NCBI GenBank assembly: GCA_964199315.1
Contig: OZ116700.1
Location: 34,410,001 to 34,474,000, forward strand
Direction of reading: 5' to 3'
Length of the DNA stretch: 64,000 nucleotides
Source: Orbicella franksi
Lineage: Eukaryota
Shown here: positions 1-64,000 of the stretch, piece by piece
How the letters are laid out: every line of letters starts with the position of its first letter
Numbering within the stretch: the first letter of the stretch is position 1
Translations under genes and position numbers: made by a program
The notes under the pieces: model-generated
Told to the model about the DNA's origin: nothing
What the model saw: only the letters and a program-made list of their open reading frames with translations
The model's database searches: none

Positions 1-222
1 AGTTTTGTCATGTGACCCCATCTGCAAAGGGCCTATTGACTAGTTATCAGTTACACATGACAATCAATTGATACGTTGTAACCAAGCAACAGCTAGACAG
101 ATCTAGATACTGCATAGATCTCTGTAGAGCCACATCATCAGTACCAATATATTTGGAATTCTTCAGAAAATCATACTAATTGTATTTTATTCAGCTGTCT
201 AATATGCTTCATAATATTGTAG

Positions 223-3200
223 ATGCTTCTGAAACATATGACAATGCAAAGCAGCTACAGGTACAAAGAATATTTTTCACGGAAATCAAACAAAATGAGA
301 GCCTTACTGAGGTGGAATCTAAACAAAATGACAACTGCCCTGCGACGGAAGGCAAAGAAAATGATAAAGTTTCACTGGTGCAAACCCAAGAAGATGATGA
401 CTATATTACGACAGAAACCAAACTAAATGAGGATTGTCCTACACTCAAAACCAAACTGGATGACAGCTTTTCTAGGATCAAACAAAATGAGAACTCTCCT
501 AAAGACCAGGCAAATAAAAGGAATACAAAGAAATTATGTAAAGCCAAGAAAACTACTAAGAAAAGGAGAAACTTAGTGAAAAAATCTCCAGGAATGACTG
601 GTATATTTTCAAGACTTGTTGGGATGCATGGATGTAAGAAACACCAAGGTAATAAGCACGGTATATATGTAGCCATTGTGGTTAACAAAAGAAGATATTA
701 AATAGAGTAGAGAGGCATTGCAAAATGGAACAATTTTTTTGAATGTTACATAACAGTTTAATCCTCTTTGTTACCTCAAGATAAAATAAAGAAAATAAAT
801 ATCTTAACAGACCAGTTTCAAGTTAACTGAGACCAATAGTGACCTGTAAAATTATTTTACTGTTTTCCTGTTTTTGTGACTGTATATGTAATGTCTAATA
901 CTTTCTCTTATCAAATATATAAAATAGTGCTAAATGTTACTTTACAGCAAAAGTACTAAAAGTACTCATGGTCAAATTCTTTTTTACTTCTAGGTCAGCT
1001 ACCAAATTCAAAACAGGCCAAGCCTAAGACCAGTTCACAACAGTCAAAAGACAATTCAAGCAAGTACCTCAGCATACAGAAACTATGTGCAACTTATGCT
1101 CCAAAGAAAACTGACAACAAGAGTAATGCAGCTATTCTTTTACCTCGGGTGTCTAACACCAGTTTAACAACAGACAATAACTCTAGTCGTGTACATAGTA
1201 CACCTTCTTCTCCAAGAAAACATCAGCAAGAACTGGAGTTAAATGTTTCTGTAATTTCTCCACGGTCATCACTGTCACAGAAATTATTGAACTCTGATGA
1301 TGAAAAAGTGAAGAAAGTTTATCTCTCTGATGCACATTCTGGAATGATGACAGGAGTACCATGTGCTCCTCCATGCACACCTACAGTTGGTATGTAGTCA
1401 ATGAACTTTTGGTTCCCTTATCAAGTGTGATAACTGGAGCTGCAGTCTCATTTTCTTGGGGTGGCAAATATATACATCTACAAAGGTCAAGTTGATAAAA
1501 TCTCAAGATTACACACCAGTGGAAAAAACTGTTCAAAAAGTTAAAAACACTAACTGAATCTAAAAACATTATTTTAAAAAAACATTGACAGATTAGAATT
1601 TAAATGATAATCTAAAGAATTAGACTAAGAGGTTGAAACGTTCTCCATGGGGTTGCAGTTCCAGCCGGTGATGGTTCTTGGAAAATATGAATACTTAAAA
1701 ATGTTGTTCTTAGCATATGGTATTTGACATTCTTAGCAGATGGTGCTTAGAAGATCGTTGGTCTAATGATGACAATATTTTCTGTTTTTTGTAATATATG
1801 AATTTGTATTATGCCTTGGAAGTCTGTCCTTAATAAATATCAATTGACTAGTTCTTTCCTGGTGTTTGTTGTTATTTTCTTGACTCTAGATGAACTGAAG
1901 AAAGTTGAATACATCCCTTCATTAACAGATGTCAAGGTACACATGCAAAAAATTTTCCACTGCCTTTTACATAAAAAAATGTCATATTCTTATTTTTAGC
2001 TTTAAAATCGAAGGTTCATTTTCTACCATTCAGTAAGATCTTACTTGATTATATTAATTGTGTTATGTTTCATTACAGAGCCAAAGAGCTGTTAAAGCAA
2101 GGCTTGTTACATTGGGTAAACTGGCACTTTCTAGGAAGCACAATAGGGATCTGGTCTCAGCTACAAAAATTGTAGAAAAAATTGGATCACAACTAAGAAG
2201 TTTCTTTCCCTGAAACGTTACTTGTACTTCATAATTGATAATGAGAAACATTTATGCATTGCCACTGATCAGAGAAACATTTTAGCCAAAAGAAATTTCA
2301 GCTTGTTGCTTAGATGTAAGGTAACTAGCAGCACTAAATTGTCTATGGTTCAATGAAATACATGCATGTTTGTAATATTACAAAATAATGAGGTATGCCT
2401 TTGTGTACATGATTTTTTAGTTTGGTATCAACGTAGTATTAACTTAATCATCACTTTTTACTGGTCTAGGAAATAAAATTAGAGCTGACGAACAGAAAAA
2501 GAAGGAAAAAGCTGCAAAAGAGGAACAGAAAAGAGCTTATGGTGCTATTTTACAGCTTAAACAAAGACAGCGAGCTGAGGTACCATCATGTTATAATAAA
2601 CTTTACTCCAAAGTGGATTAAATAGTTTGAAATTATTGATCTTATGGGTTCTGAATAATTCTTTTGAATAAAGCCATTGGATGTACAGCAGCAATTTGTC
2701 AAACTGCTGATGGCACTGCAATATTTCTTTTTGGTTTGATGTTGACTTTAATCATGTGACCCAATTTTCCAAAAGATGAGTCCGTTGGTGATGAATTTGG
2801 AAAATCTATCCAAAGCAAGCTCAAAAGCGCCAGGAATTTGGCAAAATTAGGATTTTAGGTTTTTTTGTTAAACCATTGACTCCTGTGCTGGCCTTAACCG
2901 GCCGTGACGAGCCTTGGCCTTTCTTCCACTTCTGTCGTCATCACCTTTGACCAAAATTGGCATAATCCATGCTCACTTCTGCAGGAGGAAAAGATCTTTC
3001 CAATGATACCCAGATCAGAGTGTTCAGCCCAATGGAGCCTGAGATATGCACAAAAATGTTCAAAAAGTTGAGTGAAAAGCTCAGAGCAAAATTCCCTGCA
3101 ACTACACGTGGCTACTCCATGGCCAAAACAGAGATTTAAACCCCTTTTGAAGGAAAATAGGGAGACTCTTTTAGTGCCAAAGGCGGCAGCCTCTAGGGGG

Positions 3201-3903
3201 GTCCGGGGCCATGCTCACCAGGAAATTTTGCAAATTTAGATTTTCTTAAATGCCTTTTCCTGCATTTTGGAGCTGCTAAATAGAGTAAGACTGCTGGCCT
3301 GATGAGTCTGCACAACACATGGCGAGAGACTGGGTGAGATGATATGAGAAGAAAGTGTAATACATTGCAAAAAAATACTTAAGATTAGCATTTTTCCCCT
3401 TGTTTTCACAATTTTATTATAAATCAGGAGAATTTGATAAGAATCGGGAGACACATCAGATCGGGAGTCTCCCAATCAAATTGGGAGGGTTGGAATCTCT
3501 GCCAAAATTGCCCATCTCAATGATGCTTTCTCAGAATGTTTTAAACTGGAAGCAAGCCCAGTTGAGGGTCAATCACTGCAGCAAAAATTTTGATTTCTGC
3601 GCATACCCAAGCAAAAATGTCGTAATAAGCGATGCTAGTGGAAAGAAAGGCATGCTGTCATGTTGCAAATGCCTTTTTGAGTAGATTGGAGCTAATTTGG
3701 CCCATATCCAGCCTGAAAATCTCCAAAATGTCCAAAAGATGTGTTTTTGGCAAAAAGCTCCAGGAGTCAATGGGTTGATGTTGACTAATTCTGGTCATCT
3801 GCTTCCACAGATTTATGCTCTGAACAAGGTGATGACAGATCTGGAGAATGAGAACTTTAGAAAATTCATGGAAGAACATTCAGCTGAAACACTTCCTGTG
3901 TAG
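223..3903 (+). CDS. 5'-partial uncharacterised low-complexity protein (>=368 aa) ending in a small vasohibin-binding protein (SVBP/CCDC23)-like motif
   Basis: Frame-consistent GT-AG exons 223-648, 994-1389, 1890-1936, 2079-2115, 2470-2579, 3811-3903 (phases 1,1,0,1,0). Spliced C-terminus ...[42 protein letters not shown] matches remembered human SVBP [20 protein letters not shown] at 18/20. Start codon not found in the window. Confidence 0.8.
2872..3774. mobile_element. piggyBac-like non-autonomous element with nested repeat fragments, in the last intron of the SVBP-motif gene
   Basis: Left TTAA|ACCATTGACTCCTG (2868-2885) and right CAGGAGTCAATGGG|TTGA (3761-3778) form a terminal inverted repeat with TTAA-like flanks; no transposase ORF. 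Confidence 0.6.
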
Positions 3904-5141
3904 TGATCAGTAACTTTCAGTTCTCTGTTTGTCCAGCATGCTAACTGCTCTTCTGTCTCATCCACTAATTCTTCATCATAAAAAAACAATTTTAAATTTA
4001 ACAGGTAGAATGACAAAGTTAAAACAAACTATTATAACAAAATATAATTGTTGAACATTACCTTTTCTTAATAATATTAATCCTGTTACATCTTCCTGAA
4101 GGACTTTGTTTTAGATGTGCTTGCCTACTAGATGTTCTGACTTATAAACAAGTCTCTCTCAAGGTTTACCTCACAGTAACTTTTGTTGACGATGTTTTCT
4201 TTTTTTCTACTTCACCCACATATTAGTTACTGACATTTTGTTGCATATGTAATGTCCACTGTCTGACCAAAATGAGACATGAAGATCAAACACTTAACCT
4301 CACTACTGCATAAACCTCCATCAAAAAAAAAAAAAAGAAAAAACTTTAATTAGTAAGTTTTAAAATTATGGTACAAAACCATAAATTTGTCACAACTGGA
4401 AGATCTTTATATAGCAAGGGAGATAATGTTAGTGTGATGACTGAAACAGATATTTTCAAGAACAAGTAGGTAGTTATATACTCTTGGGAAGTGCTTTCTA
4501 ATGAAAAAAAAATCAAGAAACTAATTTTTGTTTTCAGGTACATGGCTATAAAATTTTGGGTACTTAAATGCAAGGTAGCTAGGATTTGGTTATCAAATGA
4601 GTAATATTTTGGATGTTGACTGCTCTACATGTAACCTGGTCATCTTGACTGATATTTAATAGCAATTATTTCTAGAATTTTACAATATTGTTGCACAGAT
4701 CTCTGAAAATATGGCAACTGAAACAAAGTACAGAGTGTCGCGCTTAATTAAACTCTGAAATATTTAGTAAAGAGATCTATTTTTTATATTTATAATAGAT
4801 ATTTATATGGTATGAAATACAAACATAGTAGACGCTTTCTCAAGAATGAAAGTTAGGTATTTACAGTGTTATTTAGCATATGTTTTACTGAAGAGGTCAA
4901 GAAAGCACATCATCATGCATGTACTGTACATGTAATGTTTATATATATATGCATTTTTCAAACATTCTCAGGTCATTATATCAAAATAAAACACACAAAT
5001 GTATCAGATAATTTTTTTTTATTACAGTCCTTTGTGTTGGTCTAGAAAATACCCATTTCCCTCACACAGAAGGGTTTTTAGCGTGAACCCAACTCCCACC
5101 TCACTGAAAATTTCAGTATACTCTGCTTCATAGTTTCCATT

Positions 5142-5620
5142 CGGTCAGTATAAAACACAGACTGTGGACTGCAGACTGCAGACCAGGACGAAATGCAGAC
5201 TGAGGGTAAATTGCAGACTGCAGACTACAGACATTTTAAGTACCAGGTATATATATGTCGTGCTACTTCCATTATCGAGTCTGTGCTGACCGTAAACAGG
5301 GTTATTCAGGCTAATGGCAGTGAAAGTCTGCACTCTGGTTAGCCTGAATATCACTCTGGTTAGCCTAAATAATGCGCCGGTTGGTCTGTTACGTAAACTC
5401 TCAGTGATGGAAAAGGTAATGTGATTTAGTTCAAAAGTTTACAGTCTGCAGTCTGCATTTTACCCCTGGTCCACAGTCTGCATAATTTTTCCCCTGGTCT
5501 GATGTCTGCAATATGCATTTTACACTGACCGGTTGCCATTGCAGTCTGCAGTCTGCATTTTACACTGACCGGTTGCCACTGCAGTCCACAGTCTGCATTT
5601 TACACTGACTGGTTGCCATT
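5142..5620. mobile_element. MITE with (TGCAGAC)-rich inverted ends; right end tandemly repeated in 40-bp units
   Basis: CGGTCAGTATAAAACACAGACTG at 5142 is inverted to CAGTCTGCATTTTACACTGACCG; the right terminus recurs ending at 5531, 5571 and 5611. Confidence 0.7.
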
Positions 5621-6147
5621 AAATAGGTTGAAAGTCAGTCAGGATTCCAAACATTTACTGTTTGTGTTTGTTTGTCCCAGTCAAGATGGCGTCAATATTC
5701 AATGGTAATTTAGCTATTATCATTAATTTCTCTGCTGTCAGAATATAATTTGTCTGCTTGCTAATTAAATAATAAAGTTCATTTATAGCGCTCAGCAAAT
5801 CACTTTGTGGAGCCTGGATACTTTGACAATCATGGGAAAAAATTCCTTATCAACAATTAATATAAACACCAAACGAAAAAAAGAATACACAATTGGCAAA
5901 ATAAAAAGATGTTACACAACTGTTCAAATAGATTATGTACCTACATAGAAACACAACACCATTAATTTTATCAACTCAAGCAATATTTAAGTGGAAATGG
6001 CTCACCTGAATCATTTTATAACCCTATCAAATTCCAGCCATTTAACTTTGACTCGACATCGGGAAACCACATTTTTCAGCAGTGTTCAATATTTTATATT
6101 CCCGGGTAAATTTAGCCATTGCAGATGTTTTTCTAACACAGCATTCG

Positions 6148-6384
6148 ATTGGACAATTTTGAGCTATGCGACCTGGCGAAAGAAAATAAACCAATCACAG
6201 GATTGGTAATATAAGTTCTGGTCAACAGCCTCGCTTGCATGCCATCTACCAACGCCCCTGGGAGACGACCAAAATATTGCTTGGGTGTAAATCGTGGAAT
6301 TCGAAGAAATAGTGGAATAAAAACCGACTTTGCTGTGTTTTTCGCGTATGAAAGGTCGTCAAATTCCATAAGTGATAAGTAAGT
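6148..6384 (+). promoter_or_regulatory. Putative promoter and non-coding first exon of Cdc42 copy A
   Basis: ATTGG (6148) and CCAAT (6191) boxes, motif blocks shared with 14142-14410, GTAAGT donor at 6379-6384. Confidence 0.55.
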
Positions 6385-7184
6385 ATGTCATTTCTTGTTA
6401 TTAGTAAATCATCGCCGCTACCTGTGGTTTAAAATAAGACCGGCTTATGGCCATAGTGTTTGCGAAATGGTTGGCCGATCACAAATTTGTTTTTCTACAT
6501 ACACAGCTTGGGATATTTGGCTCTCTGCTTCTTCTGGTGATCGTAGTTTTTGTGTGAATTCGTAAGGGAGATGTTATTTCGGGAATCACTGTGAAGTGTA
6601 GATCGAGCTTGTTAATCGATGCTCCAGTATGCAGGACAAGAGAACAAATTAACTGGATATCTTGTTTCATAATTAACTGAGGTTACAAGTAGGCTTATAT
6701 TCGGTTTGTTAGGCCCTGTTTTACCGGCGCCTATTCAGTGATAAGGTTTCTATGCTGCTTTCATGTGTTGTCAAGTTGTACTGACATATCTATTTGGACA
6801 TGACTACCCTATTTTGGAAAATTAACTTGCCATTTTAGTTGGGGTATAAGAGGTGAGTTGTAGAGTTTCCCTAGCTCACAGTTGGCCAGAAGAAAATTCA
6901 TCGCTCATTTGGGTTATAGACCATACACCCCTCACTAATGGACATGCCATGATAACAGACTGTAGGTTGTCTTTTATGTAAGGTAGATGTCTATGTTTTG
7001 TAGGATTTTTTTTATAAGAATTTTGACGAAAAATCGAAACAAAATTGACAGCTGCCTATGTTTATGGAGCTTCCTGCTACTAATAAACAGTTTTATAAAT
7101 ATTTTAAAAGTCAGTCATTTCTTGAATGTTATAGACCTGACACTGGGATCCTAGAGGTAATAGCTGGTGCAATGAAATAAGAAA

Positions 7185-7457
7185 GGGATTGACCAATTGA
7201 TTGGACAATTGATTGCAATATTTGATGCAACATGTTGCAACTTAATATTGTTGGGCGCAACATGTTGCACGCGTTTGGCCACCTTGTTGCAATGTGTTGC
7301 AACATGTTCGGTGTTGTTGGCTCAAATTTAACCATTTTCAAACTTGAGCCTATACCCAACGTGTAGCAACAAGGTGGCCAAAGACATATGGCATGTTGTG
7401 CCCATAATGTTGTTGCAGTATGTTGTGGTGAAATGTTACAATCGTTTGGCCGGGACT
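7185..7457. mobile_element. Palindromic GCAAC/GTTGC-rich MITE (Harbinger-like by terminus); same family as 59119-59353
   Basis: Right end ATCGTTTGGCCGGGACT; internal GCAACATGTTGC palindromes shared with the 59.1-kb copy; left end degenerate. Confidence 0.65.
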
Positions 7458-7469
7458 TAATATTTCCCA

Positions 7470-8460
7470 TTATTATATGCTGTATCTCACAAGGACTGGG
7501 AACTACCAAATTGACGAATTTGATCGGCTGAAATCTACTTGACAGTGGTCTTGATTTTCCCATCTAGACCGCCGTCTAGACTGGTTACATTTTGCGGTGA
7601 AAAAGTTACAAACTAAAATACAAAAATATTGACTAATTTCCTCTAAAAATATCAGTGGAAGTGCCAAAAACCCCAATGAGAAAAGAAAAGTCGAGAGGAC
7701 GAGCAAACTTTGGCAGATTTAAGCTCAGCTCATCGCCGTTTGCAAGCAAAATGTCGGCTAGTACAAACCAGTTTCATTAAACAAATTAAATTTTTCTCGT
7801 TTTGCCGTATAATAAAAATTTTACTCAAAGATCGTAGTCAGTCTCTATAAGAGATTATTATATGGCTGTGTCTTACAAGGACTGAGAACTACCGAATGCA
7901 TGAATTTGATTGGCTGAAATCGATATTGACCGCGGTCTAGATTTTCCCATCTAGACCGGCGTCTAGCCAGACCGGTTTCATTTTGCGTTTACAAAGTAGC
8001 AAACTAAAATACAAAAATGTTCACCATTTTCTTTTATTTTCTTCTCAATCATTTATGGAAGTGCCAGAAAGCCTGATGACAAAAAAAGAAGTAAAGGGGA
8101 TGAGCAAATTTCGGGAGGTTTAAGTTAAGTTCATCGTCGTTTGAAAGCAAAATGTCAGCAAACCAGTTACATTAAACGAATTAAAGTTTTCTTCTTTGCC
8201 ATATAATAAACATCTTATTAACCGAGCTAAGTTGGTCTGTATGGGAGAATCTTGACCTCGGTCGTGTGTACAGACCTCACTGCGCTCGGTCTGTACTCAC
8301 GACCTCGGTCAAAATTCTCCCATACAGACCTCCTGCTTGGTTAATAGGAGCTAAATCTTGACCTTGGTCGTGTGTACAGACCTCACTGGGTTGGGTCTGT
8401 ACTCACAACCTCGGTCAAGATTCTCCCATACAGACCGCCTGCTCGGTTGATAAGAGCTAA
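7470..8460. repeat. Head-to-tail duplicated interspersed repeat (7470-~7815 and 7855-~8460) ending in a partly duplicated hairpin
   Basis: TTATTATATG..ACAAGGACTG..GATTTTCCCATCTAGACCG occurs twice. Hairpin arms GGTCTGTATGGGAGAATCTTGAC (8234-8256) and GTCAAAATTCTCCCATACAGACC (8308-8330); right part repeated at ~8356-8459. Confidence 0.75.
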
Positions 8461-8747
8461 ATATAATCATTAATGCACTTATGAGAATGTATTGCCTTGG
8501 TCAATGCATCACAGAACTCTGAGAAATGTGAACTTGAAGATAAAAAAATAATACACCAATCTCTCAGAATGACTCACATTTTGAGTGTGATGCAATATGC
8601 ATTCAACCATTAAATTTGTTGGTTTATTATAATTTGTTATAACTTTTCACTGCTTTTGAGAAGTTGCAAGGATTAGACTCTCAAATTTTAATGTGTGTTT
8701 TAAAAAGTTCTGATAACAGTTCATTTTATTTTATTTTTAGGGCATAA

Positions 8748-11512
<2,765 letters not shown>

Positions 11513-11833
11513 GAAATGGATAGCTCAGAGGGAATGAGATACGATATTAGACATTTTGCCACCTGGATTTAAAATTTCAGAGGTTTGGGATGTTTCCTAA
11601 ACATTACTGTAGAACAGGAATCTATGACATCTGAAACAATATACTTGCAGTAAAATGTATCATGCTTACTGCCACTCGGTGAAGTTCTTGATTAATCACT
11701 TTTGACATTTATAGTTCTTTACATATCCATAAGCTGATTAATAATGTGTGTTTTTGGCACTTTGATGGTCCTGGAAGTTTGCAAAACCAACAGGAAATTT
11801 TCAAAGGTTTTAAAAAGGTACCTCTGTTCTATC

Positions 11834-12203
11834 AGGGAACTTAAGCGAACCATGATGGCAATGGCAACAAAAATATCACCAAACAAAAGGTTTGATGAGC
11901 AGAATAATGGCTATGCACCTGCATTTTTAAATCTTCTTACATTTCATAGCTGTCCACTGCAAAGCAATAATTTGAAATGACCAAGTTTTGCGTATTTTGG
12001 AGAACGTGGGCCATGACAGCAAATTTTTGTCTTTTGTTTTGGAATTGATCGCCTACATTACATATTTAGTTTCAGCAGGTTTTCAGACTAATCAAGGGGT
12101 ACTGAGCAGATTCAGATAGTTACGAAATTCGAGAGTAAAATATCAATCCATTTCTTACTAGGCATTGTCCCTGGTGTCGCCATCATCATAGCTTAAGGTC
12201 TCT
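11834..12203. mobile_element. MITE with AGGGAACTTAAGC...GCTTAAGGTCTCT ends, downstream of the Cdc42-A stop
   Basis: Imperfect terminal inverted repeat; no ORF. Confidence 0.55.
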
Positions 12204-13129
12204 AATGTCAAGGAGGATGAGAAGGATGTTACTCGGAATTTAACAGTGGCTTCAGTCTGTTTTTCTATCCCATTATATATAACATTATTTTGTAAAGTGC
12301 ATTTTATTATAGTCTTGAGCGATTAAGTTTCCCAATTTGCTCTTGATTAGAAGTCTCATTTTGTTCAGTGAAACAACTGAAGGCAAACTACAAAGCAGCT
12401 GAACATGGCACCAACCTGACAAACTCATCCTCTATTTATCTAAATAATTGATAGTACCTTTACAAGGTAATTTTCACATGTTTTTTACAGTACATTGATC
12501 CGAGTCAAGGGCGTTTCCTGGCGAGGGGATGGATGGTAGAAATGACATTTTTATGAGCTCAGTAAAAAAATATATGTGTACCAATATGAGCTTCAATGAG
12601 ATCCATGGATGAATCAATGTGAAGACAGGCATCTTCAACTATCCGCTTAATTAAGTAAAAGTAAAGAATTTACGTTTATTTAGTATTTCTTCACCAGTTT
12701 TACATATCCTAATTGCCTCTTTTTGGAGCTGTGAAGAGGATGGTAAGACAGTGTAATACTGTCATATAGCAGCAATTTTTAACTTTTTAACACAGTTGCT
12801 TTATACGAAGAGTTCTGGATACCTATATTCAGTGACAGAAGAAAAAAAAAATAAATGAATAAAAACAGTTATAAGTATTTTTAAATGAAATTATATACAT
12901 AGAGTTTATTAATAGCATAACAAAATATCATAATGATATGTAAATTTTTAAATTAGGCCATTTTACATTTTTGTATCATATTTCGTAGTCTAAAGTACTG
13001 AGGGGTACAGAAATGATGCTAAAAGTTGATGATGAAGTTTTGAAATTTAAATGTGAAGTATATAAAGAAAATTGGTAATTTAACAAATAAATATTCTTTG
13101 TTTGGAGAGTTGATAGACTACTGTTAGTA

Positions 13130-13361
13130 CATTCTCATCCTCAGTGGCCACGCTCCGTTTGGTCAGCACCAAGAATCACGATCTTTGGGCTGGTCCAACA
13201 CTACATGCCCATAATTCATTGACTTCCCATCAAATCTGACAAATTTGATTGGCTGAGAATACGAAACGAATACTCTGCATATACTCAGAAAATCAGGTCT
13301 GGCCAGAGGTCGCAATTCCTGGTGCTGACCAAAAGGAGCATGGCCTAAGGGGACGAGAATG
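13130..13361. mobile_element. 232-bp MITE with long TIRs and a perfect 9-bp target-site duplication (Mutator-like)
   Basis: CTGTTAGTA at 13121-13129 and 13362-13370 flanks CATTCTCATCCTCAGTGGCC...GGCCTAAGGGGACGAGAATG; GGTCAGCACC/GGTGCTGACC lies within the TIRs. Confidence 0.85.
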
Positions 13362-14141
13362 CTGTTAGTAATGATCTGATTTAGCTTTTGGCATGGTGCT
13401 TTTGCATGGAAATTTTAGAGCTTAAATTTTGAAAAGGCGGGGGAGGTGCTAAATTGTATCCTAATTTACATAATATGTTGATAATATGAAGCCTGAGAAC
13501 TGACAGTTTTGTTGTCATGTGAGCTATATATATATATATAGGTATGTTAGGGGCATGGGTTACCTTTTGCCTCTATTTCAATGTCCTGATCTGATGTAAA
13601 TCTTTGACTCCAAAGCAGTGCAGAATTTTACAGTCACAACTTGTGGGCCATATATAGTTCATGTGTGGTGGAAGGCTGTGCAGCTAGTGTTGACTCCCTT
13701 TGGCTCTTGCAATACCTTCATGTGTCATTTCAGTAGCCAATTACATTTGTATGCACATTGGAGTTCCCAAACAAAGGAAATTTTTAATATTTCTCCTTTG
13801 GGAACAATGATTCATGTAATGTCCATCTGCAATGATTAATTTTTTTCAGTTTGAGAACAAGTTATATGGCTGTAAAAAAAAATCTTTTTATGGATCCCAG
13901 AATCAAGAACTCAGCCTTTTTGCAGTGTAAGCCCAGAGCAATAAAATCAGCAAAAACTTGTGACGATATTTTCCTATGAAAAAGGAAAAACTTCCATTTT
14001 GCCTTTTGGGCAGGGATCATAATTGATACACGCTCAGCTGCACAACAAAGATAAGGAAGTGAAGTAATCCAGACAAATTTCTTGCTTTATATTCTGTGGT
14101 AAATTTAGAAGTTGCAACACAGTTTTATAACGAAGATGACC

Positions 14142-14410
14142 ATTGGACAATTCCCAGCGATGCGACCTGGCCTTATTAAAGTGAACCAATGATATTACAC
14201 AACAGAATTCGCTCCATATAGCCTCGTTTCTATGAGCATCGCTACTCGAGGGCCCCCCGCCAATTCGTCAACCAACGCCCCTGGAAAGCCGGACATCTCG
14301 TTGCAAAAGTGGAATTCATGGAAAAAGCGGTAGTTATATAGTTTAGATACCCGCTCCTCTTACGACGTTTGTAGGGCATATAAGGCGTCAAAACGTAATA
14401 ACCGGTAAGT
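14142..14410 (+). promoter_or_regulatory. Putative promoter and non-coding first exon of Cdc42 copy B
   Basis: ATTGG (14142) and CCAAT (14186) boxes, blocks shared with 6148-6384, GTAAGT donor at 14405-14410. Confidence 0.55.
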
Positions 14411-15153
14411 GTTGCATTTCCCTAGTTGTATATCCTTCTCCATAACTATTTTTGCCCTGATAAATTCGTTCGCTTCGATTTTTCTCGCCATAGTCCGCCA
14501 TTTCTTGCGACATGAATGGCAACGATATTCTTTGATGATCTCACTCTTTCGCGAGGTTGCGAGAGATTGATCAACTCGGAGGAATTTTAGCAGCCAGAAA
14601 AAGATAGCTGTAGGGATGTTATGATGTGACAAATAGTGTAAGTATTGAAGTGGAGTATTCACCGTCCTTCATTCCATCGGAGTGGTATCGTCGACCTCTG
14701 CATTGAGATTCTGAAGTTGTGAAACTTTCATTCATTGTATTCAAACTTAATTTGAGCAACATTTTTGTGTCAGTACTGTAATAAGGCAGGCTAGTGACTG
14801 ACGAACATCTTCATTGAGAGTGAAGTTAATCCAGAGAAAGCACATTTTCTAGATAAGCTCAAACCTTCCTACACTCTAAGCGCATATTTTCTTCGCGGTT
14901 TGGTTCGTTCTCGGCCTATTCAAAATTCATGACTATATGACGAACAGGAGATCTCCGTTTTTGCGGCATACTACAGCGATACAACGACCCTTCATACTTC
15001 TCGAAGCGAACTTTTGCTGTCTTGGTTCATGTTTGTAAATCTATATCGAAATATGCCGGGGCAAGCGAGTAGTTTGTTGACGCCTGTCATACGAAGTCCT
15101 AATCATATCGAATTTTATACTTTCAGGTTTTCCACATTGGCCGAAGACCGTAA

Positions 15154-18370
<3,217 letters not shown>

Positions 18371-18978
18371 AGGACAGACTGTTAAATAATGAGGAAAGAA
18401 CACTTGCCATCTTGATTCAAATGGACAAGATTTTGATTCTCCACACACGAAAAATAGTACTTATTCAGATCTGGAATTTATCAAGTGTGGATCAAGTGTA
18501 CTAAAGAGAAAATAGCTGTATAGGATATTACTAGCAATTACTGGGAGGAATTCAGAAATAAGTTCTGTTTGCTAGAAAGTTTAAAGTAAAGGAAAAAGAA
18601 CACATCTTGAGCTCCCAAGGGACAATTCTTTGTCATATGAGGACAGTCTTGTGGCCAGGTTGAATCTTTCGCTCAACCTCATTCCTGCTTTACTAGCAAT
18701 GAAATACTGACAAAAAGTAAGTGCATGTAATTCAGAACTTTTGAACTTGTTAGGATATATTTTTGCATGGTTCAAAGGGGAAAATAATTTGAATAGCTAT
18801 TTGGATAGCAAGATCAAAAACCCCTAAAAGCCACAGACTTCTGGCCTCCTTGTACATTTGTGTAAACAGTCATTTCTTCTTAAAATATATTGAAATTATA
18901 GAGGAATGGAAAATGTTACTTTGACTGCAATATTAATTTCTAGAACACTATTTGTAGCCACTATGTGTGACCAGTTTT

Positions 18979-19162
18979 TGTGTTCCAGAAAATATCTATA
19001 CCCCAGCCTGCAGAGCGTTTTTTGGTCTAAACCTGCCATCTCTCTGGAAATTCCAGTTTTGGTTCATACTTTCCTTTAAAAATGTTGCCTTTTTAGAGCC
19101 CCCTGTTCCCTCCTTAGAATGACCCCTATGTTGGGTTGGTATCGCTATTTTCTGGAACCATA
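18979..19162. mobile_element. MITE with GTTCCAGAAAATA...TATTTTCTGGAAC ends; relatives at ~5033-5140 (partial) and 30692-30874
   Basis: Inverted termini; shared TTCCAGAAAATATC(C/T)ATA motif between copies. Confidence 0.65.
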
Positions 19163-20244
19163 AATTTGTCTTACGGTGTGCTTGATTTAGCAGTCAAGTT
19201 CCAAGCACTCTAGATATTGTTTTATTAATACGCGTAATATATAGATAGTTTCACCTTCGATGGTCATGGAGGAGTGACTCTACTTCTGTGGGTTCATTCT
19301 GATCTACAATGAAACACAGACTTGATATGGAAGTACCCTTTTAAAGCAATTTCTAGAGTGTTTGATGTAGGAGAAAAGTAAGGAATAAATTCAGTGAATC
19401 TGCCCACTTCGGTTGTGGTAGCCAAACCAGTTACTCCTGTTTTTCCGTGTTCACTGATGACTTCTCAACATGTTTGAGAACGCTGGCTTTTAATTATTTA
19501 CCAGTATGTCTGTGTTTTTCTGCTGTGGCCCTATTTTGCTCTTTTACAGGTGTGCCGACATTACCAGTTCTCTTAATTAGGTGGGAGAAACTGACTAATA
19601 TCAAAATATATTAAGTTCCTTCATTCGTGTGATCTGCACATTGACTTAAGTCGATATGCAAAAAAGAAATTTGATGAAGATCACTTGGTAACAGAGAGAT
19701 GTGTTCCTTTAATTAATAAATGTACATGAAGGTTCTTTGTTGTGTAAAGACCAATTTATAATTCCTAGCTTGTCTTTTGTGCTCTATTTATTTTTATTCA
19801 ACATTATTATTGAGTTGAATTGTGACTTGACTGAATTGCTTGATAAGTGATCTAATCCCAGCTGTTATCAGTAATATTATACATGTTTGGAACATGCAGC
19901 TAATTATCTGAAAAGGCCAGGCTGATAGTGTAGACTTGAGTTTTTGTAGGAGTCGGTACACTTAGGTCATGGAAAAGTCAAGAATCATTCTGATCAATAA
20001 ATGAGTCGATAAATTGCAAACGGTATTGATAATTAAATTCGACTGGCATAAAATCCCTTCTGGTCACCCTCCTGGAACTTAACCAGGATATTTGTCGGAG
20101 ACTGGAATTCAGTTTAAAGACAAATGCACTAACAGACCCCATAGCTTAAAACTTCTTCTCAAAACCTGGTTGAAATTTGATTTCAGATTAAACTGCCTCA
20201 AAGCTGAGGGAATAGATTGAACTGTGCTGACAAAGAATCCCAGA

Positions 20245-20627
20245 CAGGGTTGCCACAGGTTAGGGGAAGAAAAAACTTAAGGTCAGGGAAAGGGAAATTT
20301 TTTTTGAGTCGGGGAAAGTGGACATTTTGAAGAAAAGTCAGGGAAAATTGGAATAATTTAACCCCGCTGAATTAATACCTTTTAAGGCTGGAAGAAACAT
20401 TTGGGGTAACTGTTTTCAATGATATTTTCAATTGCTGAAGAAGAAAAATTTGTTTTAAACTTATCAGTTTTGATGAAAGATGGAAGGGATGGATGGGGAT
20501 GTAAAATGAGGCTAGAAGCTGCTATTATATCTGACATTTTGTATTTAGTTGGTCAGAGAAATTTTTATTTTTATCAGGGAAAAGTCATGGAATTTTGAAA
20601 AGCCATGCCAGTACAGTGGCAACCATG
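20245..20627. mobile_element. MITE with CAGGGTTGCCAC...GTGGCAACCATG ends (hAT-like termini)
   Basis: 12-bp imperfect TIR; no clear 8-bp TSD. Confidence 0.55.
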
Positions 20628-20987
20628 GCAGACCTTTTCATGTCCAGAAGAACCAAAAATGTCAATATTATCAGTGTTCATGTAAGATTCCCACAAACAT
20701 GACCATGGGACGTAAATGTTATGACACTGTAGATCAAACTACCCAAGATTTTACGTAATTATGGCCGTCTACCCCCCCCCCCCCCCCTCCGCCCCAACCC
20801 ACCTTCTCTCCCCTCCAAAAATAAATAAAGAAATAACTAAAACGCCCGTGACATTGCTTTAGGACTAGCACTAGTTTGACTCGAAAAGGCTCACGGGAGC
20901 GATGACAAAGCAGTCGTTAGTCATGCGCAGTAGCATTATATTCTGCCATATTTGAAATTCAGAGGAGAATAATATTGTTTGTCCAAA

Positions 20988-28031
<7,044 letters not shown>

Positions 28032-28472
28032 GGACAAAACCTACCAAAAGACAAAAATAATAGAAGTTCTCCCTGAGAAGCCACCATGAAGATGCCAACT
28101 GGGTGCTGTGTCCATCAAGTTGAGCATTAAAATGGGTTTTGGAAATAACCCATTCAAGTGCCTTGTCAAAGTTTTTGTTTTCATAGCAATAGGATTTGAA
28201 GTCGAAAATAGAGAATGTTTATGTTATAAGTAATGTATACCTTTTGTACAAAATTAAAGTGTTTGGAAATAACAAAAGGGTTTTCACTCTAGCCTGATCT
28301 CCAGGGGTTGGGAGTATTCTCCTAAGTTATGCAAACCTGCTTGATAGCGTTTTCCACCTTGAAAACAACTGGACTCAGCCTGTTACAGTTCTTTATAAAC
28401 ACTTCTAAAATATAATACAGGAGCAATTTCTGTGTTCAGCTTGAAGAGCGAGGGATCATATTCTGGAGCAAA

Positions 28473-28634
28473 CAGTGGCAGATCTAGGGGAAGGGCCGGG
28501 GGGGTTCGCCCTCCTCCCCCCTCTCCAATTTTGGGTAAAAAAAAGAAGAAATCACAGAAGGAAGAAAAGCCAGCAGGGCAAGCAAAACAACCCCCCCCCC
28601 CCCCCCTTTAGCTTCAGGTCTGGATCTGCCACGG
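28473..28634. mobile_element. MITE with CAGTGGCAGATCTA...TGGATCTGCCACGG ends
   Basis: 14-bp imperfect TIR; GCAAA direct repeat at 28468-28472 and 28635-28639; internal poly-G/poly-C runs. Confidence 0.65.
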
Positions 28635-29224
28635 GCAAAGCTAGTGCTCAACCCTTGAATGATGCTTTCCACAGGTTTCCTTGGGGGCTACACACCCAAG
28701 ACTGTTCAGAACTACGGCTGCAAATCTGTTTCAAGTTTATTACCCATAAGGCTGGCAGTGAAGTGTGAAGTGGTACCAACTGCTCACCCTCTCAAATTTC
28801 TTCCCATGCAATAAATGGCCTGTGAGCACTGCAGAGTGGAACTTCAGCAGAAGTCGGGGGAAAGGTGAAGGGACGTCCTATCGTTTCTTTTGTCCGTTCC
28901 AGTTTTCTCCCACAGTTGTTGTTCGCTTTAAAGTAATAATGTCTGTTCCCTAACCTGTAGCCTCTGTGCATAACTCTTGGTAGGCTAGACGTGACCCTAG
29001 TCCACTGTTCCATTGCACAAGGTGTGACCGGAAGTCCGATTACTTGATCAGGCCTGGGTACTAAAGTTGTAGGCTGAAGCATGAAGCGAAAGACATGTCC
29101 ATATTTGCCGATAATATATGTTAGATTAGTGTTCTTTCGAATTCTAGAGCTCACATCACATCCATCCCCTCACGTGTTGTTAACATTCGGTAAATACTCC
29201 GTCAAACGTGTTTGAAACCTTGCC

Positions 29225-29345
29225 GCAGTTGAAATAGTAGACGAGCCGAGCTGAACGTGGAACAAAATGGCGTCCAATTCTAAATCCTCTCGTGATCTCT
29301 TGATTTCTGGCGTTCGTCAAAGAATGTAAACATTTGTTGGTGAGT
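29225..29345 (+). promoter_or_regulatory. Putative promoter-proximal first exon of the Roco gene
   Basis: YY1-like AAAATGGCG (29263-29271), GTGAGT donor at 29340-29345, pyrimidine-rich acceptor CCCTTCAG ending at 32085, CCGGAAGT ETS-like motif near 29028. Confidence 0.5.
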
Positions 29346-31208
29346 CAAAGGTTTTCTTGTTTAGTCGTTAGACTAACTGTAAGTTTTTAACGTGAATAAG
29401 GGTCAGCAAGTCGTTTGCGTTCAACCATTTATTGTTTTACGGATTAAAATCTATACGTTTAATTTGTTACCCAATCTCACATAAGGCCATTTGCATTTGT
29501 TATGCCTTTTCGTTTATAGTCTGTGGTATATTGTTAAGTTTAAATTAGACGTGCTACGATTTGGTTTTCTCTGACCCTTATTCCGTCCTCTACACTTTCC
29601 CTCAGGGCTTGAAAGGTTATCTGCTGTAATACAATTCCTTTCGAATGTAAAAGTAAGCTAAAATCTTGCACTGATAAATTGTAAGTGAAACATATGACTC
29701 TCCCTGACCCCTCAATGTAGACTTGCCGGGAAACTCATGTTAATATTGCCAGCACAAAAGCTATCAATCCATGCTATAAATATTCATAATTTCATATGAG
29801 TTATAATTAAACATACTTTCACCATATTTCGCAATTTTAAAATAAAATGTAACATTTTTCCAAGTGATGTCAGACCAAATAGGAAACTATCTGGCTCTCA
29901 TTCACAGTAAAGGCATGGGAGTCAATTAACGTGACTGATCCCATTTCCATAACTTCAATCCAACTCCTATTTGGCTCTTGTGCAGTGTATAGTGCATTTT
30001 TTGCAACCTCATTTGCATAATGGTTAGCACCAAGAAGTCTAGGTTCAAACACTAGTTGGGGTCATTGTGTTTGGTCTTGCAGGGTTGCAGCTAAGAATAT
30101 AGTCTCCTGGTGAAAATTTTCATTGAGCCGGTCACCATTTTTCACGACAGACCTGAAACAAAATTTTCACTCCCAATCTTTTGCAATGCCTTGAATGCAG
30201 GGCTACCAAGCTTAGCGTTTACAAGATGGTGGATGCAGCACACGGAAAGAGAACATACTAAACAAGTGCTCAAAACAAGATTTCATTTCAATTACTTTAC
30301 TTGTTATAGTGGCACCGATACTCAAGGTCAGGAATTGATTCCAAACTCTTCATTTAGTTGATTTAGGTGGTTCGATATGGTTCAGATATCGAATGATTGT
30401 CTGTGCGTAACCTAAAAACCTTTCGCTGTCCTTTCCCAAGTGATTGCCCGCCAAATCCATCCAACAATCACCACTTTCTCAGCCAGAAAATGTTGCCAGC
30501 AGCCGGTGCTTAGCAACAACCCTGGCCTTGGGAAAGACATAGTCTGCACTGGAGCAAAGAATCTCATACTGCTAGATGAGAGCTTAGTGTGGTTTTCATA
30601 ACATTAAACTTCTTGGAGAATCTCTGTTTTTCGTAGATGGGATGAAAGTCCAAGAACATGAGACAGTTTCCCCAATTACTGCTCAATCCAAATTGTGTGG
30701 TTCCAGAAAATATCCATATTCCCCAGGAGGGCTACTAGAAATTCTAAAGAGGAGGGAAGTCACAGAAGCCAACATTTTTTTTTTACAGGAAACTGGAATT
30801 TCTAGAGGGAAAGGGGGGTTCAAACCAAAAATCTCTCCATGGGAAGGGTATGGATACCATTGGTCCACCACATTTGCATATTGAGGAAGGTGACATTTAA
30901 TGTTATGTTCCAAACTGGGGTGGATCAGTCCAACTCCCTAAATGAAAGAAATGCGACATCATAACTCACTGACTTGGCCTCAGAATGCTGGAAACTCCAC
31001 TTCGGAGGACCTAAATTTTAAAAGTTTTACTGGGGAGGATGTCCTCCCACTGGATGTTTTTGCAGTGCAGCATCGAAAACTAGAGTTCTTCTTTCTTTTA
31101 ACGATACTTTTCGAACTGAGAGATAATGATTGTGAATGTAGTGAAAATCATAACAAATACTTTATTTAAGAACTCCAGTAGAAAAAATAAGTCTTATCTC
31201 TGCTTGTC

Positions 31209-31500
31209 AACCAATCAATCAACTTTATTAAAGAGGGTGACACATGACGCTATAAACTGATTTAAATTAGTTGCCCTCTATGCTAAAAATCTACGAGTAA
31301 TTATAAAATAACTAAGTATAGTACAAAGTATGGACAATAAAAAGTTGCAATGAATAAAAAAGTATGTGTATAAACATAATTACAATGATTTAAAAATTCC
31401 TAACTATAACAATTACTATTATTAAAATTAACCTAACTACATACACGCAAAATTATAAAAGAATAAAAGTTAAAATATTAAGAGATTGTAAAATGATCAA
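31209..31500 (-). mobile_element. 3' tail of a 5'-truncated LINE-like retroelement
   Basis: Reverse strand reads AT-rich UTR then AATAAAGTTGATTGATTGG, a poly(A) signal plus GATT microsatellite tail as at 50909-50992. Confidence 0.5.
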
Positions 31501-31509
31501 TATTAGCAG

Positions 31510-31827
31510 CCCCCTTCCCAAAAACCCTTACCCTATCTATGATCAAGAATTTGATATGAACCTATTTATGAACTGATCGTTAAATCCAAGACTGATGTTA
31601 AAGGCATTATGAAGGGCTTTGGTTGATAGACTCGGGTTTATCGATAATGATGAAAAAGTAGCTTCTTCTCAAAAACATACCCAATTCAAGAATAGAGCAC
31701 AAAAACCACACGCTATTTAAGACCAAAATGGCCAAAATCGATACCCTATTTCTGACCAAAAAGGCAAAAGAAAAACATACCCTTTGGCCCGCATATACCT
31801 ATATAGCCCATATAAGGGAGTACTCCC
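31510..31827. repeat. Interspersed repeat ending in GCCCATATAAGGGAGTACTCCCC
   Basis: Recurring ACCCTATTT(A/C)TGACC-type submotifs and a terminus typical of an abundant anthozoan MITE (recalled pattern). Confidence 0.45.
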
Positions 31828-32124
31828 CAGGGATTTAGCCAAGCGGTTACCGTTGCTGAGAACTGGGCCCTGGAGTGAGGGTTGTGGGGGAAAGGTGTCT
31901 TGTATAGAAACTGCTAGGAATGAGTAATGTGGTCTTCTCCACAAGTTTCCTTTCTCGCCCCTCGACTTCAGTAGCCCTGAGAGATGAGGGGGGAGGCATG
32001 AAGGGGTGGGAGAGAATAACTTTGGGAAGACGTTTCTCTTCATTTACTGAAAATCGCACTTTTTTCAATTCATATTTCCCTTCAGTTTCAAGGTGCAATG
32101 CCGTGAAAGAGGAAGGCCTTCACA

Positions 32125-32844
32125 ATGAGAACCGTCAAATGTGTGCTGGTGGGAGACGAAAACGTCGACAAACGGGAATTATTCATCAAGTACATGAGCT
32201 TGTTGAATTCTGAGGTGGAAACAGCGACGGAAACAGAGGAACATGAAAATCCCAACACGGCAAACCAGCTGCATTGCAACGAGTCAACCGATGTTTTTGA
32301 AAACGGAGATGTCGCTCATGTTAATAACAGAGAAGGATCAGACGGTGAAGGAATTCACAACAGTCATCCAAATTTCAGAGTAATCCACCATCGCGATTCG
32401 GAGAACGCCAGTGTGTCGAGCGTAGACCAGGACTCTATCGACCAGTGGTCTGGCACGGTTACCGTAGCCGGCAAACATTACTTTTTGGACCTCCGTGATG
32501 CTCACTGCCAGGAGGCGTTTGACAGCATCCGCCCAGAGGCCTACAATGACACGGACGTTTTTCTTGTGTGTTTTTCTGTTGTACGGTCAAGCTCTTGGGA
32601 GAACGCATTGAACAAGTGGATACCTGAAATTCAGCATTACCGCCCTGTTACCCCGTTCATACTGGTAGGCACCCAGACTGAATGGCGCGACCTGTGGGAT
32701 GAGAAAGACACGTCGAAAAAACCGGTTTTCTCGGTTACAGGAACCGGTTATGCGCAGCAGGTGGGCGCTGTTAAGTATCTAGAATTCGCCACTGGCGACA
32801 ATCACGTCAGAGAGATTCTCAATGCGGCTGTGTTGGTCAGCATC
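32125..32844 (+). other. Degenerate Cdc42-subfamily GTPase domain with a 68-aa insertion (N-terminus of the Roco ORF)
   Basis: Constant +68 residue offset to Cdc42 from D38 to D118; G1 GDENVDKR, G3 DAHCQ, G4 TQTE, G5 EFAT. Confidence 0.85.
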
Positions 32845-35800
32845 ATGGACAGAATGGCACTGTCTACATTTCATCCCGACTTTGACAAAGATGGCTTTAC
32901 TTTGCTTCACCGAGCCGCAAAACTCAATCATATTCCTTCTCTGGAAGCTCTCGTGGACTCCATTGATGTGAACGCCAAGGACAAAGATTTACAAACTGCG
33001 TTAGATATAGCGGTGAAGGAAAACAATTTAAATGCAATACGATTTCTTCTCGAAAGCGGCTGCGAATTTCCCAACCCACCCGACTCTTGGAAGAAATGCT
33101 GCGAGTTCTGGGTCAGTGACGAAGGTGAAGACTCGGAGCGCGTCGTGAATAGCGACATTGCCGAATTCACCCGACAACTGACATTTTTTTACACGACCGC
33201 GTCGCCCCGCCCACTCGCAAGAATTCTTCTGATTGGTCAAAACGGAACGGATGTGGCGAAGTTTGTGAACGAGACTGTGCCGATCTTACCCGTTCGGTCG
33301 CTGACCATTGTGAATTCAGAGGGACCAGCTCTGTTTGACTTTTCGCGTGTCCAGTCTTCTTTAGAATCTCTAACGATGACAAACTGCGATCTCGGTTCTG
33401 CGGAGTTGCCAGGCACCTTGTACACAGTGGCGAGTCTCAAGAGTTTGAGTGTGATTAAATCGGGAGTATCACGGCTTTCTGAACAGCTTGGCGAGCTGAA
33501 AAGTATGCAGCGCCTGCGTTTGAGCGGGAACAAGATTCGGAAACTACCCGACACGATTTCCCGGCTACAGAAGTTGAAATTTGTTCACTGTGATCACAAT
33601 GCGCTGGATAATCTTCCCGATACCCTTGGTTGTTTGGGGTCGCTAGAGGGCCTGGACTTCACTCATAACAAATTGGAGAAACTGTCGGCATCGCTGGGCC
33701 TGCTGACCAATTTGCGAAATCTTTGGTTCGAGAGAAATCGTCTGAAATTTCCGCCCGCTCACATCCTCAACAAAGGAACCGAGAGCATTTTGGAGTTTCT
33801 TAGTGATTTCTTAGACGATCCAGTGGCCAACAATCAGATCAAAATGGTTCTCGTGGGAGGAAGCAAGGTGGGCAAGAGTACACTAGTGAAGGCTCTAAGT
33901 CACTCCAAAGACTGGCGAATTAGCGGAGTCGGTCCAATTTCCAAGACAGATGGGGTCCAGATATCCTCTATGAATCTAATGCGTTCTAAATTGAAAGTAT
34001 TTGACTTGGCAGGGGACGAAGCCTTATTCAGCTCGCATCACTTCTTCCTGTCAGAGAACACTCTTTACCAAGTCGTTTTTGATATGAGCGCGTACACGGT
34101 CAGCAAGACTTCGTTGCAAATTAACCAGCTTGGCAGGTTAGAACTTTGGCTTCAAGTTATCTTCTCTAGAGCTCCGAACTCTCACGTGCTTCTCGTCGGT
34201 ACTCACGCCGACGACCCGAAAATCACCGACGACATACGAACGCGCATTCGTCGAGACATCGAGGCGCTCTTGAGTAAGTATCGTCGTGAGCATAGACGGC
34301 AGTTTGAAGGAGAAGCTGTACCTCAATGTGGCCTTTGCGAAGGGACCCTCATCAGCGAGGGCTCAGCTACTGGCTCGTTTTATGTTCAGGATCAAGGACC
34401 TCCTCATGCTCCTGGTCTCGCGCCTGAACCCTGCATTCCTCACGTAGTAGGCTACTATGAAGTCAGCTGTCAGGGCCAGTTTCCCAAAAACTTCCTCAGT
34501 TCTAAGAATCGGAGCCTGCAGAAGTTTAAAGTGGGGGTGGGCTCCAGCGCCCACATTCTTCTCAGCACGAAAGTCAGTTCCCGTATCCCACAGAAATGCT
34601 TGTACGTGCGGGACAGAATACACGAAATGTGCAACGCAGAGAATGAATTGAAGAACTGGCCGCTTCTTACTTACGACCGCCTGCGCGAGATTGCGCACGG
34701 ATGCGGAGTAAAGCAAGACTTCAAACTCAAGGCTCTCATGACGTATTTTCACTCGCAGGGAGAAATCCTCTGGTACGAAGATATGCCAGGCGTTGGTGAT
34801 GTGATCTTTATTGATCCTTCCTGGTTGTCCAAACAGATGTGTCTTCTCGTCGGCTCGCCTTCTGGCGCCAGCTCGGGACTTGACGGAATATTGCGGATTG
34901 ACAACCTGGCCAAGACTTGGCCTGACGTTCCCGAAGGACAGCGGTTTTCCATGCTGACTTTGTTCAGAGATCTCGGATTGTGTTTCCCTCTTTCCGAGAC
35001 AGAAGATGTTGTTCCATTCCAACTTCCCATCGGCCGACCTGACGAGGACACATGGCCAGGGCAGCCTTCGGAAGATCAGCGGCAGATCAGCTGTGAGTTT
35101 CATTTCAGTTTTCTTCCTCCAACTTTCTTTAGTGACCTCACAGTTGCCATTAACAGGCGGGAGCTGCCGAATAGCTTCGACGTCGAACCAACATTCTACC
35201 GCTTTCACATGGTCTTTGCGACAACGTCCATCGCCAGAATGGGTTGTTCGCTCCATTGTAATGAAATCTCGGCTCATCCTTTGGCAGAGAACCTGAACGT
35301 GCACTGTGTTAGCATCGAAGGTGTCCCGTGCGAGAACAAGTTGAAGGTGATCATACGAGGAAAATTCCCTTGCTGTATTCTTCCTGATGTGAGAGCTGCC
35401 ATCAAGACTGTTGTGGACACGCGCTATCCTGGAATACGCTACATCAGACGGATTGTATGTTCCGCTTGTGAACTCGCGGCGTTCAAGAATCCCGCGCTTC
35501 TGAAAGAACTCGTTAGCGACGGCAGTAACTGTTGTTCGTGGGGGCACATTCTAGGAACCGAAGCGGAAATCGTGGCTGGTGATCTACCTGTAGACCCTGT
35601 TCCGTCTGAGTTACCAGTGAAAGGCGCTATCAGGTCGGGGGTGTTTTTTGGCGAGGCTGGTCAAATCCTAGATGACTGCTACTGCCCCAGGCTTCCTGCG
35701 GTCTTCCCGATCGGTTTTCACAGCGCGCCGTTCAAAAAGCGCCTTCGTGTCAACTCACCAATTAAAGATGGCTACTCAGTACATTTCTTGTGCGAATGTC

Positions 35801-36243
35801 CCGGATATTGGCATTTAACTGAGGGTCCAGGCTTCCGCATACCAAACATCCGAGCATTCCTGGAGGTCTTCGGGGCGCGTGCATGCAAGCTCTTGAAACT
35901 CGCTTTCATGTTGCGAGAGGATGACACTGAGGACGGGTCCAGTGAGTCACGTGTTCCGGTGAAGATCGTCTTGGGTGACGCAAAGTTTCGTGACATCCTC
36001 ATCACGGACATCCAAGATTTGCTAGAACACTACTTCGTGGAATTTCCTGAACTGAAGAATAGCTACATGGGTTTCATGCAAGAGGATTTAGACTTCATGC
36101 AGAGCTACCAAGGAGTCAGCCGTGGTAAGACCTGCAAACTGCTGGAGATCTCACCGGATTGGTGGAGACTGGGTCCGCTTGTCTGCACTTACAACAACCG
36201 GACCAATGAACATCTCTGGCTCTGTGAGAAGCATGCGCTGTAA
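32125..36243 (+). CDS. Single-exon 1372-aa Roco protein: Cdc42-like pseudo-GTPase, 2 ankyrin repeats, LRRs, ROC, COR and Cys/His-rich C-terminus (MFHAS1/MASL1-like core, no kinase)
   Basis: Uninterrupted 4119-nt ORF. aa1-240 Rho-like (MRTVKCVLVGD; [11 protein letters not shown]; KWIPEI; PFILVGTQ; AVKYLE). aa254-314 ankyrin (DKDGFTLLHRAA; DVNAKDKDLQTALDIAV). aa~390-545 LRR (LRLSGNKIRKLP; LDFTHNKLEKL). ROC from aa571 (GGSKVGKST, TDGV, DLAG, THAD, EVSC). COR-like YFHSQGEILWY and FIDPSWL. Confidence 0.9.
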   Translation: MRTVKCVLVGDENVDKRELFIKYMSLLNSEVETATETEEHENPNTANQLHCNESTDVFENGDVAHVNNREGSDGEGIHNSHPNFRVIHHRDSENASVSSVDQDSIDQWSGTVTVAGKHYFLDLRDAHCQEAFDSIRPEAYNDTDVFLVCFSVVRSSSWENALNKWIPEIQHYRPVTPFILVGTQTEWRDLWDEKDTSKKPVFSVTGTGYAQQVGAVKYLEFATGDNHVREILNAAVLVSIMDRMALSTFHPDFDKDGFTLLHRAAKLNHIPSLEALVDSIDVNAKDKDLQTALDIAVKENNLNAIRFLLESGCEFPNPPDSWKKCCEFWVSDEGEDSERVVNSDIAEFTRQLTFFYTTASPRPLARILLIGQNGTDVAKFVNETVPILPVRSLTIVNSEGPALFDFSRVQSSLESLTMTNCDLGSAELPGTLYTVASLKSLSVIKSGVSRLSEQLGELKSMQRLRLSGNKIRKLPDTISRLQKLKFVHCDHNALDNLPDTLGCLGSLEGLDFTHNKLEKLSASLGLLTNLRNLWFERNRLKFPPAHILNKGTESILEFLSDFLDDPVANNQIKMVLVGGSKVGKSTLVKALSHSKDWRISGVGPISKTDGVQISSMNLMRSKLKVFDLAGDEALFSSHHFFLSENTLYQVVFDMSAYTVSKTSLQINQLGRLELWLQVIFSRAPNSHVLLVGTHADDPKITDDIRTRIRRDIEALLSKYRREHRRQFEGEAVPQCGLCEGTLISEGSATGSFYVQDQGPPHAPGLAPEPCIPHVVGYYEVSCQGQFPKNFLSSKNRSLQKFKVGVGSSAHILLSTKVSSRIPQKCLYVRDRIHEMCNAENELKNWPLLTYDRLREIAHGCGVKQDFKLKALMTYFHSQGEILWYEDMPGVGDVIFIDPSWLSKQMCLLVGSPSGASSGLDGILRIDNLAKTWPDVPEGQRFSMLTLFRDLGLCFPLSETEDVVPFQLPIGRPDEDTWPGQPSEDQRQISCEFHFSFLPPTFFSDLTVAINRRELPNSFDVEPTFYRFHMVFATTSIARMGCSLHCNEISAHPLAENLNVHCVSIEGVPCENKLKVIIRGKFPCCILPDVRAAIKTVVDTRYPGIRYIRRIVCSACELAAFKNPALLKELVSDGSNCCSWGHILGTEAEIVAGDLPVDPVPSELPVKGAIRSGVFFGEAGQILDDCYCPRLPAVFPIGFHSAPFKKRLRVNSPIKDGYSVHFLCECPGYWHLTEGPGFRIPNIRAFLEVFGARACKLLKLAFMLREDDTEDGSSESRVPVKIVLGDAKFRDILITDIQDLLEHYFVEFPELKNSYMGFMQEDLDFMQSYQGVSRGKTCKLLEISPDWWRLGPLVCTYNNRTNEHLWLCEKHAL

Positions 36244-36721
36244 GACGAGTTGCATGGACACTTGAAAGGAACAAGTCACGCTACCACACCTTTTATCGGG
36301 CCGCGACTCTGTTTAAATTAATCTTAAATTTGAACGCCATGAATAGCTTAAATAGTTTATATGTGGCCGTTGTTTTTTATCTACTTCAAGGAATATAGAT
36401 ATTCGTAGATGTAACAACTAATGCCAAAGTTTCCAACACGAGGTTCTAAACGGTGACTCTATTTAACAGAGTAGTAAACTTTATAAAGTCACCTGAAAAA
36501 GGGACGATTCTTCCCCGTTACCATAGTCTTTTTTGATAACGTTTTTCAGTTTTTTGTAAATACAAACGTCAACCAGGTCTCCTAGGAACCTCAAAGGAAA
36601 CTTAAAATTCAATAAACACACTATTAGCACTATTAGCACTATTAGCACTGTAGTCACACTATTAGCACGAGCAATTAGCTTTTTCTTTTATTACTCTCGC
36701 TGCATTATTAAGAGGATATTC

Positions 36722-36845
36722 ACGAGTTACCTTCCGCCCTGTGTCAAAGTGAGTCTTCGTGCAAGACTATTCATATCAAACTGTGTTTCATCTGTGTTCA
36801 TTTTACATGAGGACTCGTTTTGAAACAGAGGCAAAAGGCTCTCAT
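36722..36845. mobile_element. Short MITE remnant (GTGTCAAAGTGAGTC...GACTCGTTTTGAAACAGAGGC)
   Basis: Imperfect inverted ends; no ORF. Confidence 0.5.
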
Positions 36846-37291
36846 AGTCGCGGAAATAAGAGCGACCCGCTTAAATATCGCGGACGCAGACATTCCGAAA
36901 AGGTGCATCCCGCTCCGCTCCCTCCGATATTGAATTATTATTCCATCATTGAATTATTATTATTATTATTATACCAAGAATGTTGTCCAGATGAAATGAA
37001 GCTGTATCGTCAACGGTGACGATAGAGGGTATATTTTTCAAAAATTGAATTTGCAAATCGAGTGAGAATTTTGAGCTCATTTTTACGGGTTGAATTTGTA
37101 ATATATTGTTTTTGCAAATATGTTAGTTTTTTAACAAAACGTATTCTTGTAAAGACTTTTGTTTAATACTGAATATTCAGAAATTTCTAGTCATTGTGGA
37201 ATTGTGGGTCAGACAATAGCTTGCAACAATTGATTGCGATTTTTTGAAGTGGTTTGTGGTGTGATTTATGACTTTTATACTTCCCTTCATT

Positions 37292-37479
37292 AATAGGCCA
37301 CGCTCGATATATCAATGTTCTAACATGGCTACGAGGCTTTCAGGACAAACATGATATTTGGTGGTATTTTATATGTATCCATATCTCTTTTGGGAATTGT
37401 GAGACTATAGAAACTTGCAATTTTGACCCGAAAGCCTCGGATCCATGTTAGAATATTGATATATCGAACATGGCCTATT
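37292..37479. mobile_element. MITE with ~37-bp TIRs (AATAGGCC...GGCCTATT)
   Basis: AATAGGCCACGCTCGATATATCAATGTTCTAACATGG is inverted to CCATGTTAGAATATTGATATATCGAACATGGCCTATT. Confidence 0.85.
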
Positions 37480-38847
37480 GTTAAATGGGCAAACATGGTG
37501 TTTTATGACGCCAATTAAGGACAAAGCAAACCCCGGGAGCGAAGTTGAGCTTAAGCCATTTTCCTGCGGTGTGCACGAGTGGCAAATTGTACAGTGCCTC
37601 GAACTCCATATGTAGCCGGCTATAAATCCATTTTTCATTATTCCATTCTTGTCACAGCAGTCATTCGCCCCTGTAGCTTGATTTGAACTGAGTTATTGAA
37701 ACTGACGTGGTATGCTTCAACCTTACCCTGCCACCCTTCAAAGCGCGCTTTTTCACTTTGCTCTGACGTGAGGTGTATTCTGACCAATGAGAACAGAGAT
37801 TTGTCTTTCAACAAGAATCACGGCGAACCCTATTTTAGCCTGAAACTAAACGTTTTCCCGCGCTACCTGTGTAGCACGTGATAACGCGATACAGAAGGTT
37901 TTGCCTGAAATCTAACAGCTAAATTCATTCCCGCAATTTTTCTGTTCTTCAGTGCAATTCTAATCTGGGAAAACATCCCATAACAGAAATATATCACAGG
38001 TACAAAAATCCTTATTTACAATAACAACGTAAAATCCTGCGTAGAAAAATCTATATTTCACCCAAGTTACTCTAAAAAGATTCTTAGTCCTTATATGTAA
38101 TTGCTGCCTACTGAGACTGTAGGATATTTAGGTTCTTATTTCATAAGAAGAAAACGTGTTTGCTTTTGCTGCAACAAGTCTACATGGGTGTTGCCTTTCT
38201 TCCCCCTTATGTGAACCGAATATGTAGTCGGGCTTGCCATAGGAATTCTAGTTTATGTTTTGTATTCGTGGTTTTGGTTCGTATTTTTAAACCAGTCACG
38301 GTTTTAATTTTTAGGCTCAACAGGTTCCTAAAAATGAGGTTTCGCACGCTAAAATTGTAGCCTAAGGGTTTCGTATCATAAGGTTTTAACAAAACTTTAG
38401 CTCTAAGTCAGCACTTAAAGAAGCTTTCGTATCGAAGAAATCCATTTATCTTTCAAAGAAAAGTCAAAATGTCACCTTGAGTCACAGCCAATCTGTAAAA
38501 GAATCACGTCAAAGGGGATTCAAGCAAAATTAAGTGACTAATCGGCATAAAGAATGTTGCTGGTTATATAACCATAACTAAGATTAAATATATTGCAATT
38601 ATTTTCCAGCGGCTGCAAATATTCACAGTTTTCACAAATAGCTCACGACAAAGTGATTCATGTCTTTCCATTTGTTGGTGGCCTCAGTCAAAAATTCCCT
38701 TACCGCACGCCCGTGCGTAATGTATCCCATGGGACACGATCTTAATTGCTGATTCACTATGCAAAAAGTCTTTAAGTATTCTATGACCCGGGAATTCTGG
38801 AAACTTCAGTTTGAACACAGTTTGAAGCTTGTCCAAAGTGAACAGAA

Positions 38848-39708
38848 ATGAAAATGAGAATGGTAACCCGAGAACCAGTTGAAGTGATACCAAGGGTGGA
38901 TGTCAAGGATGTTAAAGTTATACGCCTCTTGGGGGCTGGCGGGTTCGGTTCCGTCTTCGAAGCTATGCACAACAATTGCAAAGTAGCCCTAAAGAAATTT
39001 CACACCAACACTCGCAATAAGAAAGCTGCGATGCAGAGCTTTGAGGCCGAGATGCATCACGAAGTCTTGTCTCTCAAGCATCCTCACATCGTCCGTGTTT
39101 TGGCAGCGAACACCGCAAAAACCTTGGAAGACCAGCCTTGTATCATCATGGAGTTTGTAAGCACCAGAAACCTTCAGCATGTTCTTGACGACGCCGACGA
39201 AAAGATCGATTTTAAACGACGCGTTCGGTTTGCATATGAGGTGGCTCTGGCGCTGGAATATGTGCATAGCAATAACATCGCACATCTCGACTTGAAACCT
39301 GCCAACGTTCTGATTGCGCAGGATGATAGCTGCAAACTCGCCGACTTCGGGTGTTGTCAGATCATCCAGGAACGACCCAACACCCCCTCCAGATCGTACC
39401 TCACCGGAACTTTTGCCTACCGGGCACCGGAGCTTCTTAAAGGAGAAAGCCCAACTTTCAAGGCTGATGTTTTTTCACTCGGGATCTGCTTGTGGCAATT
39501 CTGGACGCGAGAAATTCCGTACAAGTTGCAAAATCACCAGATTGTGATCTTTCAAGTTGTAGCCTGCAATTTGCGTCCGCCGATCCCCAAGGGGAATGAC
39601 GTCGACAACCGGTACAGGGAACTGATAACGTCATCGTGGTCCGGTAACCCTAGTGACCGTCCTTGCATGCCAGAAGTCGTGAACTTGTTGAAGAGTCTCC
39701 GTCCTTGA
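38848..39708 (+). CDS. MOS: Mos serine/threonine kinase (MAPKKK), intronless, 286 aa
   Basis: LGAGGFGSV, VALKK, HLDLKPAN (HLD rather than HRD), DFGC, GTFAYRAPELLKGE, KADVFSLGICLWQ..REIPY form the Mos signature set; lack of introns is typical of Mos genes. Confidence 0.92.
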   Translation: MKMRMVTREPVEVIPRVDVKDVKVIRLLGAGGFGSVFEAMHNNCKVALKKFHTNTRNKKAAMQSFEAEMHHEVLSLKHPHIVRVLAANTAKTLEDQPCIIMEFVSTRNLQHVLDDADEKIDFKRRVRFAYEVALALEYVHSNNIAHLDLKPANVLIAQDDSCKLADFGCCQIIQERPNTPSRSYLTGTFAYRAPELLKGESPTFKADVFSLGICLWQFWTREIPYKLQNHQIVIFQVVACNLRPPIPKGNDVDNRYRELITSSWSGNPSDRPCMPEVVNLLKSLRP

Positions 39709-41224
39709 CGCGATATTTACTTTACTGGACAATTTTACTAAATATACCGAGTGCTGGTCACTTGGTTAGTTAAATTTAAGTCGGTTAGAAGTATTACACA
39801 CAAAAATATATTATATTTATAGATATTTATTTTGAATTTATAAACAGAGGAGAATTATTTATAAGATATATTTTATTATAGAGTATAGTATTAATTACCC
39901 GAGAAATTATTTTAGTTATATTTTTGTGAAACGTCGATTAGGGATAGTTGACACCATTGTTATATCAGCAAATTATTATAATCGAGTTAAAATGTAATTA
40001 TTCTAAATCAGCTTTCCTATATAATTCATGTGTAGAGATTAATGTAATTTCAACGAAGATTTGTTTCCCTTTTCTAAACCTCACATCACGTGCGTCTTTT
40101 AACCTAGCACTAAAAACTTGCAAAAGTAAATTTTCTGACATCATCATGGAAACATCATGAAGAAAAGAAAGGTGCTTAAAGCCAAAATAAAGGCAAGCGC
40201 CTGCATATTTCTGTTCTCGTGACAACATCAACCTCTTATAGCTTGCTGCTGATTGGCCGAAATTAGTGGGACGTTTGGGCCACAGTTCAGCACAAGGGCG
40301 GATTCAGGATTTCTCAAGGGGGGGGAAGGGGTGGCTGGTACGTTGGGGGTTGCAGAATCAACAGGACATGTCTAGAAAATGTTGCTATTTGAGAATTGGT
40401 GCCTATAATTTAAAACTGTCGCACCAGAAATACTGGCAATGCCACAAAGTAGAAATTACAATGACGTACCTTTCCAGAGTGTTTTCCTTTATTTCTGTCA
40501 TAATGTTCACAATCTTTTTTTGCTTCTTGAAAAGGGGGATATCTAGCCAACCAATCTACCCTCTCCTTCCCACCTAAAACCACCCATGCAGGAGCCGGAT
40601 GTAAGAGCAGACATGGACCGAACACACTGTAAACACGTGACAAAAAAGTCCAAAGATTTCATAATCCGGCTCGACCACCTTAATTGCTAACGGTTTTTGA
40701 GCTTTGAGCTTTTTTTGTTTGGGTTATTGTAAAACGTATTTATAAATAAAATACTCGAGACATAAGCTTATCTCATTTAAAGAGTACTGCGTGAGATCGA
40801 GAGGAAACAATCAGGTTTCGGGAGCAATCAGACAGCATTTTGTTTTTAATATAGCTTTTTCTAACAATTTTTGTTTTTATACAGCGTGGCAAACTGTCCT
40901 GATAACCATTGACGTGATCGATGTACATGTAACTTTTCTCAATCGAGGAACAGGCGGAAGGTGCTATCACTTTCTGTTCCCAGGTCTGCAATGGGCATAA
41001 CCTCACGTAACATAAAATTCTTGAAGGGCACAAAACATCATTATAACCCAATCACGTTTAGCCTAATCACGTTTTCTAACACCCCTCTTCAGCAGAGGCG
41101 GAAGAAATTGTATAAGCTGATATTATTCCACACGAAAAGGAAACGAACTTACGCTTCTAAATCTTTTGTCGTCAGGCGTTCAGACTTTTGCCTCAGTAAA
41201 AGCTGGGTAGGAATCTTTTGTGCG

Positions 41225-41400
41225 TGGTGATTGGATAATTTGCGTATGACGTAATGACCTCGGAAGACAAAGAACCTTGTCGATTTCGTCGTGTTCACGC
41301 GCGTGAATAGTCTCTCTTTGGAGCACTAGATCAGTGCTTCTTTACTCAGCCATTTGGCTCCAAAGCCACTGTTATCCTTGTTTTCTTTGGCCGCCATTCT
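41225..41400 (+). promoter_or_regulatory. Putative vigilin promoter
   Basis: ATTGG at 41230-41234, CRE-like TGACGTAA at 41247-41254, reverse YY1-like GCCGCCATT at 41390-41398, upstream of the first coding exon. Confidence 0.45.
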
Positions 41401-41656
41401 GGCTTGCTAACCCAGGAATCAATCCCGGGACTGATTTTATCGGAAACAGTCACCATTGCCCAGCAGGTTAGACAGTGCTAGTGGAATTTTTTCGCGTTGA
41501 GAAATTAACCTTCGATTTGCCACGAGTTTGTAGTGAATTAAAATACAAGCGTGAGTTTTTCCTTCCAGTTTAGATGTTAATAGCTGTTGTTTCTTTTGTG
41601 TTTTTCTACAGTGGGACTGTAGATCCTGACCGGCCAACGGACCAGATTTCAAGAAT

Positions 41657-44600
41657 ATGGACAAGATTAATGGGCCGCCTGGAACTGGCGAAAGCCACGG
41701 GCAAGAAATCCTTCAAGGGTCTATATACAGCGATGGAGGGTACATCCCACAAGAAGATTTGAATAACCACTTCGAAGAAGACGAAGGATTGGACTTGGAA
41801 GGATACCAGCCAACGTATGCTGAAGCGTTTCCTCCTCTACCCAGCGCCCATGTGCAAAATTCGACTCAAAACGACACTGGATCAAAATGGCGAACAGCAA
41901 CAGGACCAATTCGTTCGACCACTGTGACACAGGTATAACTGGAATTTATAAAAGGCAAAAAGGAAATTAACACAGTCATGGTTCCGTAAACGATCTTAAA
42001 CTCAATTTTTCCATAGTGTGGTTTGTTTCATTTACAAATTTGTTTGGTGTGTGTGCTGTTTAGAAGGCCTTTCTGGAGTAAGCTTCGCGCGTGAAAATTG
42101 ATACAACTATAAGTTTATTCAAGGTCGGCTTTGTGTCTTTCTCTTTGTCCACGGCCACCGAATTATCTCTTATTTTCTTCTGAGTTACATAACATTTAAA
42201 AGTCGAAGAAATAAAACTTATGGGTCATGTAGGCATATTATAGCCTTTATAAGTGACTTAAGGAACGTTTCTATTTTAGACAATTAAATTTTGCGTTGGT
42301 GTTTGCATGGCCACGTTTACATGTCTCCGATAGGCCGTGATTCTTGTTGATGTGCAAAAGAATTGTTCCACCAAAGAATTCCTATAAATAGTATCAAAGA
42401 AAGCGTGTTGTTTGTGTATTTAGACGTTTTTCCCTCGATTTTTTTAACAGGCTTAATATTTTTCTGCCCTATTCTGGACAGAAGCGAGTTTAGTTTTCAA
42501 CTATTCGAAACATCAATAATTCACGTGATATTTTCTTTAATTCCTGCTTTTACAGTTGGTAAAATGTTGACATTCTTTCATAACGCATCTTTCGAGTGGT
42601 AGAGTCATGGACTAGAGATTTCGGTTTTGCTTGTTGAACACAGAAAGGGGAAAAGCTATAAATATTTCTCGAACAGTCATTAAAGCAGTTACATTGTAAG
42701 TCGCACTTTCTGAATTCACTCAGAAGTTAATATCGTGTTTTATACAATATTCCAGTTAAACATCCATCTCGTGTCTTTCCATATCATTTGTAGTTTTTAA
42801 GTTCTTAACAGCTCTTATTAACCTTGCATTGAAAAAATTAAACTGACTCTCGTTACAAATTTGTAGTTTTCAAGTTCGTAGAACTCATTGTGATGAAAAT
42901 GGCCAATTTACATAGATGACAATTTGACGTCCGGATATATTGAATTTCTCCTGGTTTCAACGTGTCACACAAAACGGTCCCACGAGATATAGAAACAAAT
43001 GCCACTCTCGGCTAAAAACTTCATGAGTTTAACTTCTTTTCCCTTAAACCGTCCCGAATATTGTCAGTTTTTCAGTCTCGCTCAGAAAATAAATTTTGTG
43101 AGCAGTGTTGGTACCTTGTTTCCTTGTAACTGAAAAGATCAATTTCTTTACTAGCCGAGCGGTCGAGTTGGGAATTTTTTTTTTTTGCTTACTTCATTTA
43201 ATATGGTCGTTTTAAATAGCTGTGTTCAGTGTTTATTTCAATGCTTTTTTTTATTTTCTCTGAGAATAGTCAAATTTTTAGATGTACATGTATTCTTTTG
43301 AGTGGCTTGGTTTGGGATCATTGCAATTAATTTGCCACTTTATATCTGCAGTTTTGCTTTATAAAACATTTTCTTATTCCTGATGATAGGAAAAAAATAT
43401 TGTTGTTAGTATATCAGTCTTGTAGACAGATGGAAAATGATCCCAAATTAATCCATGAAAAAAAGGATCCCAAAATCAGGTACCATTGATGAAAGGTTGG
43501 TAATGTTAGTAACAGAGTGAAAATTAACATAAAAAAAGTTCTTTTTCAAAAGCACTAAACCAGGTGATTAAATAAGCAATACCATTAAATTTTTCCACAC
43601 TGGCTCAGTTTCCCAGGCAGCACATCGTAAATCTATTGTTCTGGTCATAGAATATTGTTGAAAAAAAAATTCTGAAAAAATACTGTACTGAAAAACTTCT
43701 TGAGTCGGTCTTGTTTTTTTCTATGGATCTTCATCATTTTTTTGCCCTGTAATTTTAATTAATTTCTAAATGTTCTCCTAATATGCTGCATCAAAGAGCA
43801 TTTGAGTGAACAAAGGTTCCATGATTTCCAAGGAGAGGCAATTGCTTTCAAGAATGTCTTTGGTTACTGTAACTAGCTTAAACCCCAGCGGTAATTTAAA
43901 ACTGTCTTCTCGTTGTCTTTCCATGATAACTTTTCTTCATATGTGTAACCGGAACCAAGCCTTTAGCATATCTTGAAAGTTTTCTCTTTCTTATCAGCCA
44001 AAGTCTCTGAGTTAGAATAGCAATTTTGTTAAAGTTAATATGGTTTTGATAGTGACTTAAGATTGAAGTTTATGAGATAAATAATTATTAGAGAACTTAA
44101 AATTCTAGAACCTGTGTAGTGCAAGCTGTGAAGTGCATTGAACAACACAAAAGGCATCAGGCATCTGTTTTGAGTTACTGAAATTACTGAATTGTATGTT
44201 CAAATTGAATTCACTGGGCAAGAAAAGCATCTGTAAAGTTGTTATAACAAAAGCTAAATAAAAAACAGTTGACCTAGACTGGGGTAGGTATAGAGAAGGA
44301 GCATGTACATGTTCTAAGAATTTCTATAAAACTACTTTGTTTTGTTGCAAATTTAAGTGAGATTTATTGCCTGCATGCCTCAACAATGATGTACTCAAAT
44401 GAAACTAGAACCCCTGATAGAACTAGTTGATACTGTTTTATCAGTGTTTTAATTGCATGTGATACTATTATGTAATCAAACCACATCAAAGCCCCCCCTC
44501 CTCCCCTCCCCCATCCCAGTCAGTGTTTTTTTTTTCCTGAGAACTAGCTAACGCATGCAATTCTTGTGCTATCCAAAACAACATTGAAAGAGGGTTGGGG

Positions 44601-47600
44601 GGATAGCCACTATACATCTAATAATGTTTTGGAATTCAGCCAGTCTTGAGAGATTGATTGAAATAAATAGTACTGCTTAAATGCATTTGTTTACTGTGAA
44701 AAGATTTTGTGATGTACATTTTGCACTTGCTGTTAAGAAGATTCGCTAAAACCCCGGACAAAATTAGACAGCAGTTGAGACAAATTGAAAAAAATAGCTT
44801 CATACCCTTCACTCATCAAGCTAGTTGATCTATTACAAGCCGCTAGCTAGGGGTTGAATCTTGATCAATATTCACAATCTGCTGAACTAATAGGCTACAG
44901 TGCCTGTTGGGAGAGGATTTTAATAATTGACTGTTTCTTATTGAAATTTTTCAAATTCAGGTTTTCCGTGTCCCATTGGAAGAACGCCGCTACAAACAGC
45001 CCAATGAAAATGCCTTTGGAGATGACCGCCAGCGTGAGATTTGTCGTGATATCATGGCTAAGACTGGAGCAGCAATTGAGATCAGTTCTGGAAAAGATCA
45101 AGGATTGACAATCATGGTCACTGGAAAACCAGAGTTGCTAGCTAAAGCCAGACGTATGGTACTCACCCAGCTTCAGACCCAGGTAACTTGCTTTTTTTAG
45201 TACACTCGTGCAGTACAGAATACAGAAAATGGTATGTTCTTGAGCAAGCACATGTAGTGTAATGAGTAAAATACTTGTAAATATAATATATAAAATGAAA
45301 ATTATCAGTGGCACCTTGATGGAGTAGTTATCCGTCCACTGTTTGGAATTTGGAAAGTGTTGGCTTTTGTGGAGGGAGTAAAACTGGAGAACCAGTAGAA
45401 AAACCCTCAGAACAAATACAAGTACTACCAACAGAATCGACCCACTTATAATGCCAGGTGAGGGATTCGAATCCTGGCCACATTGCTGGGAGCCAAATTC
45501 TCTCATCACTACCCCCGCTCCACATGTATTATTAAGCACTTAATGACTGGCCCCAAGAGAAACAGTGGTTTTGTTTCCCTGAGACCCTCAGTGTTCCCCA
45601 GGCAGAACTGAGAGGAACATTTGGGGTTGAGGGGAAACAAAACTCTCTCTTTCTCGTGGGGCCAGTCATTTAGTGATTTGCTATACCTTCCAACTCAAAA
45701 ATAGAACAAACTGCAAAAAAGGCTAAATACTGTATCTGGTGTGGGCAGCCCCAGTGTTAACACTGTGCAAGCCAGCCCGAGACCCTAGAATCTTCAAGGT
45801 CTTATTAATTGTGGTTGATTCACTAATGGTCAAGTCTGCTCACCTGGTTGGAGTAACAGGTAGTTCAGTAGGTATCAAAGACTATTAGTTTGTATGTGTA
45901 TATTTAGCACAGAAATATGACTTGGACCATCTAACATTGTTTGATGTGTGGCGTTTGTACTCAGGCTAATGTTGACCTCGGCATCCCTCGAGAACATCAC
46001 AAATTCATTCTTGGCAAAGGAGGAAAGACCTTGCAGCAACTGGAACTACAAACTGCAACAAAAATCACCATGCCAAGGGATGGGTCAGATCTCATCCGAA
46101 TCGTCGGCACCAAGGAAGGTGTAGACAGTGCTCGGCATGAGATTCAGATTATTTCGGATGAACAGGTAAATGAAACAAAATAGATATATGCCACAAAGCA
46201 CTCATAAATAAGTGATAGAAGCAGGGGTTTCATTAAGGGCAGGGCACTGGGCAAATTGCCTGGCTGTGAGGATGATTTTGCCTGCCTGGTTTGACCATCT
46301 AGATAAGAGTTGTTCTTATGATGAAGTTCAGTGAAAAAAGGTTTTGCCCGCCTGTGAAAACCAGTTGCCCTCCAGCTGAAAATGTTAATGAAACCCCTGT
46401 AGAAAATGGAGAGAAATATGTTAGTAAGCGTACTTATAGATATAAATAGAGTCAGATGTTTTTGGAATGCAATGTAATGCCTTCATCAGGGTTGGTTTTT
46501 CAAAAGCAAATGTGTGAGCTTGAGTAGATGTTGTCTTTTGTGGAGACAGGATGCCCTGGAGTGGATTAGAGGAAAATAATAGTATATTAGTGCATTACAG
46601 CAGTAAAATTACAACATATGACTAAGTAAGATTTGTGAAGATATTTTTAAGGTTTTGGATAATAAGGTTTAACTATGCCACATCTGATTTCTCTTATCGA
46701 GGCTAAACTGGCTTTTGAACGGCTCAATATTGAACATGTGTACCACCCTTTCATTGCTGGAGCTAACGCTTCCAAGATCATGGAGCAGACTGGAGCTCGA
46801 ATCAATATCCCACCACCATCAGCTCAGAAGGATGAGATCACTATTGCGGGAGAGAAGGAAGGTGTAGCCACAGCAAAGGAAACGATCATGGCAATTTATG
46901 AAGAAAAGAAACGCAAAACTACCACTGTGTCCATTGAGGTGAAAAAGTCCCAGCACAAGTATGTCATTGGTCCTCGGGGTGGAACTCTGCAAGAAATACT
47001 TGCTTTGACTGGTAAGGAAATATTGGAATAAAGCTCTGGCCTGAGTTGTTTGAAGGTGGATAACGCTATCCACTGGATAGCATTTTATCCGGTGGATAGC
47101 ATTATCCACCTTTTGAACAACTGGGGCCTGGAGTTTTTCATGTTTTGGTGAACAACTTAGGTGGAAATGGCTTGGTGAAAAGGAGTGATCAGAAAGTTTT
47201 GGGATTCTTATTTATATACTTTTATGTTTTATGTTAACTTTCATCAGGTGTTTCCGTGGAAATGCCACCCCTTGATAGTGACCTAGAAACCATCACTTTA
47301 CGTGGTGAGCCAGACAAGCTTGGAAGAGCTTTAACACAGGTGTACGAAAAAGCTAGCAGTGTTGTTTCTGCTGAAGTTGATGCTCCTCGCTGGCTGCATA
47401 GGTTTATCATTGGTAGGAAAGGACAGAACATTCGGAAAATAACCCAGGATTTACCCAAGGTAATAAAGGAAGTTTATTGAGTAGAGAAGTCTTGTGTTAG
47501 TTGCTTATTAAATAAGTATTTTATTTTGTACAGGTCATGAACAACTTAATGTGTGTGTATTTTTTAACAGGTCCACGTGGAATTCAGTGATGAGAAAGAC

Positions 47601-50600
47601 AGTGTCTCCTTGGAGGGGCCTCCTCAAGAAGTGGAGAAAGCGCAGGAATCTTTGGAGACCTTCATCAGAGAACTGGTTAGTAAACAGTGTACAATGGTCA
47701 TGCATTGATACATGCCAATTTTTTGTTAGGAGTATGAATTTTTCATTCCCAACGGGTGTTGGCCGCTGTCTTTTAACTTGAATTTGTCGTCTTCATTTTG
47801 ATTTTGTTTCAATTTGCAGAAAGCGTCAATGGACTATGCAGAAATCAATGTGGAGCACAAATTTCATCCTCACATCATCGGCAAGAATGGAAGCAATGGT
47901 ATGTTTAATGATACATGTATCATCGAGAATTGTGTGGACTTGGTTTCCTCAGGAGTTTTGGTTAAAACTCAACTTCCATAGTTGAACTGAGTTGGAGGAC
48001 ATTCTTTATTGTGATATTTATAATGTGTGCTCATTTGTCTTTAGTGAATCGCATCAAGACTGAGACAGGAACATCCATTTTGATCCCATCCAACAATGAA
48101 AAAAGTAACATCCTCAGGATCGAAGGATCGCCAAAAGGCGTGGCTCTGGCTAAAGCTGAAATTCTGCAGATGGTTAAAAAACTGGTAAGTCCACCTCCTG
48201 GGTTAATTGTCCTTACTTTGCAGCTTACATTTTTTTGTAATTTACCAAGTGAAGTTTTTTAAGTTCTCTTTTACAGTGTGGGAAGAGAGGTACTGTAGAT
48301 TTAAAGGTTATGTGTTGTCAGAGATGCTGGCTGAGAAGTCACTCTAACAAGCTTGAAACAAGTACAGTCAGAAAGTGTCGATTGCCTGATGTGTCACTAA
48401 AAAATCTTTTGGTCAAGATTGAAAATCATAGTACCATGGCTGCTAAAAAAATCCATATAGTCATTTCTTTGGTTATTAAACAGAACCTAAAAATCTAAAT
48501 AGATTTCTTTTGTGACCAATCAGCACCTGTAATTTTATGTAGACTCAGTTTCCCAGAAAAGTTGTCCATAGTTTTGATGATTTTGCTGGCTCTTTAGAGT
48601 TTGTGACCCAATGTGTTTACCTCACCAATAACTTTAGTATTTTCCTGGGATGTGTAAATTCAATTCCAGAAGTTGTAGACCGAACCTCACAACCTACCTA
48701 TGGTGTTGTATTATCTTGCAGGAAAATGAAAAGACTAAAGACGTGCTCATTGAACAACGATTCCACCGAACCATCATCGGAGCCAAAGGTGAAAAGATCC
48801 GTGAAATTCGTGATAAGTATCCCGAAGTTCAAATCTCTTTCCCCGATGCTGGCAAGAAAAGTGACATTGTGAACTTACGAGGACCGAGGGAAGATGTGGA
48901 CAGCGTTTACACTCTCCTCAAGAAACTGAATTCTGAACTGGTAAGGCTTGTTTGTTTAGCATGTGTTAATTTGGCAGTGTACTGTATGTACAATCGATCA
49001 GTCGAAAACTACTTTAGGCAGCACGGTTTTAAAATCTCCTCTTTTTTCACAATGCACAGATTGCTGCCAATTTCCGCGTGGAGGTTCCAATTTTCAAACA
49101 GTTCCACAAGAATGTGATTGGTAGAGGTGGAGCTACTATCAAGAAGGTAAAAAAACTAATGTATCTTGGCAAATAACAATATTGTTGTGTGTTTCCACTC
49201 ATAAGTTCAGTGTGACTGATAGCTAAAGAACAAATTGAAAACACTGTATTAATTTTCATAAAATCTGCATCAAAAAGTCTCAACAAGTTGGTGCCAAACA
49301 CAGTTGATACCTTCTCAGCATTTCCCCTTTTGGGCAAGAAAGTTGCATTCATGAACATTGCTTTCTTGTGCAGGTGTACTCTGTATCTAAGTAAATATTC
49401 AATTCTTAGAACTCTTTTTTGCTTTTGTTTCCCTTTGGTTTTTCGATCAGAAAGGAGGTATCGCTTTGTAGTCTCAGTTTGTTGTGTTGATTTAGTCTTG
49501 TCTGTGTACTCTCATATAAAGTTTAGTCTGGTTAATCCACAGTCTTAGGTAATAATGGAAAAGTGTCCCTTAGCTTTGGTTCCAATGTCGGTCTTGAGTG
49601 CACACACACTCACTATATTTGTGTTAATGTAAACCATGTTCTCCTTAACTGACCGTTTTGTGCTGTTTTCTTTGCAGATTCGTGAAGAGACTGACACCAA
49701 GATTGAGTTGCCATCAGAAGGAAGTGACAGTGATATGATCGTTATCACAGGACACAAAGCACAAGTGGAAGCAGCTCGAGATCGCATCATTGCAATCCAG
49801 AATGAACTGGTGAGAGTCTTGATCCTCTAGCTTTGCCATTGTCTTTACATTCATAGTCCAAGCACCAAGTGAGCAGGCAGTAAAATGACAGGAAGATATG
49901 ACATAAATCATTACAGACTGAGAAAATTTGGTTGATTAGACTGCTGTTGTTTCACTCTGGATATTTAAGGTAACCACTTTTGATAAGTCAAACAATGAGA
50001 AGTGCCCTGTACTGTAAATACATGTAGTTGTAATAAGACAAAGAAATAGAGAAGAGTAATAAGAAAAATGAATCCCAGTCTAAATGGGCTGATTTATAGG
50101 GTACGAGTATTCCCTCTTTTGTTTAGTCCATCAAGCATGACCATATATTTCTTTTGCATCATGCATGGTGGTCTAAGCAAAAGCGGGACCACTTGTAGCC
50201 TAGCTAATGAATTTGTACTGTTTAAGTCAATACTGGTGATTCCAAGTTTCAGACCAGTTTTAAAAGTAAGCTCTTCTTTGCAGGCAAATGTCACTCAAAT
50301 AGAAGTTAACGTCCCACATAAGCATCACAATGCTGTGATTGGTGCCAAGGGTCGACTCATTCGCTCCATCATGGATGAGTGTGGTGGAGTTAGCATCAAA
50401 TTCCCGCCAGAGGGCAGTAACAGTGATAAAGTCCTCATCCGTGGACCCAAGGATGATGTTGAAAAGGCCAAGAAACAACTTCTTGATCTTTTGAATGAAA
50501 AGGTTTGGATCAGAATTGTGAATAACATTCTTCTGGTTAATGTTAAGGGTGCTAAAATTGCAGCCATAGTCGAACAACGTTGTGAATAAGAAAGGAAATA

Positions 50601-50913
50601 GATATGCAAATTTTCCATTGTTTTTCACTATGGTATCCCATATTGAACACACCTTTTGCATTGTACATGTATTTCAACGTAAATTCTTTCTTGTGAACTG
50701 TTCATGACCCTAGAGCATGCATCCACAGGTGTACTGACATTAGTGCAGTAATATATCAAACACGAAAGAATTTTTTTTTTACCCTAACTTTCTATTTTTC
50801 TATTTATTAATAAAAAAAGAACGTTTGTAACTGTTGATAGACTCTCCCGCCCAGACTAGCACTAGCTATCCACGGGCCAGTCCAAATCTTAAGGGTAACT
50901 GATTAAGAAATAA

Positions 50914-50978
<65 letters not shown>

Positions 50979-53900
50979 CTGATTGATTGATTGTTTGACT
51001 ACATTTCTAAACTCCGAGAAGAGAGTTGAAAATAGGACGCACAGCAAAGTATTTTTGACAGACGTCGAGGTGTTTGGAATTATGGTTCAACTCTGTCTTT
51101 GAGTGTTTGATATATCTTCTCATTCGAAACTAAAACTGAGGAGAAAATGGAGAAATGTAATCGTTAAATTCTGTGCTAAGGAAGATCAGATAATCATATC
51201 CAAACACCGTCACAGCCATGATTTCCTTTGTTTATACTTGATAAATTATTAATAAGTTTGAGAAGAAAGGTTCGTTTTCCTCGTAATGCTGCAAGACCTT
51301 TGATCACTGTCACTCACAAATCCCTTGGCAGGCAGCATACATTTGAGTGGCTCATAATGGTAAACCTGTTTCTGCTTTAACAGATTCTTTTTTGTGTGCC
51401 ACAGGAAACTAACAGTTACACCCTTGAGATCCGTGCAAAGTCACAGCACCATCGCTTCCTGATTGGCAGAGGAGGGGCCAACATCAAGAAAGTTCGGGAA
51501 AATACTGGCGCAAGGGTTGTATTCCCAACACCAAGTGATGAAGACAAGGAACTGATTACAATCATTGGAAAGAAAGAAGGAGTTGAAGCAGCCAAACAAG
51601 AACTTCTGAAAGCCATTAAAGATCTGGTACGAAGAGTGCTTTGATTGAAATATCAAATATCCTCATTGGTTTTGATACTTTTTTTTTTTTTTTTTGAAAT
51701 TTAGCTCGGAGAATTTGGTGATACTTCCAGATAATATCTCCCTGATGACTTTGTTTATGCTCATCACCTGTTGCTTGTTAATGGATGATTTTGTAAAGAG
51801 AAATTAATCTTGCTCACTCTCGATTTTGAAAACGAAGAGACAGCTACTTGATTATTATTTTTATTCAACAATTGGGGTTAAACATGGATCTGAGGTCTAA
51901 GGTCCTTCAGCCCTTCTTTTTTCCTTTGTTCGTTGAGCGTGACGCGAAAGAACACACAAAAGGGAAAATAACCGAGTGAGGATTTGTCCTCTGAGGTTTC
52001 GTGTGTCGACTAAACTCGGTCTAGTACATGCTGTTAACTAATGTTTTGTCTCTTTCCAGGACAATATTGTTGAGGGCGAAGTGCACGTGGACCCCAAACA
52101 CCACAAGTACTTTGTAGCCAAGCGAGGTGAAAAGCTGCGAGAAATCGCTGATGACTTTGGAGGAGTTGTTGTCAGTTTCCCTAGAAACGGCGTCAACTCC
52201 GACCGCGTCGTCCTGAAAGGTGCTAAAGATTGCATTGAAGGAGCCAAAAAGAGGATCTTGGAGATTGTAGATGAGCTCGACTCCATGGTGTCTATTGACT
52301 GTGTCATTCCACAGAAATACCACCGGAACATCATGGGAGCCAAAGGAGTCAATGTACAGAAGGTCACTTCGCAGCACAAAGTTCAGATCAAGTTTCCTGA
52401 CCGAGATCCCGGCGCCAGAGGTCAGGGTATGGTTAATGGCAGTTCCTCACCCGTGGAGGTCAACGGAGAAGATGCTGGGTCCCCTCCTGCGAGTCCTCGC
52501 AAGTGTGACACCATCACCATTACTGGCTCAAAGGACAATGCTGAGGCAGCCAGGGAGGCCTTGTTGGTAAGTCAAACTCGCATCTAACTTCATCATCCAA
52601 TCGTAAACCCTACGTAAAGGGGCTCAGTCACAGTGTTTTGAGTTATTTTGGGCACGTGCAAAACTACGGCGTACCTTAAATTTGAAGGAAACCTGAAAAT
52701 AGTAGTTTACCAAGGCAGAAAAACACCAAAGAGGTATAATAGACCATAAAGGAACAAGGATGGTTAAGGGTGGAGAAAGTTAACACCGACTCACTGCAAT
52801 CACGAACTTGAAAAATTTATGATGTTAAACTTTTCAGGGTGCACAAACAGTGACGTAGCTCCTTAAAGATTTATGAAGATTTATTGAAAATTTTGAAACA
52901 TTAATTTTGCTGAAGACACGTGAAGTAGAAGCCCTTCTTCTCCCAAACTTCTTAAATTTTGCAAAAGTTACTGAAACATGTACATAACTACTGTAGAAAC
53001 TTGCAACATGAGCACTTCTGACATAACTTTGAAAGACAGTTTTAAAGCCCTTCTAGATTCTGCAAATCACATTTTTATTTTAGACGTACATGTAGTTAAT
53101 GTAATAGGAAACACGATAGTTCACTGATATTTTGGTTTGGAAGAAAACACTTGAGTCTACAGCTCTTTTGCTTTCCACCCCAAAGAATCATTATTTTGTT
53201 CTCCGGTGTAACCAGTCTCCCCGAAAAGTGTGAAAGAGGACTGGACCTACAGCTAACGCGTTTCTTCTTTTCACTTCAGGAACTTGTTCCAATCACTGAA
53301 ACGATGACCATTCCTTTTGATTACCATCGCTTCATCATTGGTGCAAAAGGAGCAAATGTACGCCAGATGATGGATGAATTCGACGTGAATATCACCATAC
53401 CTCCCTCTAGGGATGAATCTGACCAGGTTGTGATTGTTGGAACTCGACCCAAGGTCAACAAGGCCATAGAGGCTCTGGAACAAAAGGTGGCTGAGATTGA
53501 GGCAGAGAATGAGGACCGGGTGAGTTTTGGATCTTCCTTACAGGGACCTTTTATTATATGAGAGGACATTTTTCCCTTTAGTGTTCCAGACTGTAAATTA
53601 ATGGCACGTGTATGGTCCTTTCCACAGCAACTACGCAGTTTCAAAATGGAGATCAGTGTTGCAAGTTCTTATCATCCTAAGATCATTGGCCGCAAGGGAC
53701 AAGTCATTCAGAAAATCCGCACAGATCACGCGGTGCAGATACAGTTTCCACCTGTGGAAGCGTCGGAGTCTGAAGCTGACAAGATTGTTTTGACAGGATA
53801 TGAACACAACTGTGAAGCTGCCAAGGAAGCCATTTTGAAGATAGTAAGGGAACTGGTAGGTATTTATTGGTTATAAGCATCCACATTTCCTTAAAGAGCA

Positions 53901-55359
53901 CAGTCACGGTATTTTGATTAATTTTGGTAGCGCACAAAAATACCTTTACTTCAAAGAAACCAGAGATTAGTAGTTTTCTAAACTAGAAAAACACCAAAAA
54001 GATAATAATAAACCATAAAGGAAAAACGATGATTAACGATGGAGAAGATTAACACGGATTACGAAAGACGAACTTGAAAAATTTAGTCTAAACTTTTCAT
54101 GATGCACAAACTGTGACGTAGCTTCTTTAAGAGTCCATGAATTTGGCTTTGCGTTAACAATATAATGTAGCTAGTAGTGTGTGAAGTGCAGGACCCCCTT
54201 TGCAGGCACTCGCCTAATTCGGACACTTCATTATTGCAGACAGTGGTTTTGTTCCTTGCTCACCTATACAGACACTTCCTGTTGTTCCAACAGGGGACAT
54301 CTGTGGTGGTCACCTCGACACGTTCAATATTAGTATTAATCATGTTCTTTTAGTGTCTAACATTCGCGCATTTTCTTTTTTAATAGGAAGACCAAGTTAG
54401 TGTGGAAGTCCCTATCGACCCGCGGGTTCATCGCCGTTTGATTGGCACCAAGGGTCGTACCATCCGTAAATTCATGGATACATACAAGGTGGACATCCGG
54501 TTCCCCTCTCTCAACACTTCTGATCCTGTCGTCATTTCCGGCATGGCAGAGAATGTTGAAGAAGCGAAAGATCAACTTCTGCTGCTGGAAGAAGAATATG
54601 TAAGTGTTTACTTTTGAGTGATACTGTTAATTGTTTACCGATTAATCCTGGAACATATATGAACTAACCGTCAACTCGCTCGTCAACCAGACATTTTTCC
54701 TTGACTCAAAAATGCGAGGATAATAATTTTGATCGATGGATCGATCAATCAATAAATCAATTAATCACTCACACCAAGTATTTAATGTCTTCATTGTACA
54801 ACGTAACTTTTTCGGCACTACCCCCCCACCCCCCCCCCCACCCCACCCCAACCCACGCTCACAAACGTTTCTTATTTTGGAAATCGAAGCGTCTGCGCAA
54901 GTTGTTCCCCTCCCCCTCTCCCGTGCCTTGTCTTGGATCTGTTTTCGCTCTAAAGAGTATTTATTTCGATGGTTGCCGTAAGTCAAAGACCCTGGAACAA
55001 GGTATGCCTTGCTTTTGTTTGCAATGGTAGTAACTGTTGTCACGTTATTTCAGATGCAAGACGTACGTGACGAGATTGAACAGCATGATGTTCTAAGCCA
55101 TTATTTGAACCCGCCAAGCAAACAAAGCAACCAGGTTGGTTTTGTTGTCAGAGATGCTCCGTGGGACAACGTCCAGAACTCGGACAGCGACAGGAAACCC
55201 CAAAAGCAGCAACAGCAGCAACAGCAGCCACTGCCGCCTCGGCAGTCTGTCAAAGAGAAGCCCCCACCCCCAGACACAAGCAACATTGCTGACTTCCCCT
55301 GTATCGGCAGCTCCACGGCTGCCCCCCGCCCCACAGCTTGGGGCCCGGCACGCCGTTAG
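41657..55359 (+). CDS. HDLBP: Vigilin / HDL-binding protein, multi-KH RNA-binding protein (1305 aa)
   Basis: 18 exons: 41657-41932, 44961-45182, 45965-46165, 46702-47011, 47248-47459, 47571-47675, 47820-47898, 48045-48184, 48722-48940, 49060-49146, 49678-49809, 50284-50502, 51405-51626, 52060-52566, 53280-53519, 53628-53855, 54387-54599, 55054-55359 (3918 nt). PTYAEAFPPLP, VFRVPLEERRY and repeated IGxxG KH loops. Confidence 0.96.
45345..45521 (-). mobile_element. tRNA-derived SINE
   Basis: Reverse strand has a tRNA-like head with B-box GGATTCGAATCCC and a GGTTTTTCTACTGGTTCTCCAGTTTT core; related to 61381-61620. Confidence 0.7.
45529..45680. mobile_element. Palindromic MITE (ATGACTGGCCCC...GGGGCCAGTCAT)
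   Basis: Whole element is an imperfect inverted repeat. Confidence 0.75.
46222..46399. mobile_element. MITE with perfect 15-bp TIR CAGGGGTTTCATTAA
   Basis: 46222-46236 is inverted to 46385-46399; no exact TSD. Confidence 0.75.
47038..47128. mobile_element. Short palindromic MITE (GGATAGC/GCTATCC-rich)
   Basis: GGCC..AGTTGTTTGAAGGTGGATAACGCTATCCAC is inverted to GTGGATAGCATTATCCACCTTTTGAACAACTGGGGCC. Confidence 0.75.
50770..50992 (+). mobile_element. LINE-like 3' tail with a (GATT)~19 microsatellite, inserted inside the 50747-51265 repeat
   Basis: AATAAA at 50909-50914 followed by GATT repeats at 50917-50992; the host repeat resumes at ~51001. 5' boundary approximate. Confidence 0.65.
52616..52865. 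mobile_element. MITE (AAAGGGGCTCAGTCAC...GTGACGTAGCTCCTT); sister copy at 53893-54128
   Basis: Inverted termini; shared AGAAAAACACCAAA, ACCATAAAGGAA and CGAACTTGAAAAATTT blocks. Confidence 0.75.
53893..54128. mobile_element. MITE, sister copy of 52616-52865
   Basis: AAAGAGCACAGTCAC...GTGACGTAGCTTCTTT with TAA-like flanks. Confidence 0.75.
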
Positions 55360-56883
55360 CGTCAACTGGAACACGACATTTTAATGAGCAAGGTCATGGA
55401 CAGCTACATGAAAATTAAAATAGATTTTTAATAGCACGTTATAATTTTTGTCCCATGTACTGAAATGAAAGAATTTTTGTGTGACAAATTTTTGAGTTTC
55501 AATTGTGTTTGTCACGTCACCCAGTGTCATAATCTATTGTGTGGCCAACGTCACGTTGAGTTTTGATCAAATTTTATTGCTTTTGTCCCGCGTAGACCTT
55601 GAGTTTGTCGTGTGCCGGTGGGAAGTTTGCTTTTTGATTGGATAATAGGGTCATTACGGGGTTTTATTTACTTAGTGCAGCCTGAGGAAAATCTCATTTC
55701 ATCACCGTGTAGTTTTTTCCGACAAAAAAATTAAATTATTTTTTCATCTGATTTTAGCGACCACTCTTTCCCACGATCTCACTTCAGACTAAAATTAAAT
55801 AGAAAGAAAAAGGAAAAAAAGAGAAAAATCTAACGTAATATTTGATATTCTTTATATCTCCAACCCCATCAATAAAAAGTAGATGAATATTAAACCCATT
55901 ACCAGTCATGTGTCAGTGCGTCAAAGTAAACGGAAAACTGTAACCTTGTGAAAGGCAGGAAAACTACTCTGTGACCATTGGCCACTTTTACCAGTGGCCT
56001 TGTTGGGTCAAATAAACTGTTTAAACAGAGACGAAGTTGGCTGAATTTGCGGTGTGTTCCAGTTGATGATGTTTAACATCCAAATGACAAAATTACTTCA
56101 TTGTGATCGGCTGAGAGCGGGCCAATTCATTGTTAATTTTTAATTTTCTCTGCAGTGCAAATCGACGCGCGCGTTTGTCATTTTCTCAGTCTTAAGAAAT
56201 GACTGATCGAATGAAAGCTCGAGCAGCAGCGGAAGCGCTGCACGCGTGGCGACCGATAGTCGTGAGCTTTTGTACGCTGTGCGGGCCTGTTTCACGCATC
56301 ATTTATCGTAAGGCCGACGGGAGCCATGTAGAAATTTTGACTCGTAGTCCTGATCATTGAGTCTTTTCGCCTGGGATTGTAGCTTTATCAGGTCCCCCGG
56401 CTGCACGTCTGTCGGGGAGCAACTGATGAAAGCATTGTTTGTGCTGTTGTACGAATACCACTAAAGAATATAATGTTTCATCACAGAGTCTCTGTCAGTT
56501 TCATAGTTTGCAAGTATATCAAAGGGTCCTAGACCGAAAACAATTAATACCAAACGGCTGTAAACCGAAAGGAAAACGACACAATTCTGGGAGGAGGCAG
56601 AGTAATCTCCCGTCTCTGGGGGGAGGGAGATTAAGACACTGGCGACCGCCCGACCCAGACCCCGGACCCGTTCCTGGCCGATTGTTCCGACACCAAACGA
56701 ATTGTTGTGAAATTGTTTTGAAACGGCTGACGTAACAATCGCCCAATCAACAAAGTTACTTGAACGCAGCTCACATTTGTTCCAAGTCAACTAAGGACAA
56801 CATCAGTACAACATCGTATCGGTGATTTATTATTTTTTTTTATTTTGCCGCGTCACTGAGGCAAATCGAAAACGTGTTTTTTC

Positions 56884-59800
56884 ATGTCCAGGACGAAAAA
56901 TGGTCCTGGATTGTTTGTGCCTCGGCGACCATTTCTTGGCTGGTCCCTATGGGATTTGTGTTCTGTTTTGGAGTCTTCCCTCCGGTATTCATGGATTACT
57001 TTCGAGAATCTAGAGAAAAACCTGGTAAGTATAATGCAGAAGCTTTATTGGTACGTAAATATCCTTCAAATCTCAAGGTGGAGGTCAAGGCTTAAGGTCG
57101 ACCAAGATCTCGAAGACAGTCTTGAAACATTTTAATCTCGGATTTGCAATGTTTCTCAGCACAACTATTACCGCGACGTTTCCTTTTAAGCTGATTTTGA
57201 TATATGATGGATTTGTGATGTCTTGCGACTACAGACATTTTCTTTTCCATTGCGCCACGCGTACAAAGTGATTTACATGTTTATCCAGCCGTGAAATTGG
57301 GACTCATGACTCTGTCACGAAATGCGGCTAAAACCGCTCTTTTTTACTGGTTAATTAATCGTTGCCAGGGATTTTAACGCAATATGTGTCTGTCTTGCCA
57401 CAAGGATCAGTCAAACCTTAGCCTTTTTATGGTACAGTGACAAATTGCATGTGGCTCCTTCGTCGTGACAAATGACAGCGCCCCAGTTGATAGGAGACGG
57501 AGAGAGTTCGTGACTGAGCACACCTCCGGTACTACTGTGCCGTACTGTACTGTACTACTGTGCTGTATGGTCCGTAAACCGGGGCTCTGTTGAAAAGAAC
57601 AGGCTGCGGAAAATTAACAATACAATTCAAAAAGTGCAAACACTGTGCCTTTTTATAAGAATTTTGCTGCTGAGAATAGCCAAGATTTGACAAATATCCA
57701 GAGAACATACCCAAACTGAGACTAAGAACATTTTAGTCTCGACTCGTTTTTGCATCTAGCCCTCAATACTCACAAATCCTTTATTTTTCTGCTTTCAATG
57801 ATTTCCTAGTTAAATCTGAAACGGATTTATGAAATTCTGCAATCGTACACGGCTCGTAGAAATAGACACTTTGAGTCTCAATTCAACCTCAGCGCAATTG
57901 AAAAAGATTGTGAATGTTTGACTGACATAATTGTGTGTTTGTTCTTTTAGCTTGGGTCAGTTTTGTTGCCATGGCAGGCATTAATTTTTCTGAACTTTTA
58001 TCTGGAGCCTTTATTAACAAGTTCGGCTGCCGTTTCACCGCTCTACTCGGTGGATTCTTCGGTATGTGCAGTATGCCTCGGCCTCTCCTCCCTAGCGAAA
58101 AACATCGTCATCCTGTTCCTAACTTATAGTGTCCTGTATGCCCTGGGAACTAGTTACGTGTTGTCTGCAAGCCTGAACATCATCAGCAGGTACTTCAAAA
58201 GGTGGCGATCAATGGCGACTGGGATTTTAGCGTGTGGACAAGGAGGAGGGGTCCTTATCCAGGGTCCACTTTTGCAGGCCATAATAGACGCCTTTGGCTG
58301 GAGGACAGTCTTCCAAATAATGGCTGGCGTAGTTCCAGTGTTGTGTCTGTCGGGACCTACGTACAGCCCTAACCTACAGAATAGCGACCCTGAGAGTCCG
58401 CCAGAGGAAGCGAAGAGTAAAGGATGCCATATTGATGTTACAGTGTGGAAGGAACCCAAATTTGTGGCGGTTGCTGTTTCATAAGCTGTCATATTGTTTG
58501 GTCACTTTGTGGCGCAAGTTCACTTTGTAAATAATAGTTAGAATTGTTAATTTGATGTAGGCGAGTTGGAACGGCAAAGCACAAGCCATCTGCAAAAGTC
58601 TAGTGCTCGGCAATTCTCTAAAATCAAATCAACACCGAGGGAGAAGCTTATGAAAGCTATGTAAATTCTGAAGGATTTAAACAGCACGCTACCACCGTAA
58701 AATGTTCATATAGGGGACGTCAAGACTTTAAGCATTCCCTGTTTAAAAATCTAATGGCCATTTTGCCCAAAATCATCGAAATGTGGAACATTTGTATTTG
58801 TTATCGTGGCTGGAATTTCTCAGGCCCCAACGGTGTGCGCTCTCATTGGCTTCATTGAGGTCATGCAATCTAACAAAACTGCTTCCTACCAGAAGTCTCT
58901 GAGCAGGCAACATCGCAAAATCTATGACGTCAGAGAGTGACGGTGCCTTTTTTTCCCGCGAATGTTGACCGACGACCGCCTTTGAACGTTGCACGATTTG
59001 TTTTCACATGGCATCTTTAATTCTAATAATGTCTTTGTTGTCCTACCCGATAATCTAAATGTTTCTGGAACAAAACCACAAAGCAACTGTTTCCCACGGG
59101 ATCAGTCTTTGAGAGTTGAGTCCCGGCCAAACGATCGCAACATTTCAACGCAACATATCGCAACATTGTTGGGCGTGCGTTTGGCCACCCTGTTGTGACG
59201 TGTTGGGTGTTGTTGGCTTAAGTTTGAAAATCGTCAAATTCAAGCCAAGAACACCAACATGTCGCAACAGGGCGGCCAAACGCGCGCAACATGTTGCGCC
59301 TAACGATGTTGCAATATGTTGCGTTGAAAGGTTGTGATCGTCTGACCGGGGCTTTTTAAAAATGTTGACGATCCCATAGATTTAAGTGCATTGTTCGTGC
59401 TGTGATCTTCAGTCAAAAAACATAGTCTTCTTGTTACATCGGTTGGCACAAACTGTGTATATTTTTTCCTATAAATAATAAGATTAATGTTCCTCATGTC
59501 AAATATTCTCATTTCATTGTTACGAGGAAGGTTAATGTATTTCTGTTTATTCCTAGGTGCAATATTGTGAAGACATCTGAATCACCCCTGACGCGGCATC
59601 CAGGTTTTTCGTCTATTATGGACTCGCGTCTTGTGTCGGGAGACTGGTATCTGGTTGATTGTGTGACTTTCAGAAAGTCAACACGTTTTACGTCTATCAG
59701 GCGGCCGAGCTAGTCCTGGGAACGTCAATTTTGGTTGTTACCATGGCTACATCTTATGTCCACATGATTGTCTTCATTTTTTTGTACGGGTTCTGTGATG

Positions 59801-59924
59801 GTGTTTATTACTGCACTCAATGTCCTTGTTATAACATGTGTTATTCCGCGAAAAGTCCCTGCTGCGCTAGGTTGGTAACTGGAGGTCAGCTCGGTGTTTT
59901 TGGCCAGCGGTCCACCAGTGGCAG
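56884..59924 (+). pseudogene. Unprocessed pseudogene of an SLC16 (MCT10-like) monocarboxylate transporter
   Basis: Exons 56884-57024, 57951-58526, 59557-59924. ATG out of frame with QDEKWSW; 4-nt insertion near 58058-58064; in-frame TAA 58482-58484, TGA 59578-59580, TGA 59656-59658; frameshift near 59805; TAA 59876-59878. Confidence 0.9.
59119..59353. mobile_element. Palindromic GCAAC/GTTGC MITE in an intron of the MCT pseudogene
   Basis: AGTCCCGGCCAAACGATCGCAAC is inverted to GTTGTGATCGTCTGACCGGGGCT. Confidence 0.75.
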
Positions 59925-61380
59925 GTAGGTTCGATTTCGACAGAAAAGTTAGATCTATTTCGCAAGCGGTACGGTAGAACCAACTCTTTTGCTCTCAGCC
60001 GGTATTGTTTTGGTGGTCCTGAAGCTGAGTTTAGCGGGTTGATAAGCTTGTCTTTAAATGGATTACCACGTCTGAGAGCCAAGCTACTTCAGAACTTTTT
60101 CTTTGTTAGCAGAATGACATTCCAAATCCTTTTTTATTATATCGCAATATCTTGTTTCTCACATTTGCTTAACGTCAAACAGCGTAGGCCAAGTCCAAAT
60201 GTCGTGCTACTGTTGTGCTAAACTCAAACTAATTTGGCCAGGCAGTTACATGACAAAAGAACGACAGTGGTTTCATGAACGTCGAATTTAATTCAGTCGC
60301 GCCGAAGATCGCAAGAAGTTTGCTTTGCTGAAGACCATTTTAAATGCTAGAAAGTAACGGCAGCTGATGCACCAGGCTATGAATTCAGTTGGGCACGGTA
60401 AGAGCACGCCGTTTGAAGCCACCTTTTTTTGTTTTTCGCGCTACTGCAGTGCAGCACGGCAAGGCCTTGTGTTTTTAGTAGTCCTGCTGAACTTAATTCG
60501 ACCTGCCGATATACTGAGTGGTTTCAAACGTCATGCTACTGCCGTGCTTACGGCAGTAGCACTACAGACCTTAACTGTTGTACTCTAAAACGTTAATTAT
60601 TTCCCCGCTTGTCCCAGATCTTCTACGAGAGCCGCGTGGCCCACTTTCTATAGTTTATTTTAGTAAAAGAGATAAGTACTTTGGCGATACCGCTCTGCCC
60701 GACATAAAGCTGATTGATATTTGTGCAACACAGTTTAAAGGAGTTACGCTCTCGCTTAGAATTGAACCCTTTAACGGAGGGGAGTAATTATCGTGGTCAG
60801 AAAACGTTAGTGGTGTTAAGGCAATTAACGGGTGCTTAATCTGAGACCTTAATTAAGACAAAACGAGTACAGTGATAGGATATGAGTAGTACCGGAACTT
60901 GTGTATATTTAGTTCAATAACTTGCTCGACCTAATAAGTAAAAGACGTTGACCGGATTCGTTTCTTCACTTTAGGATATTCTTGCAGTTTTTTAATTATT
61001 ATTTTTAATCATTATTTAAGTTGTTGAAAGCGAAATATTCGATTCTATATTATTCAGTTATTATTATTATAATTATTATTAATACTATTATTTAAATTGA
61101 ATTTTAATTCGTTGTACTAACTTAGCACATATTTAGCACGTATTGACTGTTTAATCTAATTATTTTTTAATATAATTATTCTTCTCTGTCGATAGTTTCT
61201 TTAGTTCAGTTTACGTCTTCTTTTAATGAAAGTAAGTAGAGGTTTTCTTTGTTTAAATATATTTTTTATCATTTCAATTCAAGACCCTTTTGTAAACGGT
61301 TTTGTAACGTAGACTTCCTTATTAAAAAAATGTTTTTTTTTTAAAATCTTTTGTTAACGAAGTGTTAGAAATTATTGAAT

Positions 61381-61620
61381 GGGGAGCAGGATAGCGGTAT
61401 GGTATAAACTCTTGCCTCCTGCCAATATGGCCTGGGTTCGAATCCTGGACCTGGTTCTTGCCTTACTCCGAGGGTTTTTCTCCGAGTCTTCCGGTTTATC
61501 CTTCTCTTCAAGAACTCACACCTTAAATTTCAATCCGATCTGGAAACGGTGGACGAAGAGCCTCTCTGTGAAATGTGCCACTGTCACTGCTAATTCCAAT
61601 TTCATTTATTTATTGGTTGT
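61381..61620 (+). mobile_element. tRNA-derived SINE
   Basis: Head with B-box GGTTCGAATCC, core GGGTTTTTCTCCGAGTCTTCCGGTTT, T-rich tail TTTATTTATT. Confidence 0.7.
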
Positions 61621-62212
61621 TTATTTAAGTACGACTTTCTAGTGTAACATTTCTTTAAAATCACCACGTTAGAACTTTCGTACGCTAAGCGGACCTATAG
61701 TTACACGTCACGTATTGCTTCACTGCCGTTGCCTTCAGTTCAGCATTACACTTTGGACAGATCAATTTCTTTTTTTTCTTGATTAAAATCATATAACATA
61801 ACTCCTGATCATGTTAGTTTGTTTCGTCTCAGACAATCGTAGGAAAACTCTCTCTTTGACGGCGTTTTAATTTACCGAGGACTAATTAGACGTTAACCGA
61901 CACGCGATGTATTAATTGTTCTTGTATAAAAATGTTTGGCTAGTCCTGGGTTAACTTCATCGGGCTTTGCCACGTGCCACGCGATGTGTGCAAGGCTGTG
62001 GCAAGCATCACGACATCAACCTTTTATTTTGGGCTCGTCACGCGTTTTTCCCATGAGCCCAAAGAGCGCCTGCGTAGCAAGCTAACTCTTATCCCTGTCT
62101 GCAAATTTTATATCACACTGGTTAAAATATTCCCATTTTATTAATTTTTTTTATCTCAGAGTTGTCAACTTTAGCTTTAGGAAAGCGCGTTTTATCGTAC
62201 AGATTTCTTCTC

Positions 62213-62741
62213 ATGGCTCATAAACAGGACGGAAAATGGTCGTGGCTTGTTTGTTTCTCGGCGACCCTGTCTTGGCTTGGCGCGCTGGGGTTTCTGTTCA
62301 GTTTTGGAATTTTCTTTCCAGTATTCATGGATTACTTTCATGAATCTAGAGAAAAAACGGGTAAGTTACAGGCTTTACATGTAGACGCCATATATAGATA
62401 TCGTCGACATAACAAGATTCCTACTGAAAAAGAACATTATAAACTCCCTCCAGGAATACAGCATTTACAGTGCTCTAAACACTAAGACCAAATTCGTGTT
62501 GCGATTAGACAATTCACTAATATAATCCTACATACCTAAACAGAACACATACAATAATCGATCATTTAATTAAATGTCAAAATTGAACGGGATTTTCCTA
62601 ACATGAGACGCCATCTCGTGAACTAACAGCAATCTCGTGACACCTGCATGCTACGAAGACCGGACTCCGTCCTCGCCTGGCCCCCCAGTCGATATGACAA
62701 CTCTCCGCCTAGATTCATTTCAATAGGATTGATATTGGGTA

Positions 62742-62792
<51 letters not shown>

Positions 62793-63957
62793 GATATCTT
62801 CCAGGAAACAAAACAGTAATTCTGATTAACTAATTGATACGTAACGTATTACAATGGGGTCTCACTTGCACTTACAAGTGCTGTTGCAAAAATTTGTAAT
62901 TGATTCGATAAGAAAACAAAATTTATCATATAAAAAACACTAGAGAAAGAGAAAAAAGGAAGAGAAATCTCAGCATTCCGGATAACTTTCCTTAGAATCG
63001 TTTGCGAAGCCGACACAGGAGACAGAGTGCGTCATACGCCCAAAGAAACGTTTGCGCAGGGTTGGGGATTAGGGGGAAAAATTACTTCCTACAAGTGAAA
63101 AATGGCACAACACTACGACTCGCAACATAATGTTTAGTGTTTCACACCATTATTGCCGTGTCTTTGTTTTGGCCCAGAGCATGTCGTTGTTATGTCTCAT
63201 TAGATATAATTCTTGGACTTCTTAAGAATCCAATAATTATCACGCGAAATACCAAAACCTAATTTCCGAATGCGACATTTGTGTGTTTGTTTTTTCAGCT
63301 TGGGTAGGTTCACTTGCAATGGCACTCACGAACTTTTCTGGTCTCGTATCTGGCGCCCTCATTAAAAGATTCGGCTGTCGTTTCACTACTTTAGTCGGTG
63401 GATTCTTATGCGCGTTAAGCCTTGGCCTCTCCTCCCTGGCGAAAAACATTCTCACCTTGTTCCTGACTTATAGTGCACTGTATGGCCTGGGCACTAGTTG
63501 TGTATTGTCTGCAAGCCTCAACATCATTAGCAAGTACTTCAAAAAGAGGCGATCAATGGCGACTGGGATTGTTGCGTGCGGGCAAGGAGGAGGGGTCCTT
63601 ATCCTGGGCCCTGTTTTACAGACCATGATTAACGCCTTTGGCTGGCAGACCACCTATCAAATAATGGCCGGCGTGGTTCTATCCCTGTGTTTGTCTGGAC
63701 TCACCTACAGTCCTAATGTAGAGCATGACGAGCTCCAAGGTGATGTGGTGGAAGTAGAAGGGAGTGCCAGCAGTGCTGATGGCGCCCAAAATGAACTCGT
63801 TGGACACGAAAGAGGGGAAAATACTAAGACTTCGGTGGAAGAGGAGAAGAGAGGATGCCATGCCTTCTTGACTGTGTGGAAGGAACCCAAATTTGTGGCC
63901 CTGGTCGCCTCATCGTCTGTCATGATGTTTGGTCATTTTGTGCCACAGATTCACTTG
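62213..63957 (+). CDS. SLC16 monocarboxylate/aromatic amino-acid transporter (MCT10-like, MFS fold); 3'-partial, intact so far
   Basis: Exons 62213-62360 (MAHKQDGKWSWLV...ESREKTG) and 63299-63957 (AWVGSLAMAL...FGCRFT...YFKKRRSMATGI...HFVPQIHL); continues beyond the window. The frame is also open upstream to acceptor 62159. Confidence 0.9.
62742..62791 (+). repeat. (AAT)~17 microsatellite, probably a retroelement tail
   Basis: Direct reading of the sequence. Confidence 0.9.
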
Positions 63958-64000
63958 GTAAATAACTTTTAGGATTTGTTTCGCTTGTTTAGACTGCCCC

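Follow-up and report, generated by a model that had tools for sequence, protein, structure and literature searches.

The gene at the start of the stretch of Orbicella franksi DNA analysed here (contig OZ116700.1, positions 34,410,001 to 34,474,000 of the forward strand, 64,000 nucleotides, hereafter the window) is very probably the coral's single orthologue of SVBP in a 520-aa, seven-exon long form, and with the same confidence we regard the long form as the ancestral state in animals and the 66-aa vertebrate SVBP as a truncated derivative of it. SVBP is a helical cofactor that binds, stabilises and activates vasohibin as a tubulin-detyrosinating carboxypeptidase. To our knowledge, all that has been learned about it derives from the 66-aa vertebrate protein, and every characterised member of the family measures ~66 aa. 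That vertebrate form is the known part of the picture; the long SVBPs, with their additional conserved motifs, are undescribed in the literature that we searched. The comparison suggests that vertebrate SVBP is a stump, and that elsewhere, in a range of animals that reaches from a sponge to amphioxus, the protein is extended by ~70 conserved residues and by a long, basic, disordered arm that includes a conserved polybasic patch. Should this extension contact vasohibin, tubulin or a targeting partner, the tubulin tyrosination cycle of most animals would be subject to a level of control that has yet to be studied, and such contacts would also explain why vertebrate vasohibins carry charged flanks of their own.

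Gene model and transcripts

Six exons with AG/GT borders at window positions 223-3903 on the plus strand join into one open chain of 368 codons plus a stop (Table 1). A sequence-only reading of the window had described these six frame-consistent exons with an SVBP motif at their end, and had noted an order of acidic, then basic, then Ser/Pro-rich sequence, which corresponds to the acidic start of exon 2, the polybasic patch and the Ser/Thr/Pro-rich exon 3. Its long-form SVBP of at least 368 aa is genuine, and is longer than it had seen: the chain within the window is incomplete, the first coding exon lying upstream of it, and the complete open reading frame (ORF) has 520 aa in seven coding exons. 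The ATG of this exon is preceded by an in-frame stop 24 nt upstream, and the start codon of the head-to-head neighbour, NIP7, is ~250 bp away on the opposite strand, so there is no room for further upstream coding exons. The open frames of the exons are not due to chance. Stop codons make up 5.6% of the codons in the window, which makes frames of 142 and 132 codons improbable (chance probabilities of ~3e-4 and ~5e-4, respectively), and stop-to-stop frames of at least 131 codons account for 17 of the 6967 in the window.

Table 1. Coding exons and motifs of the Orbicella franksi SVBP gene, in window positions unless marked L014.
Feature	Position	Strand	Content	Basis
Coding exon 1/7	-1255 to -802 (L014:545-998), ~1 kb upstream of window	+		
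Coding exon 2/7 (first seen in the sequence-only reading)	223..648	+	residues 152-293; initial part acidic	AG/GT borders, open frame; RNA joints L014 998->2023 and 2448->2794 in X5, single 1262-nt contig
Polybasic patch KKLCKAKKTTKKRRNLVKK	528..584	+	residues 254-272	
Coding exon 3/7	994..1389	+	residues 294-425; Ser/Thr/Pro-rich	open frame; joints 648->994 and 1389->1890 in RNA contigs of X5
KVYLSDAHSG, at end of exon 3	1314-1343			conserved in 37 long forms across phyla
VPCAPPCTPTV, at end of exon 3	1356-1388			conserved in 37 long forms across phyla
Coding exon 4/7	1890..1936	+	DELKKVEYIPSLTDVK, with EY(I/V)PSxxD(V/I)(K/R) motif	long-form alignment; RNA joints 1389->1890 and 1936->2079; exon boundary also in Mytilus
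Coding exon 5/7	2079..2115	+	SQRAVKARLVTL(G); beginning of predicted 80-residue helix	joints 1936->2079 and 2115->2470 in RNA contigs
Coding exon 6/7	2470..2579	+	canonical SVBP domain, first half	PF15674 33.6 bits; joint 2579->3811 seen in X23 raw reads, X5 and X4
Coding exon 7/7 (last)	3811..3903	+	SVBP domain, second half, and stop codon	PF15674 37.5 bits; core residues the same in vertebrate SVBPs

The exon chain also stood up to the transcript check that the sequence-only reading had proposed. Among the poly(A) RNA contigs from run X5, a GT..AG spliced joint is present for each of the six introns, that upstream of the window included, and one 1262-nt contig spans the first four coding exons, that is, the upstream exon and the first three of the six seen in the window. 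The 520-aa product is transcribed and spliced as one chain, and the protein is predicted from the ORF and this RNA. Contig word depth, a poor measure of abundance, is 123 in the 1262-nt contig and 111-194 at the 3' joints, with 194 at the last joint in X5 against 123 for the 5' exons; contigs retaining introns 3 and 4 have a depth comparable to that of the spliced forms. The first 20 codons of the ORF lie outside every RNA contig listed for Orbicella franksi. Sense raw poly(A) reads, at 12 per run too few for a ratio of long to short product, fall almost entirely on the last two exons, apart from a single slight overlap with exon 2.

Identity, copy number and the vasohibin partner

The Pfam CCDC23/SVBP model PF15674 matches chain residues 305-364 with an E-value of 4.9e-22 and 78.1 bits (cut-off 27), the match covering profile positions 2-61 of 63 and the last 60 residues of the chain. 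In the first three coding exons Pfam (E<=10) finds no domain besides a sub-threshold match to DUF6363. When the whole genome was scanned with PF15674 at E<=10, the only matches were two exons of the SVBP gene, both above cut-off, and a scan with the vasohibin model PF14822 returned four exon matches, all above cut-off and confined to a single locus of contig C4. With only one SVBP locus and only one vasohibin gene in the genome, the gene described here is the SVBP orthologue and not a competing extra copy. This disposes of a second SVBP-motif protein competing for vasohibin, which the sequence-only reading had offered as an alternative. The product of the first exon of the coral vasohibin begins MADEARF and has a short acidic N-terminus; the gene itself is divided into numerous short exons, which flank an intron of more than 10 kb filled with repeats.

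Likeness to vertebrate SVBP/CCDC23 (human, 66 aa; PDB 6J4O, 6JZC, 6OCG and others with VASH1/2) is found in the C-terminal ~56 residues of the coral protein, which include a core, ending in (K/R)VMT(D/E)LE, that is almost the same in both. In addition, the coral-type protein is predicted to form one long helix, and the partner gene, vasohibin, is likewise encoded in the coral genome. The Porites orthologue, which is identical to the Orbicella franksi protein over most of this stretch, aligns through only its last ~56 residues, the counterpart of coding exons 6 and 7, to human SVBP residues 6-60 (the chains of the VASH complexes; E 1e-9). The core QRxEIYALNxxMTxLE and the F..F downstream of it do not vary between coral-type and fish SVBPs, nor among the 37 long forms aligned. 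In solved complexes this core and the F..F part of the helix sit in the vasohibin groove, and by homology the C-terminal helix would bind coral vasohibin as it does in the human complexes. In size, however, the coral ORF does not fit the ~66 aa expected of an SVBP: at 520 aa the protein is eight times longer than its vertebrate counterpart, which, lamprey included, has neither the ~70 residues conserved in invertebrates nor the ~395 disordered residues that precede the helix in the coral. Going by the sequences, small size proves to be a vertebrate trait and not a trait of the family.

Long SVBPs across animals and the question of a shorter product

Residues 1 to ~395 of the coral protein are fast-evolving, basic (pI 9.7), rich in Ser, Thr and Pro and predicted to be disordered, and they contain the polybasic patch. 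Residues ~400-455 form an extension whose conservation reaches from sponges as far as amphioxus (KVYLSxxxSG, PCAPPxTPT, EYIPSxxDVKSQR) and which is predicted to fold into a small two-stranded sheet leading to a long helix, and residues ~455-515 are the canonical SVBP helix, the sole part kept by vertebrates. An AF2 model, made with 30 homologues for the Porites orthologue and not for the Orbicella franksi protein, predicts a disordered N-terminus, a small sheet and one 80-residue helix at 379-458 (pLDDT 90-98). Like the coral protein, the other non-vertebrate long SVBPs have a disordered basic arm, in most of them with a polybasic patch, and an SVBP helix at the extreme C-terminus, and in all long forms ~70 extra conserved residues (KVYLSEKQSG, PCAPPxTPTP, EYVPSxxDIRSQR) stand upstream of the human-type helix. 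The net charge of the coral patch is +11 in the best 20-aa window. Of 21 long SVBPs, drawn from 8 phyla, 20 have a patch of +10 to +13 per 20 aa, a charge reached by at most 2% of composition-preserving shuffles. The patch is compatible with the microtubule, cilia or nuclear targeting that the sequence-only reading had put forward; it would suit nuclear localisation no less than a microtubule tether.

The first ~90 residues of the arm are common to anthozoans, the middle region is 31-56% identical even among corals (31% between coding exon 2 and its Pocillopora homologue), and a profile of the cnidarian N-terminus detects no counterpart of the N-terminal ~150 residues in bilaterians. A cross-phylum N-terminal motif picked out by eye (FPLTIIKPP in corals, xxICRPPV in deuterostomes) was rejected as unsupported, since bilaterian proteins scored no higher against the cnidarian profile than decoys made by shuffling.

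Searching 1.84 billion proteins with a profile returned ~45 long SVBP clusters of 240-606 aa. Named long forms come from a sponge (Oscarella), cnidarians (Nematostella, Paramuricea, Hydractinia), molluscs (Mytilus, Dreissena, Mizuhopecten, Sinanodonta, Haliotis, Littorina), annelids, a brachiopod and nemerteans (Capitella, Lingula, Lineus, Tubulanus), and echinoderms, a hemichordate and amphioxus (Lytechinus, Patiria, Amphiura, Antedon, Ptychodera, Branchiostoma). Lengths include 448 aa in Nematostella (XP_001629534/A7SFJ0), 462 aa in Porites, 458 aa in Branchiostoma, 467 aa in Mytilus (LOC143057717 X1) and 513 aa in Lytechinus (LOC129276671). Full-length spliced orthologues are also present in RNA assemblies of Porites (462 aa on a 1730-nt contig) and of a pocilloporid (508 aa on three contigs); these ORFs all have upstream in-frame stops, and in alignments over the full length they are 53-56% identical to the coral protein. 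Lampreys have an SVBP of 102-104 aa, of the short type, and jawed vertebrates likewise have the short form. No vertebrate protein with the extension and without the SVBP helix was found by a long-form alignment search in which 8000 word-sharing candidates were scored, a weak test. Long SVBPs are entered as "uncharacterised" in RefSeq and under automatic names in UniRef. The sequence-only reading had taken a long SVBP to be unusual, and had held that its proposal would fall if long forms were already the documented norm in invertebrates. The long SVBP is the rule among non-vertebrate animals in the sequence databases, which goes most of the way towards that outcome, but the documentation is confined to those databases: no paper describing long SVBPs was found in the literature searched, and a 2016 analysis of the vasohibin family names SVBP in its reference list only.

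Another reading of the coral gene is that only a short SVBP is made, starting at Met411/412 (MMTGVPC...) and measuring ~110 aa, the upstream exons being a separate gene or an untranslated leader. Pocillopora meandrina is indeed annotated with two genes, of 382 aa and 110 aa and 47 bp apart, and the sense raw reads of X23 and X24 are almost confined to the last two exons. The Pocillopora split, however, comes down to a one-base frame change beside an A8 run and is contradicted by pocilloporid RNA contigs that hold an unbroken 508-aa ORF, and we have discarded it as evidence for a short gene. In Orbicella no stop interrupts the frame, and the first four coding exons are linked in one RNA contig. 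Moreover, the cross-phylum KVYLSDAHSG motif is located upstream of Met411, and a leader in a region of 34% GC would not be expected to contain frames of 151, 142 and 132 codons free of stops. We judge it highly improbable that the short product is the only one.

Production of a short isoform from an internal promoter alongside the long one, as in mussels, would be compatible with our preferred explanation, but we think it unlikely in the coral. Vasohibin would then routinely be served by the short form, while the role of the long form would be specialised or separate. In Mytilus galloprovincialis a single locus yields isoforms X1 (467 aa) and X2 (122 aa), the short isoform having its first exon inside the intron that precedes the KVEYIPS exon, and the exon boundaries around the EYIPS exon are as in the coral. 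Another mytilid-like transcript has an in-frame stop ahead of an ORF of 114 aa, and in Dreissena the isoforms X1 and X2 measure 551 aa and 336 aa, respectively. The greater depth at the last joint in the coral points the same way, but this argument rests on contig word depths. Against two isoforms, the coral RNA contigs and reads examined show no splice to an alternative first exon, and the coral intron homologous to the mussel one is only 500 bp. Retention of intron 4 was rejected as a separate route to a short SVBP: the intron has no in-frame ATG, so that RNA retaining it is unable to yield the SVBP core, and the frame that continues into it from exon 4 closes after 31 codons.

Possible functions of the extension

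If the 520-aa long form is the product, as we favour, our best guess by analogy with the vertebrate enzyme is that its basic disordered arm tethers vasohibin-SVBP to the acidic microtubule surface and would thereby set the place and duration of its action. The charged, disordered N- and C-terminal flanks of vertebrate VASH1/2 set the microtubule residence time and diffusion of VASH-SVBP (PMC9750192). The likeness of these flanks to the coral arm is a functional analogy only, as the flanks sit on the enzyme and the arm on the cofactor, and there is no sequence similarity between them. Alternatively, and with respect to the function of the extension only, the polybasic patch may be a nuclear localisation signal, the arm holding vasohibin-SVBP in the nucleus or freeing it at mitosis with no binding to microtubules. 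Classical signals of this kind resemble K/R clusters such as KKAKKTTKKRR, the patch is kept in 20 of 21 long forms, and the Ser/Thr-Pro sites on either side of it could be phosphorylated in the cell cycle. Basic disordered regions are, however, also usual binders of the microtubule lattice. Charged disordered regions tune the residence time of VASH-SVBP as well (PMC9750192), and we regard an exclusively nuclear role as rather doubtful.

A more speculative reading, which we hold to be less likely than not, is that the ancestral animal SVBP was a scaffold of 300-600 aa rather than a small chaperone. Its conserved KVYLSEKQSG / PCAPPxTPTP / EYVPSxxDIRSQR hairpin-plus-helix would make a second contact, with vasohibin or tubulin, and its polybasic disordered arm would direct detyrosination to particular sites on the microtubule network or to a particular compartment. 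Vertebrates would then have cut the gene to its last helix, the tethering function having shifted to the flanks of VASH1/2, and an internal promoter of the sort still used by mussels could have been the route to truncation. Within the coral this is an ordinary orthologue, and the practical gain is a corrected gene model, together with a warning that some coral annotations split the SVBP gene or fuse SVBP with a neighbour.

Gene structure and transcripts of the coral SVBP

Once joined, the six exons of the window read without interruption for 368 codons up to a stop, and the Pfam profile of the vasohibin cofactor SVBP (CCDC23/SVBP, PF15674) matches residues 305-364 of this chain over nearly its full length (E = 4.9e-22; score 78.1 bits, cut-off 27). 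Stop codons account for 5.6% of codons in the window and few stop-to-stop frames reach 131 codons (17 of 6967), so chance does not account for the open frames of the two long upstream exons. Because exon 2 opens at an acceptor site in phase 1, we examined the DNA upstream of the window (L014). There, the first exon of a 382-aa Pocillopora gene model matches an open frame from window position -1255 to about -815 (66% identical), and the donor that follows lies in the phase required by exon 2. The complete ORF thus comprises 520 aa in seven coding exons. A NIP7 homologue sits head-to-head with it, the two start codons about 250 bp apart, which leaves no space for more upstream coding exons. The long-form SVBP proposed in the sequence-only reading is therefore borne out and extended; its closest homologues are scleractinian.

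Features of the Orbicella SVBP gene (window positions; L014 position = window position plus 1800)
Feature	Position	Strand	Remarks
Coding exon 1	ATG L014:545; GT donor after L014:998	+	in-frame TAA upstream at L014:521
Coding exon 2	223-648	+	AG/GT borders (exons 2-7)
Coding exon 3	994-1389	+	
Coding exon 4	1890-1936	+	
Coding exon 5	2079-2115	+	
Coding exon 6	2470-2579	+	
Coding exon 7	3811-3903	+	
Polybasic patch	528-584	+	KKLCKAKKTTKKRRNLVKK
Motif K(V/I)(Y/F)LSEKQSG	1314-1343		
Motif PCAPPxTPTP	1356-1388		
Motif EY(V/I)PSxxD(I/V)(R/K)(S/A)QR	1901-1936 + 2079 onward		
Repeat element 1	~2760-3128 + 3501-3780		interrupted by element 2
Repeat element 2	3129-3502		~375 bp, inserted in element 1

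Two raw poly(A) runs (X23 and X24, 12 reads each only) and two RNA contig sets (X5, and X4 from a sister species) were compared with L014. The exon chain is confirmed by X5, in which every SVBP intron appears as a GT..AG joint with borders exactly as predicted. A single contig (1262 nt, word depth 123) spans the first four coding exons, and the three remaining joints lie on other contigs at depths of 125, 111 and 194; the final joint recurs in X4 and in two raw reads of X23. The first 20 codons fall outside all listed contigs. Introns 3 and 4 are unspliced in some contigs at depths similar to those of the spliced forms, which could reflect pre-mRNA, DNA carry-over or intron retention.

Transcripts of related corals are likewise long and lend independent support. 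An unbroken 462-aa ORF occurs on a 1730-nt contig of a Porites RNA assembly, and an unbroken 508-aa ORF on three pocilloporid RNA contigs representing three samples; an in-frame stop lies ahead of every one of these ORFs. Both proteins align end to end with that of Orbicella at 53-56% identity. The annotation of Pocillopora meandrina (GCA_942486045.1, L012:9640-10060) has separate 382-aa and 110-aa SVBP genes 47 bp apart, a split that traces to a single-base shift of frame next to an A8 run. Since pocilloporid transcripts keep the 508-aa ORF intact, this change is probably an assembly error.

The long form across animals

Searched with a profile based on SVBPs of coral, mussel and fish type, 1.84 billion cluster representatives gave 276 matches. 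Among the best 150, about 45 have lengths of 240-606 aa and carry the SVBP domain at their very C-terminal end. Non-vertebrate SVBPs come from a sponge (Oscarella, 266 aa), cnidarians (Nematostella 448, Actinia 211, Paramuricea 310-329, Hydractinia 339, Porites 462, Oculina 497, Acropora 459), molluscs (Mytilus 466-467, Dreissena 551, Mizuhopecten 563, Sinanodonta 528, Haliotis 280/425, Littorina 268), annelids (Capitella 452, Ridgeia 153), a brachiopod (Lingula 606), nemerteans (Lineus 571, Tubulanus 440), echinoderms (Lytechinus 513, Patiria 524, Amphiura 502, Antedon 441), a hemichordate (Ptychodera 488) and a cephalochordate (Branchiostoma 458). The short type, which begins at profile position 22, measures 102-104 aa in lampreys and about 66 aa in jawed vertebrates. 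Long SVBP is thus the rule outside vertebrates and the length of the coral gene is ordinary. The spread from sponge to amphioxus, together with absence from lamprey onward, makes the long form ancestral and vertebrate SVBP a truncation. Given a 245-aa relative with an SVBP-like C-terminus in the unicellular holozoan Syssomonas multiformis (P0139) and the Oscarella protein, SVBP seems to be older than animals and to have been long already.

Cross-phylum similarity to the coral protein begins around residue 390-400. Upstream of the canonical core QRxEIYALNKxMTxLE, an alignment of 37 long forms contains three motifs (Table), every one of which is present in Oscarella lobularis (P0111); residues 6-60 of human SVBP match only the last ~56 residues of the Porites orthologue. 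For this orthologue, AlphaFold2 with 30 homologues predicts disorder over residues 1-340 (pLDDT <50), a small two-stranded sheet in which KVYL pairs with VEYI (pLDDT 75-84), and a single 80-residue helix (pLDDT 90-98). RefSeq labels the long proteins uncharacterised and UniRef often auto-names them SVBP; a full-text literature search found no description of them, and a 2016 vasohibin family analysis has SVBP in its reference list only. The family-wide pattern seems both undescribed and testable; the coral gene itself is not special.

Short products are also made in mussels. One Mytilus galloprovincialis locus yields 467-aa and 122-aa products, the first exon of the short isoform lying within the 5-kb intron that precedes the KVEYIPS exon, and a second mytilid-like transcript has a 114-aa ORF with an in-frame stop ahead of it. 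The exon boundary is identical in coral, where no mussel-like joint was seen in thin RNA coverage. A short SVBP from retained intron 4 is ruled out, as the intron lacks an ATG in frame and translation running on from exon 4 would meet a stop after 31 codons.

Vasohibin and the N-terminal arm

A six-frame PF15674 scan of the whole 497-Mb genome (E<=10) found only this gene's two SVBP exons and no second locus, and the four exons matched by the vasohibin profile PF14822 all belong to a single locus on contig C4. With one locus of each, the gene is the SVBP orthologue, and the suggestion that it might be a second SVBP-motif protein competing for vasohibin does not hold. The vasohibin gene (L019/L020, G000:C4:21384001-21403900) has small exons spread over >15 kb, one intron of >10 kb packed with long open frames that resemble repeats, and a first exon encoding a short acidic N-terminus (MADEARFCEDGENKDVPSEDES...) before the conserved core.

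The N-terminal arm is basic (pI 9.2-10.8) and 21-32% Ser/Thr/Pro. The basic stretch picked out from the sequence is the coral's version of a patch of net charge +10 to +13 per 20 residues that the arm carries in 20 of 21 species, a charge reached by <=2% of composition-preserving shuffles. Seventeen of the 20 listed X4 differences in the first three coding exons change an amino acid, and none of those listed falls in the last four; judged from such comparisons, the arm is fast-evolving. Its first ~90 residues are common to anthozoans, but a profile of this segment scored no bilaterian protein higher than shuffled controls.

By homology, the C-terminal helix would bind coral vasohibin and support tubulin detyrosination, and the conserved hairpin and extra helix half probably add an interaction, be it with vasohibin, with tubulin or with some other partner. 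Tethering of the complex to the microtubule surface, which is acidic, would be the most likely role of the basic disordered arm; in vertebrate VASH1/2, the electrostatics of charged disordered flanks set microtubule residence time and diffusion (PMC9750192). An equally simple alternative is that the polybasic patch acts in nuclear import.

Neighbouring genes and repeats

In the NIP7 region (L014:1-606, window -1799 to -1194), an RNA joint from L014 606 to 89 with CT..AC ends, hence a minus-strand GT..AG intron, shows an alternative NIP7 5' exon antisense within the first SVBP coding exon. Raw poly(A) pairs over exon 2 (L014:2001-2400, window 201-600; X23/X24) are oriented opposite to those over the last two exons and look antisense, the reads being too few to decide; none of the few X23/X24 reads joins them to the NIP7 antisense exon. 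In pocilloporid RNA (L016-L018), NIP7 and SVBP share an unstranded contig.

An Acropora cervicornis gene model (P0199, 622 aa) fuses SVBP to an adjacent Cdc42-like GTPase. Because a Ras/Rho-type gene follows SVBP in Pocillopora too (L012:17334-19864), the SVBP-Cdc42 neighbourhood, present in the window, appears conserved among corals. The last SVBP intron contains nested interspersed repeats (2760-3780), and scanning the genome for them turned up 742 first-look candidates (84-96% identity); in this part of the intron, RNA word depth reaches 2000-3700.

Follow-up and report, generated by a model that had tools for sequence, protein, structure and literature searches.

Kinase-less Roco proteins that carry a Rho-type G domain at their N-terminus belong to an old and undescribed family, of which we report a member encoded in the coral Orbicella franksi by a bona fide two-exon gene whose coding sequence is confined to one exon. 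The gene lies in a 64,000-nucleotide stretch of genomic DNA (GCA_964199315.1 OZ116700.1:34410001-34474000), here called the window. Its product comprises a Rho/Cdc42-like G domain, two ankyrin (ANK) repeats, leucine-rich repeats (LRR), a ROC domain, COR-A and COR-B domains and a Cys/His-rich tail (Table 1). The N-terminal domain (N-domain) probably serves, as judged from its sequence, as a pseudo-GTPase module for interaction or regulation within a scaffold that ROC switches. A literature search found no paper on a Rho-type domain within a Roco protein, in agreement with the initial annotation of this DNA, and the named members of the family are listed as 'uncharacterized' or 'hypothetical', some with an automatic kinase label (the UniRef name 'non-specific serine/threonine protein kinase', on members that have no kinase domain).

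Gene structure and transcription

Translation of the window recovered exactly the single uninterrupted ORF of 1372 aa that had been annotated, with a GC content of 0.48-0.51 against 0.35-0.41 in its flanks. Each of four RNA runs yielded one contig of 4.8-5.2 kb, colinear with the genome over positions 32085-36835/36838 and with no joints within the ORF; three of those contigs (runs X1-X3) extend 263-276 nt further upstream, into the exon ending at 29339. An in-frame TGA (32104-32106) precedes the ATG, so that the protein begins with MRTVKC and its Rho-like and ROC parts reside on one mRNA, a joint on which the original proposal of a fusion depended. A repeat at ~31594-31987, inside the 5' UTR intron, is abundantly transcribed.

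Two canonical Cdc42 genes, the tandem pair already noted beside the gene, lie upstream, with the 3' exons of PSMC2 (25480-28031) between them and the Roco gene, and a MOS-like kinase gene follows at 38848-39705. In the synteny check that had been suggested, the gene order PSMC2-Roco-kinase-vigilin recurred in Desmophyllum.

Table 1. Features of the Roco gene, its product and the neighbouring Cdc42 genes (window coordinates)
Feature	Position	Strand	Basis or remark
Tandem canonical Cdc42 pair	8790-11500 and 15175-18367	+	tblastn, splice sites; 4 coding exons each
5' exon, non-coding	29065..29339 (start approximate)	+	RNA contig ends match 29309-29338; donor G/GTGAGT at 29339/29340
uORFs in 5' exon	e.g. 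29267-29329 (20 codons)	+	
5' UTR intron	29340..32085	+	GT..AG; acceptor ...ttcccttcag at 32085
Large exon, entire CDS and 3' UTR	32086..36838 (3' end approximate)	+	Colinear RNA contig
CDS	32125..36243	+	1372 aa; stop codon included in coordinates
Cdc42/Rac-derived predicted pseudo-GTPase domain (aa 1-240)	32125..32844	+	Pfam Ras, Cdc42 match, AF2/Foldseek
68-aa insert after T35 (aa 36-103)	32230..32433	+	Alignments; kept in RNA, unspliced
Ankyrin repeats, two (aa 251-315)	32875..33069	+	Pfam Ank_2/Ank
Leucine-rich repeats (aa 390-536)	33292..33732	+	Pfam LRR_14, 63-67 bits
ROC GTPase domain (aa 573-696)	33841..34212	+	Pfam Roc PF08477, 73 bits vs 27-bit cut-off
COR-A (aa 827-960) and COR-B (aa 986-1118)	34603..35478	+	Pfam
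Cys/His-rich C-terminal module (aa 1121-1372)	35485..36240	+	Conservation

Domain organization

Pfam matches bear out the ANK, LRR, ROC and COR domains that had been read from the sequence. As in Roco proteins generally, COR follows ROC, with COR-A (PF16095) scoring 57.7 bits against a 35.3-bit cut-off and COR-B (PF25497) 24.8-26.7 bits, slightly below its 27-bit cut-off; and, as in the LRRK subfamily (Roco group 2), ANK and then LRR precede ROC. The kinase and C-terminal WD40 domains that follow COR in the LRRK subfamily are missing, as the initial annotation had said of the kinase: no Pkinase or WD40 match was obtained from Pfam over aa 893-1372 at E values up to 10. There is likewise no Pfam EF-hand match, and the two G domains are separated by ANK-LRR, so that the layout is not that of Miro. 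The ROC motifs are canonical (GGSKVGKS, DLAGDE and THAD) and invariant across the orthologue alignment, and the closest solved relatives of this domain are those of LRRK2 (E 1.6e-13) and then LRRK1 (E 3e-10). The COR region aligns weakly to that of LRRK2, with a second stretch of 8.9 bits.

The C-terminal module is defined by the motifs C..GH, CP.L..V.PI, DGY.VH.LCECPG.WH, PG.R and W.C..H, which corals share with hemichordates and a nemertean. It has no Pfam match, aa 1086-1372 have no PDB match by sequence or profile, and the AF2 model of the module (pLDDT 39) is unusable.

A degenerate Rho-family domain at the N-terminus

Pfam assigns the N-domain to the Ras family in two stretches (best aa 105-233, 87 bits). 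Residues 1-24 align with Cdc42 1-24, the register originally proposed, and residues 105-238 with Cdc42 37-175; the LVGTQ context of G4 is also present as described. Among PDB sequences the domain matched Cdc42 (E 1.9e-31) and Rac1 (E 4e-28), and in a tree it falls outside the Rac clade and joins the grade formed by Cdc42. The margin in favour of Cdc42 over Rac is slight, at 113 vs 102 bits here and 214-222 vs 206-209 bits for the domain of the hemichordate Glandiceps. The AF2 model of aa 1-240 has the fold of a Rho-family G domain, with core pLDDT above 90, and the best 50 Foldseek matches listed are all of the Rho family (Rac, ROP and Cdc42 at the top, TM about 0.8), consistent with the Ras-superfamily fold that was expected. 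The Rho-insert region is 4-7 residues shorter than that of Cdc42, and a CAAX box is absent from the domain, which is internal and leads directly into ANK.

While its sequence and fold are of the Rho family, the N-domain lacks canonical versions of the nucleotide-binding motifs G1, G3, G4 and G5. The P-loop (G1) reads GDENVDKR (GDGAVGKT in Cdc42), G3 DAHCQE (DTAGQE), G4 TQTE (TQxD) and G5 EFAT (ECSAL). Replacements affect the SAL motif and the equivalents of Gly15, Thr17, Gly60 and Asp118; those of Lys16 and Asp57 are retained, and two acidic residues, E12 and D15, have been brought into the P-loop. The insert after T35 coincides in position with intron 1 of Cdc42, a phase 0 intron that separates T35 from V36; it is predicted to be disordered (pLDDT below 50), although HPNFRVIH and a Ser/Asp-rich patch within it form conserved islands.

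The coral orthologues share these degenerate motifs and the 68-aa insert, and in the sea anemone Actinia the motifs are likewise degenerate, with residues of their own. Residues D11, V14, D15 and K16 of the P-loop and D133, I135, R136 and Y140 of switch II are invariant among corals, a pattern more in keeping with the upkeep of a surface than with decay; the Q61 equivalent, by comparison, varies among the orthologues. We infer from the motifs that nucleotide binding by the N-domain has been lost, while noting that canonical motifs are not indispensable, since certain atypical G domains bind nucleotide in their absence. The four degenerate motifs and the insert speak strongly against the initial description of the protein as a dual GTPase in the functional sense. 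Alteration of the domain is greatest in switches I and II, through which Cdc42 engages its partners, and it is for that reason uncertain whether true Cdc42 effectors or GEFs would bind. The coupling of Cdc42-pathway binding to Roco signalling that had been proposed is conjectural.

Conservation, selection and the wider family

Full-length orthologues were recovered in 16 coral clusters (71-99% identity among stony corals) and, within Actiniaria, in Actinia, with the same full-length ORF; the family covers Scleractinia and Actiniaria and is conserved across Hexacorallia. Comparison with Desmophyllum gave an overall dN/dS of 0.10 at a dS of about 0.77, with values of 0.094 for the Rho core, 0.12 for ROC, 0.085 for both COR and the C-terminus, and 0.31 for the 68-aa insert. 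Purifying selection is strong on every part of the protein.

The layout is also found in anthozoan paralogues and in Glandiceps, a distribution that, together with the orthologues throughout stony corals and Actinia, contradicts the earlier view of the gene as a lineage-specific chimera. In the N-domain of one anthozoan paralogue, P0358, each of the five motifs G1-G5 is canonical and intact, and this protein probably does act as a dual GTPase. The N-domain of Glandiceps is near-canonical and Cdc42-like, with the P-loop alone altered (ADKT). Read from their motifs, P0358 (intact), Glandiceps (P-loop only) and the hexacoral orthologues (all motifs lost) show a series from GTPase to predicted pseudo-GTPase. 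Relatives without an N-terminal G domain are present among gene models of Hydractinia, Tubulanus and Saccoglossus, indicating that the core can work without one.

Proposed mechanism and alternatives

We propose that ROC would be the sole nucleotide switch, acting with COR as in other Roco proteins, and that the N-domain, its nucleotide cycling gone, would be retained as a fixed-state surface for protein interaction or regulation. It might dock on the adjoining ANK and LRR repeats as a built-in small-GTPase ligand, or else bind partners of Cdc42-type GTPases; the insert that follows T35, with its predicted disorder, may act as a linker under regulation. Because there is no kinase, the C-terminal module, itself conserved, would probably provide the output. 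The N-terminal repeats of LRRK2 bind small GTPases, which recruit and activate it (reviewed in PMC6337361), and a further study reports CDC42 and ARHGEF7 as LRRK2 interactors (PMC2966438); these observations make a Rho-type domain fused beside ANK a plausible 'Rosetta stone'.

The replacement of Gly15 raises the possibility that the N-domain mimics nucleotide-free Cdc42, like the G15A/G17A Rho mutants with their tight hold on active GEFs, and tethers or sequesters a Dbl/DOCK-type GEF on the Roco scaffold. G15A mutants of Cdc42 and Rac are standard baits for active GEFs, and Gly15 is changed to Asp in corals (VDKR), in Actinia and in Glandiceps (ADKT, with the other motifs intact), where the change is apparently independent and the tree implies convergence. 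The switch-II residues D..IRP..Y are retained as well, and the reported interaction of LRRK2 with ARHGEF7 (PMC2966438) would agree with such a function. We nevertheless consider GEF capture unlikely: the coral proteins have lost G60 and have a disrupted switch I, the region that contacts GEFs, and the fully intact P-loop of P0358 means that the domain cannot have had this role ancestrally in the family.

Distinctly unlikely, in our view, is an integrated decoy or guard, in which the pseudo-Cdc42 would mimic a Rho GTPase and LRR-ROC-COR would act as a STAND-like switch of innate immunity, triggered once something binds or modifies the decoy. Bacterial toxins and effectors act most commonly on Rho GTPases, several toxins modify these at T35, and T35 is kept in nearly all orthologues; the N-domain is, moreover, conserved despite its predicted loss of enzymatic function. 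A role in immunity would also accord with the proposal that LRR-Roco proteins are immune receptors in brown algae (PMC11378527) and with the down-regulation of an MFHAS1-like gene, not shown to be the same as the coral Roco gene, during symbiont uptake by Acropora larvae (PMC8861010). However, the gene is single-copy as far as seen, syntenic and very old, its dN/dS is uniformly low (0.07-0.14) with no diversification of the immune-receptor type seen, the Q61 equivalent is not conserved, and an insert that interrupts switch I makes the domain a poor mimic of the native Rho surface.

That the N-domain is after all a true GTPase, binding and perhaps hydrolysing nucleotide through a non-canonical pocket so as to couple two switches as in Miro, seems very improbable. 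The retained equivalents of Lys16 and Asp57, the intact predicted fold and the five canonical motifs of P0358 would be in keeping with it, but Gly15, Thr17, Gly60, Asp118 and SAL are all replaced in the coral protein, and the acidic E12 and D15 would repel phosphates. An artefact, either a chimera created in assembly or annotation or a Cdc42 retrocopy in decay that happens to be in frame with the Roco gene, might be suspected of an intronless CDS about 14 kb from the Cdc42 pair, but is refuted by spliced polyA RNA contigs that cross the junction in four independent runs, by the same full-length ORF in 16 orthologue clusters and Actinia, and by an N-domain dN/dS of 0.09.

Implications

The dialogue between small GTPases and Roco N-terminal repeats is central to LRRK2 biology. 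In the coral protein a Cdc42/Rac-type domain is welded before the ANK-LRR arm, and selection has maintained that fusion for hundreds of millions of years, which predicts a testable physical link from Rho to Roco. The occurrence of intact, half-degenerate and fully degenerate versions in one family offers a natural series for the passage from GTPase to pseudo-GTPase. The proteins define an unannotated metazoan Roco subfamily whose likely output is, in place of a kinase, a conserved C-terminal module of a new kind, and they correct the kinase label in UniRef.

More tentatively, a Cdc42-type domain may have been fused more than once to the N-terminus of this one kinase-less Roco family, in the anthozoan ancestor and in the Glandiceps lineage, each time moving to a nucleotide-free or pseudo state; we regard this as possible though doubtful. 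If true, the family would be a 'Rosetta stone' marking Rho-type GTPases as ancestral ligands of the LRRK-like ANK-LRR arm, and the coral protein would represent a self-liganded Roco or, at the far end of such readings, an integrated-decoy sensor for Rho-targeting pathogen effectors.

Comparison with known systems

The coral protein shares the order ANK-LRR-ROC-COR, and a ROC G4 motif of the TH.D type, with LRRK1 and LRRK2 (Roco group 2), although ROC-COR identity is only about 23%. It differs from both in having no kinase, WD40 or ARM domains and, instead, a Cys/His C-terminal module. The N-terminal repeats of LRRK2 are docking sites for small GTPases (PMC6337361); there Rabs bind in trans, whereas the coral protein carries its Rho-type (pseudo)GTPase in cis, fused to the N-terminus. 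The sole classical named Roco found in a word-index search was an LRRK1-sized kinase.

MFHAS1/MASL1 (Roco group 1) is, like the coral protein, a kinase-less metazoan Roco, and its coding sequence too lies largely within one large exon. It is described as LRR-RocCOR only (PMC6337361), with neither the N-terminal G domain nor the ANK repeats of the coral protein, which also has the C-terminal module; no MFHAS1-named sequence was recovered in our sequence searches.

Miro (RHOT1/2) likewise carries two G domains in one polypeptide, the N-terminal one Rho-related, but both bind nucleotide, EF hands lie between them, a membrane anchor forms the C-terminus, and LRR, ROC and COR are absent. RhoBTB, Rnd, RhoH and the pseudoGTPase domains of p190RhoGAP have altered or lost GTPase cycling and act as interaction modules. 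RhoBTB and other atypical Rho proteins resemble the coral protein in placing a Rho-family G domain at the N-terminus of a larger protein; the partner domains in RhoBTB and p190RhoGAP are BTB or RhoGAP rather than a Roco core, and Rnd and RhoH still bind GTP, whereas all five G motifs of the coral N-domain are degenerate. Finally, Dictyostelium Roco proteins with RhoGEF, RhoGAP or RasGEF domains also tie a Roco core to small-GTPase regulation (PMC6337361); they carry regulators of small GTPases together with a kinase, and not a Rho-type G domain itself.

A transcribed gene joins a Cdc42-like domain to a Roco core

The initial annotation described one uninterrupted reading frame in which a Cdc42-like domain precedes ANK, LRR, ROC and COR regions, with no kinase. 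The ORF listing of the window confirmed a single ORF of 1372 aa, and Pfam agrees with the architecture, COR-B falling slightly below the cut-off; neither a kinase nor a WD40 domain was among the Pfam matches over the protein. The GC content of the ORF island is 0.48–0.51, and its flanks are AT-rich. We regard the antisense ORFs within this GC-rich coding sequence (such as one of 394 aa) as having arisen by chance.

Features of the Roco gene, its protein product and the surrounding locus
Feature	Position	Strand	Remarks
Cdc42 gene copy 1	8790-11500	+	tblastn within window; four coding exons, canonical
Cdc42 gene copy 2	15175-18367	+	tblastn within window; four coding exons, canonical
PSMC2 exons	25480-28031		between Cdc42 pair and Roco ORF
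uORF, exon 1	29267-29329		20 codons
5'-UTR intron	29340-32085		GT..AG ends
Intronic element	31594-31987		in 5'-UTR intron
Minus-strand ORF	31717-32043	-	overlaps intronic element
uORF, ATG-CCG-TGA	32098-32106		in frame, 19 nt 5' of main ATG
In-frame TGA	32104-32106		between splice acceptor and ATG
Roco ORF	32125-36243	+	1372 aa
Antisense ORF	34363-35547	-	394 aa
3'-UTR repeat run	36614-36650		9-10 nt unit
MOS-like kinase	38848-39705		downstream of Roco ORF
Ras family	aa 105-233		Pfam; best of two stretches
Two ankyrin repeats	aa 251-315		Pfam
LRR_14	aa 390-536		Pfam
Roc	aa 573-696		Pfam
COR-A	aa 827-960		Pfam
COR-B	aa 986-1118		Pfam, slightly below cut-off
C-terminal module	aa 1121-1372		invariant Cys/His motifs

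Sampled words of the ORF were recovered at fractions of 0.8–0.94 in polyA and cDNA RNA-seq runs. Each of four runs yielded one contig of 4.8–5.2 kb that is colinear on 32085–36835 and crosses the fusion junction. These contigs show no joint within the ORF, so that a 68-aa insert in the N-terminal domain is retained in the mRNA, and a single molecule carries both the Rho-like part and ROC-COR. The genome match stops at 32085 in all four, and a further 263–276 nt (three of four contigs) match an upstream exon ending at 29339. The intervening intron is spliced and has GT..AG ends, indicating that the contigs derive from RNA rather than from contaminating DNA. The in-frame TGA upstream of the ATG fixes the protein start at MRTVKC. 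An assembly or annotation artefact is excluded by the spliced RNA spanning the ORF, by full-length ORFs in orthologues and by the dN/dS of the Rho core (0.094).

The 5' UTR contains small uORFs, among them the two tabulated, which may exert translational control on the gene. Within its intron, an element is covered by RNA contigs at a depth of 1,400–16,000, whereas the gene itself has 14–102; many of the contigs there are short and partial, and loose ends are frequent. The pattern suggests an interspersed repeat that is transcribed in abundance. An Rfam search of 28500–37500, which includes this element, returned no match, and the minus-strand ORF that overlaps it has no Pfam match. A short run of a 9–10 nt unit (CACTATTAG-like) in the 3' UTR carries several small deletions relative to the window in two of the runs (X1 and X2), which indicates length polymorphism among individuals or close species. 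Run X8, with an in-frame 3-nt insertion (GTT) at 34376 in the coding sequence and many extra substitutions, probably derives from another allele or from a sister species.

The tandem Cdc42 pair to which the initial annotation had drawn attention is indeed present, as two canonical genes on the same strand; their exon structures are identical and their first coding exons specify identical peptides. The order PSMC2, Roco gene, kinase and vigilin recurs unchanged in the coral Desmophyllum pertusum.

The N-terminal domain is very probably a maintained pseudo-GTPase

The N-terminal register with Cdc42 reported earlier holds in an alignment to PDB sequences, where aa 1–24 correspond to Cdc42 1–24 and aa 105–238 to Cdc42 37–175. 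Cdc42 was the best match (E = 1.9e-31, 113 bits), followed by Rac1 (102 bits). AlphaFold2, given orthologues and Rho-family sequences as input, modelled the core of a G domain with confidence (most blocks exceed pLDDT 90; residues 41–104 are disordered), and a Foldseek search with that model returned solely Rho-family structures among the top 50 (TM about 0.8 by target length), so that aa 1–240 do model as a Rho fold. Phylogenetically, the stem of the coral domains is very long, at about 2 substitutions per site, and joins in the Cdc42 grade, outside the supported Rac clade. The far less diverged domain of a relative from the hemichordate Glandiceps talaboti shares 58–62% identity with Cdc42 sequences and 57% with Rac1. 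The combined tree of these domains was built without the Saccoglossus N-terminus, which consists of ANK repeats and has no G domain. These analyses agree and are consistent with assignment to Cdc42, by small margins.

The nucleotide-binding motifs of Cdc42 have been replaced: GDGAVGKT by GDENVDKR in the P-loop (G1), DTAGQE by DAHCQE in G3, TQxD by TQTE in G4, and ECSAL by EFAT in G5. The replacement residues D11, V14, D15, K16, D125, A126 and C128 are invariant or nearly so in 13 aligned coral sequences. Comparison with the Desmophyllum orthologue by the Nei-Gojobori method (dS about 0.77) gave dN/dS values of 0.094 for the Rho core, 0.31 for the insert, 0.14 for ANK, 0.07 for LRR, 0.12 for ROC, and 0.085 for both COR and the C-terminus; purifying selection acts on every part of the protein. 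The loss of motifs, the fixed replacement residues and the low dN/dS together argue that selection maintains the N-terminal domain as a module, which is very probably a pseudo-GTPase. The ROC motifs GGSKVGKS, DLAGDE and THAD are kept, and all are invariant in the alignment of orthologues.

The insert begins after the retained T35, exactly where intron 1 of Cdc42 is located (phase 0, T35|V36). This position fits, though it does not prove, an origin by exonisation at the old intron site. An unspliced intron is ruled out: RNA contigs retain the insert, every orthologue has it in conserved form with an open frame, and it evolves at the dN/dS stated for it.

We propose that ROC-COR would be the sole nucleotide switch, while the N-terminal domain would act as an interaction surface in a fixed state. 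That surface might dock on the adjoining ANK-LRR arm, making in cis the kind of contact that Rabs make with LRRK2, or might engage the partners of Cdc42-type GTPases; the insert would form a flexible loop, possibly regulated. With its Rho fold and altered P-loop, the domain could instead be a nucleotide-free mimic that traps GEFs, which we regard as unlikely, and its use of the same fold as an integrated decoy for Rho-targeting effectors appears slightly less probable again. Least probable is the true dual GTPase implied by the initial annotation, as judged from nucleotide-binding motifs that are gone in this coral.

The fusion extends beyond a single lineage

A word-index search recovered 16 full-length clusters with 71–99% identity and an identical Pfam set, one of them the Desmophyllum 'hypothetical protein OS493_006132'. 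The wider family was collected by an exhaustive profile search, whose matches were scanned with Pfam and looked up by name, and its phyletic range was read from a few named proteins. Three members (P0003, P0324 and P0360) bear the automatic UniRef name 'non-specific serine/threonine protein kinase', which is wrong, since the protein has no kinase domain; database entries are otherwise 'hypothetical' or 'uncharacterized'. An Oculina patagonica entry of 207 aa (P0062) seems to model this gene in truncated or frameshifted form.

A further lineage (P0017, P0175 and P0356) shows 43–46% identity, and its gene models all begin at the same point. These anemone-like proteins, together with P0372, are systematically mis-modelled: an intron lies just 5' of the G5 strand of the Rho-like domain and the start was called at the Met of 'YMECS', so that the N-terminal domain is hidden in databases. 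The Logan contig for P0017 (L001:1-190) opens with an intron, and its frame upstream of the called Met still encodes the tail of the Rho domain. The RefSeq protein of Actinia tenebrosa (XP_031549381, 1359 aa) takes in the upstream exons and has the same architecture as the O. franksi protein, with a degenerate G domain (GNEDVDKK, NSNSED, TQIN) and an insert of 44 aa.

Among anthozoan paralogues, the N-terminal G domain of P0358 is canonical throughout (GGVYVGKS, DTNG, TKGD, ECSAK). Its gene is intronless (L003:8001-11849, a contig of ENA ERZ25072724). The protein combines a ROC domain with this N-terminal domain, in which all five G motifs are intact, and unlike the O. franksi protein it is probably, from its motifs, a genuine dual-GTPase Roco. 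The P-loop is intact in P0359; the G domain of P0182 is very degenerate. In the Glandiceps protein (XP_077978787, 1307 aa) the Cdc42-like domain is near-canonical: it lacks an insert, and its P-loop (GDHDADKT) is the sole altered motif. ANK, ROC and COR come next, and the protein ends in the C-terminal module that corals also have. Relatives from Hydractinia, Tubulanus, Saccoglossus and Branchiostoma begin with ANK repeats and have no G domain there.

A tree of the ROC-COR-C-terminal region unites all anthozoan proteins in a single clade (SH-aLRT 99). N-terminal G domains are present in each of its two subclades; the fusion is therefore older than the duplication of the paralogues and the divergence of anemones and corals. 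Glandiceps clusters with hemichordate proteins that have no such domain: either the fusion is older still and was lost several times, or it arose there independently. For the N-terminal domains, a single clade is compatible with an AU test (p = 0.34). The Gly15-to-Asp replacement in corals and Glandiceps was considered as a synapomorphy of one fusion and is ruled out by the ROC-COR tree: it must be convergent, because P0358, with its P-loop intact, nests in the anthozoan clade and because Glandiceps groups with G-domain-less proteins. The layout is thus found in coral orthologues, Actinia, anthozoan paralogues and a hemichordate, and is not the lineage-specific chimera first suggested. What stands of that interpretation is a real Rho-Roco fusion; the lineage restriction does not, and a working dual GTPase is improbable in this coral.

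The C-terminal module and comparison with known Roco proteins

The Cys/His motifs of the C-terminal module are kept from corals to hemichordates and one nemertean. The module has no Pfam match, and sequence and profile searches against the PDB gave nothing significant (best E = 0.16). Its ESM Atlas feature matches were all below 0.8 and comprised only COR-context clusters, and an AlphaFold2 model built from 14 sequences was unusable (pLDDT 39).

A 2019 review of Roco proteins (PMC6337361) distinguishes LRR-RocCOR, LRR-RocCOR-kinase and DAPK groups and lists many accessory domains, a Rho-type G domain not among them. We found no description of a Roco protein with a Rho-type domain in open-access papers and preprints, and for two G domains only Miro. 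Rather than a new kind of system, the Rho-domain Roco is a new variant of the Roco family that those sources do not describe. Its value lies in a natural Rho-Roco fusion, in a series from GTPase to pseudo-GTPase, and in a conserved C-terminal module with no significant match in Pfam or the PDB. The nearest solved relatives of its ROC domain are LRRK2 and then LRRK1; whereas the LRRKs have a kinase-WD40 part, the O. franksi protein carries in its place the C-terminal module, which is likely its output or targeting part.

What the first reader, a model, noticed from the sequence alone, without database searches (positions are those of the whole stretch)
32125..32844. The Rho-like domain is degenerate at every G-motif: pseudo-GTPase, possibly an integrated decoy
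Seen, aligned to the local Cdc42: G12>E, G15>D, T17>R, Y32>V, T35>D, T58>A, A59>H, G60>C, D118>E, CSA>FAT. The hydrophobic core ([23 protein letters not shown]) is retained. Known: T17 and T35 coordinate Mg2+; Rho GTPases are targets of bacterial effectors (Vibrio VopS AMPylates switch-I Thr35); plant NLRs use integrated decoy domains; MFHAS1 is linked to innate immune signalling. Inference only: a nucleotide-insensitive bait or scaffold for GEFs, GAPs or toxins that reports to the LRR-ROC-COR module.
Basis: partly seen in the sequence, partly recalled or inferred. Interest (0 to 1): 0.75.

Follow-up and report, generated by a model that had tools for sequence, protein, structure and literature searches.

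The report
Dead Cdc42-like domain on coral ROCO protein
A stony-coral signalling protein of the ROCO family (relatives of the Parkinson's protein LRRK2) starts with a copy of the Cdc42 switch domain that has lost all its GTP-binding motifs yet has been strictly conserved across reef corals, so it is a working "pseudo-GTPase", and nothing found here supports the idea that it is an immune decoy.

Summary
Window 32125-32844 encodes residues 1-240 of one uninterrupted 1372-aa ORF (32125-36243, +). The domain order is Cdc42-like domain, ANK, LRR, ROC, COR-A/B, then an unassigned Cys/His-rich C-terminal domain. There is no kinase.

All five G motifs are damaged:
- P-loop GDGAVGKT has become GDENVDKR.
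- DTAGQE has become DAHCQE.
- TQID has become TQTE.
- CSAL has become FATG.
- Switch I is replaced by an insert of about 70-80 aa that is predicted to be disordered.

Two of the ten listed substitutions (Y32>V, T35>D) depend on where the insert is placed in the alignment.

The domain is not decaying. Orthologues of about 1370 aa occur in both deep coral clades, and they keep the damaged motifs invariant. ML omega for the Rho-like core is 0.10, against 0.13 for the intact ROC domain and 0.29 for the insert. The gene is single-copy, syntenic and present in poly-A RNA. AlphaFold2 predicts a Rho-type fold.

A hemichordate homologue of the same architecture keeps Cdc42 intron positions. Only its P-loop is broken.

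Best reading: a nucleotide-independent (class-i-like) pseudoGTPase that serves as a structural or docking module. The decoy idea is not supported. Toxin-target residues are lost or variable, and there is no sign of an arms race. This is a new variant of known kinds. Interest is moderate.

The parts
29309..29339 (+). 3' end of the non-coding first exon (5' UTR). RNA contigs carry at least 258 nt upstream of the junction.
   Evidence: The loose-end consensus of RNA contigs at 32085 matches 29309-29338. The donor GT is at 29340.
29340..32085 (+). 5'-UTR intron (GT..AG), the only intron seen in this gene
32125..32199 (+). Pseudo-Rho residues 1-25: strand beta1, dead P-loop GDENVDKR (32152-32175) and the start of helix alpha1. 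This is the most conserved stretch of the domain (16 of 25 residues invariant).
32200..32436 (+). Insert, residues 26-104, replacing switch I. It is acidic and Ser-rich and predicted to be disordered from residue 39 to 103. It has three conserved islands: F58-x-N-G-D (32296-32310), HPNFRVIH (32365-32388) and SVSSxDxD (32410-32433). It lies at the position of Cdc42 intron 1.
   Evidence: omega 0.29
32437..32844 (+). Pseudo-Rho core, residues 105-240 (beta2 to alpha5). It carries dead G3 DAHCQE (32497-32514), G4 TQTE (32671-32682), G5 FATG (32785-32796) and a Rho insert shortened by about 4 residues.
   Evidence: omega 0.10
32851..33102 (+). Ankyrin repeats (about residues 243-326)
   Evidence: Pfam Ank_2/Ank; helices in the AF2 model
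33292..33744 (+). Leucine-rich repeats (residues 390-540)
   Evidence: Pfam LRR_14, E=2.5e-17
33841..34212 (+). ROC G domain (residues 573-696) with intact GxxxxGKS, DxxG and THxD motifs. This is presumably the real switch.
   Evidence: Pfam Roc, E=3e-20; LRRK2/LRRK1 ROC, E=7e-14; sequence
34603..35478 (+). COR-A (residues 827-960) and COR-B (986-1118, below the Pfam cut-off)
35485..36243 (+). C-terminal Cys/His-rich domain (residues 1121-1372) plus the stop codon. It is family-specific and has no solved-structure match.
36244..36943 (+). 3' UTR, up to the end of the RNA contigs
   Evidence: table 8

Best explanation
Residues 1-240 form a Cdc42-derived pseudoGTPase domain. It keeps the Rho fold but can no longer bind or hydrolyse GTP in the canonical way, which is class-i-like behaviour.

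It is a selected, functional part of an expressed single-copy coral ROCO protein with the order pseudoRho-ANK-LRR-ROC-COR-C-terminal domain. The intact ROC domain is the real nucleotide switch in that protein.

The dead domain most likely works as a nucleotide-independent structural or docking module. It would either hold the N-terminal ANK-LRR arm in place or recruit a partner. Switch I has been replaced by a disordered acidic, Ser-rich loop that carries three conserved short motifs. That loop is the likely regulated or binding element.

Shown here: motif loss, conservation, purifying selection, transcription, predicted fold and Cdc42 descent. Inferred only: absence of nucleotide binding, and the docking or regulatory role.
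For: Motif loss:
- All five G motifs are lost, and acidic residues sit at both P-loop glycine positions, E12 and D15.
- Cdc42 G15A alone is used as the standard nucleotide-free mutant (PMC12644026).

Conservation and selection:
- The damaged states are invariant in 14 orthologues from Acropora, Montipora, Porites, Pocillopora, Oculina, Desmophyllum and others: G10 D11 V14 D15 K16, D125 A126 C128, T183 E186.
- Pairwise dN/dS for the Rho core is 0.04-0.10.
- ML omega: Rho core 0.103, ROC 0.128, LRR 0.100, insert 0.291.
- The gene is single-copy with conserved PRS7-ROCO-kinase-vigilin synteny.

Expression:
- Poly-A RNA contigs from three runs of three studies cover 32085-36943 without a joint.
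- An in-frame stop lies upstream of the ATG.

Fold:
- The AF2 model has pLDDT above 85 over most of the G-domain core.
- Foldseek top hits are Rac, Cdc42 and ROP, with TM by target 0.78-0.86.

Descent:
- Cdc42 scores above Rac, which scores above RhoA.
- The Glandiceps homologue P0238 aligns end to end, and its Rho-like exons keep all three Cdc42 intron positions.
Against: - No biochemistry was done. Loss of nucleotide binding is inferred from sequence only.
- K16, D57 and G10 are retained, and T35 may be retained under one alignment.
- The strong conservation of the dead P-loop (16 of 25 residues invariant) shows that it does something specific, and a plain 'scaffold' label does not explain that.
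Confidence: 0.65

Rival explanations
1. Integrated decoy. The Cdc42-like domain would mimic a host Rho GTPase so that bacterial toxins or effectors modify or bind it, and the LRR-ROC-COR module would report the event.
For: - The architecture, an extra target-like domain on an NTPase-LRR protein, resembles plant NLR-ID receptors.
- Rho GTPases are guarded in mammals by pyrin (PMC6698799 and PMC11781737, listed).
- An unrelated Rho-ROC-COR fusion, P0370, ends in a TIR domain.
- The C-terminal domain has weak structural look-alikes in TIR-, ART- and COR-containing proteins.
Against: - The residues that known Rho toxins act on are missing or variable. The switch-I loop is replaced by a disordered insert, Q61 varies as Q/E/H/Y/N, and there is no polybasic-CAAX tail. 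Which toxin acts on which residue is my own knowledge, not checked here.
- There is no arms-race signature. Omega is 0.10, the gene is single-copy, orthology is 1:1, and synteny is conserved across the complex/robust split.
- No expression data under infection were found.
Confidence: 0.1
2. GEF trap or adaptor. The domain would act as a built-in nucleotide-free Cdc42 mimic, comparable to the G15A and T17N mutants. It would bind Cdc42/Rac exchange factors tightly and so tether the ROCO protein to Rho-GEF signalling or sequester GEFs.
For: - G15 and T17 are both substituted.
- Cdc42 G15A, Rac1 G15A and RhoA G17A are the standard nucleotide-free baits for GEFs (PMC12644026; PMC4905258, listed).
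- Parts of switch II and the beta2-beta3 region stay conserved: D125, D133, I135, R136, Y140, W108.
- In four Rho+ROC-COR proteins the P-loop is always the motif that is broken.
Against: - Switch I, a major GEF contact (own knowledge), is replaced.
- A59, G60 and Q61 are changed.
- No GEF candidate was tested.
Confidence: 0.1
3. Atypical but live nucleotide binder. Under this reading it would be a class ii/iii pseudoGTPase or a non-canonical GTPase. It would bind GTP, GDP or another nucleotide through a remodelled pocket, giving the protein two switches.
For: - K16, D57, G10 and T115 are retained.
- The P-loop segment is the most conserved part of the domain.
- Atypical Rho proteins with altered motifs still bind GTP (PMC13236570, listed; its abstract only).
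Against: - Two acidic side chains sit in the P-loop.
- There is no Ser/Thr at position 17 for Mg2+.
- G60 is lost.
- The NKxD Asp is replaced by Glu, and SAK/SAL is lost.
- All of these are conserved.
Confidence: 0.1
4. Neutral relic. The domain would be a decaying leftover of a gene fusion with no function.
For: Motif loss alone would fit this reading.
Against: - Omega is 0.10 for the core.
- Seventy-one of the 162 residues outside the insert (1-25 and 104-240) are invariant.
- The domain is retained at full length in every orthologue found.
Confidence: 0.02

Closest known systems
Cdc42 (Rho family small GTPase), including the two genuine Cdc42 genes in this window
   Same: It is the best sequence match (E=2e-31; 41-44% identity to the local copies). 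It shares a Rho-type fold with a Rho insert. It also shares Cdc42-specific residues: T3, TQ in G4, and the PEI and TPF strings.
   Different: G1 to G5 are all damaged. Switch I is replaced by an insert of about 70-80 aa. There is no CAAX or polybasic tail. The domain is fused to about 1130 further residues.
pseudoGTPase domains, e.g. p190RhoGAP pG1/pG2 (PMC5593906) and the class-i pseudoGTPase of AAGAB (PMC12490416)
   Same: Each is a G-domain fold inside a larger protein, lacks the G motifs, is evolutionarily conserved, and is used for protein-protein contacts instead of switching.
   Different: Here the ancestry is still plainly readable as Cdc42. The host protein is a ROCO GTPase. The absence of nucleotide binding is only inferred.
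ROCO proteins: MFHAS1 (LRR-ROC-COR) and LRRK1/LRRK2 (ANK-LRR-ROC-COR-kinase-WD40)
   Same: It has the ANK-LRR-ROC-COR core. Its ROC domain is homologous to LRRK2 ROC (E=7e-14).
   Different: There is no kinase or WD40. It has an N-terminal dead Rho domain and a distinct Cys/His-rich C-terminal domain. The ROCO review PMC6337361 does not mention Cdc42 and does not describe a Rho-like G domain.
Glandiceps talaboti XP_077978787.1 (P0238), a hemichordate homologue
   Same: It has the same order of domains and aligns over residues 114-1372 at 28% identity. It shares the G15>D, I117>T and H104>Y changes.
   Different: Its Rho-like domain is 62% identical to Cdc42. It has no insert, and switch I, G3, G4 and G5 are intact. 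It is still split by the three Cdc42 introns. It is a predicted gene model only.
Plant NLR integrated-decoy receptors
   Same: A domain resembling a pathogen target is fused to an NTPase-LRR chassis.
   Different: No rapid evolution, copy-number variation or retention of target residues is seen here. ROC-COR is not an NB-ARC or NACHT module.
Atypical Rho proteins (Rnd, RhoH, RhoBTB)
   Same: They are Rho-family members with altered catalytic residues. RhoBTB is also multidomain.
   Different: From my own knowledge, those proteins keep the P-loop glycines and bind GTP. This domain has lost all of the binding motifs.

Membership tests
Rho-family GTPase (Cdc42 subfamily) | Significant sequence similarity and a Rho-type G fold with a Rho insert | tested here: met
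   E=1.9e-31 to Cdc42. Foldseek hits Rac and Cdc42 with TM by target 0.78-0.86. The Rho insert is present but about 4 residues shorter.
Rho-family GTPase (Cdc42 subfamily) | Intact G1 (GxxxxGK[ST]), G2 Thr35, G3 (DxxG), G4 ([NT][KQ]xD) and G5 (SA[KL]) | tested here: not met
   The motifs read GDENVDKR, switch I replaced, DAHC, TQTE and FATG.
Rho-family GTPase (Cdc42 subfamily) | C-terminal CAAX box for prenylation | tested here: not met
   The domain runs straight into the ankyrin repeats.
pseudoGTPase, class i (no nucleotide binding, no hydrolysis) | G-domain fold retained | tested here: met
   AF2 model and Foldseek search. This is a prediction, not a solved structure.
pseudoGTPase, class i (no nucleotide binding, no hydrolysis) | Loss of the conserved G-motif residues | tested here: met
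pseudoGTPase, class i (no nucleotide binding, no hydrolysis) | Evolutionary conservation, meaning a functional domain and not a pseudogene | tested here: met
   Omega is 0.10. Orthologues occur in both coral clades. The gene is transcribed.
pseudoGTPase, class i (no nucleotide binding, no hydrolysis) | Experimentally shown lack of GTP/GDP binding and hydrolysis | not testable with these tools
   This needs purified protein and assays such as mant-nucleotide binding, DSF and a GTPase assay.
ROCO protein family | ROC G domain immediately followed by a COR domain | tested here: met
   Pfam Roc 3e-20, COR-A 1.6e-15, and COR-B 2.2e-5 (below cut-off). LRRK2 ROC E=7e-14.
ROCO protein family | LRR region N-terminal of ROC | tested here: met
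   Pfam LRR_14, 2.5e-17, at residues 390-536.
LRRK-type ROCO (group 2) | Kinase domain C-terminal of COR | tested here: not met
   There is no kinase hit in the ORF. The kinase ORF 2.6 kb downstream is much more conserved (89% amino-acid identity to Desmophyllum). The Desmophyllum and Acropora records call it as a separate gene. I therefore treat it as a separate gene.
Integrated-decoy immune receptor | The decoy keeps the surface or residues that the pathogen effector targets | tested here: not met
   Switch I is replaced, Q61 is variable, and there is no C-terminal tail. Target-residue assignments are from general knowledge.
Integrated-decoy immune receptor | Signs of host-pathogen conflict: fast evolution, copy-number or presence/absence variation | tested here: not met
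   Omega is 0.10. The gene is single-copy, syntenic and has 1:1 orthologues.
Integrated-decoy immune receptor | Effector-dependent activation of the receptor | not testable with these tools
   This needs infection or effector assays.

The most novel reading that the evidence does not exclude
Cdc42-type G domains have been captured at the N-terminus of ROC-COR proteins in at least three independent lineages:
- the coral/hemichordate family;
- the sponge Dysidea protein P0336;
- P0370, a TIR-ending ROCO from an unidentified eukaryote.

In all four proteins examined the P-loop is broken:
- GDENVDKR in corals;
- GDHDADKT in Glandiceps;
- GD-CVGKS in Dysidea;
- GDKVNGVKT in P0370.

This would mean that ROC-COR machines repeatedly recruit a permanently nucleotide-free Rho module. 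It could act as a cis partner for the ROC domain, or as a built-in trap or adaptor for Rho exchange factors. That would be a general design principle linking Rho signalling to ROCO switches.
Probability: 0.15. Interest if true: 0.75.

Novelty: new variant of a known kind. Interest (0 to 1): 0.5.

Why it matters
ROCO proteins are studied intensively because of LRRK2, and pseudoGTPases are a recently recognised class with few worked examples. This is a naturally occurring ROCO protein that carries a live G domain (ROC) and a dead, Cdc42-derived G domain in one chain. Its ancestry is unusually clear, and a less degenerate form survives in a hemichordate. Together they offer a graded series for asking what a G fold does once it stops binding nucleotide. 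They also offer a way to ask how the N-terminal arm of a ROCO protein talks to ROC-COR.

For coral biology, this is a deeply conserved single-copy signalling gene with no assigned function. The result also cautions against reading every target-like fused domain as an immune decoy.

Tried and rejected
- **Complex prediction**, pseudoRho 1-245 against ROC-COR 560-1120. The job was counted but not folded.
- **ML tree of Rho domains**. The coral clade sits on a branch of length 1.6 and the deep forks are unresolved. Cdc42 descent therefore rests on best-hit scores and signature residues, not on the tree.
- **Common origin of the coral and Glandiceps Rho domains.** This is suggested only by identical architecture and three shared substitutions. 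It is not demonstrated.
- **Neutral decay.** Rejected.
- **Read-through to the kinase gene downstream.** Rejected. There is a stop at 36241-36243, RNA contigs end near 36943, and the kinase is much more conserved.
- **Alternative upstream start.** Rejected, because an in-frame TGA lies at 32104-32106 inside the coding exon.
- **Fold searches of the C-terminal domain.** PDB gave Z of 4.2 or less, Swiss-Prot models gave E of 0.3 or more, and the ESM Atlas gave TM of 0.31 or less. None gave a usable match.
- **Literature searches.** ROCO plus pseudoGTPase returned nothing, and neither did the NCBI locus names of the orthologues.
- **Look-ups that failed.** P0070 is not on record. P0254 returned no DNA. 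The unnamed ENA homologues could not be assigned to taxa. I therefore could not establish whether sea anemones, corallimorphs or octocorals have the Rho-like domain.
- **Raw-read run X24.** Only 2 reads were laid, so transcript ends and strand rest on Logan contigs.

Full report
**What is there**

The window is a piece of a stony-coral chromosome (G000:C3). The nearest named orthologues come from Oculina, Desmophyllum, Pocillopora, Porites, Montipora and Acropora.

Positions 32125-36243 (+) form one uninterrupted ORF of 1372 aa. Pfam finds these domains:
- Ras/Rho, split into two pieces, at residues 1-233;
- ankyrin repeats at 251-315;
- LRR at 390-540;
- Roc at 573-696;
- COR-A at 827-960;
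- COR-B at 986-1118, below the cut-off.

Nothing is assigned to the last 250 residues, and there is no kinase. The ROC domain is homologous to that of LRRK2 (E=7e-14). It keeps GxxxxGKS, DxxG and THxD. The protein is therefore a ROCO protein with one apparently live G domain.

**The observation**

Residues 1-240 match human Cdc42 at E=1.9e-31. They are 41-44% identical to the two genuine Cdc42 genes that lie 14-23 kb upstream in the same window. Cdc42 scores above Rac-like proteins, which score above RhoA, for every coral orthologue.

- GDGAVGKT has become GDENVDKR.
- DTAGQE has become DAHCQE.
- TQID has become TQTE.
- CSAL has become FATG.

K16 and D57 are kept, and Q61 is kept in this species. 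The hydrophobic core strings are intact.

Because of this, Y32>V and T35>D depend on how the insert is placed. Counting from the N-terminal side gives E32 and a retained, nearly invariant T35.

AlphaFold2 was run on residues 1-335 with 35 aligned sequences (mean pLDDT 76, pTM 0.73). It predicts:
- a normal G-domain sheet and helices;
- helix alpha1 extended to residue 39;
- residues 39-103 disordered;
- ankyrin helices following directly.

Foldseek returns Rac, Cdc42 and ROP structures, with TM by target 0.78-0.86.

**Is it alive or decaying?**

A search restricted to long proteins found 16 cluster representatives of 1368-1379 aa with the same Pfam set, 59-98% identical over the N-terminus. 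They include both deep scleractinian clades. The split between those clades is dated to at least 245 My in PMC5730576 (abstract).

In 14 aligned sequences the damaged states themselves are invariant or nearly so:
- G10 D11 [E/D] [N/D] V14 D15 K16 [R/K/Q];
- D125 A126 x C128;
- T183 [Q/H] [T/I] E186.

Residues 1-25 are the most conserved stretch of the domain, with 16 of 25 invariant.

I fetched eight orthologous coding sequences, all intronless. Pairwise NG86 dN/dS for the Rho-like core is 0.04-0.10. A GY codon model on the nine-species tree gives these omega values:

| Region | Omega |
|---|---|
| Rho core | 0.103 |
| Insert | 0.291 |
| ANK | 0.149 |
| LRR | 0.100 |
| ROC | 0.128 |
| COR | 0.081 |
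| C-terminal domain | 0.120 |

The dead domain is thus as constrained as the live one. The insert is looser, but it keeps three conserved islands: F-x-N-G-D, HPNFRVIH and SVSSxDxD.

The gene is single-copy in this genome. It sits in a conserved PRS7-ROCO-kinase-vigilin neighbourhood that is shared with Desmophyllum and Acropora.

**Expression and gene model**

Twenty indexed public runs from 12 studies hold most of the stretch, and 14 of those runs are on record as RNA. Contigs from three poly-A or cDNA runs cover 32085-36943 without any joint.

Upstream of 32085 the contigs continue into sequence that matches 29309-29338. This defines a non-coding first exon and a GT-AG intron at 29340-32085. 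An in-frame TGA at 32104-32106 fixes the ATG at 32125. The Rho-like domain is therefore part of the mature message and of the protein.

**Origin**

A profile search of 1.8 billion representatives returned coral fragments and then ordinary Rho proteins. It also returned one long protein of the same architecture, P0238 from the hemichordate Glandiceps talaboti. P0238 aligns with the coral protein over residues 114-1372. It shares the C-terminal domain that also marks Rho-less relatives in Saccoglossus, Ptychodera, Clytia and unnamed marine eukaryotes.

Its Rho-like domain is 62% identical to Cdc42 and has no insert. YIPTVFD, DTAGQED, TNTD and CSAR are intact, but its P-loop is broken (GDHDADKT). 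It shares G15>D, I117>T and H104>Y with the corals.

In the Glandiceps genome this domain is split by introns after T35, G60 and K96, in Cdc42 numbering. These are exactly the intron positions of the window's Cdc42 genes. The remaining 1070 residues are one exon.

This fits a fusion of a Cdc42 gene copy onto an intronless ANK-LRR-ROC-COR gene. In corals, intron loss and far deeper degeneration would have followed. The coral insert lies at the position of Cdc42 intron 1, so exonisation of that intron is a plausible source. This is inference only.

Whether the coral and hemichordate fusions are one event is not proven, and the Glandiceps protein is a predicted model.

Two further Rho+ROC-COR proteins share only the Rho part with the coral protein, so they are independent fusions:
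- **Sponge Dysidea P0336:** 74% identical to Cdc42, with a one-residue P-loop deletion, T35>R, and G3 changed.
- **P0370, which ends in a TIR domain:** a P-loop insertion, G60>N, and D118>E.

Their P-loops are also non-canonical.

**Mechanism**

Two carboxylates sit at the P-loop glycine positions. There is no hydroxyl at position 17 for Mg2+, G60 is lost, the guanine-specificity Asp is replaced by Glu, and the SAK-type motif is gone. Canonical GTP or GDP binding is therefore very unlikely. A single G15A change is enough to make Cdc42 nucleotide-free in standard use (PMC12644026).

This matches the definition of a class-i pseudoGTPase, one that is incompetent for binding and hydrolysis (PMC12490416). 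It also parallels the pseudoGTPase domains of p190RhoGAP (PMC5593906).

I therefore read the domain as a nucleotide-independent structural or docking module. ROC would be the real switch, and the disordered loop with its conserved motifs would be the probable regulated element. The extreme conservation of the dead P-loop says it has acquired a specific new role, which I cannot identify.

**The decoy idea**

A decoy should keep what the pathogen recognises, and it usually shows signs of conflict. Here:
- the switch-I loop is gone;
- Q61 varies among corals;
- the lipidated tail is absent;
- omega is low and uniform;
- the gene is single-copy, syntenic and 1:1 across corals.

The hints in its favour are indirect. 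One unrelated Rho-ROCO protein ends in TIR. The C-terminal domain has weak AlphaFold-DB look-alikes in COR-, LRR-, TIR- and ART-containing proteins of fungi, algae and rotifers.

I give the decoy reading about 0.1. I give a similar weight to a GEF-trap reading that builds on the nucleotide-free mimicry.

**Novelty**

I found no paper that combines ROCO with pseudoGTPase. The ROCO review PMC6337361 does not mention Cdc42 and describes no Rho-like G domain in any ROCO protein. None of the orthologues' locus names appears in the library.

Database names for the orthologues are 'uncharacterized', 'Cdc42-like' or an automatic 'kinase' label.

I class this as a new variant of known kinds, namely a pseudoGTPase inside a ROCO protein. 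Interest is moderate. It would be higher if the recurrent Rho-ROCO pattern proves to be a general design.

Noticed in passing
window 8790-11512 and 15175-18370 (+): There are two tandem, apparently intact Cdc42 genes of four coding exons each. They are 93% identical to each other and have canonical G motifs and CAAX ends (CSLL and CTLL). Exons of copy A are 8790-8894, 10334-10408, 10792-10899 and 11225-11509. Exons of copy B are 15175-15279, 17012-17086, 17842-17949 and 18083-18367. They lie on the same strand as the ROCO gene and upstream of it.
   Followed up: partly
window 38848-39708 (+): A single-exon 286-aa protein-kinase ORF lies 2.6 kb downstream of the ROCO stop. It is 89% identical to the Desmophyllum neighbour and 77% to the Acropora one. 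The order PRS7 (about 25.3-28.2 kb), ROCO, kinase, vigilin (from about 41.2 kb) is conserved. I did not identify which kinase it is.
   Followed up: partly
window 35485-36240 (+), residues 1121-1372: This is a conserved C-terminal domain with invariant Cys and His residues: C12, C37, H41, H120, C123, H130, C267 and H270 of alignment A3. It is shared by Rho-less relatives in hemichordates and hydrozoans. It has no solved-structure match (Z of 4.2 or less). It has weak AlphaFold-DB look-alikes in COR-, LRR-, TIR- and ART-containing proteins of fungi, green algae and rotifers. The C-terminus of Arabidopsis TORNADO1 also appears, at a non-significant E of 1.
   Followed up: partly
window 29267-29329 and 32098-32106 (+): The 5' UTR holds two upstream ORFs. 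One has 20 codons and lies in exon 1. The other is a minimal ATG-CCG-TGA in exon 2, in frame with the main ATG and 27 nt ahead of it.
   Followed up: no
window 31497-31890: This stretch inside the 5'-UTR intron has k-mer depth of about 320-3900 in the three contig-based RNA runs laid, against about 4-28 over the gene. It also has many loose ends. It looks like a highly expressed interspersed repeat.
   Followed up: no
G000:C11:23.21-23.25 Mb (loci L003, L004, L006, L007, L009, L010, L012): This is a cluster of at least eight intact intronless Rho-like ORFs of 196-217 aa on both strands, plus one frame with internal stops at 23226022. The two I translated (L003 and L004) are RhoA-like, and L004 already has an altered P-loop and G3 (GDSSCGKT, DTVGDE).
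   Followed up: no
proteins P0336 (Dysidea avara) and P0370 (unnamed ENA contig): These are independent fusions of a Cdc42-like domain to ROC-COR. One is in a sponge. The other ends in a TIR domain. Both have non-canonical P-loops.
   Followed up: partly
protein P0163 (188 aa, unnamed ENA contig): This is a free-standing Rho-like protein with a CAAX end. Its P-loop, GDKEADKTEL, resembles those of the coral and Glandiceps ROCO domains, sharing G15>D and C18>E. Its source organism is unknown.
   Followed up: no
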